Source of the DNA: Spirochaetales bacterium
GTDB lineage: Bacteria; Spirochaetota; Spirochaetia; SZUA-6; RPPD01
Direction: 5' to 3'
Length of the DNA stretch: 64,000 nucleotides
Assembly (NCBI GenBank): GCA_016934415.1
Contig: JAFGSW010000101.1
Span: 204-64,203, forward strand
In this document: positions 1 to 64,000 of the stretch, piece after piece
How the letters are laid out: every line of letters starts with the position of its first letter
Numbering within the stretch: the first letter of the stretch is position 1
Notes under the pieces: generated by a model
Told to the model about the DNA's origin: nothing
Seen by the model: the letters and a program-made list of their open reading frames with translations, nothing else
Databases searched by the model: none
Made by a program: the position numbers and the translations under genes

Positions 1-17
1 TTCGCGCCATACATGTC
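1..17 (+). repeat. R-box 17-mer TTCGCGCCATACATGTC, copy 1 (at window edge)
   Basis: Exact 17-mer. A half copy, ttcgcgccattca, follows at 31-43. CT-rich flank. Confidence 0.8.
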
Positions 18-86
18 TTCCACCTCCCCCTTCGCGCCATTCACCCACCCTTGCCCCCCCGCCCCGACCGTGGTACTCTCGGGGCC

Positions 87-671
87 ATGGACTTGGTCGA
101 ATTTGAAACCCTCCACCAGTGGCTCACCCGTGTGCACGACGACGATCACGGCCTGCCGTTCTGGCACGGCTACCTGGCCGCCGTCGTCTGCGGGCCGAAG
201 ATGCTCATGCCTTCCCAATGGATGCCCGCGCTTCTGCGGCCGCGCGGGGATGACTATGTTTTCGAAAGCGAAGACGAGATGCGGCAAACCAACGGCCTCA
301 TCATGGCCGCGTACGACGACGTCGCCCGGCAATTGATGGGAGATATCTTCAGGCCGTACCTGTCGTCCCGTGAGGACGGGCTCGTCCAGTGGTGCCGGGG
401 GTTCGTGGAGGGGCTCGGCGCCTGGTTTTCCGGGCTCGATGAAAAGGACCGCGAGCGCGTCACCCGGCTCATCGGCCCGATCCTCTTCTATTCCGACCGG
501 GAAACTTCGGCGCCGGAGCTGGAAAAGGAGTTCGGCAAGGAGGACGCCGACAAGTTGTTCCGGGACACGCCCAAATATCTTAAACGCGCCGTCCCCGCCC
601 TCCGCAAGTATTTCATGCCCGGCGGCCGGGAAGCGGCGGACAGGGCGGATGCAGAGTCCCGGGAGGAGTGA
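87..671 (+). CDS. UPF0149/YecA-like family protein
   Basis: ORF 51..671, first ATG at 87. The segment WHGYLAAVVCGP...PSQW resembles the YgfB/YecA N-terminal family. Bracketed by R-box copies 1 and 2. Confidence 0.5.
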   Translation: MDLVEFETLHQWLTRVHDDDHGLPFWHGYLAAVVCGPKMLMPSQWMPALLRPRGDDYVFESEDEMRQTNGLIMAAYDDVARQLMGDIFRPYLSSREDGLVQWCRGFVEGLGAWFSGLDEKDRERVTRLIGPILFYSDRETSAPELEKEFGKEDADKLFRDTPKYLKRAVPALRKYFMPGGREAADRADAESREE

Positions 672-717
672 CCCTTCCCCGCCCATCTTCCCTCTTCCCC
701 ATTCGCGTCCTGCGCAA

Positions 718-734
718 TTCGCGCCATACATGTC
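718..734 (+). repeat. R-box 17-mer, copy 2
   Basis: Exact TTCGCGCCATACATGTC, preceded by the half copy attcgcgtcctgcgca. CT-rich flanks. Confidence 0.8.
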
Positions 735-770
735 TTCATTTTCTCCCTTCAACCCGACGCGTGTTTACGG

Positions 771-800
771 TTGAAAAGGAGCGTATAAATAGTATAGAAT
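771..800 (+). promoter_or_regulatory. Putative sigma70-type promoter of the xylanase gene
   Basis: TTGAAA at 771-776, then TAGAAT at 795-800 (18-nt spacer) or TATAGA at 793-798 (16-nt spacer). About 70 nt upstream of ATG 874. Confidence 0.35.
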
Positions 801-873
801 GTTGAGCGTGTCTATAATTCTCCCCAAGAAAGACCGGAAAGTATCAACAATTTTGTATTACGGAGGACATGTC

Positions 874-1572
874 ATGAAGAAGATGAAGCTTATACTCGCG
901 GCCTTGGCGATGGTCGGTTTAGTGCTGAGCTGCGCCTCCGGCGGCGCGAGTGCGGCCAAACCCAAACCCCAACCCAAAACCAGGGTCGTCACCGCCAATA
1001 CGCAAAGCATGGACGGCGGTTATTTTTATTCGTTCTGGACCAATGGCGGCGGAGAGGTCAAAATGACGCTGGACGGAGCCAACGGCTACAGCGTCCGCTG
1101 GACCGATTGCGACAACTTCACCTGCGGAAAAGGCTGGAGCAAGGGCACCGGCCGGACCATCTCCTACACCGGCTACTACAATTCCTCGGGCGGCGGAGCA
1201 TTCGGCGTGTACGGCTGGACGGTCGACCCGCTCGTGGAATATTACGTCTCTGACAAGTTGGGCGAGATGTCCAATCCCGACACCGCCGGCGACCGCGTCG
1301 GCGGCTTCGAATGCGACGGCGCCACCTACAACATCTACAAGCACAAGCAAATCCAACAACCTTCCATCAACGGAACCGCCGACTTCATGCAGTTCAAGAG
1401 CATCCGGATGACGCCGAGAACGGGCGGCACCATTACCGTCCAGAAACACTTCGACGAATGGGCCAAGGTGGGATTGGAGCTGGGAAAACGCCACAATTAC
1501 CAGATTTTGTTGACCGAGGGATGGCGCGGAAGCGGGAGCGCGCAGGCGTCCATCACCGAAGTGTCCGAATAA
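874..1572 (+). CDS. Glycoside hydrolase family 11 endo-1,4-beta-xylanase, lipoprotein
   Basis: ATG 874 follows GGAGGA. Lipobox LVLSC. GH11 signatures YFYSFWTNGGG, PLVEYYV (nucleophile Glu), PSINGT and LTEGW (acid/base Glu). Confidence 0.9.
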   Translation: MKKMKLILAALAMVGLVLSCASGGASAAKPKPQPKTRVVTANTQSMDGGYFYSFWTNGGGEVKMTLDGANGYSVRWTDCDNFTCGKGWSKGTGRTISYTGYYNSSGGGAFGVYGWTVDPLVEYYVSDKLGEMSNPDTAGDRVGGFECDGATYNIYKHKQIQQPSINGTADFMQFKSIRMTPRTGGTITVQKHFDEWAKVGLELGKRHNYQILLTEGWRGSGSAQASITEVSE

Positions 1573-1609
1573 GGCGTCGGATTCTTCACCACTGAGAATT
1601 CATAAAATG

Positions 1610-1656
1610 CGCGGAACGCGCTTCCGATTGCCCGGGGCGTGTTCCGCGTTTTTTTT
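1610..1656 (+). terminator. Intrinsic terminator after the xylanase gene
   Basis: Stem CGCGGAACGCG (1610-1620) pairs with CGTGTTCCGCG (1638-1648) with one mismatch, followed by a T8 run at 1649-1656. Confidence 0.7.
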
Positions 1657-1754
1657 CTTGTCCGCCCGCCGCATATAAAAAGATTGAAAAAACGGAGAAT
1701 AAATGGTCTCCTGGAGACCGATTCAGTTTCACGTTCCGCCATGGAGGTTCGCTT

Positions 1755-2243
1755 ATGGGTAACATTCTGGGATTCGGCACGGCGCTCTACGGCCACATCG
1801 ACAGGCGGGCCGACGATTCCTATGTCGCCACCAAATGGGCCATCGGTCTTTTCATACCGCTCGTTCCGCTTCAAACGCTCCGGGTCGCCAAGCTCGGGAC
1901 GAGCGTCAACCAGAGCGGATACTCGATTTCCTCCGTCACCCGGTACAATATACTGGAACAGAAAAACCTAAGCGTCGCTCAAGTATTGTTCACTTATTTC
2001 TCCCTGCTGATACCGATTCTCTTTCTCATTGCGTTCGCCCTCGGTTTCATCGCCCCGAAAAACGATATTGCGGCGAGCGTCGCCATGATGGTCGCCGTTC
2101 TATCAAGCCCGGTTTTCATGCTGTTTTATACGTTGCGAATAAAGAGAAATCCGGTCGTCTGGACGATCATCGGCTTCGTTTTTCCATTGTTGCCCTTTAT
2201 TTTCGCTTTTTTCGTCAAATCGAGATTCCCGGGAAAGAAATGA
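1755..2243 (+). CDS. Hypothetical integral membrane protein
   Basis: ATG follows GGAGG. Several hydrophobic helices. Its stop overlaps the next start (ATGA at 2240-2243). Confidence 0.6.
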   Translation: MGNILGFGTALYGHIDRRADDSYVATKWAIGLFIPLVPLQTLRVAKLGTSVNQSGYSISSVTRYNILEQKNLSVAQVLFTYFSLLIPILFLIAFALGFIAPKNDIAASVAMMVAVLSSPVFMLFYTLRIKRNPVVWTIIGFVFPLLPFIFAFFVKSRFPGKK

Positions 2244-4261
2244 TACGCACCGATGAATATGCCCCTTCCGGAACGCGCGCGGAGAACGCCGGTATGGCGG
2301 AGGCACGGCGCCGCCTTCGCCTCATCTCGGTCCTGGCGCTCGGCCTGGGGTTCGGCGCGTTGGGTTTCTGCGGCTGCGGGGACGGGAAGGCGGCGGAAGA
2401 GAAGAACCCCGCCGCCGATCTGCTCATGCAGCCGGTCAAGGACGACAAGCCCGTCGACGCGTCGCAATTTGTAAAGGGATTTTCCGGCGTCCCTTCCGGT
2501 GACGAAGCGTTCCTGGCGGAGGCCCTGGCGGACGAGACGGACGCGGCGCTGTCGGCTTCCTATCTGGAGGGCGTCTGGGTGAGGCTGGACGCGCAAACGT
2601 ACCCGGTCGGCCTGAAATACTACGAGCTGGTCATGTATTACTCCTCCCGGGACGTCCGGACGGAGACGCTCGTCGGCGACGAGAGCGCCTATCTCGGCGT
2701 CAACCGAAAAGGATATTTCGAAAAATTCAAGACCGACCGCAGGCCGGAACCCGGCATGGACTTCGGGGAGGAGGGGTATTCGCGGTACTCGGTGCCGCCG
2801 GGAACGTCGCGGATTGAGACGGAAACCCTCACGGTCATACGCCATGACGGCGAAGTTTACCGGGAGGAGAATCGGTCGAAGACCGAGGTGGCGCAATCGT
2901 GCGCGAAAAGCATGGTCGTCGGGAAGGGGGACGAACAAACCCTGTATGTCCGGCTCGTCCCCCCGGTCGAGGAAAAGATACGGGCCCTCAACCGGAAAGT
3001 CCGGAACGCCAATACGGCGGTCATCATCGACAGATGCGAGCGGGAGCTTGAAAACGGCGGCTCCCTCGACCGCGTCAAAGGGTTCCGGTCCGAGCCGGTC
3101 GTCATCGAGGCGGTCAAGAACGCGAACAAGAAGCTGGTCCGCTACGCGATCGACAAGGGGGCGGACGTCAGCGTCAGGATCGGCGACTTCCGGCGGACTC
3201 CGTTCTTCTTCGCGGGGCAGTCGGGCGACGTCGAGATCGCGGACATGCTCCTGGCCGCGGGCGCCGACATCGACGCCGTCGATGAGGTCGGGTATACGGC
3301 ATTGTCGAACGCGATCATCACGGGGCACGTGAACATGTCGAAGTATCTGATCGCGAAGGGCGCCTCCCTTTCGCGGGGGCAATACACCCATTCCGTGGAC
3401 GACTACCCGCCGCTGCTGGTCGCCTGCCGCATGAACGACGTGGAGCTCCTGCAGATGATCGTGGACCGGGGCGTGGACGTCGACCAGCCGGTCAGGAGGG
3501 ACCGGGACGGCGGCCGGGAGGATACGGCCCTCATCCAGGCCGCCCGGCGGGGAGAGGAAAAGGCGGTCGATTTTCTCGTCCTGCACAATGCCGATCCTTC
3601 TCTCCACGGGTATGAGAAGAAGACGGCCGCGGAAAGGGCCGCCGAGGGTAAATATTCCCGCATCGTATCGCTTTTGGACGGGCTTCACGGCACACCCTAT
3701 TACCAGGCGTTGCCCGGGACCGCCCCGATCGGCGACGGAAGGCGCGGCCTCTTCTTCACGGCCGGGTGGTCCGCCGACGGCAAGCTCGCCCTCCTCGGTT
3801 TCCTGTCCTCCGCCGGACGGCCGGACGCGGTCGTCCCCTTCCTGCGCGTCACGGACCTGGTGAAGGATTCCGTGGTGTTTGAGAAACGGTGGGAAGAAAT
3901 TTCCGGCACGGCCGGCGCGGTCGACAAGGAGAACATCGCGAAACTGTTCTACCAAAACAAGAAGCTCATCTGTACGCAGTTGCTCTCATCCGGCGTTCAC
4001 CCCGTCCTCGGCGCGCAGGTATTGGCCGAAGAGTTCCGCGAGGGCGGCCGCGTCTACCGTGTGACCCGGGAAGAATCGCCGGAGCGGGCGTTGTATCTCT
4101 CCAGCGGCGCCGAGAGAAAAAAAATCACCTCTCTCCCCTCCGGGGACGACGTTGCCGTCCTGGGCGTCCTGCGGAGCCCCTATGAAAAAAGGATCGCCGT
4201 CGTTCTTTCCACGGGCGGCGGCATCAAGGTCTGCGGCAGCCACCTCTCCGTCGGATTCTGA
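2240..4261 (+). CDS. Ankyrin-repeat lipoprotein
   Basis: ATG 2240 (alternative 2294, MAEARRRL). Lipobox LGFCGC. At least four ankyrin repeats, e.g. GYTALSNAIITGHVNMSKYLIAKGA and DTALIQAARRGEEKAVDFLVLHNAD. Confidence 0.75.
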   Translation: MIRTDEYAPSGTRAENAGMAEARRRLRLISVLALGLGFGALGFCGCGDGKAAEEKNPAADLLMQPVKDDKPVDASQFVKGFSGVPSGDEAFLAEALADETDAALSASYLEGVWVRLDAQTYPVGLKYYELVMYYSSRDVRTETLVGDESAYLGVNRKGYFEKFKTDRRPEPGMDFGEEGYSRYSVPPGTSRIETETLTVIRHDGEVYREENRSKTEVAQSCAKSMVVGKGDEQTLYVRLVPPVEEKIRALNRKVRNANTAVIIDRCERELENGGSLDRVKGFRSEPVVIEAVKNANKKLVRYAIDKGADVSVRIGDFRRTPFFFAGQSGDVEIADMLLAAGADIDAVDEVGYTALSNAIITGHVNMSKYLIAKGASLSRGQYTHSVDDYPPLLVACRMNDVELLQMIVDRGVDVDQPVRRDRDGGREDTALIQAARRGEEKAVDFLVLHNADPSLHGYEKKTAAERAAEGKYSRIVSLLDGLHGTPYYQALPGTAPIGDGRRGLFFTAGWSADGKLALLGFLSSAGRPDAVVPFLRVTDLVKDSVVFEKRWEEISGTAGAVDKENIAKLFYQNKKLICTQLLSSGVHPVLGAQVLAEEFREGGRVYRVTREESPERALYLSSGAERKKITSLPSGDDVAVLGVLRSPYEKRIAVVLSTGGGIKVCGSHLSVGF

Positions 4262-4310
4262 GCGCCCGCGGCCCGTCGCGATGGGGGAAGATGAAGAAGT
4301 TGGGGAGGAA

Positions 4311-4327
4311 GACATGTATGGCGCGAA
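4311..4327 (-). repeat. R-box 17-mer, copy 3 (inverted)
   Basis: GACATGTATGGCGCGAA within purine-rich flanks (ggggaagatgaagaag). Forms an inverted pair with copy 4. Confidence 0.8.
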
Positions 4328-4391
4328 TGGGGAAGATGAAGAAGAAGGGGAGGGGAGAGGAGAGGAGAGGAGAGTGGGCCTGCTCTATCAG

Positions 4392-4425
4392 GCTGTTGAA
4401 AAACCGAAAGCGGTTTTTCAACAGC
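4392..4425. repeat. H-hairpin repeat (GCTGTTGAAAAACCG-N4-CGGTTTTTCAACAGC), copy A
   Basis: Perfect 15-bp arms with a 4-nt loop. Followed by cttcc..atgtaaac, as in copies D and F. Confidence 0.8.
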
Positions 4426-4567
4426 TTCCAAAGATGTAAACAAGACCGCGTCTGTTACTTTTAGCTGCGATTGGTTGTAAAGCTTACAGAAAAAACTAAT
4501 GGTATGGCGGACGGCTCGCCCGCCATACCAAAGAGCGTTTGCAGTTCCAGCATTTTTCTCCTCCTTG

Positions 4568-4584
4568 TTCGCGCCATACATGTC
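4568..4584 (+). repeat. R-box 17-mer, copy 4
   Basis: Exact 17-mer, 10 nt upstream of the TTGACG -35 element of the ABC operon. Confidence 0.8.
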
Positions 4585-4593
4585 TTTTTTCCC

Positions 4594-4638
4594 TTGACGA
4601 TCGGACAGAAAATGTATATTGTGTATATACAATATACA
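4594..4638 (+). promoter_or_regulatory. Putative promoter plus YtrA-type operator of the ABC-GntR operon
   Basis: TTGACG at 4594-4599. An AT-rich -10 region (TATATT/TATTGT) at 4615-4622. Perfect 10-bp inverted repeat TGTATATTGT (4613-4622), N6 spacer, ACAATATACA (4629-4638), 19 nt upstream of the start codon. Confidence 0.5.
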
Positions 4639-4656
4639 CAGTCGGGAGGAGCACCG

Positions 4657-5508
4657 ATGGAGATACTGTCCGTACGAAACCTCTGCAAGAAATACGAGAA
4701 GTTCGAGCTCAGGAACGTGTCCTTCAGCCTCGAGCCGGGGTATATCATGGGGTTCATCGGCAAGAACGGGGCGGGCAAGACCACCACGCTCAAGTCGATG
4801 CTGAACCTGGTCCGGCCCGACGCGGGGACGGTCGCCATGTGCGGGGAGGAATTCCGGGCGAACGAGCTTGAGCTCAAGCAGCGCATCGGCTTCATGTTGG
4901 GCGGGGTGACGTTCTATCCCAAGCAGAGACTGCGCGTCGTGACGAAGGTCATCCGGAGGTTCTACGACGAGTGGGACGACGCCGTCTACGAAGGGTACCT
5001 CCGGCGCTTCGACCTCGATCCGGACAAGAAGGTCGAGGAACTTTCCGCCGGCATGCGGGTCAAATACGCGTTGACTCTGGCCCTCTCCTATCGTCCGAAA
5101 CTGCTCCTTCTCGACGAGCCGACGAGCGGTCTCGATCCGGTGTCCCGTGACGACGTCCTGGAGCTTTTCCAGGAGATCATCGAGGACGGCGAACGGAGCA
5201 TCCTGTTTTCCACCCAGATCACGTCCGACCTGGAGAAGTGCGCCGATTACGTCACCTACATCAAGAACGGAGAAATCGTCGCCAGCTCGGAGAAGGACGA
5301 TTTCACGGGCGCCTACCGGATCGTGAAGGGCACGGGCGATCAATTCACCGACGAGCTTAAGCAGAGGCTCATCGGCTATAAAAAGAACGCGTTCGGGTTC
5401 TCCGGACTCGTCACAGCGGAGGACGCGCCGCGCGTCGACCACCTCGAGACGTCTCCCGCGGACATCGAGTCCATCATGATCTACTTTGAAAAGGAGCACA
5501 GGGAATGA
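4657..5508 (+). CDS. ABC transporter ATP-binding protein
   Basis: RBS GGGAGGA. Walker A GKNGAGKT, signature LSAGMR, Walker B LLLLDEP. Confidence 0.9.
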   Translation: MEILSVRNLCKKYEKFELRNVSFSLEPGYIMGFIGKNGAGKTTTLKSMLNLVRPDAGTVAMCGEEFRANELELKQRIGFMLGGVTFYPKQRLRVVTKVIRRFYDEWDDAVYEGYLRRFDLDPDKKVEELSAGMRVKYALTLALSYRPKLLLLDEPTSGLDPVSRDDVLELFQEIIEDGERSILFSTQITSDLEKCADYVTYIKNGEIVASSEKDDFTGAYRIVKGTGDQFTDELKQRLIGYKKNAFGFSGLVTAEDAPRVDHLETSPADIESIMIYFEKEHRE

Positions 5509-6152
5509 AGAATCTGCTGTACAAGGAATTCAAGCTGGCGGTTCACCCGTCGATGGTGATCTTTCTGTTCTTCGGCGCTTTTCTGCTCATTCCCAGCTGG
5601 CCGTATTTCATCGCCTTCGGCTACCTCTTCATCGGGATCATGAATATGTTCATCGTGGGGAGGGCCAACCAGGACGTCTTCTTCACCGCCGGTCTGCCGG
5701 TCCGCAAGAGTGACGTCGTGCGGGCCAGGGTGCTGGTCATCGTCCTGTTCGAGTTGATGCAGATCGCCGCGGCCGTGCCGTTCGCGTGCCTTAACCCTCT
5801 CATCAACCCTCACGGCAACATGGCCGGCATGAATCCGAACGTCGCCTTCTTCGGCTTCGTGTTCATGATGTACGCCGTGTTCAACTTCGTCTTTTTCCCC
5901 AAGTACTTCAAAACGGCGTACAAGGTCGGCGGGGCGGTCGTCTTGGGCGTGCTGGCCGTGCTCGTGTTCCTGGGCGCGGTCGAGACGGCGGTTCACCTCG
6001 TACCGTGGCTGAATACGAACGTGAACGCCGTCGGCGCCGGCCGCCTGCCGGGCCAGCTCCTCGTGCTGGCGGCCGGGATCGCGGTCTACGCGCTCGTCAC
6101 GCGGCTCGCGTTTAAAAGAGCGGCCGCGCGCTTCGACAAGGTGGACCTGTAA
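5505..6152 (+). CDS. ABC-2 type membrane protein (permease partner)
   Basis: ATGA overlap with the ATPase gene. About six hydrophobic segments. Typical partner in YtrA-type modules. Confidence 0.7.
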   Translation: MKNLLYKEFKLAVHPSMVIFLFFGAFLLIPSWPYFIAFGYLFIGIMNMFIVGRANQDVFFTAGLPVRKSDVVRARVLVIVLFELMQIAAAVPFACLNPLINPHGNMAGMNPNVAFFGFVFMMYAVFNFVFFPKYFKTAYKVGGAVVLGVLAVLVFLGAVETAVHLVPWLNTNVNAVGAGRLPGQLLVLAAGIAVYALVTRLAFKRAAARFDKVDL

Positions 6153-6156
6153 GCCG

Positions 6157-6528
6157 ATGGACATCGTCCTCTCCAACACGTCGGGGAAGCCGATCTACCA
6201 GCAGCTCTTCGAGCAGATTTCCGCCCAGATCGTCAAGGGCGAGCTCGATCGCGATTACTGCCTGCCGCCGATCCGCACGGTCGCCAAGGAGCTCAGGATC
6301 AGCGTCATCCCCGTGAAGCAGGCGTGGGAGGAACTGGAGCGCAAGGGTTTCATCTACACGATGGCCGGCAAGGGCTGCTTCGTGGCGCCTTTCAAGCCGC
6401 GCGACCTCGAAAGCAAACGGAACAAGCTGGTTCTCGCAAAGTTAAAGAAGGACGTCGCGTACTACAAAGAGCTCGGCCTTTCGCTGCAACAGCTCTTAAA
6501 GCTCATCCGATCGCACTACGATTCGTGA
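6157..6528 (+). CDS. GntR family transcriptional regulator, YtrA subfamily
   Basis: Short 123-aa protein. Winged HTH PPIRTVAKELRISVIPVKQAWEELERKGFIYTMAGKGCFV. Confidence 0.85.
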   Translation: MDIVLSNTSGKPIYQQLFEQISAQIVKGELDRDYCLPPIRTVAKELRISVIPVKQAWEELERKGFIYTMAGKGCFVAPFKPRDLESKRNKLVLAKLKKDVAYYKELGLSLQQLLKLIRSHYDS

Positions 6529-6598
6529 GAGACGATCCACGTATATGAATTTAAATCTACCAAAACATTACTATTTTCTTCTCCTATTATTTGCGCCA

Positions 6599-6615
6599 TT
6601 TGCGCCATACATGTC
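6599..6615 (+). repeat. R-box 17-mer, copy 5
   Basis: TTTGCGCCATACATGTC (one mismatch), preceded by the half copy ttgcgccat. Lies between convergent gene ends. Confidence 0.75.
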
Positions 6616-6622
6616 TTCCCCC

Positions 6623-7354
6623 TCACTTTCCGCCTTTCATCCTGATCTTTTCGAACCACTGGAAGTTTTGCACGGCCATGAACATCGGCATATTGTTGAA
6701 TGAGCCGCTCTCGTAGTATCGCGCGCCGCAGCCGAGCTCGAGGCCGTTCGGCGAGAGGATGTTGGCGCGGTGTCCGCTCGAGTTCATCCAGCTCTTCAAC
6801 ACGGCGTCCGCGAAGGAGAGATAGGTGTGCGGCCGGATGAGGGGACCGCTCGGCGAGTAGCTGAACTTGCCCGGACCGCGCTTGTAGACCGATTTTCCCC
6901 CGACGTACCGGAGCCCGAACTCCTTGGCGATGTTTTCGGCCGGGTGCGGATCGGCGACGCCGGCCAGGCGCAGGCGATCCGTGGACGTGGCGCGTTTTTT
7001 GTCGAGCGGATCGGTGTGGCTGAAGAAGTTCTTTTCCGCCATGCGCCGGGCGTGGCCTGAAGCGGCTTCTTCCAGGGCGGCCGAGTAGGCGAGGGGCTTG
7101 AGCCCGCGGCTCAGGCGGATCTCGTTCGTGGCGTAGAAGACCGCCGCGTCGAGGAGCGGGTAGTCGATCGCCTTGAAATCGATCGCGGTGAGGAAGCGCG
7201 GGTCGCGTCGGAAGGTTGTGGTCGTGACCGAGGCGTAATCGTCGGCGCTCCAGGCCGGGGCGGGCTCGGCGGCCGGCCGGCCGGGCGTGAGGCAGGAGAC
7301 GAAGACGACGACGATTCCCAGAGTCAGGGAACGGAGACGGACGATGTACGGCAT
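6623..7354 (-). CDS. CAP/SCP (PR-1-like, YkwD-type) domain secreted protein
   Basis: ATG 7354 follows GGAGG. Signal peptide with VFVSC. CAP motifs FFSHTDP and NSSGHRANIL. Confidence 0.8.
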   Translation of the reverse strand: MPYIVRLRSLTLGIVVVFVSCLTPGRPAAEPAPAWSADDYASVTTTTFRRDPRFLTAIDFKAIDYPLLDAAVFYATNEIRLSRGLKPLAYSAALEEAASGHARRMAEKNFFSHTDPLDKKRATSTDRLRLAGVADPHPAENIAKEFGLRYVGGKSVYKRGPGKFSYSPSGPLIRPHTYLSFADAVLKSWMNSSGHRANILSPNGLELGCGARYYESGSFNNMPMFMAVQNFQWFEKIRMKGGK

Positions 7355-7451
7355 GGCGAACCTCCAATGACAAGTGTAGGCGATGCGGGACGGATTGCAA
7401 GCGCGCCCTATATTTCCAATGCCGGCCGCTTCGGGTATAATCGCCCTCGTC

Positions 7452-8048
7452 ATGAGCGCCGAAAAACGCGCGGCGGACAAGGTCCGCTGCTGGGCCGTCA
7501 CCGATCCGCTGTACGTCGCCTACCACGACCGCGAATGGGGGGCGCCGCTCCACAACGACCGCAAACACTTCGAGTTCCTCATCCTGGAGACGTTCCAGGC
7601 CGGACTTTCCTGGAGCCTCATTCTCCGCAAGCGTGAGAATTTCAGGAAAGCCTTCGACGGCTTCGACTACAATGAAATCGCCCGCTACGGCAAACGGAAG
7701 ATCGCCTCGCTGTTGAAGGACTCCGGCATCGTCCGCAACCGGCTTAAGATCGAGGCGGCGGTCTCCAATGCCAAAGCCTTTCTCGATGTACGGAAGGAAT
7801 TCGGCACGTTCGACAAGTACCTCTGGAGCTTCGTGAAAGGAAAGCCGATTTTCCACGGCCTGAAATCGCACTCACAGATGCCGGCCAAAAACGGGCTCTC
7901 GGACGAGATCAGCCGGGACCTCAAGCGCCGCGGCTTCAAGTTCCTGGGCTCCGTCGTGGTCTATTCCAACCTGCAGGCGGTGGGCATCGTGAACGACCAC
8001 CTCACGCATTGCTTCCGGTACAAGGAGCTCAAGGCGAAGTTCGGATAA
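7452..8048 (+). CDS. tag: DNA-3-methyladenine glycosylase I
   Basis: YHDREWG and FEFLILETFQAGLSW. Zinc ligands at VRCW (N-terminal) and NDHLTHC (C-terminal). Confidence 0.9.
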   Translation: MSAEKRAADKVRCWAVTDPLYVAYHDREWGAPLHNDRKHFEFLILETFQAGLSWSLILRKRENFRKAFDGFDYNEIARYGKRKIASLLKDSGIVRNRLKIEAAVSNAKAFLDVRKEFGTFDKYLWSFVKGKPIFHGLKSHSQMPAKNGLSDEISRDLKRRGFKFLGSVVVYSNLQAVGIVNDHLTHCFRYKELKAKFG

Positions 8049-8058
8049 GGCGAAAGCG

Positions 8059-8844
8059 ATGGCGAGCGAAAAAGAAATCAACGATGCCTGCTCCCTTCTC
8101 GAGACCGACGTCCTGCGCCACATCGTGGCGCTCAAGATGATCGGGCTGTACGGCCGCGAGAGCGGGATCGTCGTGCGCCGGGACGGGCCCGAGTGGGGCG
8201 TGCTCGCCCTGCTTCCCGTCCGGCGCGTGCAGTGGGACCGGCGGAACTACGCCGGGGTCGAGTACTCCGCCTTCGTCGACGGAAGCCGGCCCGGGTCGAC
8301 CCTGGCGATGCTCGACGCGATCCCCCGCGCCAAGGTCGTCGTCAAGTCCGCCGAGCCCGAGGTCGGCCGCGAGCTCATCCGCCGCGGCGCGACGCACGCC
8401 GTGTCCATCCTCTCGTTTACAACCGACCCGGAGGGGGCCGTGCCCGCCTCGTCGCCGGACGTTGAAATCAGGGAGAGTCTCGATGATGAATCGGCGCAAC
8501 TCTTCGCGGAGAACGGCTATGAGTCGGAAGAGCTCGTGAAGCATTTTAAAAACGGTGCGCGCCGGTTCAGCATCCGTGAAGCGGAACGGACGGTCGCGGC
8601 TTGTTTCGTCTTTGAAAACTACAAGACCGTCTGGGAAGTGGGCGGGGTGCGCACCGTTCCCGATCGGCGCGGCCGGGGCCTGGCGAAGAAGACGGCGTCC
8701 GCGGCGCTCCGGTTCCTGTCGGATGAGGGACTGGCCCCGCGCTACCAGACGGTTTCGGACAATACGGCGTCCGTCGCCCTGGCCCGCTCGCTCGGGCTTG
8801 CGCTTTTCCTCACGCAGGAACATTATGTGTGGGAGCGGTCCTGA
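8059..8844 (+). CDS. GNAT family N-acetyltransferase
   Basis: C-terminal acetyl-CoA motif VRTVPDRRGRGLAKKTASAAL. Confidence 0.7.
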   Translation: MASEKEINDACSLLETDVLRHIVALKMIGLYGRESGIVVRRDGPEWGVLALLPVRRVQWDRRNYAGVEYSAFVDGSRPGSTLAMLDAIPRAKVVVKSAEPEVGRELIRRGATHAVSILSFTTDPEGAVPASSPDVEIRESLDDESAQLFAENGYESEELVKHFKNGARRFSIREAERTVAACFVFENYKTVWEVGGVRTVPDRRGRGLAKKTASAALRFLSDEGLAPRYQTVSDNTASVALARSLGLALFLTQEHYVWERS

Positions 8845-8878
8845 ACGGCCGCGCGGCCGTCCCCGCAAGGAGTCTCAC

Positions 8879-9661
8879 ATGAAGCTCAGGCTCATCCGCC
8901 ACGCCACCCTCGTCCTCGAGTACGCGGGAAAAAAAATCCTGGTCGACCCCATGCTCGCACCCAAGGGGACATACGCGGCGCTCCGCGCGTCCGGCCGGCG
9001 CGAGCGCAATCCGCTCGTCGACCTGCCCTGCGCGATCGAGGAGCTCGACGCGCCGGACATCGTCGTCATAACGCACCTTCACTTCGACCACCTCGACAAG
9101 ACGGCCGCCGCCCGGCTCGCCAAGGATGTCCCCATCGTCTGCCAGACCGGGGACGACGTCTGGCTGCGGGAATACGGTTTTTTGCGGATCAACGGCCTGC
9201 ACAAGCTGCCGGTTTCGGTGCAAGGCATCCGGTTCACGCGCACGGACGGGCGGCACGGGCGGCTTCTTGCCGGAAGGATGGCCGGGTACGTGTCGGGTTT
9301 TTTCATGAGCGCGCCGGGAGAGCCGGTCTGTTATCTCGCCGGGGACACGATCTGGTGCAAGGCGACGGCCGAGGCGGTGAAGAAGCACGCCCCGGACGTG
9401 ATCGTGGTCAATGCGGGCGCGGCGCGCCTTCTCTTCGGGGGGGCGATCACCATGGACTCGGGCGACGTGATCAAAACCTGCCGGGCCGCGCCCGGCGCGA
9501 GGATCGTGGCCGTGCACATGGAGGCCGTCAACCACTGCCGGCTTACGCGGAGCAACCTCAAGGAGAAGCTCGAGCGGGAAGGCCTGGCGGACCGGGTGTC
9601 GATCCCGGCCGACGGCGAGACGATTTCCTTCACCCCGCCTCCGGGCAAGGAGCGGGAATGA
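8879..9661 (+). CDS. MBL-fold metallo-hydrolase
   Basis: ATG 8879 follows AAGGAG. HxHxDH motif ITHLHFDHLD. Confidence 0.8.
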   Translation: MKLRLIRHATLVLEYAGKKILVDPMLAPKGTYAALRASGRRERNPLVDLPCAIEELDAPDIVVITHLHFDHLDKTAAARLAKDVPIVCQTGDDVWLREYGFLRINGLHKLPVSVQGIRFTRTDGRHGRLLAGRMAGYVSGFFMSAPGEPVCYLAGDTIWCKATAEAVKKHAPDVIVVNAGAARLLFGGAITMDSGDVIKTCRAAPGARIVAVHMEAVNHCRLTRSNLKEKLEREGLADRVSIPADGETISFTPPPGKERE

Positions 9662-9885
9662 GCGATCCTTCGACGCGGCGCTTTGCGCCGTGCTCGGGGC
9701 GGGCAAGCCAAATATAGCGCCGCCAAGATTGCGATTTTGGGGATTATCTTAAAAAAAGGGGTCCTTTATGAATAAATTTCACCAAAAAAGCGGCAAAATT
9801 ATCGCATTCGTTGCCGGAGCCCGAGATCCCGCAACAATCTTGGGAGCACGATACAGGCCATACCTGGCAGCCGGGAGGGAATAAC

Positions 9886-10686
9886 ATGCCCGAGAACGAT
9901 TTACCGCGCTATATCGGACCGGAAACGAGAAATCGCAATCATAAGATGACGAGTGAGGAGATTAAACGGCGATTTGACAATGAAACCGCCGCCTGCTACA
10001 GCCGCCGTCGGCCGGCCTGGTTCATGGAAGCAGACGAGATCTTTGCCGCGGTGCCCGAGCTGCTCGCGCCGTACCTTCCGTCCGGCTCCGAGTTTCTCGA
10101 CCTGGGCGCCGGCACCGGCAATTTTAGCCGGTCGGTCATGGAGCGCCTGCCCGGCCTGCGGGCGGTGCTCCTCGACTTTTCGCCCAACATGCTCTCGGGT
10201 GCGGACGAAGCGTTGAAAGGTTTCGCCGGCCGCTTTCGGAAGGTCGAGGGCGATTTCGCATCGGCCGACCTGGGGGTCGGCCTGTACTCGGCCGTCATTT
10301 CGAGCTTCGCCATTCACCACCTGCGCAGCGAGGCCGATTACCTCTCGCTCTACCGGCGGATCCGGGCCGCGCTTAAACCGCCCGGCGCCTTCGTCTGCTG
10401 CGACGTGGTGGCCGGCGGCGACGATTTCCTGACGCGGCGCAACGAGGACGAGTGGGCCGCCTACCTGAAACGGCAGGGCTTCTCCGACGACGACGTCTCC
10501 CGCCTGCTTTCCAACCATCACCGGGAAGACTCGCCGCTCGCCCTCGGCGCGCACTTACGGCTTCTCGGCGAGGCCGGCTTTTCGACCGTTGACGTGGTGT
10601 GGAAGAAGGCGAACTTCGCGGTGTATATCGGCGTGGTGGGGGAAGGAAGAACCATGGATGGGAACGGTTGGGTACGGCGCACCTGA
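9886..10686 (+). CDS. Class I SAM-dependent methyltransferase
   Basis: ATG 9886 follows GGGAGGGA. Motif I FLDLGAGTGN. Confidence 0.8.
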   Translation: MPENDLPRYIGPETRNRNHKMTSEEIKRRFDNETAACYSRRRPAWFMEADEIFAAVPELLAPYLPSGSEFLDLGAGTGNFSRSVMERLPGLRAVLLDFSPNMLSGADEALKGFAGRFRKVEGDFASADLGVGLYSAVISSFAIHHLRSEADYLSLYRRIRAALKPPGAFVCCDVVAGGDDFLTRRNEDEWAAYLKRQGFSDDDVSRLLSNHHREDSPLALGAHLRLLGEAGFSTVDVVWKKANFAVYIGVVGEGRTMDGNGWVRRT

Positions 10687-10766
10687 CGCGTGCGTCGGAA
10701 CGTCTCGCCCGCCGGGGAGAAGATCACAACCACGCATAAGAAAAAATAGAGGATAAACACACTGTA

Positions 10767-11276
10767 GTGAACGAAATGGAAACATGGGACATCATCGATA
10801 AAGACAGACGATTGACCGGGCGGACCCATACACGCGGCGAGCCGCTGAAGGAAGGCGACTTTCACCTCGTTGTGGAAATTTGGATAGTAAATAGTGACGG
10901 TAAAATTCTACTCTCAAAGCGTCATCCGAATAAACTTTATCCGAATTTATGGGAATGCACCGGCGGTTCCGTGATCGCGGGAGAAAACAGCGCGGCCGCC
11001 GCAATAAGGGAAGTGCGCGAAGAAATCGGAATAGCGCTTGAAAAAACGACGGGAAAAATCATTTTTCAATATCGAGAAGATGATTCGTGCTATGACGTAT
11101 GGCTGTTTCGTGCCGACATAGAATTATCCGCCACGGTCCCCCAGGAAGGTGAAGTAACGGATGTGAAATTCGTCACGCTCGATGAATTGAAGGATATGTT
11201 TGAAACAAAACAGATGGTGCCAAAGCTTGATTACATAATGACATTGATTCAGCAGCATGTTTTTTTTAGTAAATGA
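10767..11276 (+). CDS. NUDIX hydrolase
   Basis: Nudix box GGSVIAGENSAAAAIREVREEIGI. GTG 10767 or ATG 10776 as start. Visibly AT-richer than its surroundings. Confidence 0.8.
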   Translation: MNEMETWDIIDKDRRLTGRTHTRGEPLKEGDFHLVVEIWIVNSDGKILLSKRHPNKLYPNLWECTGGSVIAGENSAAAAIREVREEIGIALEKTTGKIIFQYREDDSCYDVWLFRADIELSATVPQEGEVTDVKFVTLDELKDMFETKQMVPKLDYIMTLIQQHVFFSK

Positions 11277-11392
11277 TACAATATTGTTTCGGATTGCCCT
11301 AATCGCACGGTTGAAGAATTGATTTATAATAATTTGGATTGCAGAGTGGCTTGAGGCCATTGCGGCCGCAGTGTGAAAAAGGAACGTCTTGC

Positions 11393-11638
11393 ATGACCGT
11401 CCCTGAGCGCATCGATCCCGTCCGCCTGCGTCTCCGCGCCTTTGAGCGCCGCAATCTTCCGGAGGCGTACGATGCGTTGTACGGCTCGATTTCGCGGGCT
11501 CTCGTCGATTCCGGCAGCATCGACCATATCGTGACCCTCTTCGCCGGCGACGGACGCGGTTTTTCTTGCGTCCGGGGGAAAGAAACATTAGCATTGAGTG
11601 AAAGAAAGGAGGCGGAGGGCGAATGCGAAAGACGATGA
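11393..11638 (+). CDS. Small ORF, possibly a gene remnant
   Basis: 82 codons with GC-rich third positions. VRLRLRAFERRNLPEAY loosely resembles a GNAT N-terminus. Overlaps the next gene by 16 nt. Confidence 0.2.
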   Translation: MTVPERIDPVRLRLRAFERRNLPEAYDALYGSISRALVDSGSIDHIVTLFAGDGRGFSCVRGKETLALSERKEAEGECERR

Positions 11639-12900
11639 TACACACCGCCATGACCGCGGCGCTGATACTGATGGCGGCGGCGGCGGCGCCGATCGCCGCG
11701 CAGGAAAAATCGTTTCATATCGTGAGCGGCGCGAAGCTGGTCGATCCGGACACATCCGGGAGGACGAAATGGGACACGCTCGTCGATCGCGGAGGCAGGT
11801 TTTTCATCACGCCGAGTCCGCTCAAGGGTTTCGACGACACCGTCAGCTTCATCACCCTGCCGGATTTGAAATTGGAGACGCTCGACGTGCCATTGCGGGC
11901 TTTCTTCGAAAAAAACAAGTCGCTTGTGGTCGAAGAAAAGCTCGATTCCGAGCTGCGGGGCAAGCTCAGGAAAAATTATTGGATAGAAGACTGTTTTTTC
12001 TTCGACACCGCCAATGGCGAGGCGGGACTGCGGGTGATCAATTACTTCTTGTTGAAAAAAGGCCAGGCCAAGCGGACCTTTTTCGTGCGCTGGGACCTCC
12101 GCACAAATGAGATCACCGGGGCGCTTCCCCTGTTCGAAGAGACGCACCTTCCCCGGACCGGCGACTACACGGAAGACATCACCGGGGTGGACACAATCGG
12201 CTATGACGCGGAGAAGAAGACGTGTTACTACCTGAAATCCGAATGCCTTATAAAGAATACGCGCGAGGGCGCGTACAACCGCATCCTCTACGTCGGTGAC
12301 CAGACCTTTACCATCCACGCGATCGAAGGCGGAAGCGACCGGGCGGTCGCCGCGGTCAAGATCGGGAGCCGGCAAACGCGCGGTATGCTCTCCACCGGAG
12401 GTCGAAGGTATTTCATGCCCGCCTACCGGGATCTCGGCCACGTGTACGACAAGAAGCACCCCGTTGGATTCGTATTCGATCTACGGACGGGCGGGGCCCG
12501 GCGCCTCGACATACAGCGGCACGCCTACTGGAGCGATTTCGACGTCTCCGCAAAAACGCTCTATCACCTATCGAGCTCCACCGGGAAATTGTGGATCACC
12601 GACGTCGTGTCCGGTAAAAAGAAGGGCGAGCTGCGCCTGGGAGACGCCGGGGAGGATAATTATCGGAAATTCGGGCTTTTAGACGAGAACACGCTTCTTT
12701 ATTACATCCGCGGGAAGCTCTTCTACATAGACATACGGAAGCCGGCTGTGACGCGGACCGTCGACCTGGCCGCCCGGTTCACGGAATTCAGCGGATCGAG
12801 CCCGATCTACATCCTGCCCGGCGGCCGCGGCATCGTCGTCGAGGCGCGAACGCCGCATAATAAAACCACCGGCTTCCTGTATTATCTCCGGGAGGAATGA
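11623..12900 (+). CDS. Secreted hypothetical protein
   Basis: RBS GGAGGG. Signal peptide ...AAAPIAAQ. No domain recognised. Confidence 0.65.
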   Translation: MRKTMIHTAMTAALILMAAAAAPIAAQEKSFHIVSGAKLVDPDTSGRTKWDTLVDRGGRFFITPSPLKGFDDTVSFITLPDLKLETLDVPLRAFFEKNKSLVVEEKLDSELRGKLRKNYWIEDCFFFDTANGEAGLRVINYFLLKKGQAKRTFFVRWDLRTNEITGALPLFEETHLPRTGDYTEDITGVDTIGYDAEKKTCYYLKSECLIKNTREGAYNRILYVGDQTFTIHAIEGGSDRAVAAVKIGSRQTRGMLSTGGRRYFMPAYRDLGHVYDKKHPVGFVFDLRTGGARRLDIQRHAYWSDFDVSAKTLYHLSSSTGKLWITDVVSGKKKGELRLGDAGEDNYRKFGLLDENTLLYYIRGKLFYIDIRKPAVTRTVDLAARFTEFSGSSPIYILPGGRGIVVEARTPHNKTTGFLYYLREE

Positions 12901-13059
12901 GCGGACTCGCCCGAAGAGATTCACAATCCTCACCAGAGAGAATCGATAGTCTCTCACCCTTCGGCAAGCTCAGGGTGACATTATCTAGAGACAATCCCGT
13001 GCTCAAGCGCGTCCGGAGCCGGAAGAATTTGAATAAACCTCACGTGCCGTTTCGCATTT

Positions 13060-13833
13060 TCATTTCCACCCGTGCGCGTTCATATAGATCAGGTAATCGT
13101 ACAGGTCGCCGGCCGACTTGTCCGGCAGGACGTCGGCGGGAAAGCTCGGCATGGCGCCGGCCTGGCCCGAGGGCAGCCTGGGATCACGGATGAATCCGAG
13201 GAAAGTCGATTCGTCGCTCAATGTGCGCGAAATCTTGATAGTCAGGTCCGGGCGGATGACGTTGCCGCCGCCCGGATGGCATGAAGCGCAATAGCCGGCG
13301 AACAGCGCCTCGCCCGCGGCGGACGGCTTGGCCGGAACGGATGAAGGCGAGGCCGAGACGACCGGGGCCGGGGATTGCGCCTGACCCGTCCGGGACATGT
13401 CGATGCCGCGGCCGTACATGACCCCCGACCCGAACCAACCGAGACCGATCACCGCCACGAACCCGACGCTGGAAAGGAGCGTCATGACGAAGCGGCTCAA
13501 TTTGATCTTGTTCCCCAGGATGATACCGACCGCGAGCTCGATAAGGAGCACTGAAGCGAGGGTGATCTTGACGGTGAACGGCGTGAAGAGCACGGCGTGG
13601 TAGTAGTGGATCCAGTCGAGCGTGCCGAGAAGAATGGCGGGAAAGGCGAAGATGAAGGCCAGGATCGAGACGTGGCGCGCCGTGATCTCCAGGTTCTTTT
13701 TCCTGAAGATGACGGCGATCAGGACGAAGACGAAGGCGCCCGCGGCCAGCCCGATGGGCAGATGAGTGACGGGCGGGTGGAGCGGATCGCCGAACCCGAG
13801 GGTGGAAAAAAAATCGTATAGACCGTTGAGCAT
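13060..13833 (-). CDS. Membrane protein with C-terminal c-type cytochrome domain
   Basis: ATG 13833 follows GGAGGA. Four or more TM helices, a Pro/Ser-rich linker, and the haem motif CASCH with a distal Met region (GAMPSFP). Confidence 0.75.
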   Translation of the reverse strand: MLNGLYDFFSTLGFGDPLHPPVTHLPIGLAAGAFVFVLIAVIFRKKNLEITARHVSILAFIFAFPAILLGTLDWIHYYHAVLFTPFTVKITLASVLLIELAVGIILGNKIKLSRFVMTLLSSVGFVAVIGLGWFGSGVMYGRGIDMSRTGQAQSPAPVVSASPSSVPAKPSAAGEALFAGYCASCHPGGGNVIRPDLTIKISRTLSDESTFLGFIRDPRLPSGQAGAMPSFPADVLPDKSAGDLYDYLIYMNAHGWK

Positions 13834-14216
13834 GTCAATCCTCCTTGTAGAGCGCGGGTGGGTTTCTTCGCGATTCCCGGCACGGCGCCGCCGGTCCTCC
13901 GCCGCTTTATTGTATTCCCCGGCCCGATCCGAGGTCAAGCGCGGAACGGAAATATGGGCCGGGGAAGGCAATGCCGGCGCCCGGAGCTTGAAGCGCGGAG
14001 GCCGTGATCATCGCGTCGGCGGCCGGGAGGACGCGGCCCTCATCAGTCGAAATGACTGGACAGAGGGGCGGCGGTTCACCTATCATGGGCTATGAACAGG
14101 GATATCGACGCGTACGCGCGGAGGGCGGGCACGGGTTGCCGCCTCCCGGACGGTTGTGCTCCCGGACGGAACGCGCGGGAATCAACGCCGCCGCGGCGGG
14201 CGATCGGGATACGGCG

Positions 14217-16709
14217 ATGACGACCGGAGCGCACGGCCGCCCCGGCGATTCGTCCCGGGAACGCCCGACGATCGCATTTCTCACCCGCACCTTCCGCGGC
14301 TACCTGGCGAGCTTTTCCCTCTGGTTCGGGCTCGCCGACGAGGCGCGGGAATCCGACGTCAATCTGATATATGTTCCGGGGAACCCGCCCCAATCCACGC
14401 TGGGCCCCGAATCCCAATCCAATGTGCTCTACGATCTCATTACCCGCAAGCGGATCGACGGCATCGTCGTCTGGAGCGGCGTCATGATGGCCCATTCTCC
14501 GCCCGACGTTTTCGAGACCTTCTACCGGCGATTCGAGTCGTTTCCGAGGATCACCATCGGCCCGGCGATCGAGGGCACGACCAGCTTCACGATCGACAAT
14601 TACCACGGGATGCTCGGCGCCTGCTCGCACCTCATCGAGCGGCACGGCTGCCGTCGGATCGCGTTCATCCGGGGACCGGATTCGAGCGAAGAGGCGGCCA
14701 AGCGCTACCGCGGCTATCGGGACGCGCTTGAGCGCGCGGGTCTCTCCGCCGACCCCTCCCTCGAGCTTCCCGGCGATTTCCAGCGGGAGTCGGGCGTGCA
14801 GGCCGTCCGCACGCTCCTCGACGAACGGAAGGCCGGATTCGACGCCCTGGCGGGCGCCAACGATTGGATGGCGTTCGGGGCCGTCGAAGAGCTCCGGCGG
14901 CGGAAGGTGGCCGTGCCGGAGGAGGTGAAAGTCATCGGCTTCGACGACGTCGAGGAAAGCCGCTATGCCTCCGTTCCGATCTCCACGGTCAGGCAGCCGT
15001 TCTACGAAATGGGAAGGCGGGCGATCAGGCACATGCTCATGCTTCTTTCGGGCGGGGAGGAGAACAGGACGATCGAAATCCCCGCGGAGTTCGTTCCGCG
15101 CGCCTCCTGCGGCTGTTACGGCGGGGAAGTTTCCATGGGAGCCGGTCGAAACGCGACGCCAGCCGCATGGACGGCGGGCGCCTACACGCGGGAAGCGGGG
15201 ATCGGTCCGCTGGAGAAGGACTCCCTTATTTCGTCCATTGCCGCGGCCGACGTCCGCTTCCGCGCCGTGATCGGGCCCCAGGCGGTCGGAAACATCGTGG
15301 CCGGTTTCCTGGAGGAATTCGAGGGCGGCCGGGAAAGGGAAGGGCTCTTCGCGTCCGCCCTCGTCCGCGAGCTCAAGGCCGTCGAGATCGACAGCCGGGC
15401 CGCCGCCTTCTACGCCCTCCTCGCGGCCCTCCGTGACGCCATGCACAACGCCGTGGGCGGAGACTCCGCCTCCGTCGTGCGGACGGAGACGCTCCTCCAG
15501 CGGGGCCATATCGCCATCAGCGATTTCGCGCAGCGGCTGACGGCGACCGTCGGTTTCCGCCGCGACATGCTGAACCGCACGCTCCGGGCGATCAGCCAGC
15601 AACTCATGAGCCGTTTCGACATGAGGGAATTTCTGCAGGCCCTGGCCGACGGGCTTCCATATCTGGGAATTCCCGCCTGCTGGTTTTCCCTGTACGACGA
15701 CCCGGGCGGCTCTTCCGGGACGGCCCGGCTGGCGCTTGCCTGCGCCGGCGGGAACGTGCTCGAGCTCGACCCGGAAGGAGTCCCGTTTCCCGCGACGGAC
15801 ATCGTTCCCGAGCGCTTCTTCCCGCACTCCCGCCGCTTCGTCCTCATACTCGAGACCGTGTATTTCGAGGATGAGCTCATGGGATACATCGTCTTCGAGG
15901 AGGGGCCGCGCGAAATCGGGGTCTACAATGCCCTGCAGGTGCAATTGAGCGTGGGCCTGCGCGGGATCAGGCACGCCCGCGCGCTCGAGGCGGCCTCCGA
16001 GGAGCTGGCGCGCTCCAACCGGGAGTTGGAGCGGTTCGCCTATATCGCCTCGCACCATCTCAAGGAGCCGCTGCGCAAGATCTCGATCTTCGCCGAGCGA
16101 CTTGACACCCTGCTCTCGCCGGCCGCGGGGGAACGCGGCCGCGATTACATCCAGCGGCTCAGGAAAAGCGCTCGGCGCATGAAGGCGCTCATCGAAGATC
16201 TGCTCGTGTATTCGAAAACGTCCGCCGCCGCCCATCCGCCGGGCCCCGTCGATCTGGGCGCGCTCCTCTTCGAGATCCGTGAAGATCTCGACGTCCGCAT
16301 CGAGCGGGAAAAGGCCAGGATCGAAATGAAGGCCCTGCCCGTGGTGACGGGGGAAAGCGGGCACCTGTATCAACTCTTCGCGAGCCTGATTCTCAATGCC
16401 CTCATCTATCGCCATCCGGAACGGACGCCGGTCATCCGCATTTCGGCCGCCGCCGCGTCGTTCCGTGACCGGCCGGCCGTCGCCGTCACGGTGGCGGACA
16501 ATGGGATCGGCATTGAGGAGAAATATTGCGAGACGATTTTTCACGTGTTCCAGAAACTGGACAACCAGACGGCGCACGAGGGGACCGGGATGGGGCTGAC
16601 GCTCTGCCGGAAGATCGCGGCCGAGCACGGGGGCGACGTCCGGGTGGAGAGCGCGCCGGGCAAGGGTTCCCGTTTCATCGTCACCCTGCCGCTCGAGCGG
16701 CAGGCCTAG
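14217..16709 (+). CDS. Sensor histidine kinase with LacI-type periplasmic-binding-protein-like sugar-binding domain (no HTH)
   Basis: LacI-core motifs (VDGIVV-like RIDGIVVW, IAFIRGP, ANDWMAFGAVEEL, VIGFDD, STVRQP). A GAF-like middle region. H-box SHHLKEPLR. HATPase motifs DNGIGI and GTGMGL. Start uncertain (14217 or 14088). Confidence 0.85.
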   Translation: MTTGAHGRPGDSSRERPTIAFLTRTFRGYLASFSLWFGLADEARESDVNLIYVPGNPPQSTLGPESQSNVLYDLITRKRIDGIVVWSGVMMAHSPPDVFETFYRRFESFPRITIGPAIEGTTSFTIDNYHGMLGACSHLIERHGCRRIAFIRGPDSSEEAAKRYRGYRDALERAGLSADPSLELPGDFQRESGVQAVRTLLDERKAGFDALAGANDWMAFGAVEELRRRKVAVPEEVKVIGFDDVEESRYASVPISTVRQPFYEMGRRAIRHMLMLLSGGEENRTIEIPAEFVPRASCGCYGGEVSMGAGRNATPAAWTAGAYTREAGIGPLEKDSLISSIAAADVRFRAVIGPQAVGNIVAGFLEEFEGGREREGLFASALVRELKAVEIDSRAAAFYALLAALRDAMHNAVGGDSASVVRTETLLQRGHIAISDFAQRLTATVGFRRDMLNRTLRAISQQLMSRFDMREFLQALADGLPYLGIPACWFSLYDDPGGSSGTARLALACAGGNVLELDPEGVPFPATDIVPERFFPHSRRFVLILETVYFEDELMGYIVFEEGPREIGVYNALQVQLSVGLRGIRHARALEAASEELARSNRELERFAYIASHHLKEPLRKISIFAERLDTLLSPAAGERGRDYIQRLRKSARRMKALIEDLLVYSKTSAAAHPPGPVDLGALLFEIREDLDVRIEREKARIEMKALPVVTGESGHLYQLFASLILNALIYRHPERTPVIRISAAAASFRDRPAVAVTVADNGIGIEEKYCETIFHVFQKLDNQTAHEGTGMGLTLCRKIAAEHGGDVRVESAPGKGSRFIVTLPLERQA

Positions 16710-16742
16710 CAGGTTGTTGAAAAAGTTGGGCTTTTCAGCAGC
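16707..16742. terminator. H-hairpin repeat copy B, between convergent genes
   Basis: TAGCAGGTTGTTGAAAAAGTTGGGCTTTTCAGCAGC. The first 22 nt, including the stop codon, are identical to copy C. Confidence 0.6.
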
Positions 16743-16769
16743 CCGCACAACACCGCGCACGAGAGAACA

Positions 16770-17411
16770 TCAGCGCTTCGAATAAATGACCGGCAGGCGC
16801 CGCATGTACGTCCGGTCCTCCGCCTGATCCAGCATGAAGCGCGCGACGTCGGCGCGGGACACGGCGAACCTCGTCTTCCCGGTCACGCCCCCGGCCGCGA
16901 CGACGCCGGACGGCGGGCGGTTATTCGGCAGAATCTGGCGGACGACGGTCCAGTCGAGGCCGCTTGCCATCGTTTCCCGGCCCATACCCGTGATTTCCCG
17001 ATAGGCGTCCGGAATGAGGAGGCGGACGAGCCGGACCGCGAGACGCACCCGCCATGAGCGCCCGTCCTCGTCCGAGCGCACGCTCGGCGTGGCGAGAACG
17101 ATGAGGCGTCTGAGCCCGAGCTCGCGCATTTTTCCCGCGATGTGTGCGACGCCGTTGGTCAGGGGCGCTGCGCCGGGTTTGAGCCGGCCGAACGACGGCC
17201 CGAAGGTCGTAAGCGCGGCCGCCGAGCCCCGCAGGGCGCGCGCGATCGCGTCTTCATCGGAGAGCTCGGCCTGCACCGTCTCGAGGCCCGGCGCGGACGG
17301 AATCCCTGCGGTGTCGCGCGCGAACGCGGTCACCTCCCAGCCCCGATCGAGGGCGAACGCGACCGTGAGTTTCCCGATCGCCCCGCGCGCCCCGAACACG
17401 GTAATTTTCAC
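16770..17411 (-). CDS. NAD(P)H-binding (NmrA/BVR-B-like SDR) protein
   Basis: GTG 17411 follows GGAGG. Rossmann motif VFGARGAIG. Confidence 0.8.
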   Translation of the reverse strand: MKITVFGARGAIGKLTVAFALDRGWEVTAFARDTAGIPSAPGLETVQAELSDEDAIARALRGSAAALTTFGPSFGRLKPGAAPLTNGVAHIAGKMRELGLRRLIVLATPSVRSDEDGRSWRVRLAVRLVRLLIPDAYREITGMGRETMASGLDWTVVRQILPNNRPPSGVVAAGGVTGKTRFAVSRADVARFMLDQAEDRTYMRRLPVIYSKR

Positions 17412-17663
17412 ATCGCCTCCCGCCTTTCTTCGGCCTTCAATTGAAAGTATAGGAGATGAAGGAGGCCCTTTTCCAGCCTTTCCGCCGCCGTCCTTCCCTT
17501 TCCGGGGGCGGCGGCGCGCCGGTGTCCGCGTCGACCCGTCTCCCGGCCGCCTTCCCAAACTATATGGGAAAATGCCTGCAGGTTGATTTATATTTGATAA
17601 GGTGCGCCTGGGGTCGGAATCGTCATCCCGACGGGCGCGCTCGCGAGAGGAGTCACACCGCGG

Positions 17664-18392
17664 GTGGACAGTCATGTCAAGGCCGGACATCGGTATAAAT
17701 TCATTCTCTTCGACTGCATGGAGACGTTGGTCGACCTGGACCCGAAGCCCGGGCCCGCCGATTACGCGCGCTGGACGTACGAGGGCTCCGGTTTCGAGGA
17801 GGCGTGGTCCGGACTCGACGAGTTCACCGCGGCCTTCGAGACGGCCCGTTCGGTCGCGGAAGGCTCGGGCCCGGCCCGCCGCGAGCACGATTTTTCCGAC
17901 CGGCTGTTCATCGTGTGCCGCGACAATCCCCGCCTCCATGAGCTCGGCGCCGCCCCCCGTTCCGCGGCCGAGCGGCTGACGCGGAATTTCATCAAAACCT
18001 ACCGCGCGCGCACGTACGTATCCAGCGACGTGCACCGCGCCGTCCCACGCCTCGCCGACCGCTTCAACCTCGGGGTCGTTTCGAATTTCCAGGTCCGCCG
18101 CGGAATCGAGGAGCTCCTCGAGGAGCATTCCCTCAAGGTCTTCTTCAAGATGATCATCACCTCCGTCGTCTTCGGCCTCCGCAAGCCGCATCCCGACGTC
18201 TACCGGGCCGCGATCCGCCGCTGCGCCTGCGCCCCGGACGGCATCCTCTTCGTGGGCGACGATCCGGAATCGGACTACCGGGCGCCGCGCCGGGCGGGAA
18301 TGCACGCCGTGCTCCTCGACCGCCGCGGGCTCCATCCGGCGGGCTATGATCGCGTCAGGGATTTCGACGAGTTGATGCACAGGTTGATTTAG
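17664..18392 (+). CDS. HAD family hydrolase
   Basis: Motifs FDCMETL (I), VVSN (II) and VGDDPESD (IV). Confidence 0.8.
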   Translation: MDSHVKAGHRYKFILFDCMETLVDLDPKPGPADYARWTYEGSGFEEAWSGLDEFTAAFETARSVAEGSGPARREHDFSDRLFIVCRDNPRLHELGAAPRSAAERLTRNFIKTYRARTYVSSDVHRAVPRLADRFNLGVVSNFQVRRGIEELLEEHSLKVFFKMIITSVVFGLRKPHPDVYRAAIRRCACAPDGILFVGDDPESDYRAPRRAGMHAVLLDRRGLHPAGYDRVRDFDELMHRLI

Positions 18393-18431
18393 CAGGTTGT
18401 TGAAAAAGTTGATCTTTTTCAACAACCTGCT
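18390..18431. terminator. H-hairpin repeat copy C, supplies the HAD stop codon
   Basis: 18-bp arms AGCAGGTTGTTGAAAAAG and CTTTTTCAACAACCTGCT with a 5-nt loop. TAG at 18390-18392 is part of the shared repeat. Confidence 0.7.
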
Positions 18432-18513
18432 TATGAAATTACCGGAGTCAATTGTGTAAATGACAAATGATCTAAAAACAGCCGAGAAGCCATGGAAATA
18501 TTTTACAATGAGT

Positions 18514-18577
18514 TCCGGTAATTTCCGGTTTACATCTATGGAGGCTGTTGAAAAACCGCTATCGGTTTTTCAACAGC
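18514..18577 (-). repeat. H-hairpin repeat copy D with extended arm
   Basis: GCTGTTGAAAAACCG-CTAT-CGGTTTTTCAACAGC at 18544-18577, plus tccggtaatttccggtttacat, which matches the reverse complement of the copy F extension. Confidence 0.8.
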
Positions 18578-18722
18578 TTGATATTCCTGCGCGGGCGGCG
18601 GGGATTTTCCCCTAGCGCGGCAATACGGCCTTCGGCTTGCGCCGTGCGATATGGGTTTCTCATGCTTTCGATAAACGTTCTCCTTCGGAGTGAACGGGAC
18701 GACTCCACACGCCGGTGGAGCC

Positions 18723-18777
18723 GAGGGAGGGCGTTTGTGGTTCGACGGGCTCACCGCGGGTGTAAACGCCCTCCCTC
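18723..18777. other. Large stem-loop in a non-coding region
   Basis: Perfect 14-bp stem GAGGGAGGGCGTTT / AAACGCCCTCCCTC with a 27-nt loop. Confidence 0.5.
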
Positions 18778-19090
18778 AGCGCCGGCTTCAGCCGGCGAAC
18801 CCTCACCCAAACCCGCGTGCCTCGGCATCCATGCCTCGGCCGCGGGTCCATTGCTCTTTGAGATGTCCTTGAACCGGCGCATAATTACGATAGATTTCAT
18901 TTACGCATCCATGCGCCCCGCGGCACCTGTCCATCCCTGAACAGTGGAGGGCTCCGGACACTGCGCCATCCCTGGCGCCGGCTGGGAAACTGAGAGTGAT
19001 CGTCATGGAACAAGTTATTTTCCATGATCATATTAGTTAATCGATTTGGAAAAGAGGAGGATGAATGGGTATAATCGTCAGCACTAAATC

Positions 19091-19118
19091 GTAGAGACGC
19101 ACGGCCGTGCGTCCCTAC
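19091..19118. repeat. P-palindrome repeat (GTAGAGACGCACGGCCGTGCGTCTCTAC), copy 1
   Basis: One mismatch (GTCCCTAC). Lies 8 nt past the 3' end of the C1 peptidase gene. Confidence 0.8.
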
Positions 19119-19125
19119 AATCTCG

Positions 19126-20034
19126 TTACAATCCGAACTGCTTCGTTTCCACCCACTCGGCCTTCAGGATCGACCACCAGTCGATCGCCAGGCCCCGGAG
19201 CACGTATTCGTACGGAAGCCAGCCGTAGCCCTGGTCGCCCCACTCGGCGCCCCAGGAGTTGCGGATGAGGAAGGCGCCCGTGGTCGTGATACCTCCGGGA
19301 TTGGCGTTCGTGATTTCCCTGGCGACGTCGTACCCGGCCGCGACGATGGCGTGGCCGCCGGCGACGTTTTCGTTTTGAGTCGGATACGGGATCATCCCGG
19401 TGCGGGCGGCCTGGTAGATTGAGGTGTAGACGGTGAAGCCGAACATGGACGGCAGTCCGGCGTCCAGATTTTTCCTGATGGAGTCCAGGAGCGCCCGCTT
19501 TTCGGTCCCCGCCGGATCGAGGCGGTAGTAGAGCAGGGCCTGGTAGCTTTGCCCGAAGGCGTACAGGAAGGCCGAGGGCTCGTCATCGAAGCGGCCGACA
19601 TCGTACGGCCAGTATTTTTCCGGGGGCAGGCCGAAAAGCGCCATGGCGCCCATGGTGGTCCGAAGATAAGCGCCCGTGTCGCCCGTCTCCCCCATGAGAT
19701 TACGCGTGGCCTTGTAGAGGAAAAGGCGGGAGGCGTCCGTGTGCGTCCCGAAGGAGCGGTTCTCGAAATACTCGTAAAGGCCCGCGCCGGCGTTGGCCGT
19801 GCACGACCCCAGCTCCCCCTGGTCCTCCGCCGGCGGGAAATATTCCCGCAGGTCGACCGGCGCGGCGGCCGTTTCGGCTTTCGGGCGGCCCGCTTGGGAA
19901 AGATTGAGCGCCTTCAGCATCGACTGAAGCTTTCCGTCTTTATCGCCCCGTTCGCGGGAATAATCCCTGAAGTCGGGGAAATCCGGGCGCCAGCCCATTC
20001 TTCCGATGTGAATGTTTTTCGTCGCGTCGCTCAT
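19126..20034 (-). CDS. Papain-like cysteine peptidase (family C1), no signal peptide
   Basis: QGELGSCTAN (catalytic Cys), GGHAIVAAGYD (His), IRNSWGAEWG (Asn/Trp). Confidence 0.9.
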   Translation of the reverse strand: MSDATKNIHIGRMGWRPDFPDFRDYSRERGDKDGKLQSMLKALNLSQAGRPKAETAAAPVDLREYFPPAEDQGELGSCTANAGAGLYEYFENRSFGTHTDASRLFLYKATRNLMGETGDTGAYLRTTMGAMALFGLPPEKYWPYDVGRFDDEPSAFLYAFGQSYQALLYYRLDPAGTEKRALLDSIRKNLDAGLPSMFGFTVYTSIYQAARTGMIPYPTQNENVAGGHAIVAAGYDVAREITNANPGGITTTGAFLIRNSWGAEWGDQGYGWLPYEYVLRGLAIDWWSILKAEWVETKQFGL

Positions 20035-20055
20035 CGTTTTTCTCCTTTTTATTTT

Positions 20056-20379
20056 TTACTTGTCCGACTTCAGGCCGAACTCGCCCACGAGGCGGCTCCC
20101 CTTGCCGTAAAAATCGCAGATCTGGGAAGTGAACCGCGAGAGATTCTTCACGCCGTGGTCGACGCTGGCGTGGTAGGCGGCGCCGAGCTGCTTGGTCCGG
20201 GCGATGTTCGCCTCGTATTCCGTGCGCGTGGTTTCCAGCGACCGGATGAGCTCATTGAGGGCATCTTCGGTGACGTCCCGCGGAAATCCGGAATCGTTTT
20301 TGTGAACCTGCACGCCCCAGAGCATCTTTTTCAGCGATTGGACCAGGTCATTGAAGGCTTTGACATTGATGTCCGACAT
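20056..20379 (-). CDS. Small hypothetical protein co-transcribed with the C1 peptidase
   Basis: ATG 20379 follows GGAGGAAAAG. 107 aa, predicted helical. 21-nt gap to the peptidase gene. Confidence 0.6.
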   Translation of the reverse strand: MSDINVKAFNDLVQSLKKMLWGVQVHKNDSGFPRDVTEDALNELIRSLETTRTEYEANIARTKQLGAAYHASVDHGVKNLSRFTSQICDFYGKGSRLVGEFGLKSDK

Positions 20380-20715
20380 ACTTTTCCTCCTCGGTATTTT
20401 TGCATTGCTCTTTATTCCGTACAATCGTAGTATACATGCATTCGCGCATTTTCTTCTATATTTTCCGTTATATTCTTTCCCTCTTTCATATTTTTTTTCA
20501 TCCGCGTGCATCCGCGTCATCCGTAGTCTCATCCCTCTCTCCCGCCCGAAATCGTTTGCTCCGACCCCTCCGGCGGCGGTACCTTTATAACACGGCGACC
20601 GGCGCCGCGATTGGAAAAAACAGGAGGGAAAAAACGGCGCGCGTCAATACGTATCTCTATTGCAGGGGAAAAAAGTAAAGTCGGGCCCGAGGGCCCGCGG
20701 AAAGAGAGGCGTCAT

Positions 20716-21141
20716 ATGAAGACCGACCTAAAGATAAAGATCACCGTGGAGACGACAGTCGGGGTGACGGTGGAGACGGCCTGGAAACTCTGGACCGGCC
20801 CCGAGCACGTTATTCGATGGAATCGGGCTTCCGAGGATTGGCATACGCCGCGGGCGGAAAACGATTTACGGCCCGGCGGGGAATTCAACTACCGCATGGA
20901 AGCGAAGGACGGGAGCGCCGGCTTTGATTTTTGGGGCGTCTACGACGAGGTGAAGACCGGCGAGCTCCTTACCTCCACTCTCGGCGACGGGCGCAGGGTG
21001 AGCGTCGCCTTCGAAGGGCGCGGCGATGAGACGGTCGTCACCGAGACGTTCGAGGCGGAAAGCTTCCATACGCCGGAGCGGCAGCGAAAGGGCTGGCAAT
21101 CGATCCTCGACAGTTTCAAGAGATACGCGGAGAAAAGATGA
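20716..21141 (+). CDS. SRPBCC/AHSA1-like domain protein
   Basis: ATG 20716. VETAWKLWTGPEHVIRWN and DLRPGGEFNYRMEAKDGSAGFDFWGVYDEV are typical of the Aha1/YndB-like family. Confidence 0.8.
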   Translation: MKTDLKIKITVETTVGVTVETAWKLWTGPEHVIRWNRASEDWHTPRAENDLRPGGEFNYRMEAKDGSAGFDFWGVYDEVKTGELLTSTLGDGRRVSVAFEGRGDETVVTETFEAESFHTPERQRKGWQSILDSFKRYAEKR

Positions 21142-21281
21142 TGGCGAAGGTAAGCGCGCCCAAAATCGCCCCCTGTCTCCGGTTCGACGATAGTGCGCAG
21201 GAGGCGGTCAGGTTCTACACGTCCGTGTTCACAAACTCGAAGATTATCGTCGAGGCGTTGAAGATGGCGGCCGAGGAATAA
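21138..21281 (+). pseudogene. Truncated PhnB/3-demethylubiquinone-9 methyltransferase-like (VOC) fragment
   Basis: 47 codons, MMAKVSAPKIAPCLRFDDSAQEAVRFYTSVFTNSKII.... This matches only the N-terminus of the roughly 130-160-aa family. ATGA-coupled to the upstream gene. Confidence 0.5.
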
Positions 21282-21298
21282 ACCCGACGCGCGACGGT

Positions 21299-22171
21299 TC
21301 ATGCCTGGAAGGCGGGGGGACTATTACGATGCGGTGCTTGATTGATTCGTTCATATATGAATCCGGTGAGAGCGAGGGGTTGACCCGCCGCCCGGGCGGC
21401 CTCCGCGATGACTTCTCCCACCGTGCGGCCTTCGTCCCTGATAAAGGGCTGTTCGAGAAAGCAGATTTTCGTTTTCAGTTTTTCCAGTTTGCCGCGGACA
21501 ATTTCGTCTCTCATGGATTCGTCCTTGTGCAGGCGCCGGGCGTCTTCCGTAAACTCGGCTCTTTTCGTCTCCAGGAAGCGGGGCTCGATGCCGGACCGGG
21601 AGAGAAACAGCGGCGCAAACGCGGCCGCGTGCAAGGCCAGGTTGGATGTGAGCTCCCGTATTTCCGGTTTCGAAAACACGCCCGGCTCCGCCGCTTCCAA
21701 TCTGACGGTCACGCCGATACGGCCTTCGCCGTGGACGTAGCTCTGCAGCGTTTCTTTCGGGCCGGCGGTCAGGGTTTGCACACTCGGCGCGCAGATTTTC
21801 TCCCGGATTTTCAGCGCCGCGGCCGAGATCAAATCGGCGATCGCATCCTTCGGATCGGCGCCTTCCGCCGCAAAGAACAGATCGAGGCACGCCTCCCCGA
21901 GTCGAATAAAATCAATGTTCCGCGCGACGAAATCGGTCTCGCAGGCCAGCTTCAACATGACGCTTTTCCCGGTGACTGTTTTTATGAACACCCGACCCTC
22001 TGACGCCTCCCGATCGGCGCGTTTTTTCGCCTGCACGAGGCCGAGTTCCTTGAGCAGCGCCGTGGCCTTTTCCCGATCGCCGGCCGCACGCTCGAGCGCG
22101 CGTTTGCAATCCATGATCCCCGCCCCGGTTTTCTCCCGGAGCTCCCTGATCTGTACGGCGGTTATGGTCAT
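21299..22171 (-). CDS. tsf: Elongation factor Ts homologue (divergent, not next to rpsB)
   Basis: N-terminal UBA-like motif IRELREKTGAGIMDCKRAL, CETDFVARN, HGEGRIGV, LALHAAAFAPLFL and the C-terminal LEQPFIRDEGRTVGEVI. Confidence 0.8.
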   Translation of the reverse strand: MTITAVQIRELREKTGAGIMDCKRALERAAGDREKATALLKELGLVQAKKRADREASEGRVFIKTVTGKSVMLKLACETDFVARNIDFIRLGEACLDLFFAAEGADPKDAIADLISAAALKIREKICAPSVQTLTAGPKETLQSYVHGEGRIGVTVRLEAAEPGVFSKPEIRELTSNLALHAAAFAPLFLSRSGIEPRFLETKRAEFTEDARRLHKDESMRDEIVRGKLEKLKTKICFLEQPFIRDEGRTVGEVIAEAARAAGQPLALTGFIYERINQAPHRNSPPAFQA

Positions 22172-22183
22172 GACGTCTTCCCT

Positions 22184-22624
22184 TCAATCCATCGCCCGGC
22201 CCAGCAAGACGAGCAAATTCCCGATAAAGGCGGGATCTCCCCAAAGGAGGCACCTGGCTTTTCGTTCGCTTTCGTAATAAATGAAATCGAAACGCACATC
22301 GTTGTACTCGCGTCCCTTCCCCTTCAGCGCCGCGAGTATCATGGTCGATATTCTGGTCGCCCGTTCCGCACTCGCCGCGTGAATATCGATGATGGCCGAT
22401 ATCCGGATGGACGCCGTCTTCAAAAAATCTTCGGTTTCCACCGGTTTTTCCGTCGCGTCCGTTCCTTCACCCAGGAACGCATTGAGTGCAGTCCGGGGAA
22501 TCCTCCATTCTTTGCCGATCTTTCGCCCCATAAGTTTGCCTTCGCGAATGTATATTCGGACAGTGCGGGGATGAAGATTCAGTATTTCTGCGGCTTCATC
22601 GACAGAATAATACATCTTTTCCAT
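22184..22624 (-). CDS. Excisionase-family (MerR-like) HTH protein with uncharacterised C-terminal domain
   Basis: YSVDEAAEILNLHPRTVRIYIREGKLMGRKIGKEWRIPRTAL. RBS AAAGAGG. 12-nt gap to tsf. Confidence 0.75.
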   Translation of the reverse strand: MEKMYYSVDEAAEILNLHPRTVRIYIREGKLMGRKIGKEWRIPRTALNAFLGEGTDATEKPVETEDFLKTASIRISAIIDIHAASAERATRISTMILAALKGKGREYNDVRFDFIYYESERKARCLLWGDPAFIGNLLVLLGRAMD

Positions 22625-22649
22625 CTGGGAAACCTCTTTATAGTATCAC

Positions 22650-22700
22650 AATATATCATAAAATTACATAAAGTCAATAAATATGATATTATATCATATT
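22650..22700 (-). promoter_or_regulatory. Near-consensus promoter plus palindromic operator upstream of the HTH-tsf pair
   Basis: On the minus strand, TTGACT (22677-22672), a 16-nt spacer, and TATATT (22655-22650). Perfect 10-bp inverted repeat AATATGATAT-T-ATATCATATT at 22680-22700, abutting the -35. Confidence 0.55.
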
Positions 22701-22780
22701 ATATGTAATTATAGCGTATGATATGAAACTGAAGCTTGAATTGTAACATTAATGAGAGCGAATTATTGCCGGTATTTTGG

Positions 22781-23656
22781 TTAGCGATTCGATTTCCGGC
22801 AATATTCGTCAAAACCTTTGAGGCAGTCCTCCCAGGTCACCTGAAACGTCTTCCGGAAATTCTCCTTGTAGCTCGTTTTTAGATCGGCGTCCTGGATTTT
22901 TTCGTAGGGGAGCTTGAACGAGACGACGTACGCGACCACGCGCTTCATCCCGAACCGCCCGAAGAGGTACTCGACCATCTTGTACGACTGGGCGTAGTCG
23001 GTGCGGGCGAGGTCCGCCGGGAACTCCGACGGGGAGCGTTGGGCGGCCGTGTCCCAGTCGAGGAGCGCGCCCCGGGCCCAGCACACGGCGAAGGCGACGT
23101 CCCAGTACTTTTTCACCTCGGGCGAAGAGCGGCTCTCCGTGTACACCGCCAGGCCCTCGTTGAGCCAGACGGGAACCGGGGAGAAGACGCCGGTGACCTC
23201 GCCGACGGCCAGGTGGACGAGCTCGTGGACGAGGATCTGGTAGAGCTCCGTGCCCCAGAAACAGCGGTCGCCCTCTTCACCCTCGTAGCGCGGCAGGGAG
23301 GGCGGCCATATGACGACGACGTTCTCCATGAGAAGCAGGTGCCCCTTCGTTTCCTTGTACGTCCCGGCGTCCAGCGCGAGATCGGGCTTGAGGAAGGCGG
23401 AGAAATCGAGGGCCTTGAGGATCGAAGGGTTGACCTTGTCGATAACGGGATCGACGTCCCACGCGTAGGGATCGGCGCTTGCCGCCGGGTAGCGCACCGG
23501 CGTGAGGTAATAGGGCTGGCGGAGAAAGACGACCTTGTCGGGCGGCACGTACTCCGCGGGATAGCTCGCGCAGCCGAAGGCGGCCGCCAGGACGAGGATC
23601 GTAAGCGCGGCGCGAAGCCCCGCCGCCGTGACCTGTTTCATCCCTTCCTGCTTCAA
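22781..23656 (-). CDS. Zinc-metalloprotease-like (HExxH, MA clan) lipoprotein
   Basis: Lipobox AAAFGC. HELVH followed by WLNEGLAVY (third ligand Glu). Confidence 0.7.
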   Translation of the reverse strand: MKQEGMKQVTAAGLRAALTILVLAAAFGCASYPAEYVPPDKVVFLRQPYYLTPVRYPAASADPYAWDVDPVIDKVNPSILKALDFSAFLKPDLALDAGTYKETKGHLLLMENVVVIWPPSLPRYEGEEGDRCFWGTELYQILVHELVHLAVGEVTGVFSPVPVWLNEGLAVYTESRSSPEVKKYWDVAFAVCWARGALLDWDTAAQRSPSEFPADLARTDYAQSYKMVEYLFGRFGMKRVVAYVVSFKLPYEKIQDADLKTSYKENFRKTFQVTWEDCLKGFDEYCRKSNR

Positions 23657-23720
23657 GACCGTCGGGAACGGTTATTGTATCCCGCGGGGGCGTGATGGGG
23701 AAGATCTGGAAGTTGTTGAA

Positions 23721-23871
23721 CTACGGATGGAGAAGATAAGGAAGATGGGGGAGGGGAGCGGGTCTTCTTCGGATAACCGCATCGTGTGCTGTTAGCGCAA
23801 TTTAAGTAACTTGGCTTGAGGATTTTTTCTTTTGGGCTTTTCCCTCTCTTCTTAATCTTCTTTATCCGTAG
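23721..23871. repeat. Long imperfect palindromic (MITE-like) intergenic element
   Basis: The purine-rich arm CTACGGATGGAGAAGATAAGGAAGA... pairs with the pyrimidine-rich arm ...TCTTCTTAATCTTCTTTATCCGTAG. Confidence 0.6.
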
Positions 23872-23986
23872 TTTTCCACGGTTGAAGCCGGGAATCGCTC
23901 GGGCGGAATAAATATACAGAGCGCTTCATCGGTGCTACACTGCAGACACGGCCCCGGTCCGCGGCCCGGGAAGGAGGACCCGCCGA

Positions 23987-25267
23987 ATGGACGGCAGTCT
24001 CATCTTTATTTTCATCATCGCTTTGGGAGTCGCGGCGAGCTCGATCGGTTGGGGCGTCATGCGTTGGGTCAGGACGAAGAATCTGTTCCAAAAAGTGGCC
24101 GTGCGCCTGCAGCTTTCGTTCGACAGGGGCGGTATACTCACTTCTCCCAGGGTATACGGCATTTTGAACGGGGCTCATGTTGAGGTGTGCAGAAGAAGAT
24201 TTTCCCACGGAAAAAGCTCGACGGACACGTTCGGATTTACGGTCGCGGGATTGGGAATCCCCCGGTTCCTCGATATCAAGCCGGAGCGTTTTTTAAGCCG
24301 CCTGAAGAGGATGGCGGGCGCCCACGACATCGAGTTCAATGACGGTTCCTTTGACGACGCGGCGCTCGTGGAGGGCGGCGATCCTCACGCGGTGCGGGCC
24401 GCCCTCCATCCCCGGGCCCGGTCGCTCATCGCCCACCTCATAGAGGCGTCCTACTCTAAAAACTTCGCGATTCAAGGCGGGACAATCGAGACCTACCGGA
24501 GAACCGGCCAATTCGAGGATGAAGAGGACATTATACGGGTGCTCGCGAACTTGATCGACCTGGCGAAGACCCTGGGCCGGAGTGGTCGGACCGAGGAGCT
24601 TCTCCGGGAAAATTACCTTGCCGAGTCCAACCGGAAAGCCCGCGTCAGGTACCTGGAGTCGCTGGCGGCGACCTTGCGCGCGCCGCTGGAGACGGACGAT
24701 GAAATCGTCCGCGACGCGTTTTACTCGGGCGATCCGCACCTCATGTTCCAGGCCGCCTGCGCCCTCGGCCCGGCCGGCAACCGCCATCTGCCGGATATCC
24801 TCCCCGATGCCGACCGCGAGCTCGCACTCAAGATCATCGGCCGTCTGGAGGAGAGGAAGATCGAAGCCCCGGTCCCTGAGCTTATAAAATGTTCGAGCGG
24901 CATCAGGGACTGGACGGTGAAGGCCGCCCTCGCCCGCTTCCTAGGCGGAACCGGCCGCCCGGAAGTGGAAACCTGGCTGCACGGCGAGATCGCAGGCGGC
25001 TCCTCCGCTCCCGCCGACTACAGGCGCGAGTGCGTCCGCGCCCTCGGCCTCTGCGGCGGCAAGGCGAGCCTCGAGGTTCTCCACGGCCTGCAGGGCCCGC
25101 CCGGACGCCGCGAGATCGAAGCCGCCATGTCCGCCATTCTTGCGCGCCTCGGCGTCGCCGAGACCGGCTGGCTGAGCAGCGCGGGCGCGGAGCCCGGCGA
25201 GGGGGGCTTGAGCCGGGCCGAGACGGGGGAAGATGAGGACATGTATGGCGCGAATGGGCGCGAATGA
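23987..25267 (+). CDS. Membrane-anchored hypothetical protein with HEAT-like C-terminal repeats
   Basis: N-terminal TM helix. The last ~12 codons (GEDEDMYGANGRE) are read from R-box copy 6. Confidence 0.6.
   Translation: MDGSLIFIFIIALGVAASSIGWGVMRWVRTKNLFQKVAVRLQLSFDRGGILTSPRVYGILNGAHVEVCRRRFSHGKSSTDTFGFTVAGLGIPRFLDIKPERFLSRLKRMAGAHDIEFNDGSFDDAALVEGGDPHAVRAALHPRARSLIAHLIEASYSKNFAIQGGTIETYRRTGQFEDEEDIIRVLANLIDLAKTLGRSGRTEELLRENYLAESNRKARVRYLESLAATLRAPLETDDEIVRDAFYSGDPHLMFQAACALGPAGNRHLPDILPDADRELALKIIGRLEERKIEAPVPELIKCSSGIRDWTVKAALARFLGGTGRPEVETWLHGEIAGGSSAPADYRRECVRALGLCGGKASLEVLHGLQGPPGRREIEAAMSAILARLGVAETGWLSSAGAEPGEGGLSRAETGEDEDMYGANGRE
25238..25254 (-). repeat. R-box 17-mer, copy 6
   Basis: GACATGTATGGCGCGAA followed by the half copy tgggcgcgaatga. 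Confidence 0.8.
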
Positions 25268-25582
25268 GGGAGGAGGGTGTCATCCTGAGCGAAACCGTCA
25301 TGACAGTCGTAAGTACGCTTGTTCGTTTCGCGAAGGATCTCCGCACGGAGAAAGCTGGAATGGTCTGTGATGTTTCAGCCGTCTTGACGAGTTGATCTCA
25401 CCCTCCTCATCCGCGCAGGCGTTTGCTTATTAGCCGAATAATTGTTATTATAGTAGTAGTATGAAGATAAAAATCGTTTTTACCTCGTACGGGAGGTGTC
25501 TTTTTTCGTGCTTTGCCGAAAGCCGGTGACGACCGTGACCTGACCGCACACCTCGGATAAACCGAAAGAAAGATTCCAGACG

Positions 25583-25613
25583 GCTGTTGAAAAAGCGGCC
25601 CCTTTTCAGCGGC
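25583..25613. repeat. H-hairpin repeat copy E (B-type variant)
   Basis: GCTGTTGAAAAAGCGGCCCCTTTTCAGCGGC. Confidence 0.65.
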
Positions 25614-25667
25614 CTCGTGATACGTCCCCGGGGGCGGCGCTTCTCCCGACGGTGGAGGAAAAACGGA

Positions 25668-26552
25668 ATGGAAGTCAATGAAATAAGCCTCGATTCGTAC
25701 GGCTGGTATTTCAGGCGCATTTTCGCGTCCAATGAAAAGATTCTCAGGTCGATCGCGAAAGACATTCACAAGGAGATGCTCCGCCTCAAAGGCATGGTCG
25801 AGGACGCCCTGAAGCCGTTCATGAAGATCGCGAAGGTGAAGCGATCGCTCTCATCCCGCCGGCGCGTCGCCCTGGACCTGCGGGAAGCCCTGGCGGAGTC
25901 GTTCGAATTTTTCAACAGCCTGCCGATATCGGAAACGGTGAAAAAGAACGCCGGGACGTCCGCGCCGAACGAAATTGAGGACGTGAAATACATCGTGGTG
26001 ATGACCAGGGCGGGCTGGCCGCCGTTGTTCGACGTCCCGATCGACTTCATTCGGCTCATCAACCGCCACCACCAGGAATCGGGGAGGGACGTTTTCCGCT
26101 TGCTTGCCGCGAAACGGATCACGGAACTCTACGACGACAAGAGAGTCGATGCGCTGGGGATACGATGGTCGGAGAGGATAAAAACGGCGTCCCGGATCGG
26201 TTTCCTCAGGAACGCCCTGGCCGCCCATAAGGTCCGCAAATACGATCTTTCCATCCCCACGCTCGTGACCGAAGCCGGGGGCCTCATGGCCAGGATCAAC
26301 GGCCGCACCGGCAAGCTTCAGCCCGAACAATTCAACCCCTACGTCGATTCGCTGTTTTCCGGAAGGAACGACTATCTTCCCGTGAAGGGGATGATCATCG
26401 ACGGCCTGTACAAGAATTTCACCTGGGGCGACAAGGCCGTCCCGTCCTTGAGCCGCTACGCCATGCTCCACGGGACGGCCGGCAATGGCGGCCTCCGGGA
26501 GATTTCCTTGAAGCTCATTCTCATCCTCGACATGCTGGTGCGGCTGTTGTAG
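25668..26552 (+). CDS. Hypothetical cytoplasmic protein with C-terminal Rx4H motif (possible HEPN-like)
   Basis: ATG follows GGAGGAAAAA. LSRYAMLHGTAG fits the Rx4H pattern. Bracketed by R-box copies 6 and 7. Confidence 0.6.
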   Translation: MEVNEISLDSYGWYFRRIFASNEKILRSIAKDIHKEMLRLKGMVEDALKPFMKIAKVKRSLSSRRRVALDLREALAESFEFFNSLPISETVKKNAGTSAPNEIEDVKYIVVMTRAGWPPLFDVPIDFIRLINRHHQESGRDVFRLLAAKRITELYDDKRVDALGIRWSERIKTASRIGFLRNALAAHKVRKYDLSIPTLVTEAGGLMARINGRTGKLQPEQFNPYVDSLFSGRNDYLPVKGMIIDGLYKNFTWGDKAVPSLSRYAMLHGTAGNGGLREISLKLILILDMLVRLL

Positions 26553-26570
26553 GCCGATGGGGGGAAAGAC

Positions 26571-26587
26571 GACACGTATGGCGCCAA
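26571..26587 (-). repeat. R-box 17-mer, copy 7 (2 mismatches)
   Basis: GACACGTATGGCGCCAA, 19 nt after the stop codon at 26552. Confidence 0.6.
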
Positions 26588-26739
26588 TCTCGCGGCGCAT
26601 CTCACAACGCGGTTTCAAGCGAGCTTCCAGCGATTGCGCGCATGTGGATGAAGGCGGGCCAGCTTCATTGAGCCTCGCCGCGCCCTATTCATTCGTTTTT
26701 TTTTGCCCATCTTCCCTATCCGTAGTCTGCCGATCCCGG

Positions 26740-27747
26740 CTATTTCGTATGTTTGGCGGCTGCCGCTCTCAAGCCCTCTATGATGAAAAAGTTGGTTGTC
26801 CTCGATCCGTCCGACAGCGGGAAGTACTGTCCGTTGCGCCAGTAGCAGGGTATATTGACCAGCCCGGGGGCGTTTCCGGATATAAACACATCGTCATCCT
26901 TGACGTATATGCCCGAAGTTTGGTATCCCTCGGGCAACAGACGGTATTCCCCGTTTTTCCAGTAACAGGCCTTGTTCAACATCAATTCATCATGGAACCC
27001 GATGATGTACACGTCGTTATGGATGAAGATGCCGGTTGTCCGGTTCCGACCTTCGCCTTTTAAGGCATGGAACAATCCGTTTTTCCAGTAACAGGGCGTG
27101 GCGTTGAAACCCTCGAATTTATTCCCCGTTATATAGACGTCTCCCTCCCATACGAAAATGCCCGTGGTCCTGCAATTGTCCGGGAGCTCGAAATACAGCC
27201 CGTTTTTCCAATAGCAGGCCACCGTCTTAAAACCGACTATTTTATAGCCGGAAATGTAAACATCCTCGCCGTCCACAAAGATGCCGGTCGTATGCCCCCC
27301 CACGGGGAGCTCGTTATATACTCCGTTTTTCCAGTAGCACGCCGCCGTCGCGAAGAATTTCACGGTTCGGCCGGAAATATAGACGTTGCCGCCGGAAACA
27401 TGGATGTCGGTCGCATCGCTTCCTTCCGGCAGCTCGTGATACGCGCCGTTCCTCCAATAACACGGTACCCGGCTGAAGAATTTATTGCCGGATCCGATCA
27501 CGTAGACGTCCTTGCCGTGGACAAAGCTTCCCGTGGTTTCATCCCCTCCGGGCAGGACGACGAACGTGCCTTCGATCCAATACCCGGCCTGCCTGAAGAA
27601 ACCGTCCTTTACTCCCGGAATGACGTAGGACGCGCCTTTCAGCCGGACGGCGTTTGACACGCGCGCCTCCTGCGCTTCCTCGCTGGACATGGAAGCGCAG
27701 CCCGTCAATACGGCCAGGAAAAAGCCGATCAGTATAAATTGTTTCAT
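26740..27747 (-). CDS. Lipoprotein with seven ~40-aa CYW(K/R)NG repeats (beta-propeller-like)
   Basis: ATG 27747 follows AAGGAAGGA. Lipobox LTGC. Six canonical C-Y-W-K/R-N-G units plus one degenerate unit (GYWIEG). Confidence 0.8.
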   Translation of the reverse strand: MKQFILIGFFLAVLTGCASMSSEEAQEARVSNAVRLKGASYVIPGVKDGFFRQAGYWIEGTFVVLPGGDETTGSFVHGKDVYVIGSGNKFFSRVPCYWRNGAYHELPEGSDATDIHVSGGNVYISGRTVKFFATAACYWKNGVYNELPVGGHTTGIFVDGEDVYISGYKIVGFKTVACYWKNGLYFELPDNCRTTGIFVWEGDVYITGNKFEGFNATPCYWKNGLFHALKGEGRNRTTGIFIHNDVYIIGFHDELMLNKACYWKNGEYRLLPEGYQTSGIYVKDDDVFISGNAPGLVNIPCYWRNGQYFPLSDGSRTTNFFIIEGLRAAAAKHTK

Positions 27748-27937
27748 GTATCGTTCCTTCCTTTGGACTGTGTTTGAAAAACCGCCGACCGCGGCGCCGG
27801 TGCGGGGATCGGGGCCGGCTGCGGCGTCCTGAAGGCCCGCTCCCCGCCTTTCGCAAGTCTTTGACACCGTTTAGCGGCCGGTTGTGACACAAAAGAGGCG
27901 CCCAAGTGTCAATTTCGTGGAATGAGTGATGGGAAAA

Positions 27938-27954
27938 GACATGTATGGCGCGTA
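27938..27954 (-). repeat. R-box 17-mer, copy 8
   Basis: GACATGTATGGCGCGTA plus tctcgcgaatgc, upstream of the lipoprotein gene. Confidence 0.75.
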
Positions 27955-28346
27955 TCTCGCGAATGCGGGAAGGGGGAGCAAGACGCGCATATCGTGAAAG
28001 GGACGCTCATTAAGTGCCGGAGAGTTACAGTGCGATCTTGCTGAAATTATCGTGACTGATCGGGCGCCTGCATCCGAACACTCAGCCGGCCGGAAAAGCG
28101 ACGGCGACCAAAGGAAGCACGCCGGGGAGCCATGGAGAAAAACCGAAACCGCCATGGACGTCGTGAAGGCCATGCGCAGGACCTTTCCTGACAGATCCTG
28201 ATGGATGACTTCGCGGAGGTCTTATATGAACTGACAATCAGAAGCAGACAAGGAAAGCGGACACAAGCGGAACACGGCGGGCGGAAGGACGGCGGAAGGA
28301 TGAATGATGCGAACGGGAGCATAAATTATTTGAGCTTGCAAGTGTC

Positions 28347-28372
28347 GGAGACGCACGGCCGTGCGTCTCTAC
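28347..28372. repeat. P-palindrome repeat, copy 2
   Basis: GGAGACGCACGGCCGTGCGTCTCTAC. Confidence 0.8.
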
Positions 28373-28668
28373 GATCTTTACCCCGAGCCTGCCGGGGGGG
28401 GCTCGGCGAACGATTTCCTTCCCCACCCTCTTTACCGGCGCGATGATGCGGTCCGGACCGCCACCTGCCGGTTCCCTCAGGATGACACCCTCATTTCCCC
28501 TTCGCGTTTTGCGCAATAGAACCGGGAAATGAGATCGGATTACATTGCAGATTTTTTATCAGCAGACTATTGTATAGAAAAATATTATTATAAAATCCAT
28601 CGATATCGGTATGTGTGAATTATTTTCGTAAATATGCGTCGACCGAAATACGAACAAGGGAGATTGTA

Positions 28669-29232
28669 ATGTACATTACTCATTATTATATCAAAAACGC
28701 CGGGCCCTTTAGAAGTTTATCCGCAATAGAAGAAGAAAGAGCGGAAAAAATAATGGAATCACTTTATGACGAAACGATTTTTGGATCACGATTCAAAGAA
28801 CCCCTTGCATACATCCGAAATAGAAAAAACACGGAAAGATGGGTGCGGGCAGAATTTCGAAAAAAAGGCTGTAATCCGATAGACGAATATCCCATATATT
28901 TTGTTTTGGGCAAATCGCCATGGCTGGAAAAAAATAAACCTCCAAAAATCGAAGGAATGGAAATATCGATCCCATTGGCGCATTTGGCCAGAGACGATGT
29001 CAGTTTTACATACCCTGATAGTATGATTTCATTGTGGTTTTCCAAAGATATCCCGAAAGGAATAAACGATACCGGCTTGTTCGGAAAAGTGTTTACGAAA
29101 GAAGAAATCGAAGAATTAGTGAACGAAAGGGGAAATCCGGAAGAAACGTGGAATACGAATATACCGGAAAACTTGGCCCCGTATATCGAAGCTCAAGTCT
29201 GGAATAGGGAAAAATTGCTGCAATATATATAA
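28669..29232 (+). CDS. Orphan hypothetical protein in an AT-rich islet
   Basis: ATG 28669 follows AAGGGAG (alternative GTG 28615). No motif recognised. Composition clearly AT-richer than the flanks. Confidence 0.55.
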   Translation: MYITHYYIKNAGPFRSLSAIEEERAEKIMESLYDETIFGSRFKEPLAYIRNRKNTERWVRAEFRKKGCNPIDEYPIYFVLGKSPWLEKNKPPKIEGMEISIPLAHLARDDVSFTYPDSMISLWFSKDIPKGINDTGLFGKVFTKEEIEELVNERGNPEETWNTNIPENLAPYIEAQVWNREKLLQYI

Positions 29233-29412
29233 AAAATGTTCGTAGGCCGCACTCGTCCCCCGGACTTCGGCGGGCCTGTCCTGAGTCCCCCGACAAGCTC
29301 GGGACAGGCTCCGCCGAAGGACCCGTTCTGGCTTAAGCCCCCGACCCTCTTCTCTTTATCCGTGCAATCCGTTCCTATCCGTGGTTCCCTTCGATGAGCA
29401 TTTGAAGGCCGC

Positions 29413-31779
29413 CTATTTCGTCACCCGCACGCTCACCACCCGGCTCTCCACGTGCGCGTGCGGGAAGCGGGCCTGGAAGGAGTGCGTGCCCTCGGCCAGC
29501 TTCCAGCGCGTCTCGTAGGGGTAGGGAACGCGCTCGTACTCCTTGCCGTCCACGTACCAGACGACCTCGGGCACGAAGGGCTCGACCTCGGCGCGGAGGG
29601 CGATGGACTGGAAGGTACGGGGGAGGTCGGGGTCGATGAGGAAGCGCGCGCCGGGCTGGGGGTGGACGAGCGCGATGGCGGCGCGGCCGGACGCCGCCGC
29701 CGCTTCGACGGGCGGCTTGCCGAATCCCTGCTTGTCCGCCCAGGCGGCGTACTCCGGGCCGAGTACGGTGAAGAGCCGGCTTTCGACGCGGCCCGGGGGC
29801 GTCGACTCGGAGGCGATCGCGCCTGAGAGCCTGTCCACCGGGAAGCGCACGTGCACGCGGCAGAGGTCGTGCGGCTCGGTGCCGTCCCTGAAATACTCGA
29901 CGAACTTGTCGGGGCAATCGGCGTTGGCCGGCTTGCCGGAGAGGGAGCAGATCGTCACCGGCACCGTGCCCGTCGGGAGCGGGAAGGGGGCGGCGTTCAG
30001 GCCCCGTCGTTCCGCGGGGTGAAGCGCGTCCATGATGTCGTGCAGGAGCACGGCGACGAAGCTTCCGGAAATGCGGTTCATGGGCGCGTTCCGGGGGTGG
30101 CCCATCCACACGCCGACGATGGAGGAGCGCGAAAAGCCGACCGCCCAGGCGTCGCGGTATCCCTGGGACGTGCCGGTCTTCACCGCCACCGGGAAATTGT
30201 ACTCGAGCGGCGAAAGGCGCGGAAAGGAGGGGAGGCGCGACTCGGCGTCGGAGAGAAAGAGGGTGACCTCGCGCGCCGCGTACTCGGAGAAGATCCGGCG
30301 CGGGCGGACCGCATGATCGCCCGCCTCGTCGTTTTGAAACCACTTCAGGTGGAATTCCATTCCGTCGTTCGCCAGCATGCCGTAGGCCGCCACCAGGTCC
30401 TCGAGCGTCACGTAGAGCCCGCCGATGGGAAGACCGTAGCCGTACCAGCCGGCCGGGCGGCTGCCGTCGGCGAGGCCGCAGGCGCGGTACATGTCGAAGG
30501 CGCGCTCCAGGCCCACGCCTTCGAGCACCCGCAGGGTGGGCGTGTTGCGGCTGTTGGCCAGGGCGCGCCTGAAGAGCATGGGACCGAGGAACTCCTCGTC
30601 GAAGTTGCCGGCGGAAAACTCGCCTTCGGGCCCGACGATGGAGAAGGGCAGGTCGGCCAGGATCGAGCCCGGCGAGAAGCGGCCGGAGTCGAGCCCGAGC
30701 GCGTAGAGGAAGGGCTTCACCGTGCTCCCTGATGAGCGCGGGGTGCGCGCGTAGTTGATCGAGCCGGCCGCGGCCTTGGAGTCCCGGAAATATTCCTCGG
30801 AGCCGATATAGGCGAGGACCGCGCCCGTCTTGCGGTCGGCGACGACGGCCGCCATGTTGCCCGCGCCCAAGGCGCGGTAGGAAGCCACGGCGTTTTGGGT
30901 GAAGGCCTGTAGGCGCTTCTGGAGGTCGAGGTCGAGGGTGGTGCGGAGCGGCCTTGAGAGCCCGGCCGGCGGGCGCTTCGCGTACTCCTCCAGGCAGCGG
31001 AAGATGTAGTGGTAGGTGTTGTCCGGCCGCCTCTCGCGATAGCGGAAGTTCATGCCGGAGAGCTGGCGCAGGGTCATCTCGTAGTCGTCCCGGGAGAGCT
31101 TCCCCGCGCGGAGAAGCTCGGTGAGGACGAGGCGGGCGCGCGCCAGCGCGCGCTGGAAGCCCCAGTACTTGAAGAGGCTCAAGTTGGTCGGCGACTGGGG
31201 CAGGGCGGCCAGGAGCGCGGCCTCGGCCCAGCTCACGTCCTGGACGGGCTTGCCGAAATAGCGGCGGGCGGCGTAGGCGAAGCCGTACACCTGGTTTCCC
31301 TGCGGCGCGATCTTCAGGTACTGGCGGAGCACCCCCTCGCGGCCGTGGCGCGCGACGAGCCAGTAGGCGACCGCCGTCTCGTCCAGCTTGGCGAGGAGGG
31401 TGCGCGGGTGCCTGAGCTGCATGCGCGCCACCTGCATGGCGATGGTGCTCGCCCCCTGCTTTTGGTCATGGCTGGAATTGTAGACGAGGGCCCGACCGAT
31501 CGCGCGCAGGTCCACGCCCGGGTGGTTCCAAAACCGTTTGTCCTCGATGGCGAGGACGCACTCGCGCACGCGCTCCGGCACCGGGTCGGGCACGTCCCAG
31601 AACCCGAGCCGCGCGTACTCGTTCTCTCCCTCGCTCAAGAACGCGCCGGAGCGGTCCTCGAGGAGGGGAGTGGCCGGGTCGCTCGAGAGCTCCGCCTTGA
31701 AGAAGGCCTGGGCCATGAAGACGAGGAAGGCGAAGAGGAGGGTGGCGGCCGTGATCGCCGCCGCGTGCCGCGGCTTCAC
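29413..31779 (-). CDS. pbpC: Penicillin-binding protein 1C (bifunctional transglycosylase/transpeptidase)
   Basis: Transglycosylase motifs EDKRFWNHPGVD and GASTIAMQ. Transpeptidase motifs SGSTVKP (SxxK) and KTGTS. PBP1C-type C-terminal domain. Start taken as GTG 31779, before the TM helix. The ORF is open to 32004, but that extension runs through repeat DNA. Confidence 0.9.
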   Translation of the reverse strand: MKPRHAAAITAATLLFAFLVFMAQAFFKAELSSDPATPLLEDRSGAFLSEGENEYARLGFWDVPDPVPERVRECVLAIEDKRFWNHPGVDLRAIGRALVYNSSHDQKQGASTIAMQVARMQLRHPRTLLAKLDETAVAYWLVARHGREGVLRQYLKIAPQGNQVYGFAYAARRYFGKPVQDVSWAEAALLAALPQSPTNLSLFKYWGFQRALARARLVLTELLRAGKLSRDDYEMTLRQLSGMNFRYRERRPDNTYHYIFRCLEEYAKRPPAGLSRPLRTTLDLDLQKRLQAFTQNAVASYRALGAGNMAAVVADRKTGAVLAYIGSEEYFRDSKAAAGSINYARTPRSSGSTVKPFLYALGLDSGRFSPGSILADLPFSIVGPEGEFSAGNFDEEFLGPMLFRRALANSRNTPTLRVLEGVGLERAFDMYRACGLADGSRPAGWYGYGLPIGGLYVTLEDLVAAYGMLANDGMEFHLKWFQNDEAGDHAVRPRRIFSEYAAREVTLFLSDAESRLPSFPRLSPLEYNFPVAVKTGTSQGYRDAWAVGFSRSSIVGVWMGHPRNAPMNRISGSFVAVLLHDIMDALHPAERRGLNAAPFPLPTGTVPVTICSLSGKPANADCPDKFVEYFRDGTEPHDLCRVHVRFPVDRLSGAIASESTPPGRVESRLFTVLGPEYAAWADKQGFGKPPVEAAAASGRAAIALVHPQPGARFLIDPDLPRTFQSIALRAEVEPFVPEVVWYVDGKEYERVPYPYETRWKLAEGTHSFQARFPHAHVESRVVSVRVTK

Positions 31780-31810
31780 TTGTGTATGGCCTTGAAGAAC
31801 ACCACGAAGG

Positions 31811-31846
31811 ACACCCCTCGGCTTCGCTCGGGGCAGGCTCCGAACA
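31811..31846 (+). repeat. S-repeat (ACACCCCTCG..GCTCGGGGCAGGCTCCGAACA), copy 1
   Basis: Near-identical to the copies at 52061 and 53577. Inverted partner at 32151. Confidence 0.75.
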
Positions 31847-32000
31847 TGAAGGTGGGAGGAAGAAGGAGACGAGTAATGCTTTGCTTGCCGTTTCACCGTG
31901 TGCCGCGGCTTCTCTTGTGTGCGGCCTCTCAACAAACTGCCAAGAACACGCAGGATGGAAGAAGAAGGAGAAGAAGTATTATGACGAGAGCGGCGTGTTT

Positions 32001-32123
32001 TCATAGTACGAAATGATGAATACCGTTCTTGAGTTGTGTGCTTTCAAGTAATACGGGCCTCAGTTCCTTCTGTGCCTCGCGAGTGCATCCGATTACTTGA
32101 TTCAATAACTTATCAAATTCCAT
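32001..32123 (-). pseudogene. Truncated GxxExxY-family (PD-(D/E)XK-like) gene remnant
   Basis: The 40-codon ORF MEFDKLLNQVIGCTREAQKELRPVLLESTQ... matches only the N-terminus of GxxExxY proteins (..IIG.A.EVH.ELGPGLLES.Y). AT-rich. Flanked by inverted S-repeats. Confidence 0.5.
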
Positions 32124-32150
32124 TATTCCTTTATCCCTCTTCTTCGTATC

Positions 32151-32181
32151 CGGAGCCTGCCCCGAGCGTAGCCGAGGGGTG
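32151..32181 (-). repeat. S-repeat, copy 2 (inverted)
   Basis: CGGAGCCTGCCCCGAGCGTAGCCGAGGGGTG is the reverse complement of the S consensus. Confidence 0.75.
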
Positions 32182-32214
32182 CTCTCCGTTCTCTCCGTGT
32201 GCTCTGTGTCCTCC

Positions 32215-35200
32215 CTATTTAGGCCCCTCGACGATTTCAATCCTCGTGCCGGCCGACCGCCCGTACACCTTCAAATCGTACATGAGCTCGGCGCGGGCGC
32301 CGGGGTGGGTATAGCTACCGGAGAAGCTGGCGCGGGTGCGGAAGTAGAAGTCGTAGGTGCCCTTGGGAAGGGTGTCGTAATAGAACGTCACCGAATCGTC
32401 GGCATAGAGGGCGTAGGAGGGGCGGCGGGTGATTCCGCCCGCGGGCGCGGCGTCCTTGGAGCTCGTGGCGAGGTTGGGGTTCATGGGCTCGAAGCCGGCC
32501 GCGAAGGGCACCACCACCGCCACGAAGTTGCGGTCGGCGGGGTTGACCACGCGGACGTGCTCTTCGATCACGGTCTCGGTCTTGTAGGTCTGCTTTTCGC
32601 CCGATTTCGCCGGCCGGCGGTCGACCACCTTCTTGTCCGGCCCGTACTCGACGAGCTCGCGCTCGACCACGAAGCCCTTGTTTTCGGAGGGCAGCCGGTC
32701 GGCGGTGACGTCGGGCACGTATTCGATCGTGAGCCAGAGCCACGGCGTTTTGTTTTTGTCGCCGGAGACGAGTTTGACCAAGGCCGGCCGGTCCGTTTCA
32801 AGCTCGACGAAAGAAACGCTTTTCCCCCCGGTGTCGAGCGTGACGCGTGTGCCGCCCGCGGTGATCTCGAAGACGTGGGAGCGTCCCGGCGCGGCGGAGG
32901 ACTCGAGGAGCGAGGAGACGGCGAGGAGCGCGGACACGTTGTCGCACGTGTTCCCCCAGCCTGAATCGTCGGCGCGGGAGAGGAGGTCGTCGATCATGAG
33001 ACGGACGCGCGCGCTCTCGGGGTCGCTCGCCTGCAGGGCGCGGATCACCTGGGCGTTGGTGCGGACCCGGGAGGAGAGGACGAGGCCGCCCCAGGCCATG
33101 TCGCCGTACTGGAGGCCGGCGAACATCTCCTTCTTGTCCTTGAGCTTGAAGACCGTTTTCGACCAGACCGCGTCGAGCAGATCCTTCACCTGTTTCGCGT
33201 CGCCCTTTTTATTGGCGAGGAAGAGGGAGAGGATTTTGGCCTGGGAGTACAGGTCCTGGTTCCGGGCGCCCACCAGGAGATCGTAGGCGTACTGGTCGTC
33301 GAAGCGCCCGGCCGCGGTGAGGGAGGACATCGATTCGACCCGCTCGCGGAAAGAGTAGCCGGAAATGAAATAATCGTAGTCGGAGCGCAGGGCGTCTTTC
33401 AGGGCCTGCAGGGGCCGGGAGAGGAGCTTGTCCGGCACGTCGTAGCCGGCCTTCTTCGCCAAAGTCAGGAACTCGACCACGTAGGCGGTGAGGGACACGT
33501 ACCCGTCGGAGCCGGGCCAGTACGAATACAGCCCCTGCGGGGTGAGCGCGCTCTCGAGATAGGCGAGAAGCTCCTTGAAGACCGGGCCGGGCACCGTGTA
33601 CGTGTCCTTGAGCCCCAGCTTGCCGAGCGTCTCTTTCAGGGCGAGCGCCGGGTAGAGCTTGCTCACCCGCTGCTCGGTGCAGCCGTGCGGGTAGTCGGCG
33701 AGGAAGCGCATGGCGGCGAGGAGCTTCACCGCCTCCGGCTCGTAGGTCGCGACGACGGTGACTTTCATCGTGCCCGGCCGCGGTTTGTAATCAGGCGCGG
33801 GCGGGGAAACCGGCGCGCTCCCGTCCGCGCGCACGAAGGCGTCCTTGCGCAGGGTCTGCGTGTCGAGCCGGACGGGGAGCTTGAGCTCGAAGCCGTCCCC
33901 GGCCTTGTCGCTCGAGCGCTCGACCGCCATGCGTACGGCCGCGGTATCCCCGGGCGTGAGGCTTTCGGGCGCGAGGAAGTCGAAGTAGATCCGTTCGGCG
34001 GCGTTCTTTTTCCATTGCAGGGGGCGTGAGTCGCGGACGGCGCCGCCCTTGAGCTTCAGGCCCTCGACTTCCACGGCCGCGGTGCCCGGTCCGCCGGAGC
34101 CTTCCACGATGCGCCCGATGCCGCCGGCTCTGAACTCGTCGCCCGGCCGCACGAAGCGCGGGAGGGCCGTCTGGATGATGACCGGCAGATGGATGGAGAC
34201 GACCGAGCCCGCCGTGCCGAACTTGTCGTAGTCGGCGGCGGCGACGCAGCGCACGCTGAAATCGGTGAGGTTGTCCGGCAGATCGATCGTGATCTCGGCC
34301 AGGCCGTTCTTCACCGGGACGGCCGGGTTGATGTAGGGCACGGTCTGGAAATTGCGGCGCACGGTGGTCTTCTTGAAGAGCTCCAGGGCCGCCTCGTCGC
34401 GGGAGGCCGACTCGCTCCTCATTTTACCGGCCGCTTCGCCGTCGTCGCCGCCGGGAATCTCCTCGATCGGCAGGTTGCCCACCACCTCATTGCGGGTCTC
34501 GTGGACGCGCAGGGTGGAGGAGACGGGGTCGATGAACGCGTCGAGCGGGCGCAGGGGACGTTCCTGGCCGAGCGAGAGGACGGCCCGGTCCACGAGCCAG
34601 AGCGAGGCCGTGCCGTCGACCGGCGCGCCCCGCCAGTCCTTGACGATGATTTTCATTTTGAGTTGCTTGCCGGGGAGACTCGTCTTCTCGTGATCGAGAG
34701 ACACTTTCAGCCGGTTGCGCACCGAATCGACCTTCACCCGGGCGGTGGCGGCCATGGCGATCGGCCGGCCGCGGTCGACGCGGGAGCCTGAGTCGAAGCT
34801 CGAGAGGGTCCCGGTGCCGGGGAGCCGTCCCCGGAGGAGCAGGGCGTGGACGGGCACGCCGGGCACCATGTCCTCGCAGACGGTGAAGGTGAAGAGCCCC
34901 TGGCCGCCGCGCACGTCGGTCCAGTGATACTCGTTCTTGTCCGGCCCCTCGACGACGACGAGGGCTCGCGCGTCCTGGAAGGGCGATTTTAAAAGCAGGG
35001 TCACCCTGTCGCCCGGCGCGTAGCTCTCCCTGTCGAACGACGTCTCGAAGACTCCTGCGTACGACTTTTCCCAGCTCACCGGCTCTTTTCCGGCGAGATA
35101 CAGATCGGACTGCACCTTCTGCAGGCGGCCGAGCGAGTCCTTGGCGAGCGCCTCCACCACGTACACGCCGGCGGCGCCGGCGTCGAGCTCGATAGCGAGC

Positions 35201-38058
35201 GGCTCGGCGGCCGACCGGTAGCTCTTCTCGAAGACCTTCTTGTCGACCACGTCGGTGTGGTATTTGACCTCGCCGGTGGTGAAGTCGGTCTCGCTCAGGT
35301 ACGAGTGCCATTCGCGGTGGTAGAGCCGCACCGTGAACGGCTTGCCCGCGAGGGGTTTTTCGTCGAAGCCGATGACGACCACCCGTGTCGGAATCGTCTT
35401 CGCATCCTTGATGAAGCGATCCACCTTGAGGCCGATCGCGAAGGCGGGAACGGCGACGACCCGCTTGACCGCGGTCACGGTCTGCAGGTCGGCGCCCTTG
35501 ACCGTGGCTTCCACCACGAACACGCGGGGCGCGCCCGCGTTCTCGGCGGCCGGGTTCAGCGTCAGGCGGGCCGAGCCCTCGGCGTCGGTCACCGCGTGCA
35601 CGACGCTCGCCCCCCCGCTCTCATAGTCCCGCCCGCCGGAGAAGGCCTCGTCGGAGGAGAACGTGAAGCCCGGCAGGCCGGACGGGCGCACCGAGTAGGG
35701 ATACTTGGTGATTTCCCAGGTCACGGCCTGGCCCGCGACGCGTCCGCCCGCGTAATAGTCGGCGGTGAGAACGATTTCAAATTGGCGGTCGAGGGGCACG
35801 CGGTCCGGCCCCGAGAGCGCGACCTCGAAGGTGGGCACGCGGTAGGCTTCCTTCTTGAAGGGGACGCTCGCAAGTGTGCTCCCCGCTTTCACGTCGATGA
35901 GGGAGGCGGTGTAGTCGCCGGTGGGGATGTCCTTCCGGTCGAACTTGACGGAAAATCCCTGGTTCGGCCCGAGGGCGACGGGATACGTCCATTGCTTGCC
36001 GCCCGGGCCGTAGACGACGAGCTTGCGCTCGCGGGAGGCGTCGTCGGGCTTGATCACGCCCTGCTGCCGGAGCCGGACGTAGCCCATGACGTACACCGGC
36101 TCCTCCGGCCGGTAGAGCGGGCGCTCGGTGAACAGGTAGGCGCGGCGGCTCGGGGAGAGGCGCGCGGTCACGGGATCGGAGTTGAGGAAGGAGAGCCAGC
36201 GCGATCCCTCGTCCGACCAGTGGTTGTTCGAATAGACGGGCGGCGGATTGGCCGGGTCGAAGACGACTTTGTCGTCGCCCGACGACACGATGATGCGCCG
36301 TATCGTTTCCTCGATATCTTCGCGGTGGACGTAGCGGAAAAAACCCCGGGCGTCCGTCGTCCCGGAGACCACCGGGACCCAATCGCGGCTCTTGCCCTTG
36401 CGGCGCTCGCCTTCCACGCTGATGCGGGCGCCCGCCACGGGCCGGCCGGTCTTAAGCGAGGTGACGACGAAGACGACCTCGTTTTCCTCCTCCACCGTGG
36501 AGAGGGAGAGGTCGGTCACGACGAGGCGGACGTAGGTGCGGCGGCTCCCCGGTCCGAGCAGGCGGCAGCCCACGAGGTAGGTGCCGGGCGCGTCTTTTCC
36601 CGAGACGCGCTCGAGGATCGGGCCGAGGTCGAACCCGAAGCGGCTCGCGCCGGACGTTTTCCTGATGGGCAGATCGATGAGCCGGGAGTCGTGCGGCGTG
36701 CCGAGGAGCCGGATCTGGGACCGGAGGTTTTCACCGTACGGCGGCTCCTCGCCGGGCATGGGCGGACGCGAGTCCTCGTCCACCGCCACGGGAGACGCGG
36801 GGAAGGGCCAGAAGTTGCGGTTCTCCGGATCGATTTTATACACGCGCAGGTCGGCGCGCGTCAAGCCGCGGCCTTCCATGGGGAAAAGTCGGGGGCCGAA
36901 GCGCTCGACCACGGCCTGGCCGCTCTTCCACTGCAGGTAGGCGTCGAGCTGGCGGTAATAAAAATAGAAGGAGGTCTCTCCGAAGGGCATGAGTTTCCGG
37001 CCCGACGCGCTCTTGAGGGGAAAATGCGAGAGCGTAAGCTTGTAGGGCGTGTTCTTGTCCGCGCCGAACATGAGGACGAGGCGGTCGCCCTCGACCGAGA
37101 AGCGGAAGTCCCTGACCGCGGGCTCGAAGCGCGCGAGGCGCTTCACCGCCTCCGCGCCGAGCGGGGCGAGCGCTTCGCTGAAGCGCAGGGTGACCGGGCT
37201 CCGGCCGTCGCCGCAGTCGACCGCCTGCTCGAGCGAGTAGACGCTCCCGTTGGCGGCCACGGGCAGTTCGGCGTAGCCGGCGGACATGCCGATGAGGCGG
37301 AATTCCCGCTTGGTGGCGAAGGTGTACGAGGCGAGCGAGCCCTCGAGCTCCCCGTCGAGGGAAAGGCGCAGGGAAAGGGTGAGGAACCGGCCGTAGGGCA
37401 CCGGGGTCCTGAGCTCGAGCCGGTACCGGTTGGAGGTGCCGGCGTCGGTCTTGTCGAGCAGCTTCACGGTGAAGTCGTCGGCGGTGAGCCGGACGGCGGC
37501 CCCTTCGCCCACGCCGGGCAGCGCCTTGATCTCGAACGAGATCATGGAGGCGAGGTCGGCGGGCGGGATCTCGTTCGGGAAGGTGAGGGTGAACGACGAG
37601 ATCGGCTCGAGGTCGCGGGACCCGGACGACGGGGAAAGCGAGGTCGGCGGCACCATGAGGGTGAAAAGGGTGCGGCTCGCGCCGCGCGCCTTCACCGTGA
37701 AGTTCTTGAGCGCGGGCCAGGCCACGGCCGGCAGGAACTGGACGGTCCGGGCGTCGACGAAGCGGTACTCGCCCGGCACGGCCGGGCTCACCGAGAGGAG
37801 GTCGCCGGGGTTGTCGAGCGGTCCGCCCGCGGCGGGGCCGACCGAACGGGCGTAAAACACCGTAATCGGGTCGTAGCCGCGCAGGAATGTCTCGGGGATG
37901 ATGACCACGCCTTTGGAGCGTAAAGTCTCCTCGAGGCCCGAGCTCACGGGGCTGAATCCCCTGCCGCCCTTCTCGGGCGCGCCCTCGGCGAAGAGCGGCA
38001 TGGAGGCCGCGAGCAGCGCGGCGGCCAGTGCAACGGCGATCGCTGATTTTTTCATCAT
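32215..38058 (-). CDS. Bacterial alpha-2-macroglobulin, thioester-containing (YfhM/ECAM type)
   Basis: 1947 aa. Signal peptide without a lipobox Cys. Thioester motif YPHGCTEQ (GCTEQ codons at 33670-33684). Strong RBS GGAGGAAGG. ATGA overlap with the upstream gene. Confidence 0.95.
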   Translation of the reverse strand: MMKKSAIAVALAAALLAASMPLFAEGAPEKGGRGFSPVSSGLEETLRSKGVVIIPETFLRGYDPITVFYARSVGPAAGGPLDNPGDLLSVSPAVPGEYRFVDARTVQFLPAVAWPALKNFTVKARGASRTLFTLMVPPTSLSPSSGSRDLEPISSFTLTFPNEIPPADLASMISFEIKALPGVGEGAAVRLTADDFTVKLLDKTDAGTSNRYRLELRTPVPYGRFLTLSLRLSLDGELEGSLASYTFATKREFRLIGMSAGYAELPVAANGSVYSLEQAVDCGDGRSPVTLRFSEALAPLGAEAVKRLARFEPAVRDFRFSVEGDRLVLMFGADKNTPYKLTLSHFPLKSASGRKLMPFGETSFYFYYRQLDAYLQWKSGQAVVERFGPRLFPMEGRGLTRADLRVYKIDPENRNFWPFPASPVAVDEDSRPPMPGEEPPYGENLRSQIRLLGTPHDSRLIDLPIRKTSGASRFGFDLGPILERVSGKDAPGTYLVGCRLLGPGSRRTYVRLVVTDLSLSTVEEENEVVFVVTSLKTGRPVAGARISVEGERRKGKSRDWVPVVSGTTDARGFFRYVHREDIEETIRRIIVSSGDDKVVFDPANPPPVYSNNHWSDEGSRWLSFLNSDPVTARLSPSRRAYLFTERPLYRPEEPVYVMGYVRLRQQGVIKPDDASRERKLVVYGPGGKQWTYPVALGPNQGFSVKFDRKDIPTGDYTASLIDVKAGSTLASVPFKKEAYRVPTFEVALSGPDRVPLDRQFEIVLTADYYAGGRVAGQAVTWEITKYPYSVRPSGLPGFTFSSDEAFSGGRDYESGGASVVHAVTDAEGSARLTLNPAAENAGAPRVFVVEATVKGADLQTVTAVKRVVAVPAFAIGLKVDRFIKDAKTIPTRVVVIGFDEKPLAGKPFTVRLYHREWHSYLSETDFTTGEVKYHTDVVDKKVFEKSYRSAAEPLAIELDAGAAGVYVVEALAKDSLGRLQKVQSDLYLAGKEPVSWEKSYAGVFETSFDRESYAPGDRVTLLLKSPFQDARALVVVEGPDKNEYHWTDVRGGQGLFTFTVCEDMVPGVPVHALLLRGRLPGTGTLSSFDSGSRVDRGRPIAMAATARVKVDSVRNRLKVSLDHEKTSLPGKQLKMKIIVKDWRGAPVDGTASLWLVDRAVLSLGQERPLRPLDAFIDPVSSTLRVHETRNEVVGNLPIEEIPGGDDGEAAGKMRSESASRDEAALELFKKTTVRRNFQTVPYINPAVPVKNGLAEITIDLPDNLTDFSVRCVAAADYDKFGTAGSVVSIHLPVIIQTALPRFVRPGDEFRAGGIGRIVEGSGGPGTAAVEVEGLKLKGGAVRDSRPLQWKKNAAERIYFDFLAPESLTPGDTAAVRMAVERSSDKAGDGFELKLPVRLDTQTLRKDAFVRADGSAPVSPPAPDYKPRPGTMKVTVVATYEPEAVKLLAAMRFLADYPHGCTEQRVSKLYPALALKETLGKLGLKDTYTVPGPVFKELLAYLESALTPQGLYSYWPGSDGYVSLTAYVVEFLTLAKKAGYDVPDKLLSRPLQALKDALRSDYDYFISGYSFRERVESMSSLTAAGRFDDQYAYDLLVGARNQDLYSQAKILSLFLANKKGDAKQVKDLLDAVWSKTVFKLKDKKEMFAGLQYGDMAWGGLVLSSRVRTNAQVIRALQASDPESARVRLMIDDLLSRADDSGWGNTCDNVSALLAVSSLLESSAAPGRSHVFEITAGGTRVTLDTGGKSVSFVELETDRPALVKLVSGDKNKTPWLWLTIEYVPDVTADRLPSENKGFVVERELVEYGPDKKVVDRRPAKSGEKQTYKTETVIEEHVRVVNPADRNFVAVVVPFAAGFEPMNPNLATSSKDAAPAGGITRRPSYALYADDSVTFYYDTLPKGTYDFYFRTRASFSGSYTHPGARAELMYDLKVYGRSAGTRIEIVEGPK

Positions 38059-41000
38059 TCACCTTCCTCCGGGTATTCGGTTTGTCCCTGATTTGTATAT
38101 TGATTGACGATGTCCTGCGGCACGCCCGCGCCGCTGCCGTCCTGCCCGTAGACGAGCGGGCGGTAGCGGACTGGCAATCCATCGCCGCCCGAGGCCGGAT
38201 CGTCGCCGTAGACGGCCAGGTAGTAGGTCCCCCTCGCGAGCGTGCGGAAGAGGAGCGTGCCGGCGCCGAGGAGCCTCGAGCCCGCGTCATAAAGCTCGGC
38301 GCGGAGACGGTCGGCCTCGGCGGACAGGCCGACGCCGACCCCGCCCGGTTCCGTTACCTCGAACGCGAAGACCTGCGCCTCGCCCTTGCCGATGAAGAAA
38401 TCCTTCTCGTCGTTTTTACCCGACAAGGCGACGGGTCGGACGCGGGCGAGCGAGAGCGTGCCGCGGAGCGACGAGTCCTTGATGGGACGGACGTGGATTT
38501 CGTAATCGCCCTTCGCCAGACGTTGGACGATCGGGGACCGCGGCGCTTCCAGGCCCGAGCGTACGGCGAGCACACGGCCGTTGGCGGAGCCGCCCGAAAG
38601 GGCAATCACCCCGGGGCTGGTCGTCGTGATCACGGCGAAAGCGTCCGCGTCCATCCTGAAGGAGTAGAGCGCTTCCCCGCCCGAAAGCCGTTCCGTTCCG
38701 GAAATCGGCTTCGCCTTCAGGCCCCGGCTGCGGCCGGCCAGATCTTCGGCCTCTTGGCCGGCCCGGCTGAAGAAGACGGAAATCCAGCCTTTCCCGTGCG
38801 TGATCTCGAGGTCGCCGGGCTCGGCGGGAAGCACGGCGACGTCGGCCGGCCCTTCCTTCCGGACCGGTCGGGAGATCCTGCCGTCGCGCCCGAGGAGCCT
38901 GGCCCCGAAACCGTCGCCGGCGAGACAGAGCGATTCCTTTTCGTGTCCGGCCGGTATGGACACCGTCAGGCGGCCTTCGCCCGGGAAGACGGTTTCGATC
39001 CCCGCCGCGTCCAGAATCGGGGAGGGGGCGTCGCTTGAGTTTGAAACGATCGCCTTGACGGCCGCGTCGGCCGCGCCGTAATTGGCGATCACGAGCGTGC
39101 CGCCGGTCACGGCGAAGGTGACGTCGCGGTTGGCAGCGTCGGCCGCGGCCATCGTCAGGGGCTCGCCGCTCCGCCACACCGCGGCGGCGCAGCCGCGCGA
39201 GAGGAGGACCCGGAGAACCTGCGCGCCCGCGTCGAGATCGAGCCTGAGGGCGCGGCCCGGGTCGAGGAGCCAGGTCCGCGTCTCGCCCTTGCCGAGACGC
39301 CCAGAGTCTGCGGGCAGGCGGACGAGGCGGACGTTCACGCGCGCGTCGGCCCGGCCGGCGGCGACCGGCTCCGGGTTCCAGAGCCTCGCCTGGTACGCTC
39401 CCGAGGGCGGGAAGAGCACGAAGGTTTTATTGTCCGACTCGTCCATGCCCCTGAAATCGTACTTGTCCTTTTTATAGCGGCCGCGCGGCGCGAGCGAGAG
39501 GCCGCAGGGCTTGTCCTCGGTTTCCGCGGTCAGGAGGAAGGCGTCGCTCCGGCCGGGGTCCGCGAGAAAGGAGTGCGGGATCGATCCGACGAAGACGGTC
39601 CGGCTTTCGCCCGCGGCGATCGAGGCCGGCTCGAAGCGCACGCCCGGGACCGTCCCGCCCGCGGCCGAGACGAGATAGCCGCGGCCGCCCGGCCCGGTCG
39701 CGATCCAGGCGCCGGGGGACAGGCACGGCGATTCGGGGCCGGTTGAATAGAGAACGCGATCGGCCTTGTCCGCGATCCTGTAGCTCAAACCGTGGCGGTT
39801 GTCGAGGGCCAGGAATTCCGGGCAATCGAAGGCGCGCGGAGAATCGGACAGCTCGACCGATCGGGGGACGGTGTAGGCGACCGTCGCCTTCACGGGCTGC
39901 GGCCGGTCTTCGGACTGCCGGATCTGAAGCGTGTAGGCCCGGCCCTTGTACAGGGGCACCGCCAGGAAACCCTCGCCCGCGGCGAGGAGCTCGGTCTCAC
40001 GGTACAGGCCGAACTTCACGGCCCGGCCTTTCTCGGCCCTGACCGAGAGCACGCCTTCCGCGTCGGGGCGGACCGGGATCTTCAGGATTTCCCGGCCCAA
40101 TGACTGGTCGACGGTGAAGGGAAGCTTCCGCTCCCCGAGCGGATGTTCCGCGTTGACGGCCATGGCGACCGTCGACCCGCCCGTGACGGAGCCGGCCGGC
40201 TCGATGCGAAGCAGGTAGCGGCCGGCGCCGAGTCGCTGGGTGATGCGGAAGTTCCAGTCGTTTTCCGCGTCGTCGTTCTCTGCGATGAGATGGTCGCCCG
40301 TCTCGTCCCAGAGCGAGGCCTTGAAATCCCCCTCGCCCGAGCTTGAAAAATCGTAGACGCCGTCGCCGCCGGTGCTGACGACGAAGGAACCCGCGCCGTA
40401 TCCGAGCTCGTAGACGAGCCCCGAGGCGAGCATGGCGGTGGAAACGCCGACCGTGTATTGGAACAGGTTGCGTTCCTCCTGCGGGCTCACCGCGAGCTCG
40501 TAGGCGCCGGCCGGAAGGTCGAACGACTGCGCCGGGCCGCCGGCCAGGCGCACGGGCTCGGCCAGGGACTGCCCTTTCAGCTCGCCCTGCATGCCCGTTG
40601 AGAGAGAGGCGGCGACCGAGAGCGGCGCGGGCAGGACGAAGGCGAACACGTCCGGCGCGCGCCCGGGCGTCTCCTTCCAGACTCGGCTCCGCCGGTGGTT
40701 GAGCTCCAGGTCGAACCGCTTTGCATTCTCGTCCTCGGCCGCGGGGCGGATGATCCGGGCGAAGGTCGTGAGGCGGCGGGTGAGGTAAGGAACCGGGAAC
40801 GAGAAATAGACGTACGAGCCGCGATCGAGCTCGATATCGGTCCCCCGGTTGCCGACGGCGATCGGAAAGCCTTCGGCGTCCTCAAGGCGGAAGGGGAAAT
40901 TGACGCCCAGACCGAGCGTGGTGATCGCGTAGCGCCCCTGGATCGCGGCGGACAACGCGTAGCGCAGGCCGACGTCCGATTCGACCGTCCGGCGGCTTAT

Positions 41001-43244
41001 CGCGTCGGGCTCGAGCTCTCCGAGATCGGTGAACTCGGTTTTCCTCAATACGACGCCGGCCCGGCCGCGGCTTTGGCCGCGCGCGCTCACCGCCACCAGG
41101 TAATCGCCCGGCTTCAGGTAGGTCATGATGAGGGCGTTCCGGCCCTCGCCGTTCTCCCCGGCCTGAACGAGCGAGGGGACGAGCGGCGTACGCACGGAGA
41201 GGCCCATCGAAAGGCGGCCCGTCGTCTCGATCCGGTAGAGGGACGGCACGGCGACGCGCAGAAGAACATTGCGGGTCTGGCCGCGCTCGAAATCGGCGTA
41301 ATACGGGCGGCCCTCGGTGAAGACCGGAAAGGTGTCTTCGAAGGCTTTCAGGACCGGCTTGGGGAATCGCTGCAGGGAAAGGGCGTCCGCGGCGTAGAGG
41401 GTGATGAGGTCGGCGCGCTTGGCTTGATTGGCGAGGGTGAAGGTGTACGTGCCGGGGCGTAGGGGTGATCCGTTTTCGGCCTTTTTCCCGGACACGGTGA
41501 GCGAATACTTTTCCCCTTCGACGGAGAGAACCGAATTCTTCTCCACCCGCACGCCGACGGTCACGTTCTCACCGGGGGCGAGCGTCGCGGAGAGGGGGAC
41601 CTCCAATGAAAGCGGCAGCTCGCGCACGTCGACGCCGACGGCCGCGTCGGAGCGGGAGTTGAGCGTGAGACTCGCGCTTGTTTTTGCCGGCACCTCGACC
41701 GCAGGCCAGGCGACCGCGGATTGCGGCTCGGGCGGGTCGAGCTTCAGCAGGTCGGCCGGCTTTCGGCTGCCGTCCCTGTACACGGCGAAGTGCAGAATGC
41801 CGAGCGAGGCCGGTTGAAGGTCGAGGGAATAGAATCCCCGCACGAGCTCGACGCTCTTGTCCGGGGTCTTCCACTCGGCTTCGACCCCCCTCGTGAACCG
41901 GTTCTCAAGCAGGGTGAAGCGGTAGCGGGCCTTGCCCCCCGCGGTCGCGCTCTCCGCGACCCGGTAGGCGCCCGGCGTCTCGATGAAAAGGTACACGGAG
42001 TTGTTTCCGAGGAGATTGACCTTGCGGATGAAGGGCGAATTCGCGGAAACCCGGATCGCCCCCTCTTTCAGGAAGGAAACCTTCCGGTTGGAGCTCGTGT
42101 AGATGAGCGGGGTGAGGTCGATGAGGTCCCGGGCGGCGTGCCCGGAGACGGTTGACACCCAGAAGGTTTTTTTCGCCTTCCTGTCGTAGGGCAGGGAACC
42201 GGCGCCGCGTTTGAAGAAACTCACCTCCAAAAGGTCGCCGGGCCCGGCCTCGACCACGAGCCATTTTCTTTCCGACGAGCTCCGGGAATAGAAGGAGCAC
42301 CACGGCTCCTTCGATTTCTTGGTGATCTCCGCGCTCGACTGCAGCCGGTAGCGGCTGCGGTCCTTGCCGTAGTACCCGGCGCCGATCCGTGTCTGCTCCA
42401 GGGCGTCGCGCACGCACTCGACGTAGTCGGCGCTCCCGGCGATGAGGTAGGCGTCGCGGCCGAACGGCGAGATGCGCAGCTTCTGCGCGCCGTTCGAGCC
42501 CAGGAACCGCGCCCCGCGGCGCAGGAGGAGTTTTGTTTCCCCGCTTTCGTCGGTCCAGGCCCGCGGCTTCCCGCCGGCGCAGACCAGGAGGTAGTGGCCG
42601 GCTTCGAGGGTGCTGTGGAATTCGGCGAAGAGCGCGGGCCTTCCCTGTTCCGGCTCGCGCTCTTCGTAATCGGGCCTGACCGCGGTGAGCCACTGGCCGT
42701 TTTGCCAGAGGGCGCAGGATTGGAGGGCACGGCCCATCACCTCCAGGCGGAGCTCGTCGCGCCGGGGAAGGTAGATCCAGTAGGAACGGGTGGCGAGGTC
42801 GCCGAGGGTGGTTTCGACGAAATCGCCGTCGTAGAGAAAGGGGTAATCGGCGATCGTGGCGGCGGCATTGGCTTCGGTGAAGGGGAGCACCGCAAGCCCG
42901 GCCGGGGCCTTCGCGTCGCGGTCGGGGAACAGGTTGACGCGGTATTCGCCCGGGTCGAGGAGAAGGTCGATCCGCCCGTCGCGTTCGCCCGGCGCCCCCG
43001 AGCGCGCTCCGATGACGCCGGCCATCCGGTCGACGAGCTCAAGGGCCGTGCCCGTCTTGCTTGTCGTCCGCAGGCTGTAGTAGCCGCGCTCCCGCACCGT
43101 GAGGAGGGTGCGCTGGAGGTCCGAGGGCGCGAACGCGGTCTTCGCGAGCGACGCCGGGTCGGCCGCGAAGAGCGAGGCCGCGATCGGGAAATAAAGGGCG
43201 ATGCACAGGATCGATCTGAGATTGCCGCCGCCGGGTCTTTTCAT
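38055..43244 (-). CDS. Giant secreted protein of repeated PPC-like beta-sandwich modules, function unknown
   Basis: 1729 aa. RBS GAAGGGGGA. Signal peptide ...ASLFAADP. At least a dozen G-x-Y-x-[LVF] strand signatures (PGEYRV, AGHYLL, PGDYLV, AGRYLL, RGTYYL...). One module, ENDDAENDWNFRITQRLGAGRYLLRIEP, closely resembles pre-peptidase C-terminal domains. Confidence 0.85.
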   Translation of the reverse strand: MKRPGGGNLRSILCIALYFPIAASLFAADPASLAKTAFAPSDLQRTLLTVRERGYYSLRTTSKTGTALELVDRMAGVIGARSGAPGERDGRIDLLLDPGEYRVNLFPDRDAKAPAGLAVLPFTEANAAATIADYPFLYDGDFVETTLGDLATRSYWIYLPRRDELRLEVMGRALQSCALWQNGQWLTAVRPDYEEREPEQGRPALFAEFHSTLEAGHYLLVCAGGKPRAWTDESGETKLLLRRGARFLGSNGAQKLRISPFGRDAYLIAGSADYVECVRDALEQTRIGAGYYGKDRSRYRLQSSAEITKKSKEPWCSFYSRSSSERKWLVVEAGPGDLLEVSFFKRGAGSLPYDRKAKKTFWVSTVSGHAARDLIDLTPLIYTSSNRKVSFLKEGAIRVSANSPFIRKVNLLGNNSVYLFIETPGAYRVAESATAGGKARYRFTLLENRFTRGVEAEWKTPDKSVELVRGFYSLDLQPASLGILHFAVYRDGSRKPADLLKLDPPEPQSAVAWPAVEVPAKTSASLTLNSRSDAAVGVDVRELPLSLEVPLSATLAPGENVTVGVRVEKNSVLSVEGEKYSLTVSGKKAENGSPLRPGTYTFTLANQAKRADLITLYAADALSLQRFPKPVLKAFEDTFPVFTEGRPYYADFERGQTRNVLLRVAVPSLYRIETTGRLSMGLSVRTPLVPSLVQAGENGEGRNALIMTYLKPGDYLVAVSARGQSRGRAGVVLRKTEFTDLGELEPDAISRRTVESDVGLRYALSAAIQGRYAITTLGLGVNFPFRLEDAEGFPIAVGNRGTDIELDRGSYVYFSFPVPYLTRRLTTFARIIRPAAEDENAKRFDLELNHRRSRVWKETPGRAPDVFAFVLPAPLSVAASLSTGMQGELKGQSLAEPVRLAGGPAQSFDLPAGAYELAVSPQEERNLFQYTVGVSTAMLASGLVYELGYGAGSFVVSTGGDGVYDFSSSGEGDFKASLWDETGDHLIAENDDAENDWNFRITQRLGAGRYLLRIEPAGSVTGGSTVAMAVNAEHPLGERKLPFTVDQSLGREILKIPVRPDAEGVLSVRAEKGRAVKFGLYRETELLAAGEGFLAVPLYKGRAYTLQIRQSEDRPQPVKATVAYTVPRSVELSDSPRAFDCPEFLALDNRHGLSYRIADKADRVLYSTGPESPCLSPGAWIATGPGGRGYLVSAAGGTVPGVRFEPASIAAGESRTVFVGSIPHSFLADPGRSDAFLLTAETEDKPCGLSLAPRGRYKKDKYDFRGMDESDNKTFVLFPPSGAYQARLWNPEPVAAGRADARVNVRLVRLPADSGRLGKGETRTWLLDPGRALRLDLDAGAQVLRVLLSRGCAAAVWRSGEPLTMAAADAANRDVTFAVTGGTLVIANYGAADAAVKAIVSNSSDAPSPILDAAGIETVFPGEGRLTVSIPAGHEKESLCLAGDGFGARLLGRDGRISRPVRKEGPADVAVLPAEPGDLEITHGKGWISVFFSRAGQEAEDLAGRSRGLKAKPISGTERLSGGEALYSFRMDADAFAVITTTSPGVIALSGGSANGRVLAVRSGLEAPRSPIVQRLAKGDYEIHVRPIKDSSLRGTLSLARVRPVALSGKNDEKDFFIGKGEAQVFAFEVTEPGGVGVGLSAEADRLRAELYDAGSRLLGAGTLLFRTLARGTYYLAVYGDDPASGGDGLPVRYRPLVYGQDGSGAGVPQDIVNQYTNQGQTEYPEEGE

Positions 43245-43345
43245 TGAGTCCCCCTTCTTTTCGTATTGTTTTCATTATAACCCCCATGCCCCGCTTTCGC
43301 CAGTAAAGGAGAGAGCGAATTGACGCTTTTATACCGCGGAAATTG

Positions 43346-43379
43346 ATTGTAGAGACGCACGGCCGTGCGTCTCTACAAT
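43346..43379. repeat. P-palindrome repeat, copy 3 (34-bp perfect palindrome)
   Basis: ATTGTAGAGACGCACGGCCGTGCGTCTCTACAAT, in the divergent promoter region. Confidence 0.85.
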
Positions 43380-43457
43380 ACAATCAACAACAGGCTGGTG
43401 TGAAACCGGTTTTCAGGATAATGTGAATCTATTATAAACAATAACGGAGACCGACCG

Positions 43458-44567
43458 ATGAAAGACATCCCCCGTCACTCAGGCTCAACCGACGTCACCC
43501 CGGAAGAGGCGGGATTTCATTCGCCCCGGCTGGACGCGCTCGACTCGTTCTTCGCCCGGCTCATCGAAAAGAAGCGATTGCAGGCCGCGGGCTTCCTCCT
43601 GGCCCGGCGCGGTAAAATCTTCGCTTCGCGGACCCTGGGAAGCCTCGCGCCGGACGATCCGGGGCGATCTTTTCTCCCGGATTCGCTTCTGGCCGTCGGC
43701 CCGATCACGCAGGCGGTCACGGCGGTCGCGCTCTTCACGCTGATGGAGGCGGGACGGCTCACCCTGGAACAACCGGTGAGCCGCATGATCAAGGAATTCG
43801 ACACGGACCAACATCGGAAAATCGCCGTCTCCCATCTTCTGAACCATACCGCCGGGCTCGCCCCGGACGCCGGTTTTTTTCACGAGCCCAACCCGGCGCG
43901 GGCGCCCCGCTTTCGGAACATGAGGGATTTCCTGCGCCATGCCCTCCGCGGGCCGCTTCTCGCCCCGCCCGGCGAGCGCTGGGCTCCGTGCGCGAACGGC
44001 TTCGTCGTGCTGGGCGAAATCATCGAACGCGTTTCCGGCGTGACGTACGAGGACTACGTCCGGCGGGCCGTGCTGGAGCCGCTGGGGATGGGCGATACCC
44101 ATTTCACCGTTCCCGAGGAGAAGCGGGACCGGCTGTGCCGCACGGGGAAAAGAATGAGCTCGCGCGGAAAGGGGAAAAACATTCAGGCCGCCGATTCGGG
44201 ACTGCATTCGACGCTTCCGGACCTTTTCAAGTTCGGCCGAATGATGCTCGGCAACGGCCGGCTGGGCGATGCGCGCGTTATCAGTCGGAAATCGGTGGAG
44301 AAGATGACCTCGAACCGGCTCCGCCACCTGTCGGCGGAAGAGGGTGCGATGCGGCTCGACCCCAAAAAATACGGCTTCGGCTGGTCGATCCTATCGCTGA
44401 GCATCGTCTCACCGTCCGCCTTCGGTCTCGAGGCGCCCGGCCGGGCTTCCCTGCTGATCGACCCCGAGGAGGATCTCGCGGCCGTCTTTTTCACCCCGGC
44501 CGCGGGTCCGCCGGCGCCGGAGGCCCTCACCGTTCCCCCGGCCGTCGTCTGGTCCGGACTCGAGTAA
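43458..44567 (+). CDS. Beta-lactamase-family serine hydrolase paralogue with degenerate active site
   Basis: Aligns along its full length with the next gene, but SxxK is replaced by P-I-T-Q (43701-43712) and the motif-2 Tyr is Pro (WAPCANGF vs WSYSSLGF). Confidence 0.8.
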   Translation: MKDIPRHSGSTDVTPEEAGFHSPRLDALDSFFARLIEKKRLQAAGFLLARRGKIFASRTLGSLAPDDPGRSFLPDSLLAVGPITQAVTAVALFTLMEAGRLTLEQPVSRMIKEFDTDQHRKIAVSHLLNHTAGLAPDAGFFHEPNPARAPRFRNMRDFLRHALRGPLLAPPGERWAPCANGFVVLGEIIERVSGVTYEDYVRRAVLEPLGMGDTHFTVPEEKRDRLCRTGKRMSSRGKGKNIQAADSGLHSTLPDLFKFGRMMLGNGRLGDARVISRKSVEKMTSNRLRHLSAEEGAMRLDPKKYGFGWSILSLSIVSPSAFGLEAPGRASLLIDPEEDLAAVFFTPAAGPPAPEALTVPPAVVWSGLE

Positions 44568-44579
44568 AGGAGCAGGCCT

Positions 44580-45689
44580 GTGATCACCGAAGGCAAAACC
44601 GACATCACCTGCCGCGAGGCGCGCTACAATCCGGCGACCGTCGCCGCCCTGGACGATTTCTTCACGCGGCTCATTGCGGAGAAAAAGATCCAGGCCGCCT
44701 GCTATCTCCTGGCGCGGGGCAACGGGATCTTCGCGCATAAGTTCATGGGCGGTCTCCGTTTCGACAAGCCCGACCTGCCCTTCCTGCCCGGCTCGCTGCG
44801 CAAGATCGCGTCCATCACCAAGGTGTTTACCGCGCTCGCCGTCATGCGGCTTGCGGAAGACGGGCTGCTCTACCTGGAAAAGCCCGTCGCGGACTTCATC
44901 CCCGAGTTCGACACGCCCCTGCACCGGGGTATCACGGTCTGGCACCTCCTCACCCACAGCGCGGGACTGAAGGCCGATCCCGGATATTTCCTCGAGCCAT
45001 ACCCGCTGTGGGCGGACATGAAGTGCCTGGACGATCTCATTCATTTCGCCGTGGAGGGCCCGCTCCAGTCCCGGCCCGGGGCGACCTGGTCGTACAGCTC
45101 GCTCGGCTTCGTTCTGCTTTCCGTAATTATCGCCCGGGCGGGCGGCATGCCGTACACCGAGTACGTGGAACGGGAAATCCTCAAGCCTTCGCGCCTGAAC
45201 GACACGCACTTCCGCGTGCCCGAAGACAAGATCGACCGGGTCTGCTTCACGCTCGAGTATGAGTTGAAGGAGTTCGATAGGATGCAGAGCGGGAAGACGT
45301 TCTTCCTGGGCGGGAGCGGACTCACCTCGACGCCCTATGACCTGTTCCGCCTCAGCCGGCTCCTGCTTCAGAAAGGCACCCTCGACGGAGTCCGCGTGTT
45401 GGGGAGAAAGACGATCGAGGCCCTGGTGCGCGACCAGTTCAACCCGGCCACGACCGCCTATTGCTGGGGCATGAACCTCAAGCCGATGGAATACGGCGCC
45501 GGCGTGAGCATCTCGCTGGGAGGGATCATGAGCCGGTTCGTCTACAACCACGAGGGCTACGGCCGCTGCACCTTCTTCGCCGACCCGGAGGAGGATTTCA
45601 CCGCCGTCTTCTTCGTCCCCACCGCCACCCACTGGCTGCCCGAGATCATCGAGAACCCGCGCTACATCATCTGGTCCGGGATCGAGTGA
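44580..45689 (+). CDS. Beta-lactamase-family serine hydrolase (class C / esterase-like)
   Basis: GTG start. Intact SxxK (ASITKVF) and the Tyr motif (WSYSSLGF). Confidence 0.85.
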   Translation: MITEGKTDITCREARYNPATVAALDDFFTRLIAEKKIQAACYLLARGNGIFAHKFMGGLRFDKPDLPFLPGSLRKIASITKVFTALAVMRLAEDGLLYLEKPVADFIPEFDTPLHRGITVWHLLTHSAGLKADPGYFLEPYPLWADMKCLDDLIHFAVEGPLQSRPGATWSYSSLGFVLLSVIIARAGGMPYTEYVEREILKPSRLNDTHFRVPEDKIDRVCFTLEYELKEFDRMQSGKTFFLGGSGLTSTPYDLFRLSRLLLQKGTLDGVRVLGRKTIEALVRDQFNPATTAYCWGMNLKPMEYGAGVSISLGGIMSRFVYNHEGYGRCTFFADPEEDFTAVFFVPTATHWLPEIIENPRYIIWSGIE

Positions 45690-45913
45690 GCGGACGGTAT
45701 GAGGCAAAAAAATTCTTCGCTGGATTAACGGTTATATCTCCCCGTTGCGCATGTTGGTGCCGGACTCGATGGCCGGACGGCGCGCCGAATCGGCTGGAGA
45801 TCGCCTCTTGGGCGTGATATATTGACTATTGCACGATAGCGAAGATTGGCGCGCAGAATCGAAAAAAACGGACGCATCGAACGAAAAATGTTGCATAAGG
45901 AAGGAGCTATATA

Positions 45914-47041
45914 ATGAAAAGAACGATTTCAATGACAATGGCGACAGCGCTCATGACTTTCTTGCTTCTGTCGATCGGCTGCGGGGCGCCCGGTCCGTCC
46001 GCGCCGGCCGCCGGATCGCTCGACTACGGCGGACGGTATGCCGATCCGAACGTCAATGGCGCATGCTCCGTCGCGGTATCGCCCGACGGGGAGAACGTCT
46101 ACGTCGTCGCCGTGCCGGAAGACGCGGTGGCGTGGTTCACTCGCGATCCGGACACCGGCGCACTCGCGTACGGCGAAAGATACGCCAACACCGCCACTAT
46201 CGATTATCCGCTATCCGTCGCCGTGTCTCCCGGCGGAGAACACGTCTATGTGGCGGCCTTTGAAGCGGACGCGGTGGCGTGGTTCGCGCGGCAGCCGTCG
46301 ACCGGCGCGTTGGTGTACGGATCAAGATATTTCAGCGCTACGATATTAAACGGCGCCAACTGCGTCACGGTTTCCCCGGACGGCGCGCATGTCTACGCCA
46401 CGGCGTACCGGGCCACCACCGATCACCACGTGGCATGGTTTACGCGGGATGCGGTCACCGGCGGACTGTCGGCGATGGGAAGCTACGGCAGCGCGTCGAC
46501 CATCGGTGGGCCGTTTTCCATCGTGATATCGCCCGACGGTCTGCACGCCTATGTCGCGGGCAATGTCGCGGATACGGTGGCCTGGTTCACGCGGAACGCG
46601 ACGAGCGGGGCGCTTTCCTATGTCGATCATTATGAGAACAGTATGGAGATCGACAGCCCGCGCTCCCTTGCCGTATCTCCCGACGGGAAGCATGTCTACG
46701 TGACGGCTGACTCGAACGACGCGGTGGCGTGGTTCACGCGAAACGCGGTGAGCGGCGCCCTTTCATACGGCGGGAAATATTCGCACGTGAATCTCGATAA
46801 CCCCTCTTCCCTCGCCGTATCGCCGGACGGGCGGCACGTGTACGTGGCGTCCAATATGACCGACGCGGTGGCATGGTTTGCGCGGGACGAGGCGAACGGG
46901 GCCCTCACCTATGTCGGGCGCTACAGCAATGAGGCGACAATCAACGGTCCCCGCTCCGTGGCCGTGGCGCCCGATGGGAAGCACGTCTATGCCGCGGCCG
47001 AATATTCCGACGCGGTGGCGTGGTTTGCCAGAAACAACTGA
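45914..47041 (+). CDS. Seven-bladed beta-propeller lipoprotein (lactonase-like repeats)
   Basis: RBS AAGGAAGGAG. Lipobox LLSIGC. Seven ~48-aa units of VSPDG.HVYV....D.VAWF.R....GAL.Y. Confidence 0.8.
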   Translation: MKRTISMTMATALMTFLLLSIGCGAPGPSAPAAGSLDYGGRYADPNVNGACSVAVSPDGENVYVVAVPEDAVAWFTRDPDTGALAYGERYANTATIDYPLSVAVSPGGEHVYVAAFEADAVAWFARQPSTGALVYGSRYFSATILNGANCVTVSPDGAHVYATAYRATTDHHVAWFTRDAVTGGLSAMGSYGSASTIGGPFSIVISPDGLHAYVAGNVADTVAWFTRNATSGALSYVDHYENSMEIDSPRSLAVSPDGKHVYVTADSNDAVAWFTRNAVSGALSYGGKYSHVNLDNPSSLAVSPDGRHVYVASNMTDAVAWFARDEANGALTYVGRYSNEATINGPRSVAVAPDGKHVYAAAEYSDAVAWFARNN

Positions 47042-47303
47042 AAAAGAAGGCGGCCTTGCAGGCGCGTTCCGTCTCGCGAGCATGAGGGAGGCGGGCGTTC
47101 ACGCCCGTTCCCTTTCCGCCGTACGTACGCGAGCGCATTCGGCCATTCCTGGACCAGGGCGCCGAACGCGATGAGAGGCAGCCATAAGGTCCGAAAAACG
47201 GTATCGTGAAAGATGGTAGAGGAAAAATCTAAAAGAGAACGCCGCCCTTTGTCAGGGTGGAGGAACGGTACGGGGTATCGTCGTTTCGCCTGGAGGCGGA
47301 GCG

Positions 47304-47465
47304 ATGTCGGATGATGACGAGTTCGGATTCTTCGCACCGCATGTGCGGCTTCCGGTCGTGCGTGATATGGGCTCGAAGGCGTTCGTGCATGGTGACAACG
47401 AATTGTCAGAAGGAAAGGTCTTTTATCCTCACGCTGGTGAGCGGTGTGGGAAAATGGTAAAGTAA
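47304..47465 (+). CDS. Small ORF (53 aa) immediately upstream of cdd
   Basis: ATG lies 7 nt after GGAGG. Stop is 4 nt before the cdd start. No homology recognised. Confidence 0.3.
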
Positions 47466-47469
47466 AGTC

Positions 47470-47886
47470 ATGGTATCCATCGAAGACAAGACGATCCGGC
47501 GACTGGTCGACGCGGCCCGCAAGGCGGCCGACAGGGCCTACGCGCCGTATTCCAGGTTCAGGGTGGGCGCCGCCCTCCTGTGCGCGGGCGGTGAAACCGT
47601 GACCGGCGCGAACGTGGAGAACCGCTCGTACGGGCTCACCGTCTGCGCCGAGAGGGCCGCGGTGTTCGCCGCGGTGGCGGCCGGCCGGCGCGACTTTCTC
47701 GCCCTGGCCCTCTTCACTCCGGACGCGAGCGAGCCGGTCACTCCCTGCGGCGCCTGCCGCCAGGTCTTGAGTGAGTTCGCGAACACGGATTTCCCGGTCT
47801 ACTACACCCACGACGGCGCGGCCGTCGTCCGCCGCACGCTGGGGGAGCTTTACCCGTTCGATTCGCTGCACGAGCTGGGAAAATAA
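47470..47886 (+). CDS. cdd: Cytidine deaminase
   Basis: Zinc motifs VCAERAA and PCGACRQ. Confidence 0.9.
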
Positions 47887-48011
47887 TGTGTTGAGTCCCG
47901 CCTGAGTTGTGAGGTCGTCGTCACAGCTTCAGTTTTCGATCGAGTCCGCCCCGAGTCCTTCGACGAGCTCGGCACGGGCCCGCTGAAGCGTTTTGCGGTG
48001 ACCGTTCACTC

Positions 48012-49637
48012 TCATCTCAGAATGATGATTTTCCAGTTTCCGCTTTTCATCTCGGAATCCGTCATGTATTTGACGGTGACGGTCGAGTAGTTCTTGGCGA
48101 TCTCCATCTGGAAGCGCCGCACGGAGAGTCTGTGCAGCACCTTGATTTCCGGGCCCTGCATCCGGGTGATGACGTAGACCGTTTCTCCTTCTTCGGCTTC
48201 GGTCTGGTAGATGTGGTAGCCGGCCGTCTTGGTCATCAGGAAGCCGGCGGCGGGCGCCTGCGGCGTAAAATTTTCCACCGGGAGGCTGGTGTAGTTGATC
48301 TTTTGTTTTTGGGGCGTGTAGTAGAATCCGGTCAAATAGATTTTTCCGCCTTTATACAAGGCGTCGTAACGGCACCAGCCCAGGTCCAGAGCCAAAGTTT
48401 TCTTTCCTTCCAGCTCCGGAGGATACTTGGCGGGCTTCTTGGCTTCTTCCACGCTGACATTAATGATGTGCTGATCGGACGCTTGGCCCCGGATCTTCAA
48501 GACCGCCCGGATGGTGTGCCGCCCGGGCTTGGGAAAAACGGCCGTCAAAGAACTGGCGGTGTCATTGACGGCGTCTTTGGCCAGCCGGTCGTCAATGTAC
48601 CATTCAATCCCCGCCATCGTGAGGGGCGGATCGATGGATGCGAGGTAATACCCGTACTCGCCGGCCAGGAGGGTGGAGGGGGAGGCCGGGTCGATGATCA
48701 CCCGCGCTTTTTCCTCCAGCCGCCGGCGCTCGTCGGCCTTCCTCTTCCGTTCCCTCTCCGCCTCCTCCCTCAGGCGCGCCCGTTCCTTGAGCTCGGCGGC
48801 CGTCGGCTGCCGGTCGGTGGTCATGTCATCGTATCTCCTGTCGTGGTCGGTGTCCCTGTCCTCTCTTTCGTTTCCCGTGACCGGTCTTCTCGGCGTGTTG
48901 TCGGGCTCGGGTTTTTCGGGCGGCGGGGCGTTTTTGACGTCGGCCAGGAGGGCGGTGATCGCCTGCCGTTCGGCCTGGATGCGCTTCCTCTGGGCCGCCG
49001 CGCGCTTCACCTCCGCCTCCATGTCATTGATGATGACGCCCGCCAGGCCTTTGATGACGGTGAGCTTCCGGGTGATGAGCTCGATGTCGTCGTCGTCCTT
49101 GCCGTCCGGCCGGCGCCAGAACGCCTCCGCGGCGGGCAGAGCGGGCAGGTCGTCGTCAAAGCGCCGCAGGTCCGCCTTCAACGCATAGATGAGCACATTG
49201 CAGAGCTGGGCCAGGCGCTTGTTGTGGGTCTTCAAGCCGGCCACCTCGTTCTTCCACGAATCCACCGGGACCTTCCGGCGGTGGACGGTTGCGTTCCAGA
49301 GTGACTCTTCCGTGGTCAGGTTGTTGAAGACGTCGACCAAAAGCTCGTAGGCGCCCCCCAAGCCCGACGGGGCGGTGACGGCGGCGGCCATGTCGATGCC
49401 GCCCTTGACGAACACCCGGGCAGCGTTGTCGTCCCGCAGGGTTTGGGCCTTGTACCGGATCTCCACCAGCTCCTGCTTGACGGCCAGCAGTTTCACGGAG
49501 TATTCCTCAAGTTTTTTATCCATCGCGGCCAGGGCCTCGCTTTGTTTGCGCACGACGGCCGCGTCCCGGGCCGCGGTCTGGCCGGAAGCCTGGAACAAAG
49601 CGACGACGAGGAAAAAGATGATGGCGGGTGTTTTCAT
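48012..49637 (-). CDS. Secreted coiled-coil / charged-linker protein, function unknown
   Basis: Signal peptide. Heptad-like N-terminal half. A highly charged ERERKRKADERRRLEE linker. A beta-rich C-terminal half. Confidence 0.7.
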   Translation of the reverse strand: MKTPAIIFFLVVALFQASGQTAARDAAVVRKQSEALAAMDKKLEEYSVKLLAVKQELVEIRYKAQTLRDDNAARVFVKGGIDMAAAVTAPSGLGGAYELLVDVFNNLTTEESLWNATVHRRKVPVDSWKNEVAGLKTHNKRLAQLCNVLIYALKADLRRFDDDLPALPAAEAFWRRPDGKDDDDIELITRKLTVIKGLAGVIINDMEAEVKRAAAQRKRIQAERQAITALLADVKNAPPPEKPEPDNTPRRPVTGNEREDRDTDHDRRYDDMTTDRQPTAAELKERARLREEAERERKRKADERRRLEEKARVIIDPASPSTLLAGEYGYYLASIDPPLTMAGIEWYIDDRLAKDAVNDTASSLTAVFPKPGRHTIRAVLKIRGQASDQHIINVSVEEAKKPAKYPPELEGKKTLALDLGWCRYDALYKGGKIYLTGFYYTPQKQKINYTSLPVENFTPQAPAAGFLMTKTAGYHIYQTEAEEGETVYVITRMQGPEIKVLHRLSVRRFQMEIAKNYSTVTVKYMTDSEMKSGNWKIIILR

Positions 49638-49740
49638 GGGACAACCTCACGGGTACTAGTATAAGAGTTGCGGTTGTGAAATGAAAATAATTGTGCGGCG
49701 CGCGACGATCAGATCCCGGCAGCCGCCCGATCATTTTTGC

Positions 49741-49769
49741 TTGCATCGTATCCGGTTCCCTTCTATAAT
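49741..49769 (+). promoter_or_regulatory. Near-consensus sigma70 promoter
   Basis: TTGCAT (49741-49746), a 17-nt spacer, and TATAAT (49764-49769). Followed by a ~125-nt leader before ATG 49896. Confidence 0.55.
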
Positions 49770-49895
49770 AAACCGCCGATTCTTCAGAACGCGGGTCGGA
49801 TCCGATCACCGGGTAAACGCGCTTGCCGATGCAAGAAATAAGCGTATTCTGAAAACGGCGAATCGAATCGAAACGAACGAAGAGAAGGAGACGAT

Positions 49896-50006
49896 ATGGG
49901 AAAAGAACAGAACTCGAGAAAAGAGATCAAGCGGAAAGCGGCGAAGACGCTGAAAGAGAAACGGAAGGAAAAGAAAGTAAAGAAGGCCTCCCGGCAGGAT
50001 GGTTGA
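49896..50006 (+). CDS. Small lysine/arginine-rich protein (36 aa)
   Basis: MGKEQNSRKEIKRKAAKTLKEKRKEKKVKKASRQDG. RBS GAGAAGGAG 5 nt upstream. Confidence 0.35.
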   Translation: MGKEQNSRKEIKRKAAKTLKEKRKEKKVKKASRQDG

Positions 50007-50144
50007 GGCGATTCGGGCGCGATTTTTTCCGTTTTCATCCGCGGGCATCCGTAGTTTTCTCCCTTTTCACATCTGGTTCTCCCCGGCCCTTCCCAGCGGC
50101 CGTGCTTCGTGCTATGGTTTTCCCCGGAAAGAGTGTCTGGTCAT

Positions 50145-51146
50145 ATGCTCAAGGAGAATCTGGTCCGGATCGCGGCGGTGCTCGGGGCTTTGGCGGCGCT
50201 GGTTGCGCTGGTGACGGCCTTCGGCCTGGCCCTGGCCCCGCGCGCCCAAGCCAAACCCGAAGACTATCTCGCCTATTCGCTCGAGGGCCTGGATCAAGTG
50301 CCCGAGGATAAAATCCTCTATAGAGAAGCGGAGCCCGTCAAAGTCCCGGCCGGCGCGGACGATTCCCTCGCCGGGCTCTGCCTCCTGCCCGACGGCGGAT
50401 CGGCGTTGAGCGGCGGCTCGTCGATATTCGTTTTTGACCGCTCTCGAACCCTGGTACGAACATTTTCTGTCGGTGCGCCGGCGGTCGCCCTGTGCGTCAA
50501 ACCGGGAACAACACCCCCCGCCCTGTACGTGGCAATGCGCGACCATCTCGAGATCTGGTCCGTCGACGGCCGGAAGCTCGATGAATGGACGAGCCTGGGA
50601 GAGAAGGCGCTCATCGCGTCGATCGCGGCCTCCGGGAGCGCGGTCTACGCGGCCGACGCGGGCGATAAAAATATCGTTCAGTACGACACGGGCGGCCGGC
50701 TCATCCGGTTCATCACTCTGAAAGCCGACGGCGGCGATTCCGGCTTCCTCATCCCCGGCGCGTATTTCGACGTTGCTTTCGGCGACGGATCATTGTGGGC
50801 GGTCGACCCGGGCCGCCACCGAGTCTGCAAGATTTCCCCTGACGGGGAAATCCTCGCGGCCTGGGGCAGGACCTCCGCCGAGCTCGACGGGTTTTGCGGC
50901 TGCTGCAATCCGGTGAACATCGCCCTGTTTCCGGACGGTTCCTTCGCCGTCCAGGAAAAAGGCCTGCTCCGCATCAAGCTGTACGACCGGACCGGCGCGT
51001 TCCAAGGCGTCGTCGCGGGGCCCGCAAGTTTTCACCCCTCGGTGAAGTCATTGGATCTCGCGGTCGGTTCGGGCGGAACGGTGTACGCGGCGGACTCGCA
51101 TCTGAAAGAAGTCCGCATTTTCACGAGGAAAGGGGCAGGGCGATGA
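50145..51146 (+). CDS. Membrane-anchored beta-propeller protein (NHL/SMP-30-like) with CGCC motif
   Basis: N-terminal TM anchor. Repeated blade-like segments. FCGCCNP at 50895-50906. Stop overlaps the next start (ATGA). Confidence 0.75.
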   Translation: MLKENLVRIAAVLGALAALVALVTAFGLALAPRAQAKPEDYLAYSLEGLDQVPEDKILYREAEPVKVPAGADDSLAGLCLLPDGGSALSGGSSIFVFDRSRTLVRTFSVGAPAVALCVKPGTTPPALYVAMRDHLEIWSVDGRKLDEWTSLGEKALIASIAASGSAVYAADAGDKNIVQYDTGGRLIRFITLKADGGDSGFLIPGAYFDVAFGDGSLWAVDPGRHRVCKISPDGEILAAWGRTSAELDGFCGCCNPVNIALFPDGSFAVQEKGLLRIKLYDRTGAFQGVVAGPASFHPSVKSLDLAVGSGGTVYAADSHLKEVRIFTRKGAGR

Positions 51147-51421
51147 GAATCTCCGCGGTCGACCGGCACGGCGCCGGAGTGACGACTTCCCGGACGACTT
51201 CGCGGACTATCTCGCGGCGAGAGTTCGTGAAGACTGCGGGCCGGGTGCTTTTGGGCGGAGCGCTCGGCCTGCTCGGTGCCTCCCTCTTCGCGAAAGCCGT
51301 CTCCGGCGCCGGGGGGTCGTGCATCAATAACTCCTCCTGCCGCACGTGCGGCTTAAGATCCGACTGCAACCTGCCGCAGGCGCTCTCCTTCCGGGACAGG
51401 TTCGGGGGGGCTAGGCGATGA
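51143..51421 (+). CDS. Small Tat-signal protein with 4-Cys C-terminal peptide
   Basis: Twin-arginine motif SRREFVKTAG, an h-region, and AKA-VSG. The ~40-aa mature part has C-x6-C-x2-C-x5-C. ATGA-coupled at both ends. Confidence 0.65.
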   Translation: MRISAVDRHGAGVTTSRTTSRTISRREFVKTAGRVLLGGALGLLGASLFAKAVSGAGGSCINNSSCRTCGLRSDCNLPQALSFRDRFGGARR

Positions 51422-52023
51422 AATCGAAAAAACCCGGCAAGAACCCCAAAAAGAAAATGACGCGTCGGGAGTTTCTCAGGGTCGGCGCGCGCGCCGGACT
51501 GGCCCTGGGCGCGGCCGGGGTCGCGGGCGGTGCGTTCCTCCGCGGCCGGCAGACGGCCGATCTTCGCTGGCAGCTCGACCCGGACAAGTGCATCCAGTGC
51601 GGCCGCTGCGCCACCCACTGCGTGCTTACGCCCTCGGCGGTCAAGGCCGTTCACGCCTACGACGTCTGCGGCTACTGCGAGCTCTGCTCGGGCTACTTCA
51701 AGCCGAACGCCCTCCTCCTCGACACGGCCGCGGAAAACCGGCTCTGCCCGGTGAGCGCCATCAAGCGCACCTTCGTCGAGGACCCGTATTACCAGTACAC
51801 GATCGATACGGACCTGTGCATCGGGTGCGGCAAGTGCGTCAAGGGCTGCCAGAGCTTCGGCAACGGCTCGCTCTTCCTCCAGGCGATGCACGACCGCTGC
51901 GTCAACTGCAACGAGTGCGCCATCGCCCGCGCCTGTCCCGCCCGGGCCTGGACGCGCCTGCCGGCCTCCGCGCCGTACATGCTCAAGGGGAAGAGCCGCG
52001 GGAGTGGCGATGCGAAGAAATAG
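51418..52023 (+). CDS. Tat-exported multi-[4Fe-4S] ferredoxin (NapG/MauM-like)
   Basis: Tat motif TRREFLRVGA. CIQCGRCATHC, CIGCGKCVKGC and CVNCNECAIARACP, plus an extra CGYCELC. Confidence 0.85.
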   Translation: MKSKKPGKNPKKKMTRREFLRVGARAGLALGAAGVAGGAFLRGRQTADLRWQLDPDKCIQCGRCATHCVLTPSAVKAVHAYDVCGYCELCSGYFKPNALLLDTAAENRLCPVSAIKRTFVEDPYYQYTIDTDLCIGCGKCVKGCQSFGNGSLFLQAMHDRCVNCNECAIARACPARAWTRLPASAPYMLKGKSRGSGDAKK

Positions 52024-52054
52024 CCGCCGTAGATTACTCTTCACAGGCCTTCCG

Positions 52055-52239
52055 AAGAGGACACCCCTCGACTGCGCTCGGGGCAGGCTCCGAACACGGA
52101 GAGAGGAGAAGAGTACGAAGAGGGAAGAAGAGGGAAGGGAAAAGAAAAGTTTAGGAAAAAAACTCCGTCCTCTTTCTTCGCTTTTTCCTTCTTTCTTTCT
52201 TCGTGTTCTTCGTCCTCTTCGTGGTCTTCGTGTCCTCTT
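52055..52239. repeat. Palindromic MITE-like element filling an intercistronic gap (contains S-repeat copy 3 at 52061-52096)
   Basis: 10-bp terminal inverted repeats AAGAGGACAC (52055-52064) and GTGTCCTCTT (52230-52239). The internal purine-rich arm is complementary to the pyrimidine-rich arm. Confidence 0.7.
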
Positions 52240-52255
52240 GGGAGGGCTTACGGAA

Positions 52256-53566
52256 GTGAAGAGGCGATACGCCGTGACCCTCCTCGTCCTGGCACTCGCC
52301 GCGGGAGGAGTTGCCCACGCACAGGACCGCTTCCCGCGGCCGGAGTTCAAATCGGACTACGCCACGCCCACCCTCCAGGTGCCGAACGCGCCGGACTCGG
52401 TGTATGAATTCATCGACCTGGGGGTCCTCGCCGCGGCCGTTATCGCCATGTCGGCGATCGCGCTCAAGCTCCGGTCGCGGAACGCGATCTTCGTCCTGTC
52501 GATCGCGAGCCTCGTCTATTTCGGCTTCATCCGCCGCGGCTGCATCTGCCCGATCGGGGCCATCCAGAACGTCACCCTCGCCCTGGCCGACCCGACGTAC
52601 GCCGTGCCGCTGTCCGTCGTCGGCTTCTTCCTCGTGCCGCTCGCCGCCACGCTTTTCTTCGGCCGGACCTTCTGCGCCGGGGTCTGCCCGCTCGGCGCGA
52701 TCCAGGACCTGGTGGTCTTGAAGCCGATAAAGATTCCCAAGCCGGCGGCCGCCGTCCTGGGCGTGGTGCCTTTCCTCTACCTCGGCCTGGCCGTGCTCTT
52801 CACGGCGGCCGGAATCGGGTTCGTCATCTGCCGCTTTGATCCCTTCGTGGAGATCTTCCGCTTCGGCTCGCGCCTGGAAATCCTCGCCTACGCGGGCGTG
52901 CTCCTCGGTATCGGCGTGTTCGTGGCCCGGCCCTACTGCCGCTTCCTCTGCCCCTACGGCGCCCTGCTTTCCGTGCTCTCGCGCTTTTCGCGCCGCCACG
53001 TGACGATCAGCCCGACCGAGTGCGTCGAGTGCCGGCTCTGCGAGGACGCCTGTCCGGTCGACGCCATTCTTCCGCCGGCGGGCGGGGCCGCCGGTGGAAC
53101 CGGTGAACCGAGGCGCGCGAGCGTCCGGCGCCTGACCGTCTCGGTGCTCCTGATCCCGCTCCTCATGGCCGCGGGCGCGGCGGGCGGCAAGCTCCTCGAG
53201 GGATTTTTTGTACGCCTTTCGCCCGACGTCGCGCTTCAGACCGCGCTGGCGGCGGAAAAGGCGGCCGGGACGGCGGACGCCGCCGAGGAGACGAGGCTCT
53301 TCCGCGAGTCGGGCGAAACCGAAGCGGCCCTCGCCGCGCGCGTCGATCGCACCAAGGCCGTGCTCTCGATCGGGAGCGCGCTCTTCGGGGCCTTCGTCGG
53401 GCTCGTGATCGCCCTCAAACTCCTCGGCCTGGCGGTGCCGCCCGCCAACACGAGTTACGTTCCCGACCGGGCCGCCTGCGTGAGCTGCGGCCGGTGTTTC
53501 CGGGCGTGCCCGCAGGAGCACGTGCGGCTGCGTGGGAGAATCAACTCGCCTACAAGCCTTGAATAA
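52256..53566 (+). CDS. NapH/MauN/NosR-like membrane polyferredoxin
   Basis: GTG follows GGGAGGG. Signal/TM segments. Cx3CP motifs (CICPIG, CAGVCPLG, CRFLCPYG). C-terminal CVECRLCEDACP and CVSCGRCFRACP. Confidence 0.85.
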   Translation: MKRRYAVTLLVLALAAGGVAHAQDRFPRPEFKSDYATPTLQVPNAPDSVYEFIDLGVLAAAVIAMSAIALKLRSRNAIFVLSIASLVYFGFIRRGCICPIGAIQNVTLALADPTYAVPLSVVGFFLVPLAATLFFGRTFCAGVCPLGAIQDLVVLKPIKIPKPAAAVLGVVPFLYLGLAVLFTAAGIGFVICRFDPFVEIFRFGSRLEILAYAGVLLGIGVFVARPYCRFLCPYGALLSVLSRFSRRHVTISPTECVECRLCEDACPVDAILPPAGGAAGGTGEPRRASVRRLTVSVLLIPLLMAAGAAGGKLLEGFFVRLSPDVALQTALAAEKAAGTADAAEETRLFRESGETEAALAARVDRTKAVLSIGSALFGAFVGLVIALKLLGLAVPPANTSYVPDRAACVSCGRCFRACPQEHVRLRGRINSPTSLE

Positions 53567-53778
53567 ACCACGAAGAACACCCCTCGACGGAGTTCATCCC
53601 GAGCGCAGCCGAGGGACTCGGGGCAGGCTCCGAGCACGAAGGGGGAAAGAAGAGGAAAAGTGAGAGAATGCTTTGGGAAAAAACACAAGATCAGAATGAG
53701 TATACAAACATGAGCGATATTCTCTTTTTTTCATTTTCTTTCTTCCACTTCCTTCGCGTACTTCGTGTTCTTCGTGGT
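53567..53778. repeat. Palindromic MITE-like element filling an intercistronic gap (contains S-repeat copy 4 at 53577-53636)
   Basis: Perfect 14-bp terminal inverted repeats ACCACGAAGAACAC (53567-53580) and GTGTTCTTCGTGGT (53765-53778). Starts at the first base after the stop codon. Confidence 0.75.
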
Positions 53779-53808
53779 GTTTTTGAAAGCCGGATAGAGG
53801 AGTGAATC

Positions 53809-55536
53809 GTGAAGATCGATAAACCGGAACTGATACTCTCCCTCACGCGCTCCCTTTTCGGGATCGGCGTCACGGCTGTCATTTTCTCGGCGCTCGTCGG
53901 CCTCCTTTCCGCGGCCGCTTTTTTCCAGCTCAAGCTTCGCGATCCGCTCGCCAGCCCCGCGCTCGTCGTGTTGTATGAACGCCTGCGCGAAAATCCCGAG
54001 GACCGGGCGATCAAGGACGAGATCCGCGACCTCGACCTCCTGGCCCGCCGGGCCTATTTCGCGAGCCGCGGCCAGGTGACCTCGGGCGGGATTCTCGTGT
54101 TCGCCGGGACGGCGGTCTTCGTCCTGTCCTTCGCCGCGCGTGAGGCGCTGCGCCGGAAACTTCCGGCCTCACCCCGGGGCAAGCCGCAGCCCGCCCTCCC
54201 GGCCGTCCGCCTCCGGGCCAGGGTCCTGGTGGCGGCCGGCGGGATCGCGCTTCTCGCCGGCGCTTTCCTCCTCGTGTTCGCGGTCGCGCCGTTCATGGAC
54301 TCCTTCCGGATGGCCGCGGCCGTTCCTGAAAAGCCCGCCGCGAACGGCGCGCCGCCCGAATCCGCTTCCCCCGCGAGCGCCGCCCCGGCCGCGCCGGTCG
54401 AAGCAGCCTGGCCCAACTACCGCGGGCCCGGCGGCCGTCTCATTGCGCCTCCCGGCGAATACCCGACCGCCTGGAACGGCGCAACCGGCGAAGGAATCGT
54501 GTGGCAGGCGAAGCCGAGGCTGCCCGGGAACAATTCTCCCGTGGTATTCGGCGGTCGGGTCTTCGTGTCCGGCGCGGACAAGACCGGCGCCGAAATCTAC
54601 GGCTACGACGCGGCCGAGGGGAAGCTTCTCTTCACCGCCAGGGTCGCCTTCAGCCCCGCGGGGCGCGCGGCCAAGGTCGACGAAAAATACGTCGGCTACG
54701 CGGCGCCCACCCTCGCCGCCGACGGCCGGTACGTGGCCGGGATTTTCGCGGGCGGGGACGTCGTCTGTCTCGACCATGACGGGAAAATCCTCTGGCAAAA
54801 AAACCTGGGCACGCCGCTGCTCAATTACGGGTACGCCTCGTCGCCCATCGTCTGGAACGGTCTTCTCATCGTCCAACTCGACTGGGAAAGTTCGCCCCGG
54901 TTGCTCGCCCTGGACCTCGCCTCGGGAGAGCCGCGCTGGGAAACGAAGCAGGACGTGTTTTCCTCCTGGGCCTCGCCGGTCGTGGGAGAGAGCAGGGGCA
55001 AACCGGCGGTGTTCGTCTCGACCAACCCGTACGTCGCGGCGTACGACGCCGCCACCGGCGCCGAGCTCTGGAGCGCGGACGTCATGACCGGCGAGATCGG
55101 CTCGTCGCCGGCCTTCGCCGACGGCGTCGTTTTCGCCGGCAACGAGACGGCCGTGCTCGCGGCCTTTACAGCCGACGATGGGAAACAACTCTGGGAGTAC
55201 TACGAGGACCTCCCGAGCGTCGCGAGCCCGGCCGTGAAGGACGGCCTGCTTTTCATGGCCTCGGCCGCCGGTGCGGTCACCTGCGTGGATGCCGCGACGG
55301 GGAAAGCCGTCTGGCGTGAGGAATTCACTGACGGCTTCTATTCATCCCCCGTCATTGCGGGAGACAAGCTCTACCTCACCGACCGCGAAGGGGTCACGCA
55401 CATCCTCGGCGCGGCACGCGCCTACGCGCCCGTCACCGCGTGCTCCTTGGGCGAGCCGGTCGACGCCACTCCCGCCTTCGCGGACAACCGGATCTACATC
55501 CGGGGCAAGACGAACCTGTATTGCGTGGGGAAATGA
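53809..55536 (+). CDS. Membrane-anchored PQQ-like (BamB-type) beta-propeller repeat protein
   Basis: GTG follows AGAGGAG. Three N-terminal TM helices. Repeated G.V....DG.L.A.DA.TGK..W blades. Confidence 0.8.
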   Translation: MKIDKPELILSLTRSLFGIGVTAVIFSALVGLLSAAAFFQLKLRDPLASPALVVLYERLRENPEDRAIKDEIRDLDLLARRAYFASRGQVTSGGILVFAGTAVFVLSFAAREALRRKLPASPRGKPQPALPAVRLRARVLVAAGGIALLAGAFLLVFAVAPFMDSFRMAAAVPEKPAANGAPPESASPASAAPAAPVEAAWPNYRGPGGRLIAPPGEYPTAWNGATGEGIVWQAKPRLPGNNSPVVFGGRVFVSGADKTGAEIYGYDAAEGKLLFTARVAFSPAGRAAKVDEKYVGYAAPTLAADGRYVAGIFAGGDVVCLDHDGKILWQKNLGTPLLNYGYASSPIVWNGLLIVQLDWESSPRLLALDLASGEPRWETKQDVFSSWASPVVGESRGKPAVFVSTNPYVAAYDAATGAELWSADVMTGEIGSSPAFADGVVFAGNETAVLAAFTADDGKQLWEYYEDLPSVASPAVKDGLLFMASAAGAVTCVDAATGKAVWREEFTDGFYSSPVIAGDKLYLTDREGVTHILGAARAYAPVTACSLGEPVDATPAFADNRIYIRGKTNLYCVGK

Positions 55537-55566
55537 AACTATGGATGACGCGGATGAGAGAGAACC

Positions 55567-55602
55567 ACGGATGGCACGGATAAGACGGATGGCACGGATG
55601 GG
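55567..55602 (+). repeat. Tandem 18-mer (ACGGATGGCACGGATRRG x2) of the ATCCGT/ACGGAT family
   Basis: Two adjacent units. Related CATCCGY strings occur at 20497-20535, 23861-23871, 26711-26725, 29362-29390 and 50035-50060. Confidence 0.6.
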
Positions 55603-55656
55603 GAAAGAAGGGAAGGGGGTTGAGAAAAATCGATAAGGAATGCAATTACGAGCAAG

Positions 55657-56148
55657 CTAAATCGAATTCCGCTCGATGTATTTTTTAATCGCCCCAATAT
55701 CTTTCCACTGGTGTCGCCCGCCGAGCAGTTTTTTATACGCGAATAAATCCTCCGGTGCGACGACGGACACCTCGATTCCATATACCCGAAGGATCCGGGC
55801 CGTTTCCAGCCGCGCCGGGAATGGTATCCACTTGTCCTTTTTTTGATCATAGATTTTTGTTTCGAACGCGCCGCCCAGGTCGATTTCTTGACCGTGGTAG
55901 TTGAGGGTGACAAGCGAAAGATCCCACTTCTCGTCCCTGTAGCGGCCGGGACCGAACGTGATATAACGCCGGATGTCCGGCAGGAGAGAATCGATTTTTT
56001 CCTCGGGTACGTCGATATCGATATCATTTACGGGACGAGTCGCCCCGTACAGATGGGCGGCGAGCCCTCCTGTGATCTGGAAGGGGATCGTGCGCTCATG
56101 AAGAATGGAGACGATCCATTTTAGGGCGGATTCCAACTTTTCGTTCAT
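55657..56148 (-). CDS. Pol-beta-superfamily nucleotidyltransferase (ANT(2'')/Lnu-like fold)
   Basis: ITGGLAAHLYGATRPVNDIDIDV matches the GG..A...G...R...DIDL nucleotidyltransferase motif. ATGA overlap with the upstream gene. Confidence 0.65.
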   Translation of the reverse strand: MNEKLESALKWIVSILHERTIPFQITGGLAAHLYGATRPVNDIDIDVPEEKIDSLLPDIRRYITFGPGRYRDEKWDLSLVTLNYHGQEIDLGGAFETKIYDQKKDKWIPFPARLETARILRVYGIEVSVVAPEDLFAYKKLLGGRHQWKDIGAIKKYIERNSI

Positions 56149-57152
56149 TCCTTTTCAAGCTTTTCAAACTCCGCCATGATCTCATGATAATAATCGCCGA
56201 TATCGGGACATTCCGATCGGTTTTTCTCGTAGGTGTCCAATTTTCGAACAATTCCGTCCACGTAGACGAATCCTCTTTTTTTGTCTAATGACAATGCCCG
56301 CTCGGCGTGTTCCTTGCCGAAAAACGTTGTTTCCAGCCGGTGGGTGATCGCCCGAATGACGCTTTCATTAATGATGATTGCAGTCCGGGGATAAGCCTGC
56401 CTTATCATCGTCGCGGTGACTTCGACGTTGTAGTGCCTGTCGGGATTTTGTTTCATATACCGGTCGGTCAGTCCATTGATAAACGAATGGAGAAACTCGT
56501 GAATAAACATCCCCGCGATGTGTCCCCTGTCACCGAAATACAACTTGTCGTCCATCACCGGCGTGACTACCGCGAAGGTTTCGACCCGATCTCCTTCGCC
56601 GAAGCGGATACCGTAATTCCCGATGAGCAGCGGCGCGAGAGCCAGGTTGTACCCCGGTTTCGATAAGCCGAGGTATTCTTCCAGGATGGCAATATAATCC
56701 GTGTCCCCGATCAGGCCGGCAACATCCGAAACGATCGCATCATAGGTTGTCTTATTTTCTTTCATAAACGACGCGAATGACGATTCCGTCCGGAACGCCC
56801 GCGCCGCCTCCACCATTTCCGCCAGGTGCTCGGGCTTCTCGCATCGTTCCCGCAGCTCCGCATCGAATTCTTCCGAATAATCCCCCGACCTCATTTGCGG
56901 ACTCAAAAACAACTTTACGGGCGCGTCGTACCCGAACCACTCCGTGCAAGCGGTGATGGTGTCGAACACATCAACGGCGCGGTGATTTTTCCACGGCGAA
57001 AAAAACTCCACCGCCTTTTTATACAGAATATTCCCGCATCCCGGTTCGCCCGGACAGACACAATCGCGAAATCGTTTGTCGTAGGTGGAGAGATGTGACA
57101 GAACGCCCATGAGCTCGAGGTTGTCATCGATGTAAATTTTCAATTTGTTCAT
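56145..57152 (-). CDS. HExxH-motif protein, DUF4932-like
   Basis: MFIHEFLHSFINGL. The family assignment is from memory only. Confidence 0.6.
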   Translation of the reverse strand: MNKLKIYIDDNLELMGVLSHLSTYDKRFRDCVCPGEPGCGNILYKKAVEFFSPWKNHRAVDVFDTITACTEWFGYDAPVKLFLSPQMRSGDYSEEFDAELRERCEKPEHLAEMVEAARAFRTESSFASFMKENKTTYDAIVSDVAGLIGDTDYIAILEEYLGLSKPGYNLALAPLLIGNYGIRFGEGDRVETFAVVTPVMDDKLYFGDRGHIAGMFIHEFLHSFINGLTDRYMKQNPDRHYNVEVTATMIRQAYPRTAIIINESVIRAITHRLETTFFGKEHAERALSLDKKRGFVYVDGIVRKLDTYEKNRSECPDIGDYYHEIMAEFEKLEKE

Positions 57153-57603
57153 CGTCTTTATTCACGTCGCCCCAATAGACTTCGGCATTCCCGTTCCTCA
57201 GCCGCTCCGTGAGCACCTTCGGGTACACACGGGTCCCGGTATTGGAAAGACTTATCCATTCGATACCGTCCTGCCGGTCATCCGGATTTCCCGCCTTCGT
57301 CATGTCCGGCTCGGACTCAAGCTCGCACTCGAACATGAATTCGACCTGGTGAACGTCATGGAATTCCCTGAATTCGTGGTTGCGGGAAATGTATTCCCGG
57401 ACGTAACGGAGTGTGCCGATCTTCACCCGGGCGCCGATCTCCTCAAAGCATTCCCGGTTCAGCGCGCCGGCGAAGGTCTCGTACTTCTCCTGCCCGCCGC
57501 CGGGCAGCAGGTAGAAGAACCCCAGCCTGTCTTTCAATCTGATGCAGAGGAGCTTGTCGTCGCGAATGATGATAGCTTTGACGGAGTTGCGGATGTAGTC
57601 CAT
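57124..57603 (-). CDS. NUDIX hydrolase
   Basis: Nudix box GGGQEKYETFAGALNRECFEEIGA. Overlaps the next gene by 29 nt. Confidence 0.85.
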   Translation of the reverse strand: MDYIRNSVKAIIIRDDKLLCIRLKDRLGFFYLLPGGGQEKYETFAGALNRECFEEIGARVKIGTLRYVREYISRNHEFREFHDVHQVEFMFECELESEPDMTKAGNPDDRQDGIEWISLSNTGTRVYPKVLTERLRNGNAEVYWGDVNKDDEQIENLHR

Positions 57604-57683
57604 GGCACCTCGAAATTTTCAAGCGGTTATCATGAATTGATACGAATAGGCAATTTTATCCATCGTCATTTCCACTTTTTCAA

Positions 57684-57700
57684 TTCGCGCCATACATGTA
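57684..57700 (+). repeat. R-box 17-mer, copy 9
   Basis: TTCGCGCCATACATGTA, followed by a CT-rich gtgtcctctgtgtc arm. Confidence 0.75.
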
Positions 57701-57774
57701 TTCAATCGTCCCTTCTCCCTCTTCTCTGTGTCCTCTGTGTCTCCGTGTCTCTGTGGTTACTGGAAGAGAGGCCC

Positions 57775-59085
57775 TTACGAGAACTCCCCCAGCTTGATCA
57801 TCATGCGCGCGGCCTGGGTGTTGGTCCGGACGAGCTTGCGCGCGATGAGGCGGGAGAGGAACACGCCGTAGTGCGGGTACTGCTTGATGACGGAGATGAA
57901 CGACTTCTTCGAGATCTTGATGAGCTTGCTTTCCTTTTCCGCCCGCACCGTGGCCGAGCGCGTGTTGTTGAGGAGGAAGGACATCTCGCCCATGAAGATG
58001 TCCGCCGGCGTGACGAAGCCGATGTTCTTGTTCTTGTGGAAGACGCTGAAGCGGCCCGAGAGGACGTAGAAGATGTGGTCGCTCTCCTCGCCCTCGGTGA
58101 AGACGATGTCGCCCTTCTTGAAGTGCAGGGGCTCCTCGTGGAGGAAGCCGAGGGGCGCCTGGAAGGGCACATCCTTGTTCTCGATGACGAGGGTGGCCTC
58201 GTTGCCCCTGGCATTGTAGGTGAGTTTCTTGCTCAAGGACCGCGCCATCATGATGCCGCGGCCGTGCAAAGAGTAGAGGTTTTTCTTCTTGAGCCACTCG
58301 TGGTACTTCTGCACGTTGAAGCCCGCGCCCTGGTCGCGGACCTTGAAGGTGGAGACGCTCGGCTGGATCTCGTACTCGAGGATGACGCGCTTGCGCATGA
58401 TCTCGGGGTCGAGGCATTTTTGCGCCACCAGGTCGTTGATGGCGCCGCCGTTCTTGATGTACTCCTGCTTCTCCGTGTAGGAGATGTTGCAGTTGCCGTG
58501 TTCGATGGCGTTGATGAGCAATTCGGTGAGGGCGATGCTGAAATTGATCTTCATCTCCGCGTCGATGTACCCCTTGTTGAACAGCGCGATGGAGAGGATG
58601 TTGGTGTAGCTCGGCACCGAGAGGAGGTCGTTGTCGAGCTCGAACGAGCCGGAGAGCTTCTCCACCAGGGTGGTGGCGATTTCGCGCTGGAAGATGACCT
58701 GGCTGTTGGCCTTGATGATCTTGACGGTTTTGAGGAGCGTCGAGGGGATTTTGCCGTAGTCGAAGAGGTTCAAGAGGTTGGTCATTTTGAGCTTTTCCGC
58801 GAGCTCAATCTCAGACTGGGTCTTTTTGTCGTAAATGCCGATGATCCCGAAGTTGTGGAGCCAGTTGTCGGCGATGATCTGGTTGATGATGTTTTCCAGG
58901 TCGCATGTCTTGTCCGACAGGTTCACGATGACGATCTCGGGGATGTCGAAATTGAGGAACTCCAGGACGTCGTTCGTTTCGCCGTGGGCGGTGACGGTGT
59001 CGCCGCCCTCCGGGTCCCTGGCGAGCTCCTGGAAAATCGTGTCGTTCAATTTCGAATCGGAGGAGATGATGCCGATGACGCTCAT
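57775..59085 (-). CDS. Pseudo-receiver / GHKL anti-sigma-type ATPase (RsbW-like) / cyclic-nucleotide-binding fusion protein
   Basis: ATG 59085. The N-terminal REC-like fold lacks the acidic pocket (ISSDS, IVIVNLSD). N-box ELLINAIEHGN, VRDQGAGF, GRG. C-terminal cNMP motif FMGEMSFLLNNTRSATVRA. Confidence 0.8.
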   Translation of the reverse strand: MSVIGIISSDSKLNDTIFQELARDPEGGDTVTAHGETNDVLEFLNFDIPEIVIVNLSDKTCDLENIINQIIADNWLHNFGIIGIYDKKTQSEIELAEKLKMTNLLNLFDYGKIPSTLLKTVKIIKANSQVIFQREIATTLVEKLSGSFELDNDLLSVPSYTNILSIALFNKGYIDAEMKINFSIALTELLINAIEHGNCNISYTEKQEYIKNGGAINDLVAQKCLDPEIMRKRVILEYEIQPSVSTFKVRDQGAGFNVQKYHEWLKKKNLYSLHGRGIMMARSLSKKLTYNARGNEATLVIENKDVPFQAPLGFLHEEPLHFKKGDIVFTEGEESDHIFYVLSGRFSVFHKNKNIGFVTPADIFMGEMSFLLNNTRSATVRAEKESKLIKISKKSFISVIKQYPHYGVFLSRLIARKLVRTNTQAARMMIKLGEFS

Positions 59086-59336
59086 ATGGTCCCTTCGCGG
59101 GGCGGCCGGACGGGGGAGGCAACGTAATCGTGGACGCGCGCGACGATCTTTTCGTCCGTGGAGTGTGCCGGGATTCATGAAATTTTACGATTTCATCGTA
59201 AAATTTCTTCCTCGCAAACTCCCAAAGGAGCACATCCCTATGCGCTCCCCTGTAAACTCTGCCATTCCTAAGCCGCGGCCGACAGGCTCCTCGCCCAGTG
59301 TGTTCCGCCCGCTATCGCAAAAAAATTTTTAGTACC

Positions 59337-59400
59337 GCCTTTGAAAAACCGAATGCGGTTTTTCAAAAGCTTCCCTGAATGTAAACCAGAAATTGCCGGA
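59337..59400 (+). repeat. H-hairpin repeat copy F with extended arm
   Basis: GCCTTTGAAAAACCG-AATG-CGGTTTTTCAAAAGC plus cttccctgaatgtaaaccagaaattgccgga, which aligns with the reverse complement of copy D. Confidence 0.75.
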
Positions 59401-59482
59401 GCGCTCGCAATTGGTCATTCCTTCATTGAGATTCTCCGCATTGCCGATTGAAGCATTCCTCAACTGATTCGGCAATTTTATG

Positions 59483-59523
59483 ATCGAGAAGGCGAAAAAA
59501 CTCAACTTTTTCGCCTTCTCGAT
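59483..59523. terminator. 17-bp perfect stem-loop downstream of the beta-CASP gene
   Basis: ATCGAGAAGGCGAAAAA, a 7-nt loop, and TTTTTCGCCTTCTCGAT. The A/T runs inside the stem allow action in either direction. Confidence 0.55.
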
Positions 59524-59627
59524 AGACTATAACATATATGCGGTTAGTTTACATCCATTTTTTTCCGGCCGAATTCGATCCCCTTCGCGGGCTTTGCGGC
59601 GCGAAAAATAGCACGTTCGGGCGCATA

Positions 59628-61034
59628 TTACCCGATTTCTATCGTTTCTCCCCGCGCCGGGGCCTCGACCGAGGGAAAGCCGCGCGACGAGAGCTCGTCC
59701 CGGAAGGCGAAGGCCGCCTTTTCCTCGCCGTGGACCACGAAGGTCTGCTTCGGCGGGCGCGCGAAGCGCGCGAGCCAGGCGAGGATCTCTTCGCGGTCGG
59801 CGTGGGCGCTCATGGCGTCGATCCGCTCCACCCGGGCCCGCACCCGGTACTCGACGCCGAAGATCTTCGCCGTTTTCGCGCCGTCGAGGAGCCGGCGGCC
59901 AAGGGTGTGCTCGGCCTGGTAGCCGACGAAGAGCACGGTGTTGCGCTCGTCGCCGATGTTGTGCTTGAGGTGGTGGAGGATGCGGCCGGTTTCGGCCATG
60001 CCCGAGGCGGAGATGATGACGGCCGGGCCCTTGAGGTCATTGAGCGCCATCGACTCCTCCCTGGTGCGGGTGTAGCGCATCCGGGCGAAACCGAAGGGAT
60101 CCTTGCCGCCGCTTGAGGCGGCCAGGGCGTCGGTTTCCGCGTCCCAGGCTTCGGGGTGGAGGCGGTAGACCTCCGTGGCCTCCACGGCGAGGGGGCTGTC
60201 GACGTAGACCGGCAGGGTGTCGGGAAGCTTTTTGTCGAGGATGAAGCGGTGCAGGCCGTAGACGAGCTCCTGGGTGCGGCCCACGGCGAAGGAGGGGACG
60301 ACCACCTTGCCGCCGCACTTCACCGCGTCCGTCACGACGGCGAGGAGCCGCTCTTCGCCGGCTTTTATCTCCTCGTGCGTCCGGTCGCCGTAGGTGCTCT
60401 CGATGATGAGCGCGTCGGCGCCGTCGCACGGTTCCGGGTCGCGGACGATGGGCCGGCCGTTCCGGCCGAGGTCGCCCGAAAAGACGAGGCGGAGCGGCGC
60501 GCCGCTCCCGTTCGCCGCCTCGAGCACGACGAAGGCCGAGCCGAGAATGTGCCCGGCGTCGTGGAAGGAGAGGGTCACGCCCGGGGCTGGCTCAAGCGTC
60601 CGGCCGTAGACGGTGCCGGAGAAACGGCCGCAGGCCGCGAGCGCGTCGCCCGCGTCGTAGAGCGGTTCAATAGGCGGGAGTCCGTCGCGCTCGCGCTTGC
60701 GGTTCAGGTATTCGGCGTCCTGCTCCTGGATGTGGGCGCTGTCGCGCAGCATCACCGCGGCCAGGTCCCCGGTGGCTTCGGTGCAGACGATGTCCCCCTT
60801 GAACCCGCTTTTCACCAGGAACGGGAGGTTGCCGGAATGGTCGATGTGGGCGTGGGAGAGCGCGACCACGTCGACGGACGAGGCGTCGAAGGGCAGATTC
60901 CGGTTGAGCCGGAAGCTCTCGCTCCGCTTCCCCTGGTACAGGCCGCAGTCGAGGAGGATTCTCAAGCCGTTCGTTTCGACCAGATGCTGGGAGCCGGTCA
61001 CGGTCCGCGCCGCTCCGTGGAAGCTGATTTTCAT
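59628..61034 (-). CDS. MBL-fold beta-CASP family nuclease (CPSF/RNase J-like)
   Basis: HAHIDHSG motif. Beta-CASP middle region. C-terminal MSAHAD motif. Confidence 0.9.
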   Translation of the reverse strand: MKISFHGAARTVTGSQHLVETNGLRILLDCGLYQGKRSESFRLNRNLPFDASSVDVVALSHAHIDHSGNLPFLVKSGFKGDIVCTEATGDLAAVMLRDSAHIQEQDAEYLNRKRERDGLPPIEPLYDAGDALAACGRFSGTVYGRTLEPAPGVTLSFHDAGHILGSAFVVLEAANGSGAPLRLVFSGDLGRNGRPIVRDPEPCDGADALIIESTYGDRTHEEIKAGEERLLAVVTDAVKCGGKVVVPSFAVGRTQELVYGLHRFILDKKLPDTLPVYVDSPLAVEATEVYRLHPEAWDAETDALAASSGGKDPFGFARMRYTRTREESMALNDLKGPAVIISASGMAETGRILHHLKHNIGDERNTVLFVGYQAEHTLGRRLLDGAKTAKIFGVEYRVRARVERIDAMSAHADREEILAWLARFARPPKQTFVVHGEEKAAFAFRDELSSRGFPSVEAPARGETIEIG

Positions 61035-61138
61035 GCGCCACTCCTCTCCGTCGCCCCCAAGTATAGCGGCGGCGGCGCGTGTTCCGCAAGAGTCAAACCG
61101 GTTGCGGCGGCGATTCTCGATTTGACCGGATTCCGGAT

Positions 61139-61163
61139 GTCATTCCGAGCGCAGCGAGGAATC
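61139..61163 (+). repeat. Short GTCATTCCGAGCGCAGCGAGGAATC repeat
   Basis: Contains an ATTCC/GGAAT mini-hairpin. Related strings occur at 25279-25300 and inside S-repeat copy 4 (53593-53620). Confidence 0.55.
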
Positions 61164-61452
61164 TCCCGACAACTCATGGTCTCAATGACCCGCGCTGTCG
61201 GGGGACCCTTCGGCCTCGCTCGAAGCAGCGCTGCGGGACGCGTGTCCTCCGGAATTGCTCTCTCCGCTCCGCGAGCCCGGCCGCACCGGGAAGAAAGATG
61301 GAAACCCCGGGAATAATGAACAATACTTTGCATTGAGCCGCGAAAACGTCGTGACGCGAACTTCGCGGTTCCGATACAAACGGCCGCATTCCGCCCGGCG
61401 GGGTAACGGCAGCGGCGGACGGAACGCGCGGCGGAGGAACGAGGCCGATCGC

Positions 61453-63969
61453 ATGGCGAAGCGGAAAACCGGGGAGAGATACACCTTCGGCTATTTCATC
61501 CAATTTTCGACCACCCCCGGCGGTTTTCAGGACATGGTATGGCGCAGCATGGTCGGCGCCGCCCGGAAGAAGGACGTCAACATGCTCCTTTTCGCCGGCG
61601 GGTCGGTCGATACGGCGCCGTACAACCGGTTCGAATACAACGTCAACTTCATCTACGACCTCGCCGGTTCGGGAAAGCTCGACGGGCTCGTCGTGAACAA
61701 CGTCGTCGGGGCGTACGTCACCGAGGAGCGGTTCCGCGAGTTCTGCCGCGGCTTCGGCCTGCCGGTCGTGCTCGCCTTCGGCTCGCTGCCGGGGGTGCCC
61801 GGCGTGCGCGTCCCCAACCGGGACGGCATGCGCGACGTCATCCTCCATCTGGCGCGGGCGCACGGGGCGCGACGCATCGCCTTCATCGTCGGCACCGAGG
61901 GGTATCCCGATTCGGTGGAGCGCTTCGACGTGTACCGCGAAACGCTCGCGGAATGCGGGATCGCGTACGACCCCGCCCTCGTGTTCCAGGGCGCGTTCGA
62001 AATCGAGTCCGGGGCGAAGGCGGTGGCTCACTGGCTCGACGAGACGGACACGGCCTTCGACGCGATCGTCTCCTCCAACGACGCCATGGCGATCGGGGCC
62101 GTCGAAGCGCTGCGCGCCCGCGGCAGGGAGGTGCCGTGGGACGCGGCCGTGACCGGCTTCGACGACACGGCCGAGGCGGGCGCCTTCGCGCCCCCGCTCA
62201 CCACCGTCCGGCAGCCGTTCGACGAGGTGCACGCCGCCGCCCTCGAAATGCTGTGCGGCGTCGTCGAGGGCAGGGACGCGCCCGAGTGCGTCTCCGTCCC
62301 CGCTCCCATGGTCGTGCGCCGGTCGTGCGGCTGCGTGTCGTCCCTCGCGGCGGGGACCGCCGGCGGCGCCCGCGCGCAGCGCCGCGCCAAAAGAAGCGGC
62401 CCGGCGCCTTCCCCGGCCGACTCCGCCGGCTCGATCGCCCGGGAGCTCTGCGCGTTCGCGCCGGACGAGGACGAAGAAATCCTGCGCCGCTTCGTCTCGG
62501 GTTTCATCGACGACGCGGAAGCGAGGCGGCCGGGGACGTTCATCCCCGAATTCAGCCGGTTGATTCAAGGGAAAACCGTGACGGGGGACGCGATCGCGCT
62601 CTGGCAAAATATTCTTATGGGTCTGAGGAAGCGGACTCGCCCGCTCTGGAAAAACTCGAAGTTCGCCGCCCGCGCCGAGGACATCGTCCTGCAGGCCAGC
62701 GTTCTGGTGGGGGAGGCGACGACGCTGGAAGCCTCCTATCGGAAATCGCAGAGCGAAAAACAAATGAGGGAGCTGGTCGAGGGCGGGCAGGAGCTCATCA
62801 CCACCTTCGATTTCGAACAGCTCAAGGAGGTCGTCGTGCGGCGCCTCCCCCGGCTCGGCATCCCCGCCTGCCATATCTCCGTGTTCCGGAGCGGCGACGA
62901 TCCCGCGGCCGGCACCGTCGACTACCTTTCCGTGACCGGGGAAGCGCGGACCGCCGTCACCTCCGTCAGTCGATCAGTCAACCACCTCCCGGTCCTGCCG
63001 GGCGGGCTTTTTTTCCCCGCCGGCCGGCGTTTCGCCTACGCGGTCCATCCGCTCTATTTCCGGGAGCACCGCCTCGGCTACGCCCTCTTCGAGCTGGGCC
63101 CGGCCGAGGGGGTGGTCTACAACACCCTCGAGATTCTCATCGCCAGCTCCCTCATGGGGGCGGAGCTCTTCCGGCGCAAGGAGCGGATCGAGGCGGAGCA
63201 GCGGGAGCGGATCGAGAGCCAGCGCAAGTACGCGGCCGAGCTCGAGGCCGCCATCCGCGAGCTCGAGGCGTTCTCCTACACCGTGTCCCACGACCTGCGC
63301 GCGCCCCTGCGCGCCCTGAACGGCTACGCGGCCATTCTGACCGGCGATTTCGGGAAGGACCTGCCGCCGGTCGCGGCGCGCTACCTGGAGACCATCGGCG
63401 AGAACGCGCGGCGCATGGGCAGGCTCGTTGACGGCATCCTGGAATTCTCGCACCTCTCGCGCCGGCCGCTCGCGCGGCAGGCGGTACGCCACGCCGACCT
63501 CGTACGGGAGGCGCTCGACATTCTCCGCCCGGAGCTCGAGGGGCGGAATGCGAAGATCGAAATCGGGCGGCTGCCGGACGGCTCCGGCGACCCGCTCCTC
63601 CTCCGGCAGGTGTGGGTGAACCTCATTGAAAACGCGATCAAGTTCACGCGCGGCCGGGAGGAGGCGCGGATCGGGATCGGCTGCCGGGCGGCGGGCGGGG
63701 AAACGGTTGGCGGAGCCGGCGGCAATGACGGGGACTCTTCGTCCGGCGGCCGCGAGGTGTTTTTCGTCAAGGACAACGGCGTCGGCTTCGACATGCGGTA
63801 CGCGGACAAGCTCTTCGGCGTGTTCCAGCGCCTCCACCGCGTCGACGAGTACGAGGGCACGGGCGTAGGCCTGGCCGTGGTCCAGCGCATCGTCCAGCGC
63901 CACGGCGGTCGGGTCTGGGCCGAGGCCGAGCCCGACAAGGGCGCGGCGTTCTTCTTCACTCTGGGGTAG
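61453..63969 (+). CDS. Sensor histidine kinase with LacI-type sugar-binding domain (paralogue of 14217-16709)
   Basis: Same architecture: LDGLVV, IAFIVGT, SNDAMAIGAVEAL, VTGFDD and TTVRQP, a GAF-like region, H-box SHDLRAPLR, and GTGVGL. Start ATG 61453 is presumed. Confidence 0.85.
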   Translation: MAKRKTGERYTFGYFIQFSTTPGGFQDMVWRSMVGAARKKDVNMLLFAGGSVDTAPYNRFEYNVNFIYDLAGSGKLDGLVVNNVVGAYVTEERFREFCRGFGLPVVLAFGSLPGVPGVRVPNRDGMRDVILHLARAHGARRIAFIVGTEGYPDSVERFDVYRETLAECGIAYDPALVFQGAFEIESGAKAVAHWLDETDTAFDAIVSSNDAMAIGAVEALRARGREVPWDAAVTGFDDTAEAGAFAPPLTTVRQPFDEVHAAALEMLCGVVEGRDAPECVSVPAPMVVRRSCGCVSSLAAGTAGGARAQRRAKRSGPAPSPADSAGSIARELCAFAPDEDEEILRRFVSGFIDDAEARRPGTFIPEFSRLIQGKTVTGDAIALWQNILMGLRKRTRPLWKNSKFAARAEDIVLQASVLVGEATTLEASYRKSQSEKQMRELVEGGQELITTFDFEQLKEVVVRRLPRLGIPACHISVFRSGDDPAAGTVDYLSVTGEARTAVTSVSRSVNHLPVLPGGLFFPAGRRFAYAVHPLYFREHRLGYALFELGPAEGVVYNTLEILIASSLMGAELFRRKERIEAEQRERIESQRKYAAELEAAIRELEAFSYTVSHDLRAPLRALNGYAAILTGDFGKDLPPVAARYLETIGENARRMGRLVDGILEFSHLSRRPLARQAVRHADLVREALDILRPELEGRNAKIEIGRLPDGSGDPLLLRQVWVNLIENAIKFTRGREEARIGIGCRAAGGETVGGAGGNDGDSSSGGREVFFVKDNGVGFDMRYADKLFGVFQRLHRVDEYEGTGVGLAVVQRIVQRHGGRVWAEAEPDKGAAFFFTLG

Positions 63970-64000
63970 GGGCTTGTCCGCGCGGGGAGAAGGGAACCAT

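Follow-up and report, generated by a model that had tools for sequence, protein, structure and literature searches.

The analyzed window, a stretch of 64,000 nucleotides from a Spirochaetales bacterium, encodes three intact genes on the minus strand, as established by a check of open reading frames and translations. ORF1 (38055-43244) encodes an exported protein of 1729 aa and is followed by the gene of a long-form thioester alpha-2-macroglobulin (A2M) of 1947 aa (32215-38058) and by the gene of PbpC, a PBP1C-type class A PBP (29413 to 31779, the probable start, or 32004). The original prediction had proposed a three-gene module at this position, and all three reading frames were recovered. 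The first two genes overlap. The junction reads GGAGGAAGGTGAATGATG, and the TGA stop codon of ORF1 (38057-38055) overlaps the ATG start codon of the A2M gene (38058-38056). The junction region on the minus strand (38055-38070) comprises the Shine-Dalgarno (SD) motif GGAGGAAGG and the sequence ATGA; the GGAGG core is located 7 nt upstream of the A2M start, inside the 3' end of ORF1. Both the ATGA overlap at 38055-38058 and the strong SD motif had been postulated, and both can be read in the sequence. A terminator scan revealed no terminator-like site at the ORF1-A2M junction, and it yielded fewer sites in the region than in shuffled controls. The only sigma70-like matches of the region are found in the divergent promoter spacer 5' of ORF1 (43245-43457; consensus matches only), which also contains a perfect palindrome of 34 nt (43346-43379). 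Neither Rfam nor tRNA searches yielded a match in the window. The operon link of ORF1 with the A2M gene is firm.

PbpC matched the Pfam families Transgly (PF00912), Transpeptidase (PF00905), and BiPBP_C (PF06832), all above the cutoffs, and it contains the N-terminal transmembrane segment AAAITAATLLFAFLVFMAQAFF as well as the motifs EDKRF, STVK, SRN, and KTG. Of the NCBIfam models, TIGR02073 scored far higher than any other, but its 455.8 bits are below the cutoff of 494.2. Because the first 75 codons of pbpC as called (863 aa, from an ATG at 32004) cross an inverted-repeat element, the start was moved to a GTG at 31779, which is probably the true start codon. With this start, the spacer between the A2M gene and pbpC would have a length of 435 nt. 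Repeat comparison delimited the inverted-repeat-flanked element to about 386 nt (31804-32189). Its arms of 48 nt are 85% complementary, and a third copy of its 30-nt core is present in another intergenic spacer (52062-52091). The element is an insertion in the spacer and lies outside the conserved module. A weak hairpin just 5' of the probable pbpC start (31820-31805) was not significant in the terminator scan, and a 40-codon ORF in the spacer, which looks GxxExxY-like by eye, had no Pfam match. A 2715-aa ORF that seemed to represent an A2M-PbpC fusion in a close relative (L166, 84%) turned out to be artefactual, as a scaffold gap of 100 N lies at this very junction.

The A2M contains the sequence YPHGCTEQ and the Pfam domains bMG3, MG2, A2M_BRD, A2M, and bMG10, all above the cutoffs. 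The thioester motif GCTEQ, on which the assignment to the thioester type had been based, occupies aa 1459-1463 (33670-33684, minus strand), and C1460, E1462, and Q1463 were invariant in the respective alignment (A5). The CxEQ motif is retained in 125 of 132 long-form A2M homologues. The remaining seven have lost the thioester Cys and nevertheless kept ORF1, and thus the link to ORF1 is independent of the thioester chemistry. The SPase-I signal peptide of the A2M, MMKKSAIAVALAAALLAASMPLFA, with cleavage before EG, contains no Cys, and therefore the protein has no lipobox. The claim that it does not share the lipobox Cys of E. coli YfhM was thereby borne out. SPase-I signal peptides and a missing lipobox are typical of the whole A2M family; among 64 homologues, only three contain lipobox-like strings, and these are dubious. 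The long-form homologues have lengths of 1789-2082 aa (median 1948), and all ORF1-linked A2Ms are of the long form. A BLASTP comparison with E. coli YfhM yielded 21% identity (E 8e-15) in an alignment that begins only at residue 637, and the A2M profile matched ECAM/Sa-A2M (5a42/4u48) with an E-value of about 1e-38 at positions of about 997-1921 plus a second stretch. The N-terminal 630 aa or so, about one third of the protein, have no counterpart in ECAM. These sequence comparisons place the window A2M in a long-form subfamily of about 1,950 aa that is deeply diverged. The locus had been regarded as the YfhM-PbpC pair plus one gene; the thioester A2M with pbpC as its neighbor stood, but the A2M is not E. 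coli-like.

As read from the sequence, ORF1 starts with a Sec-type signal peptide (aa 1-27, 43164-43244, minus strand; MKRPGGGNLRSILCIALYFPIAASLFA, with cleavage before AD), which is of the SPase-I type without a lipobox. The same type of N-terminus was read in the homologues, which have cleavable SPase-I signal peptides, no lipobox, and no transmembrane segment, and no C-terminal sorting signal was seen in ORF1 or its homologues. The upstream protein thus has the length and the secretion signal that had been ascribed to it. No Pfam family reached the threshold for ORF1 or for 15 family members, and NCBIfam yielded one weak match for ORF1 (FDP_fam, aa 966-1024). The protein has no solved relative: a comparison of the family profile with the PDB sequences gave only a marginal match to a collagenase CBD (E of about 1). 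The Pfam family PPC (PF04151) scored 16.4 bits against a gathering score of 25.9 and thus stayed below threshold; weak PPC matches were present in 6 of 15 family members (best E 5e-4). In the same 15 proteins, no A2M-family Pfam domain reached the threshold, with a single bMG6 match at E 0.12 in one of them. The name TamB attached to one homologue (P0022) was followed up and dismissed. No TamB-family match was obtained for the window ORF1 with Pfam or NCBIfam, nor for the 15 family members including P0022 with Pfam, and the cleavable signal peptide does not provide the N-terminal membrane anchor of TamB. The name probably arose as an artefact of annotation. At least 533 cluster representatives (50% identity clusters) were retrieved at E<=1e-30, and ORF1 is a founder-type member of this uncurated family. 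Rare domain fusions occur within it. An N-terminal LprI domain (lysozyme-inhibitor family) was found in 6 of 181 members, with the three-gene module retained, and an SH3b insertion in one member. These fusions suggest a role of ORF1 near the peptidoglycan and would assign the family to a periplasmic defence that is related to the peptidoglycan.

The description of ORF1 as a repeat protein holds at the profile level. An HMM-HMM self-comparison with hhalign yielded off-diagonal alignments with E-values down to 1e-16, and DNA tandem repeats were not found within the gene. The structure was modelled with AlphaFold2 as two halves, and the resulting models (pLDDT 86, pTM 0.67 and 0.76) were all-beta, compact, and multidomain. 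In Foldseek searches, domains of ORF1 matched neuropilin CUBs, PCPE-1, enteropeptidase, and ColG s3a-s3b with a probability of 1.0, the best values being an E-value of 8e-10 and a TM-score of 0.42 normalized to the target. No global match was obtained (TM normalized to the query at most 0.17), and the likeness is at the domain level only. ORF1 is thus predicted to be an array of about 14 diverged, internally homologous CUB/PPC-like beta-jelly-roll domains. CUB/PPC-like domains are generic protein-binding modules. The invariant residues D996-W997-N998 are an example of the CUB/PPC-like acidic clusters in ORF1. The CUB/PPC arrays PCPE-1, neuropilin a1a2, and ColG s3a-s3b are the best structural matches to single ORF1 domains, but no known protein has the arrangement of about 14 domains or the gene context of ORF1.

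Homologous loci were identified by a profile scan of genome contigs with an alignment of seven ORF1 sequences. In 64 of the 65 loci with enough downstream DNA, the gene of this A2M is the next gene downstream on the same strand. A pbpC gene then follows in 53 of 57 of the loci found via ORF1, and in 52 of 59 loci of a second set of related loci. The reverse survey detected ORF1 upstream of the long-form A2M in 67 of 72 loci, and this number rose to 69 after tblastn with multiple queries. Thus, the neighborhood survey that had been suggested with the original prediction decisively found the ORF1-A2M linkage elsewhere, in both directions. The start/stop overlap of the two genes is present in 31-36 of 64 related loci and is a family trait. 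Altogether, the three-gene order occurs in more than 130 loci of at least 8 phyla, and no fourth conserved neighbor was detected in about 160 loci. The carriers, which are mostly environmental bacteria, include Spirochaetota, Acidobacteriota, Nitrospirota, Elusimicrobiota, Myxococcota, Desulfuromonadales, Fibrobacterota-like bacteria, and Alpha- and Gammaproteobacteria; Methylocystis bryophila, Dongia sedimenti, and Arhodomonas sp. are cultured carriers. The A2M gene without ORF1 was found in rare loci (L102, L153, and L160), showing that the A2M can exist alone; a 1278-aa ORF upstream of the A2M gene in L102, considered as a diverged ORF1, proved to encode a UvrA/ABC-type protein. ORF1 is essentially never alone, and the sole orphan (L055) has an in-frame stop codon. 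The distance matrices of the three proteins were highly correlated (ORF1-A2M 0.978, ORF1-PbpC 0.957, A2M-PbpC 0.965; Mantel p=0.001), but a high correlation would be seen for any set of genes that is passed on as a single operon. The median pairwise identity was 35% for ORF1 versus 49% for the A2M and 48% for PbpC, and ORF1 thus evolves faster. This divergence is equally compatible with an obligate complex and with a surface that is exposed to variable targets.

Two classes of bacterial A2Ms are distinguished, namely type I, a thioester-containing lipoprotein associated with PBP1C only, and type II, which has no thioester and is encoded in the six-gene Mag operon. The linkage of A2M and pbpC genes is said to have been first described by Budd et al. 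in 2004. The literature on A2Ms with pbpC/PBP1c yielded only the known type I and type II descriptions; an earlier description of the three-gene arrangement was not found in the searchable literature, and it is possible that Budd et al. mention a third gene. In agreement with what the original prediction had said of multi-gene clusters, the type I A2M is described as forming a unit of two genes with PBP1c, and operons with several partners are described only for the thioester-less type II (PMC3735191, PMC5764988). Type I A2Ms have an N-terminal lipobox Cys and are inner-membrane lipoproteins, and in type II A2Ms the signal peptide contains no lipobox Cys (PMC3735191). The window A2M resembles type I in the thioester, the domain set, and the adjacency to pbpC, but not in the lipobox. 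With E. coli YfhM/ECAM-PbpC and Salmonella Sa-A2M it shares the CxEQ motif, the MG/bait/TED/MG10 set, periplasmic export, and a pbpC gene directly downstream. However, E. coli yfhM-pbpC consists of two genes with a divergent sseA upstream, whereas the unit in the window is preceded by the overlapping 1729-aa gene, and the lipoprotein ECAM has 1653 aa, whereas A2Ms of the window type have about 1950 aa, are without a lipobox, and carry an N-terminal third without a match. The type II operons (P. aeruginosa magABCDEF, E. coli yfaS) likewise combine an A2M with accessory periplasmic proteins, and the signal peptide of the type II A2M likewise contains no lipobox Cys, but this A2M has neither a thioester nor a link to pbpC, both of which are present here. 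In addition, type II A2Ms are accompanied by several DUF proteins of small or medium size, whereas ORF1 is a single giant protein without a Pfam family at threshold, and the combination of a thioester-less A2M with DUF-type partner genes that marks Mag/yfaS-type operons is absent from the locus. A conceptual parallel comes from insects, in which the thioester protein TEP1 is kept by a dedicated binding partner, LRIM1/APL1C. Both systems would pair a thioester protein with a non-enzymatic repeat partner, but this is an analogy only: LRIM1/APL1C is a eukaryotic, extracellular partner with an LRR/coiled-coil fold, which is unrelated to that of ORF1, and ORF1 is a bacterial protein with a predicted CUB/PPC-like array.

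We consider it fairly probable that the ORF1-A2M-PBP1C operon is a variant of the protease-trap-plus-repair system, in which ORF1 is a dedicated periplasmic accessory of a soluble A2M. ORF1 and A2M would be produced from one mRNA, usually with translational coupling, and ORF1 would be exported by Sec and act as a non-enzymatic binding array. As a large binding platform near the peptidoglycan, it may contact the A2M physically and serve as a scaffold that stabilizes or positions the soluble, non-lipidated protein, or as a recruiter of targets, and PBP1C would be the membrane-anchored repair enzyme of the three-gene system. By analogy, such a role would be comparable to those of MagB and other Mag partners for the thioester-less A2M, and of LRIM1/APL1C for TEP1. 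A more specific version, which is conceivable but which we put forward only tentatively, is a 1:1 trap with ORF1 docked on the subfamily-specific N-terminal third of the A2M. ORF1 might then close the cage in which captured proteases are held, or it might gate the activation of bait and thioester and also tether the complex to the peptidoglycan or to PBP1C.

The most serious alternative, though we regard it as unlikely, is that ORF1 is an independent defence arm, i.e. a co-regulated decoy or binder of other lytic factors (e.g. lysozyme-like or peptidoglycan-degrading enzymes, or toxins) that does not bind the A2M or PBP1C. The LprI fusions and the SH3b insertion, the generic protein binding of CUB/PPC-like domains, and the faster divergence of ORF1 compared with the A2M and PbpC, as expected of a target-facing protein, are in line with this explanation. 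However, the stop/start overlap involves specifically the A2M gene and not pbpC, and ORF1 is nearly obligately paired with one A2M subfamily; both suggest stoichiometric co-production, and the near absence of solitary ORF1 genes also speaks against an independent arm. The original prediction had considered that ORF1 may supply anchoring. As the A2M does not have the lipobox of YfhM, a membrane or envelope anchor would be missing, and a precedent exists in P. aeruginosa, in which MagB anchors, stabilizes, and localizes the type II A2M (PMC5764988). Yet ORF1 and its homologues have neither a lipobox nor a transmembrane anchor and no visible sorting signal, and therefore anchoring is unsupported. 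The models are all-beta and globular. Only indirect attachment, e.g. to the peptidoglycan or PBP1C, could be envisaged, and an anchor function is improbable.

It is still less probable that ORF1 is a diverged, thioester-less A2M paralogue, an array of MG domains forming a hetero-oligomeric trap with the A2M. ORF1 is close to the A2M in size and is also all-beta and multidomain, and A2ML1, C5, A2M, CD109, and ECAM appeared among the Foldseek matches. However, these matches had probabilities of 0.2-0.4 and TM-scores of 0.05-0.08, the confident matches (probability 1.0) being CUB and PPC jelly-rolls, and paralogy was rejected because of these low scores. The lack of A2M-family Pfam domains at threshold and of a helical TED-like domain in the ORF1 models points in the same direction. 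Lastly, a merely incidental adjacency, with ORF1 as a secreted adhesin or surface protein unrelated to the A2M, is effectively refuted by the synteny survey: the order is conserved across phyla. Gene overlap and congruent phylogenies also speak against it.

The locus represents a large third arrangement, with a thioester-containing, non-lipidated, pbpC-linked A2M and an obligate-looking giant partner. It suggests that the periplasmic trap-and-repair system has a third component that has not been described, and it challenges the view of type I A2Ms as solitary, host-directed colonization factors. ORF1 is a concrete candidate for the positioning or regulation of a soluble A2M in the periplasm, and a large uncurated family is now defined whose fold is predicted with confidence and whose gene context makes it accessible in cultured carriers. 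If the 1:1 trap were true, bacterial macroglobulin systems would comprise a third architectural class, which would be common among free-living diderm bacteria and not among host colonizers.

The three genes of the module, which are co-directional on the minus strand, were found as intact ORFs for a 1729-aa protein (ORF1, 38055-43244), a 1947-aa alpha-2-macroglobulin (A2M, 32215-38058) and, as a mechanical ORF, an 863-aa PBP1C (PbpC, 29413-32004); in all checkable details, the ORFs, their coordinates and the ORF1 size agreed with the original prediction. At its N-terminus, ORF1 carries a signal peptide typical of Sec export (MKRPGGGNLRSILCIALYFPIAASLFA, cleaved before AD). The A2M contains the Pfam domains bMG3, MG2, A2M_BRD, A2M and bMG10, and its thioester motif, reported as GCTEQ, reads YPHGCTEQ. 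Because its signal peptide (MMKKSAIAVALAAALLAASMPLFA, cleaved before EG) is devoid of cysteine, the protein is not a lipoprotein, as the claimed absence of the lipobox Cys had implied. PbpC comprises Transgly, Transpeptidase and BiPBP_C domains with all catalytic motifs (EDKRF, STVK, SRN, KTG), and its top NCBIfam model was TIGR02073 (PBP_1c) with 455.8 bits, slightly below the cutoff of 494.2. At the ORF1-A2M junction (GGAGGAAGGTGAATGATG), the ORF1 stop codon TGA (38057-38055) overlaps the A2M start codon ATG (38058-38056), and a GGAGG core is located 7 nt upstream, which bears out the proposed ATGA overlap (38055-38058) with a strong SD motif. A terminator before 38058 had been named as a sign of independent transcription; a terminator scan revealed nothing terminator-like at this junction.

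A word-indexed protein search yielded 38 full-length ORF1 homologues of 1660-1920 aa, and when 1.84 billion representatives were searched exhaustively with phmmer, 533 matched at E<=1e-30. The forward survey comprised 79 loci from one-genome-per-species contigs, selected by ORF1 alignment, plus the contigs of three distant homologues. An A2M homologue followed immediately on the same strand in 64 of 65 non-redundant ORF1 loci with at least 600 nt past the ORF1 stop, and pbpC came next in 53 of the 57 loci with enough sequence past A2M. In the lone exception without a downstream A2M (L055, 9713-15016), ORF1 is interrupted by an in-frame stop codon near 12136 and seems to be an orphan in decay. 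For the reverse survey, 80 metagenome loci were fetched by A2M alignment; of the 72 whose upstream sequence reached 1 kb or more, 67 had ORF1 there, and multi-query tblastn raised this count to 69. One genuine stand-alone long-form A2M was encountered (L102, 9896-15793), its unrelated neighbours being UvrA-like, QRPTase and heptosyltransferase genes. Thus, the linkage of ORF1 homologues to A2M in other genomes was found in both directions, and chance adjacency was excluded. The overlap between the two genes also recurs, as ATGA in 24 loci, as a single base in six and with GTG/TTG in one, and it extends to up to 36 of 64 loci with looser start picking. Clustering of all flanking ORFs at about 160 loci gave no fourth conserved gene. 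The pairwise-distance matrices of 57 loci were closely correlated (ORF1-A2M r=0.978, ORF1-PbpC 0.957, A2M-PbpC 0.965; Mantel p=0.001), and ORF1 evolves fastest, with a median pairwise identity of 35% versus 49% and 48%. Gene order and sequence argue firmly that the genes for ORF1, long-form A2M and PBP1C are inherited and expressed together as a single unit.

The named hosts belong to Spirochaetota, Acidobacteriota, Nitrospirota, Elusimicrobiota, Myxococcota, Desulfuromonadales, Chitinispirillaceae, and Alpha- and Gammaproteobacteria. In Methylocystis bryophila (L001), pbpC is absent from the locus, and the ORF1 homologue is closely preceded, on the other strand, by a PF02974 'Inh' gene of the metalloprotease inhibitor family (9263-9649, minus strand).

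The A2M is not closely related to characterised A2Ms: BLASTP identity to E. coli YfhM (ECAM) was 21% (E 8e-15), with the alignment beginning at window residue 637 and YfhM residue 385. The A2M family profile matched ECAM and its Salmonella counterpart, Sa-A2M, at E ~1e-38 from about profile position 997 onwards and in one second stretch. Neither comparison detected a counterpart of the N-terminal ~630 residues, which open with the conserved mature motif VVPDRFLRRWDPVTIFF. Furthermore, yfhM-pbpC of E. coli K-12 is a two-gene unit with a divergent sseA upstream, whereas the window has ORF1 as a third gene. Therefore, by sequence, the window A2M is assigned to a distinct long-form, soluble subfamily, the ORF1-linked one. 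Its homologues are 1789-2082 aa long (median 1948) and have SPase-I signal peptides, with a lipobox essentially never present (three dubious cases among 64). CxEQ is retained in 125 of 132 proteins; the other seven (L012, L025, L029, L054, L065, L095, L130) have lost the thioester Cys, with GTTEA, RSTEN or GGTEQ in the contexts YPYGTTEA, YPYRSTEN and YPYGGTEQ. Five of these still lie between ORF1 and pbpC, and the contigs of L095 and L130 end too early to tell, which suggests secondary thioester loss inside the three-gene system.

For ORF1, no Pfam family reached threshold, no solved structure was found among sequence relatives, and the sole curated match was a weak one to NCBIfam FDP_fam / DVUA0089 (aa 966-1024). 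AlphaFold2 was applied to two overlapping halves with 30-sequence alignments, and both models were confident and all-beta (aa 1-1150, pLDDT 86.3, pTM 0.67; aa 1001-1729, pLDDT 86.2, pTM 0.76). Foldseek gave no global PDB match (TM normalised to query <=0.17), but single domains confidently resembled CUB arrays (neuropilin a1a2, enteropeptidase, TMPRSS6, PCPE-1) and the tandem collagen-binding (PPC) domains of ColG. A2M-family entries reached probabilities of only 0.2-0.4, and this fold evidence makes it unlikely that ORF1 is an A2M paralogue. HMM-HMM self-comparison revealed mutually homologous domains (off-diagonal E down to 1e-16); hence, the label 'repeat protein' was apt at profile level, and ORF1 is modelled as an array of some 14 diverged jelly-roll repeats. 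No catalytic motif was seen.

The 863-aa pbpC ORF is inflated by 75 codons, as codons 1-75 translate through a ~386-nt element (31804-32189) with 48-nt inverted-repeat arms (31804-31851 and 32142-32189) in the spacer after the A2M stop. Consequently, the true start is probably GTG at 31779, directly before the transmembrane segment, giving a spacer of 435 nt. The 30-nt core of the element recurs as a third copy between unrelated genes (52062-52091), with similar spurious translation, and a 40-codon ORF inside the element (32001-32123, minus strand) had no Pfam match. The element looks like a small MITE/REP-like repeat. In an 84%-identical relative (L166), a 100-N scaffold gap (13509-13608) lies exactly at the A2M-pbpC junction, where the same repeat probably broke the assembly; the 2715-aa A2M-PbpC 'fusion' ORF there is an artefact of this gap. 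Upstream of ORF1, the 213-nt divergent spacer contains a perfect 34-nt palindrome (43346-43379; halves ATTGTAGAGACGCACGG and CCGTGCGTCTCTACAAT) that overlaps the sole sigma70-like matches and may act as an operator or as a hairpin working in both directions. Beyond it, two tandem paralogues of the PF00144 beta-lactamase family (serine hydrolase / PBP-like; 43458-44567 and 44580-45689, plus strand) diverge from the module. The relative has one confirmed PF00144 gene and an adjoining 366-aa gene there, and distant loci lack them, so they are a lineage-specific neighbour, possibly sharing a cell-wall theme with the module.

The ORF1 homologues have cleavable signal peptides and neither a lipobox nor a transmembrane anchor; ORF1 and A2M are thus firmly predicted to be exported, unanchored proteins, and direct anchoring of A2M by ORF1, one of the roles suggested, is unlikely, since ORF1 itself lacks an anchor. 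Bacterial SH3 domains commonly bind peptidoglycan, and one member (P0061, aa ~1456-1545) has SH3_3 (SH3b) insertions. An N-terminal LprI/DUF1311 domain of the lysozyme-inhibitor family occurs in six of 181 retrieved members (P0029, P0032, P0033, P0085, P0126, P0155). The one such fusion that was checked (L167, 10001-15604) still precedes A2M and pbpC. The LprI and SH3b fusions and the faster divergence of ORF1 hint at the main rival reading, in which ORF1 would be a parallel arm, independent of A2M, for binding or neutralising further lytic factors; we consider this a minority possibility. In the most likely reading, held with some reserve, ORF1 acts as a dedicated periplasmic accessory to A2M. 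Translational coupling would yield both proteins at a fixed ratio, and ORF1 would serve as a binding platform stabilising, positioning or feeding the A2M trap near the cell wall, by analogy with type II A2M and its Mag partners (PMC5764988).

Type I A2Ms have been defined by a thioester, a lipobox and pbpC only, and the thioester-less type II by a six-gene operon (PMC3735191, PMC5764988). The original statement that no third partner has been described for the thioester class stands for the literature covered, where none is mentioned, although an earlier passing mention is possible. With strong genomic evidence, immediate testability and a mechanism that we infer, the module represents a newly recognised, widespread form of thioester A2M system: it is non-lipidated, has three components and draws its giant partner from an uncharacterised family.

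Follow-up and report, generated by a model that had tools for sequence, protein, structure and literature searches.

Proteins of the NapH type are modular transmembrane electron carriers, many of whose partners are unknown (PMC8238504), and the 'NapH-like' modular extracytosolic systems include NosR and PceC/RdhC (Meheust et al. 2021, PMC8238504). The nearest kin of the locus described here are NapGH, the quinol dehydrogenase of the periplasmic nitrate reductase in E. coli and Wolinella, and NosGH of the clade II nos system. In these pairs, as in our locus, a Tat-exported four-cluster ferredoxin accompanies a polytopic membrane protein with CX3CP motifs and two C-terminal CxxCxxCxxxCP motifs, and the presumed role is electron transfer across the membrane or from the membrane to the periplasm. 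The locus lies in a 64 kb stretch of DNA, referred to as the window, and is best read as a variant within the modular NapH-like systems. No curated family or paper that we found describes the gene cluster.

Organization of the five-gene locus

The locus (positions 50145-55536) consists of five genes, all on the + strand, which encode in order an NHL propeller, a small Tat protein, a ferredoxin, a NapH-like membrane protein and a PQQ_2 propeller. Open reading frames and domain profile searches recovered all five co-directional genes as listed in a preliminary description of this DNA, and the ATGA overlaps said to chain the first three can be read directly in the sequence at 51143 and 51418. Compared with a 69%-identical relative, dN/dS across the five genes is 0.19-0.32 (0.23 for either propeller gene), and purifying selection acts on all of them. 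No redox enzyme was found among the neighbouring genes scanned on either side, from 38055 to 63969.

An NHL propeller with a vicinal cysteine pair

The first gene (50145..51146, + strand) encodes a 333 aa protein of the Pfam NHL family, assigned as a periplasmic six-bladed β-propeller with an N-terminal TM or signal anchor. Hydropathy places a single N-terminal TM helix at aa 4-34, and the AF2 model adopts a six-bladed propeller (pLDDT 92.4). The periplasmic location is supported by one homologue (P0068), since it bears a Tat signal in place of the anchor. Homologue alignments highlight the motif FCGCCNP (aa 250-256; 50892..50912, + strand). In alignments of 25 and 89 homologues, F250, G252, C253, C254, N255 and P256 are invariant and C251 is not; D171 and E271-K272 are likewise invariant in the 89-homologue alignment. 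DSSP on the AF2 model positions FCGCCNP in a loop just before an innermost blade strand, and GCCNP, D171 and E271-K272 all occupy loops preceding or joining inner strands, the usual active face of a propeller. Judged by the strand order of the model, the Cys pair probably lies on the top face. No cofactor site is recognisable in the propeller, and its structural matches are solely non-enzymatic NHL domains, the best Foldseek hits being the generic NHL domains of Thin, TRIM and Brat. We propose the vicinal Cys-Cys as a putative redox, sulfur or metal-binding site, and the NHL protein as a candidate terminal subunit, either catalytic or substrate-binding.

The iron-sulfur module

The second gene (51143..51421, + strand; ATGA overlap with the NHL gene) encodes a 92 aa protein with the twin-arginine motif SRREF (RREF at aa 25-28), followed by a hydrophobic stretch (anchor or signal) and the cysteine pattern C-x5-C-x2-C-x5-C-x-LPxA. 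All four cysteines (C60, C66, C69 and C75) are invariant in the alignment, and no Pfam or PDB relative was found, MauA and QhpC included. Because 7 loci encode it as an N-terminal fusion with the ferredoxin and ~9 lack it, the protein is best interpreted as an Fe-S or metal knuckle, or anchor domain, accessory to the ferredoxin, and not as a quinoprotein-like catalytic peptide.

These features bear on the resemblance to quinoprotein amine dehydrogenase loci noted in the preliminary description. On that reading, the genes would encode an analogue of MADH or QHNDH, or a RiPP system, with the small Tat Cys peptide as carrier of a cross-linked cofactor or as product. The superficial layout of a propeller, a small Tat Cys-rich protein and MauM/MauN-like genes invites the comparison, and the small protein weakly matches the radical-SAM target family TIGR04117 (25 bits vs a cut-off of 50). 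Against this, no MauG, QhpD, QhpE, QhpG or other maturation gene was found, radical SAM genes are absent from the window and from most loci, and the small protein contains no Trp. Together with the lack of a PDB relative and the pattern of fusion and absence, this largely refutes the quinoprotein or RiPP reading, which we consider very improbable.

The third gene (51418..52023, + strand), again joined by an ATGA overlap, encodes a Tat-exported NapG-like ferredoxin of 201 aa that matches Fer4 families. Its Tat motif is TRREF, with the RR conserved in orthologues. The export proposed earlier stands, and the cluster number, previously left at 3-4, is four, as 16 conserved Cys fall into four [4Fe-4S] motifs. 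The protein scores 17.7 against the NapG equivalog, vs a cut-off of 269.

The fourth gene (52256..53566, + strand) encodes a 436 aa membrane Fe-S protein of the NapH/NosR superfamily with two Fer4_5 matches (E 5e-15). Translation most likely begins with the GTG at 52256 and not where the reading frame opens, at 52004; orthologues measure 428-442 aa, vs 436 aa from this GTG. The preceding interval (52024..52255, + strand) is occupied by an intergenic, hairpin-forming dispersed repeat (RNA fold -109 kcal/mol, z -5.4), which gives rise to the probably spurious 84-aa N-terminal extension of the frame opening at 52004. A second copy of the repeat fills the gap between the NapH-like and PQQ_2 genes (53567..53808, + strand; RNA fold z -3.2). 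Hydropathy indicates a signal peptide or TM0 and ~7 TM helices. The invariant residues, taken from 66 orthologues, include the membrane-embedded motifs GCxC (C96, C98), CX3CP (C140, C144), C192/D195 and CX3CP (C228, C232). They are accompanied by a 2x[4Fe-4S] domain whose two CxxCxxCxxxCP motifs, C256-C266 and C408-C418, are split by a TM hairpin. The Cx3CP and paired CxxCxxCxxxCP motifs reported before are all present, with GCxC in addition. The AF2 model has a pLDDT of 86, and no structural analogue was found in the PDB. TIGR02163 (NapH/MauN) yields 53.5 bits vs a cut-off of 213. None of the proteins reaches the curated HMM cut-off for a NapG, NapH, MauN or NosR equivalog; the NapG/NapH-like pair is borne out at the level of architecture.

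The PQQ_2 propeller

The fifth gene (53809..55536, + strand) encodes a membrane-anchored BamB/PQQ_2-type β-propeller of 575 aa (PQQ_2 E 1e-37). Three N-terminal TM helices predicted by hydropathy, with a positive-inside loop in the anchor, agree with the TM-anchored PQQ-like propeller described earlier. The BamB equivalog scores 97 bits vs a cut-off of 285. Across 58 orthologues, conservation is limited to structural-type residues and two Cys, and the protein is a probable scaffold or partner subunit.

Conservation of the locus

The gene order NHL-(small)-NapG-NapH-PQQ recurs in ~90 loci spread over many phyla, among them Bacteroidota, Planctomycetota, Verrucomicrobiota/Kiritimatiellia, Spirochaetota, Aminicenantes, Latescibacterota, Armatimonadota and Chlorobiota; the five-gene set is therefore far beyond chance as an arrangement. 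Retrieval by the motif F-x-GCCNP identified NHL relatives bearing it in at least 588 species genomes. The NHL-NapG-NapH trio is kept even where NHL identity falls to 28-29%, with other parts differing there. As the most constant partner of the Fe-S pair, the NHL propeller keeps its place among the terminal partners suggested in the preliminary description, namely the propellers and the small peptide; the peptide, read as an accessory ferredoxin domain, does not.

The possibilities that the genes are not co-conserved, or that relatives carry an adjacent canonical catalytic subunit, had both been raised. We observed strong co-conservation of all five genes, and a survey of recurrent neighbour families in the ~90 loci found no linked NapA, NosZ, haem, Mo or Cu enzyme. 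The module is therefore not a Nap, Nos or Mau fragment, and its designation as an orphan, without a Mo, haem or Cu oxidoreductase, holds for the window as well as for the related loci. JGI annotations name the membrane protein 'NosR/NirI family', which would suit what is left of a Nap, Nos or organohalide respiratory locus after loss of the catalytic subunit. With no NapA, NosZ or RdhA in ~90 loci, HMM scores far under the Nap and Nos cut-offs, and purifying selection on all five genes, this origin merits hardly any credence, and the neighbourhood survey refutes it.

A further explanation takes the Fe-S module itself as the functional unit, reducing either a periplasmic enzyme encoded elsewhere or, directly, diffusible small-molecule acceptors (O2/ROS, quinones or humics, metal chelates), with all propellers as non-catalytic scaffolds or assembly factors. 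It would account for PQQ_2 propellers that conserve structural residues only, for an NHL fold that matches solely binding-type NHL domains, and for a number of propeller paralogues that varies from 1 to 8 per locus. The invariance of GCCNP, D171 and EK over >89 sequences nevertheless points to a specific functional site in the NHL protein, and the NHL-NapG-NapH linkage is unbroken even in the most divergent loci. We regard this explanation as possible but rather unlikely.

The larger cluster in other genomes

In other genomes the full cluster comprises 10-13 genes, of which the five-gene form in the window is a rare, reduced version. A NuoE/F fusion and a GltD-like flavoprotein lie directly downstream of the module in 45 of the 49 informative loci, defined as those whose sequence extends 8.5 kb or more downstream. 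In the usual case, therefore, electrons probably come from cytoplasmic NAD(P)H and not from quinol, contrary to the earlier premise of a link to the quinol pool. This NAD(P)H module was not found anywhere within the 64 kb window.

Electron flow in the opposite direction was also considered. A propeller would then oxidise a periplasmic substrate, and NapG/NapH would hand the electrons on, either to quinone or, by way of NuoEF/GltD, to NAD(P)+. NapH-like proteins do occur also with oxidases such as ExaA (PMC8238504), and NuoEF/GltD-type modules are reversible in principle. The propellers, however, score well under the PQQ-dehydrogenase models (TIGR03075, 50 bits vs a cut-off of 480), profile searches gave no GSDH/AA12 signal, and sGDH is not among the Foldseek matches listed. 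With no linked cofactor-biosynthesis genes, and with NAD(P)+ reduction requiring a very low-potential donor, inward flow appears quite improbable.

In Planctomycetota and Spirochaetales, a GT4 gene, a LolD/MacB-like ABC gene and a ~1100-aa FtsX permease are also linked, at positions that differ relative to the core. The redox chain may accordingly provide the reducing power with which an exported glycolipid, lipoprotein or envelope protein is matured, isomerised or repaired; this component would be handled by the GT4, the MacB-like ABC exporter and the propellers, and the chain would be an Fe-S-based functional analogue of DsbD. The BamB-like propellers would fit such a role in envelope biogenesis or maintenance, and the vicinal Cys pair could act as a thiol-disulfide catalyst. 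Yet a survey of +/-10 kb around 86 loci showed the GT4 and ABC genes in just 11-15 of them, and the window has neither, while its core is under purifying selection. We consider an envelope role of this kind unlikely.

The reductase picture in its simple form leaves unexplained why many genomes link a GT4 glycosyltransferase, a MacB-like ABC exporter and several additional propellers to the core, an association that hints at some function in the envelope. As a whole, the loci represent a large, widespread and hitherto unstudied bacterial cluster, with the window as its stripped-down core.

A proposed route for electron export

We tentatively favour, at somewhat less than even confidence, a membrane-bound complex of the five gene products that delivers electrons to the periplasm and ends at the NHL vicinal-Cys site. 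Electrons would enter the split 2x[4Fe-4S] domain of the NapH-like protein on the cytoplasmic side. In most genomes they would come from the NuoE/F-GltD-like NAD(P)H flavoprotein encoded in the same cluster; in the lineage of the window, where this is not encoded in cis, an unlinked homologue, reduced ferredoxin or quinol may take its place. Clusters ligated by the CX3CP, GCxC and Cys192 motifs would carry the electrons across the membrane to the Tat-exported four-cluster ferredoxin, for which the small 4-Cys Tat protein may act as an extension or anchor. The putative endpoint lies on the TM-anchored NHL propeller, at its top face, where Cys253-Cys254 (GCCNP) with Asp171 and Glu271-Lys272 would form the reactive site. 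The most plausible chemistry would be reduction of a disulfide, persulfide, polysulfide or thiophilic metal(loid) bound there. The 3-TM PQQ_2 propeller may serve as a scaffold or substrate-presenting partner. Both the small protein and the ferredoxin carry Tat signals, as does one NHL homologue, and the PQQ anchor has a positive-inside loop, all of which suggests a periplasmic location. Because moving electrons outward dissipates the membrane potential, energy-conserving respiration is unlikely.

Comparison with known systems

Unlike NapGH and NosGH, the module has no linked NapA/B/C or NosZ and scores far under the equivalog cut-offs. Its NapH-like protein further differs by a signal peptide, the extra GCxC and the TM hairpin between the ferredoxin motifs, and the module is usually linked to NuoEF/GltD, whereas NapGH and NosGH rely on quinol. 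With the 'NapH-like' systems (PMC8238504) it shares a Fer4_5 (PF12801) membrane Fe-S carrier used as a plug-in for diverse, mostly uncharacterised periplasmic partners. Those systems carry an ApbE-flavinylated FMN-binding domain; the module has neither FMN domain nor ApbE and uses a NapG-like ferredoxin, a small 4-Cys protein and propellers instead. As in the mau (methylamine dehydrogenase) locus with MauM/MauN, ferredoxin-type NapG/NapH homologues stand beside a propeller and a small Tat Cys-rich subunit. In contrast to mau, MauG, MauD, MauE and MauF are absent, the small protein has only 4 Cys, no Trp, and is dispensable or ferredoxin-fused, and the propeller is a six-bladed NHL and not seven-bladed like MauB.

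The likeness to DsbD/CcdA is one of functional analogy only, in that cytoplasmic NAD(P)H-derived reducing power would reach periplasmic thiol/disulfide targets; DsbD employs cysteine-pair cascades, not Fe-S clusters, and has no sequence relationship to the module. The NuoE/F and GltD-like pair of the full cluster resembles Stn/Nfn-type transhydrogenases and NADH-dependent hydrogenases, with a common domain set of NuoE [2Fe-2S], NuoF FMN/[4Fe-4S], 2x[4Fe-4S], NuoG-type [2Fe-2S] and GltD FAD/NAD(P)H. In the cluster, the pair is coupled with a membrane Fe-S carrier and with periplasmic proteins, in place of a hydrogenase or soluble ferredoxin. Finally, BamB, an eight-bladed PQQ_2 propeller lipoprotein, is the best family match for the propeller of the 575-aa protein, which differs from it in having three TM helices that hold it in the inner membrane and in being encoded in a redox cluster.

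Organization of the cluster and its surroundings

The cluster consists of five co-directional genes on the plus strand. The first (50145-51146) encodes a six-bladed NHL propeller of 333 amino acids with one N-terminal transmembrane (TM) helix. It is followed by a small Tat protein of 92 amino acids (51143-51421), comprising a twin-arginine motif, a hydrophobic segment and the pattern C-x5-C-x2-C-x5-C-x-LPxA, and by a NapG-like ferredoxin of 201 amino acids with a Tat motif (51418-52023). The fourth gene, starting with GTG at 52256, encodes a Fer4_5-type membrane Fe-S protein of the NapH/NosR superfamily (436 amino acids), and the fifth (53809-55536) a PQQ_2/BamB-type propeller of 575 amino acids with three TM helices. 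Direct sequence reading and domain searches bore out every feature that the preliminary description had claimed for these genes, and both ATGA overlaps said to chain the first three were seen in the sequence itself. Compared with a relative at 69-86% identity, all five genes show dN/dS values of 0.19-0.32.

The only long gaps within the operon are occupied by two copies (52024-52255 and 53567-53808) of a dispersed intergenic repeat of ~200 bp, which occurs twice more in the window, at ~31827 (+) and ~32145 (-), against a chance expectation of 0. In the repeat, the core CTCGGGGCAGGCTCCGA[AG]CACG precedes a purine-rich GAAGAG arm and then a complementary CTTCGTGTTCTTCGT arm, and a long hairpin is predicted for both intra-operon copies (z -5.4 and -3.2). 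The reading frame of the NapH-like protein opens at 52004 and its first 84 codons pass through this repeat; the start at 52256 yields a signal peptide and a product matching the orthologues in length. The element could be MITE/REP-like or an mRNA-stabilising structure. In L001, the locus of a close relative, the matching NapG-NapH gap is likewise purine/pyrimidine-rich, and the core motif is missing from all 88 fetched loci.

Among the flanking genes scanned on both sides of the cluster (38055-63969), no redox enzyme was found. These genes encode beta-lactamase-family hydrolases, a lactonase-type propeller, a cytidine deaminase, a NUDIX protein, a beta-CASP nuclease and sensor proteins; the window holds no rRNA, tRNA or other Rfam match. 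Two tandem paralogous serine hydrolases of the PF00144 beta-lactamase family comprise 369 amino acids each (43458-44567 and 44580-45689, +). The 'lactonase' propeller (45914-47041, +) is a lipoprotein-type, seven-bladed protein of 375 amino acids with seven very regular repeats of ~48 residues (…SPDGxHVYVAxxxxDAVAWFxR…), without a conserved counterpart beside the cluster in L001. At 29413-43244 (-), a PBP1C-type penicillin-binding protein (transglycosylase, transpeptidase and BiPBP_C) adjoins giant ORFs of 1947 and 1729 amino acids, the latter with no Pfam match at E<=1e-5; relatives of both giant genes likewise lie upstream of the cluster in L001 and in L002, the second close relative. Within the 500 bp upstream of the NHL gene, a 36-codon ORF very rich in lysine and arginine (MGKEQNSRKEIKRKAAKTLKEKRKEKKVKKASRQDG; 49897-50006, +) may be noise or a small basic protein.

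Distribution and gene order

The NHL protein has 92 relatives in a protein collection clustered at 90%. A profile of its family matches 2,836 representatives of 50%-identity clusters at E<=1e-30, and at E<1e-103 it recovers more than 150 proteins of ~330 amino acids. With the motif [ED][GE]FxGCCNP, at least 588 relatives were confirmed among species-representative genomes. We surveyed the neighbourhoods (+/-10 kb) of the best 80 of these at least 588 genomic loci, plus 10 metagenome loci. The order NHL-(small Tat protein)-NapG-like-NapH-like-PQQ_2 is near-universal in the surveyed loci and was found in Bacteroidota, Planctomycetota, Verrucomicrobiota/Kiritimatiellia/Victivallales, Spirochaetota, Aminicenantes, Latescibacterota, Calditrichota, Chlorobiota, Armatimonadota and Anaerolineales. 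The NapG-like and NapH-like genes remain neighbours of the NHL gene even where the NHL homologue is most divergent (28-29% identity). The five genes, which the preliminary description had treated as one module, are co-conserved in the surveyed loci across many phyla.

The window and the close relatives L001 and L002 hold the five core genes only, the smallest natural version found. Spirochaetales relatives at ~55% NapH identity carry the full 13-gene form, which indicates that the minimal form of the window is derived. Homologues of NuoEF, GltD, GT4 and FtsX were not found within the 64-kb window, where only a generic ABC ATPase matched.

The NHL propeller

The AlphaFold2 model of the NHL protein has a mean pLDDT of 92.4. 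Membership in the six-bladed NHL fold is borne out by Pfam, at threshold (20.2 against a cut-off of 20), by profile matches to the NHL domains of TRIM, Thin and Brat proteins (E 1e-19 to 1e-15), and by Foldseek, which returned the NHL domains of Thin, TRIM2/3/71 and Brat, with TM 0.77 and at best 0.79. Twelve residues are invariant: D171, G184, G223, G234, F250, G252, C253, C254, N255, P256, E271 and K272. Several homologues, the closest relatives included, have Y, S, T, G or V in place of C251 of the FCGCCNP motif, which leaves the vicinal pair C253-C254 as the constant feature.

By DSSP strand order, GCCNP lies just before an innermost strand, and DAG and EKG lie in inter-strand loops. The active face of a propeller is usually formed by such loops before or between inner strands. 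The strand order of the model would place GCCNP, DAG and EKG on the putative active face. One homologue carries a Tat signal in place of the TM anchor, which supports a probable periplasmic location of the NHL protein. A six-bladed PQQ enzyme (AA12/sGDH, bioRxiv 10.64898/2026.07.10.737718) was considered and rejected, as Pfam gave no GSDH signal in the NHL protein and no sGDH appears among the 50 listed Foldseek matches. An NHL protein encoded in a Huc hydrogenase operon is not related to it.

The PQQ_2 propellers

In the 575-residue PQQ_2 protein the propeller domain takes up only ~375 amino acids, and the conserved residues are mainly those of the repeat structure, together with two cysteines. 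From its sequence, the protein is best read as a probable scaffold. In a rival reading, the NHL propeller would be a scaffold too and the ferredoxin would reduce something unlinked or diffusible; we consider this unlikely.

Elsewhere, a PQQ_2 protein of ~476 amino acids usually stands before the NHL gene and another of ~370 amino acids follows the GltD-like gene, and Bacteroidales hold up to seven additional PQQ_2 paralogues. The ~476-residue protein is absent from the window and present, for example, in the related loci L005 (8347-9843) and L023 (8497-9924), and in 61 others. It carries conserved, enzyme-like motifs (KRxHGxSRTxPA, PxWYxGQCP, HSSxxP and TAGYG) and seven conserved cysteines, and is in both respects unlike the other propeller paralogues.

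The small Cys protein

All four cysteines of the small Tat protein are invariant in the alignment, and the protein is present in ~67 of 76 loci; no Pfam family or PDB relative was found for it. Seven Bacteroidales loci encode it as a translational fusion to the N-terminus of the NapG-like ferredoxin, in which it replaces the ferredoxin's Tat signal and sets the 4-Cys knuckle ~12 residues ahead of the first cluster motif. In the ~9 loci without it, the ferredoxin gene abuts the NHL gene. These fusions and absences do not fit a catalytic small subunit or a RiPP precursor. Judged by sequence, the small protein probably serves the ferredoxin as an anchor and as an accessory Fe-S (or metal-knuckle) domain. 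Many copies show no obvious signal-peptidase site, so the Tat signal may be retained as a membrane anchor. From what is generally known of Tat substrates, export by this route would imply that a cofactor is inserted into the small Cys protein in the cytoplasm.

The NapG-like ferredoxin and the NapH-like membrane protein

The ferredoxin has the architecture of NapG, with its RR motif and 16 conserved cysteines making up four [4Fe-4S] motifs; its only PDB match is a 152-residue hydrogenase Fe-S subunit (E 6e-7). The NapH-like protein belongs to the NapH/NosR superfamily, with Fer4_5 (PF12801) matching two stretches at 55.6 bits against a cut-off of 22. It shows the superfamily's hallmarks, CX3CP after each of the TM helices concerned and CxxCxxCxxxCP motifs towards the C-terminus. 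Across 66 orthologues, 15 cysteines are invariant. They include C96 and C98 (GCxC), C140 and C144 (CX3CP), C192 (with D195), C228 and C232 (CX3CP), and those of the equally invariant CxxCxxCxxxCP motifs (256-266 and 408-418). Between these two ferredoxin motifs lies a hairpin formed by two long helices.

Hydropathy, the positive-inside rule and the AlphaFold2 helices suggest a layout with the conserved N-terminal RFPxPxF segment in the periplasm, GCxC and C192 close to the periplasmic side of the membrane, and both CX3CP motifs on the cytoplasmic side together with the split ferredoxin domain. Such a layout would provide redox sites on either side of the membrane. No similar solved structure was found for the model (best Foldseek E 0.44), and PDB sequence matches cover only generic ferredoxin motifs. 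Database names of homologues are generic ('4Fe-4S binding protein', 'polyferredoxin', 'NosR/NirI family'), and the nearest named relatives come from Spirochaetaceae and Spirochaetales (~55% identity).

Linked genes in other genomes

In 83 loci, ORFs were called by a simple longest-ORF script and all gene-like ones were clustered into families; high-GC shadow ORFs were corrected by direct phmmer. Only two proteins with a recognisable catalytic function recur as neighbours: a fusion of ~785 amino acids (NuoE, NuoF and a 2x[4Fe-4S] domain) and a GltD-like protein of ~525 amino acids with an N-terminal NuoG-type [2Fe-2S] domain. By phmmer, both lie directly downstream in 45 of the 49 loci with at least 8.5 kb of downstream sequence. 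The preliminary description had assumed exchange with the quinol pool, a premise not supported by this linkage, which suggests a different donor. Its report that no canonical catalytic subunit accompanies the module extends to the surveyed loci, where no NapA, NosZ, cytochrome, molybdo- or copper enzyme recurs. From the neighbourhoods surveyed we reject a fragment of Nap, Nos or Rdh, and a degraded Nap or Nos locus is scarcely credible.

In Planctomycetota and Spirochaetales (L087 5405-21323; L088; L003/L005 1-9990), a GT4 glycosyltransferase and a LolD/MacB-like ABC exporter with a duplicated FtsX permease of ~1100 amino acids are linked to the cluster, downstream of the redox core in one phylum and upstream in the other. 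This linkage, absent from the window, suggests that the cluster is connected with the envelope or with glycolipid export. We consider it quite unlikely that it acts in envelope maturation jointly with GT4 and the MacB-like exporter.

In L029 (1884-8448) and in L026, L077, L041, L034, L074 and L003, loci from different phyla, five co-directional genes precede the cluster: a Fer4 protein, a radical SAM protein, a DUF116-polyprenyl synthase fusion, a prenyltransferase-toroid protein and a squalene-hopene-cyclase-like protein. All five score under curated cut-offs; a link to an isoprenoid-derived lipid or cofactor is possible. IS200 transposases, PD-(D/E)XK, Fic/RhuM and AbiV proteins in some loci represent inserted mobile or defence genes and do not belong to the system. 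In Bacteroidales, IS200-type Y1 transposases and PD-(D/E)XK proteins stand repeatedly between cluster genes, for example between PQQ_2 and NuoEF, with reading frames intact (L028 15007-15540, L062 14699-15226, L079 15445-16020, L054 with two copies, and L076 11690-12076).

Proposed mechanism and significance

We tentatively postulate, at somewhat less than even confidence, an electron chain from the cytoplasm to the periplasm that ends at the vicinal cysteine pair of the NHL protein. Electrons of a cytoplasmic donor would enter the cytoplasmic ferredoxin domain of the NapH-like protein, cross the membrane via its embedded clusters, and then run through the four clusters of the Tat-exported ferredoxin and the site of the small protein to the NHL propeller, whose cysteine pair would serve as the reactive centre. 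The TM-anchored PQQ_2 propeller would hold the assembly or present the substrate. The donor in most genomes would be NAD(P)H via NuoEF/GltD; in the lineage of the window, ferredoxin, quinol or an unlinked homologue are candidates. Inward flow, from a periplasmic oxidation, is highly improbable.

On bioenergetic principles, outward flow dissipates membrane potential, so that the postulated chain looks less like a respiration that conserves energy than like a reductive service, be it in detoxification, repair, maturation or the fermentative disposal of electrons. By analogy with known vicinal dithiols, we would guess at a disulfide, a persulfide/polysulfide or a thiophilic metal(loid) for the chemistry of the pair, and the terminal reaction could be new chemistry. 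It is possible, if somewhat unlikely, that the NHL(GCCNP)-NapG-NapH core represents an unrecognised, very broad class of periplasmic reductases, in which a cofactor-poor vicinal-Cys NHL catalyst sits on a transmembrane Fe-S wire fed mostly straight from an NAD(P)H flavoprotein without quinones.

The cluster is widespread, uncharacterised and testable. It occurs in at least 588 species-level genomes with no curated family, solved structure or literature description found: full-text searches returned no account of this gene set, and neither NCBIfam (June 2026) nor Pfam has a model specific to the cluster, its NHL protein or its small protein. Its carriers belong to Bacteroidales, Planctomycetota, Kiritimatiellia, Spirochaetota, Aminicenantes and other groups; most are uncultured anaerobes of sediments, wastewater and guts that degrade polysaccharides and ferment. 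If the reductase-class reading were true, anaerobic FCB, PVC and spirochaete lineages would possess an Fe-S-based export route for reducing power. Export of NAD(P)H-derived electrons to the periplasm would be a so far unrecognised component of their redox balance, may connect these organisms with oxidant defence or with the cycling of sulfur or metals, and would offer a clean system for how NapH/NosR-type proteins pass electrons through membranes. Being the smallest natural version found, the five-gene form is a convenient target for reconstitution.

Comparison with known systems

In architecture, the window cluster resembles NapGH, NosGH and MauMN, whereas the defining linkages of Nap, Nos, mau and qhp fail. 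The ferredoxin scores 17.7 bits with the NapG model NF007012 (cut-off 269), and the NapH-like protein stays below both NapH models (NF007013, 52.9 against 234; TIGR02163, 53.5 against 213). No linked napA or napB (or napC) was found in the window or in ~90 related loci, nor nosZ in any locus. Unlike NosR, the membrane protein has no periplasmic FMN-binding domain (no FMN_bind) and reaches 46.6 bits with NF046105 (cut-off 1000). The 575-residue propeller matches the PQQ_2 domain itself and scores 50.5 bits with the PQQ-ADH model TIGR03075 (cut-off 480) and 97 bits with the BamB model TIGR03300 (cut-off 285). BamB is an outer-membrane lipoprotein of the BAM complex, whereas the window protein has three N-terminal TM helices and no lipobox.

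The echo of amine dehydrogenase loci raised in the preliminary description is not supported. MauA has two TTQ-forming Trp and ~12 Cys, whereas the small protein has no Trp and 4 Cys and is ferredoxin-fused or absent in some loci. MauB is seven-bladed, in contrast to the six-bladed NHL propeller. No maturases accompany the cluster: no haem protein such as the di-haem maturase MauG is linked to it or recurs in the surveyed loci, and the radical SAM QhpD, protease QhpE, flavoprotein QhpG and dihaem QhpA are all lacking in the window. Radical SAM proteins occur in only ~4 of 83 loci, there alongside the isoprenoid genes. We therefore reject an MADH/QHNDH-like or RiPP reading and give very little credence to any quinoprotein or RiPP analogue.

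The proposal of an orphan NapGH-like module with propeller partners, by contrast, is supported and much strengthened by comparative genomics. Meheust et al. 2021 (PMC8238504) offer the best conceptual frame for it with their 'NapH-like' modular extracytosolic electron-transfer systems, and note that for most of these the reaction is unknown; that set is defined by ApbE flavinylation, which the window cluster lacks. Uncharacterised systems of the NapH-like kind already form a recognised class, and the cluster is a NapH-like electron-transfer module with a new, conserved set of partners.
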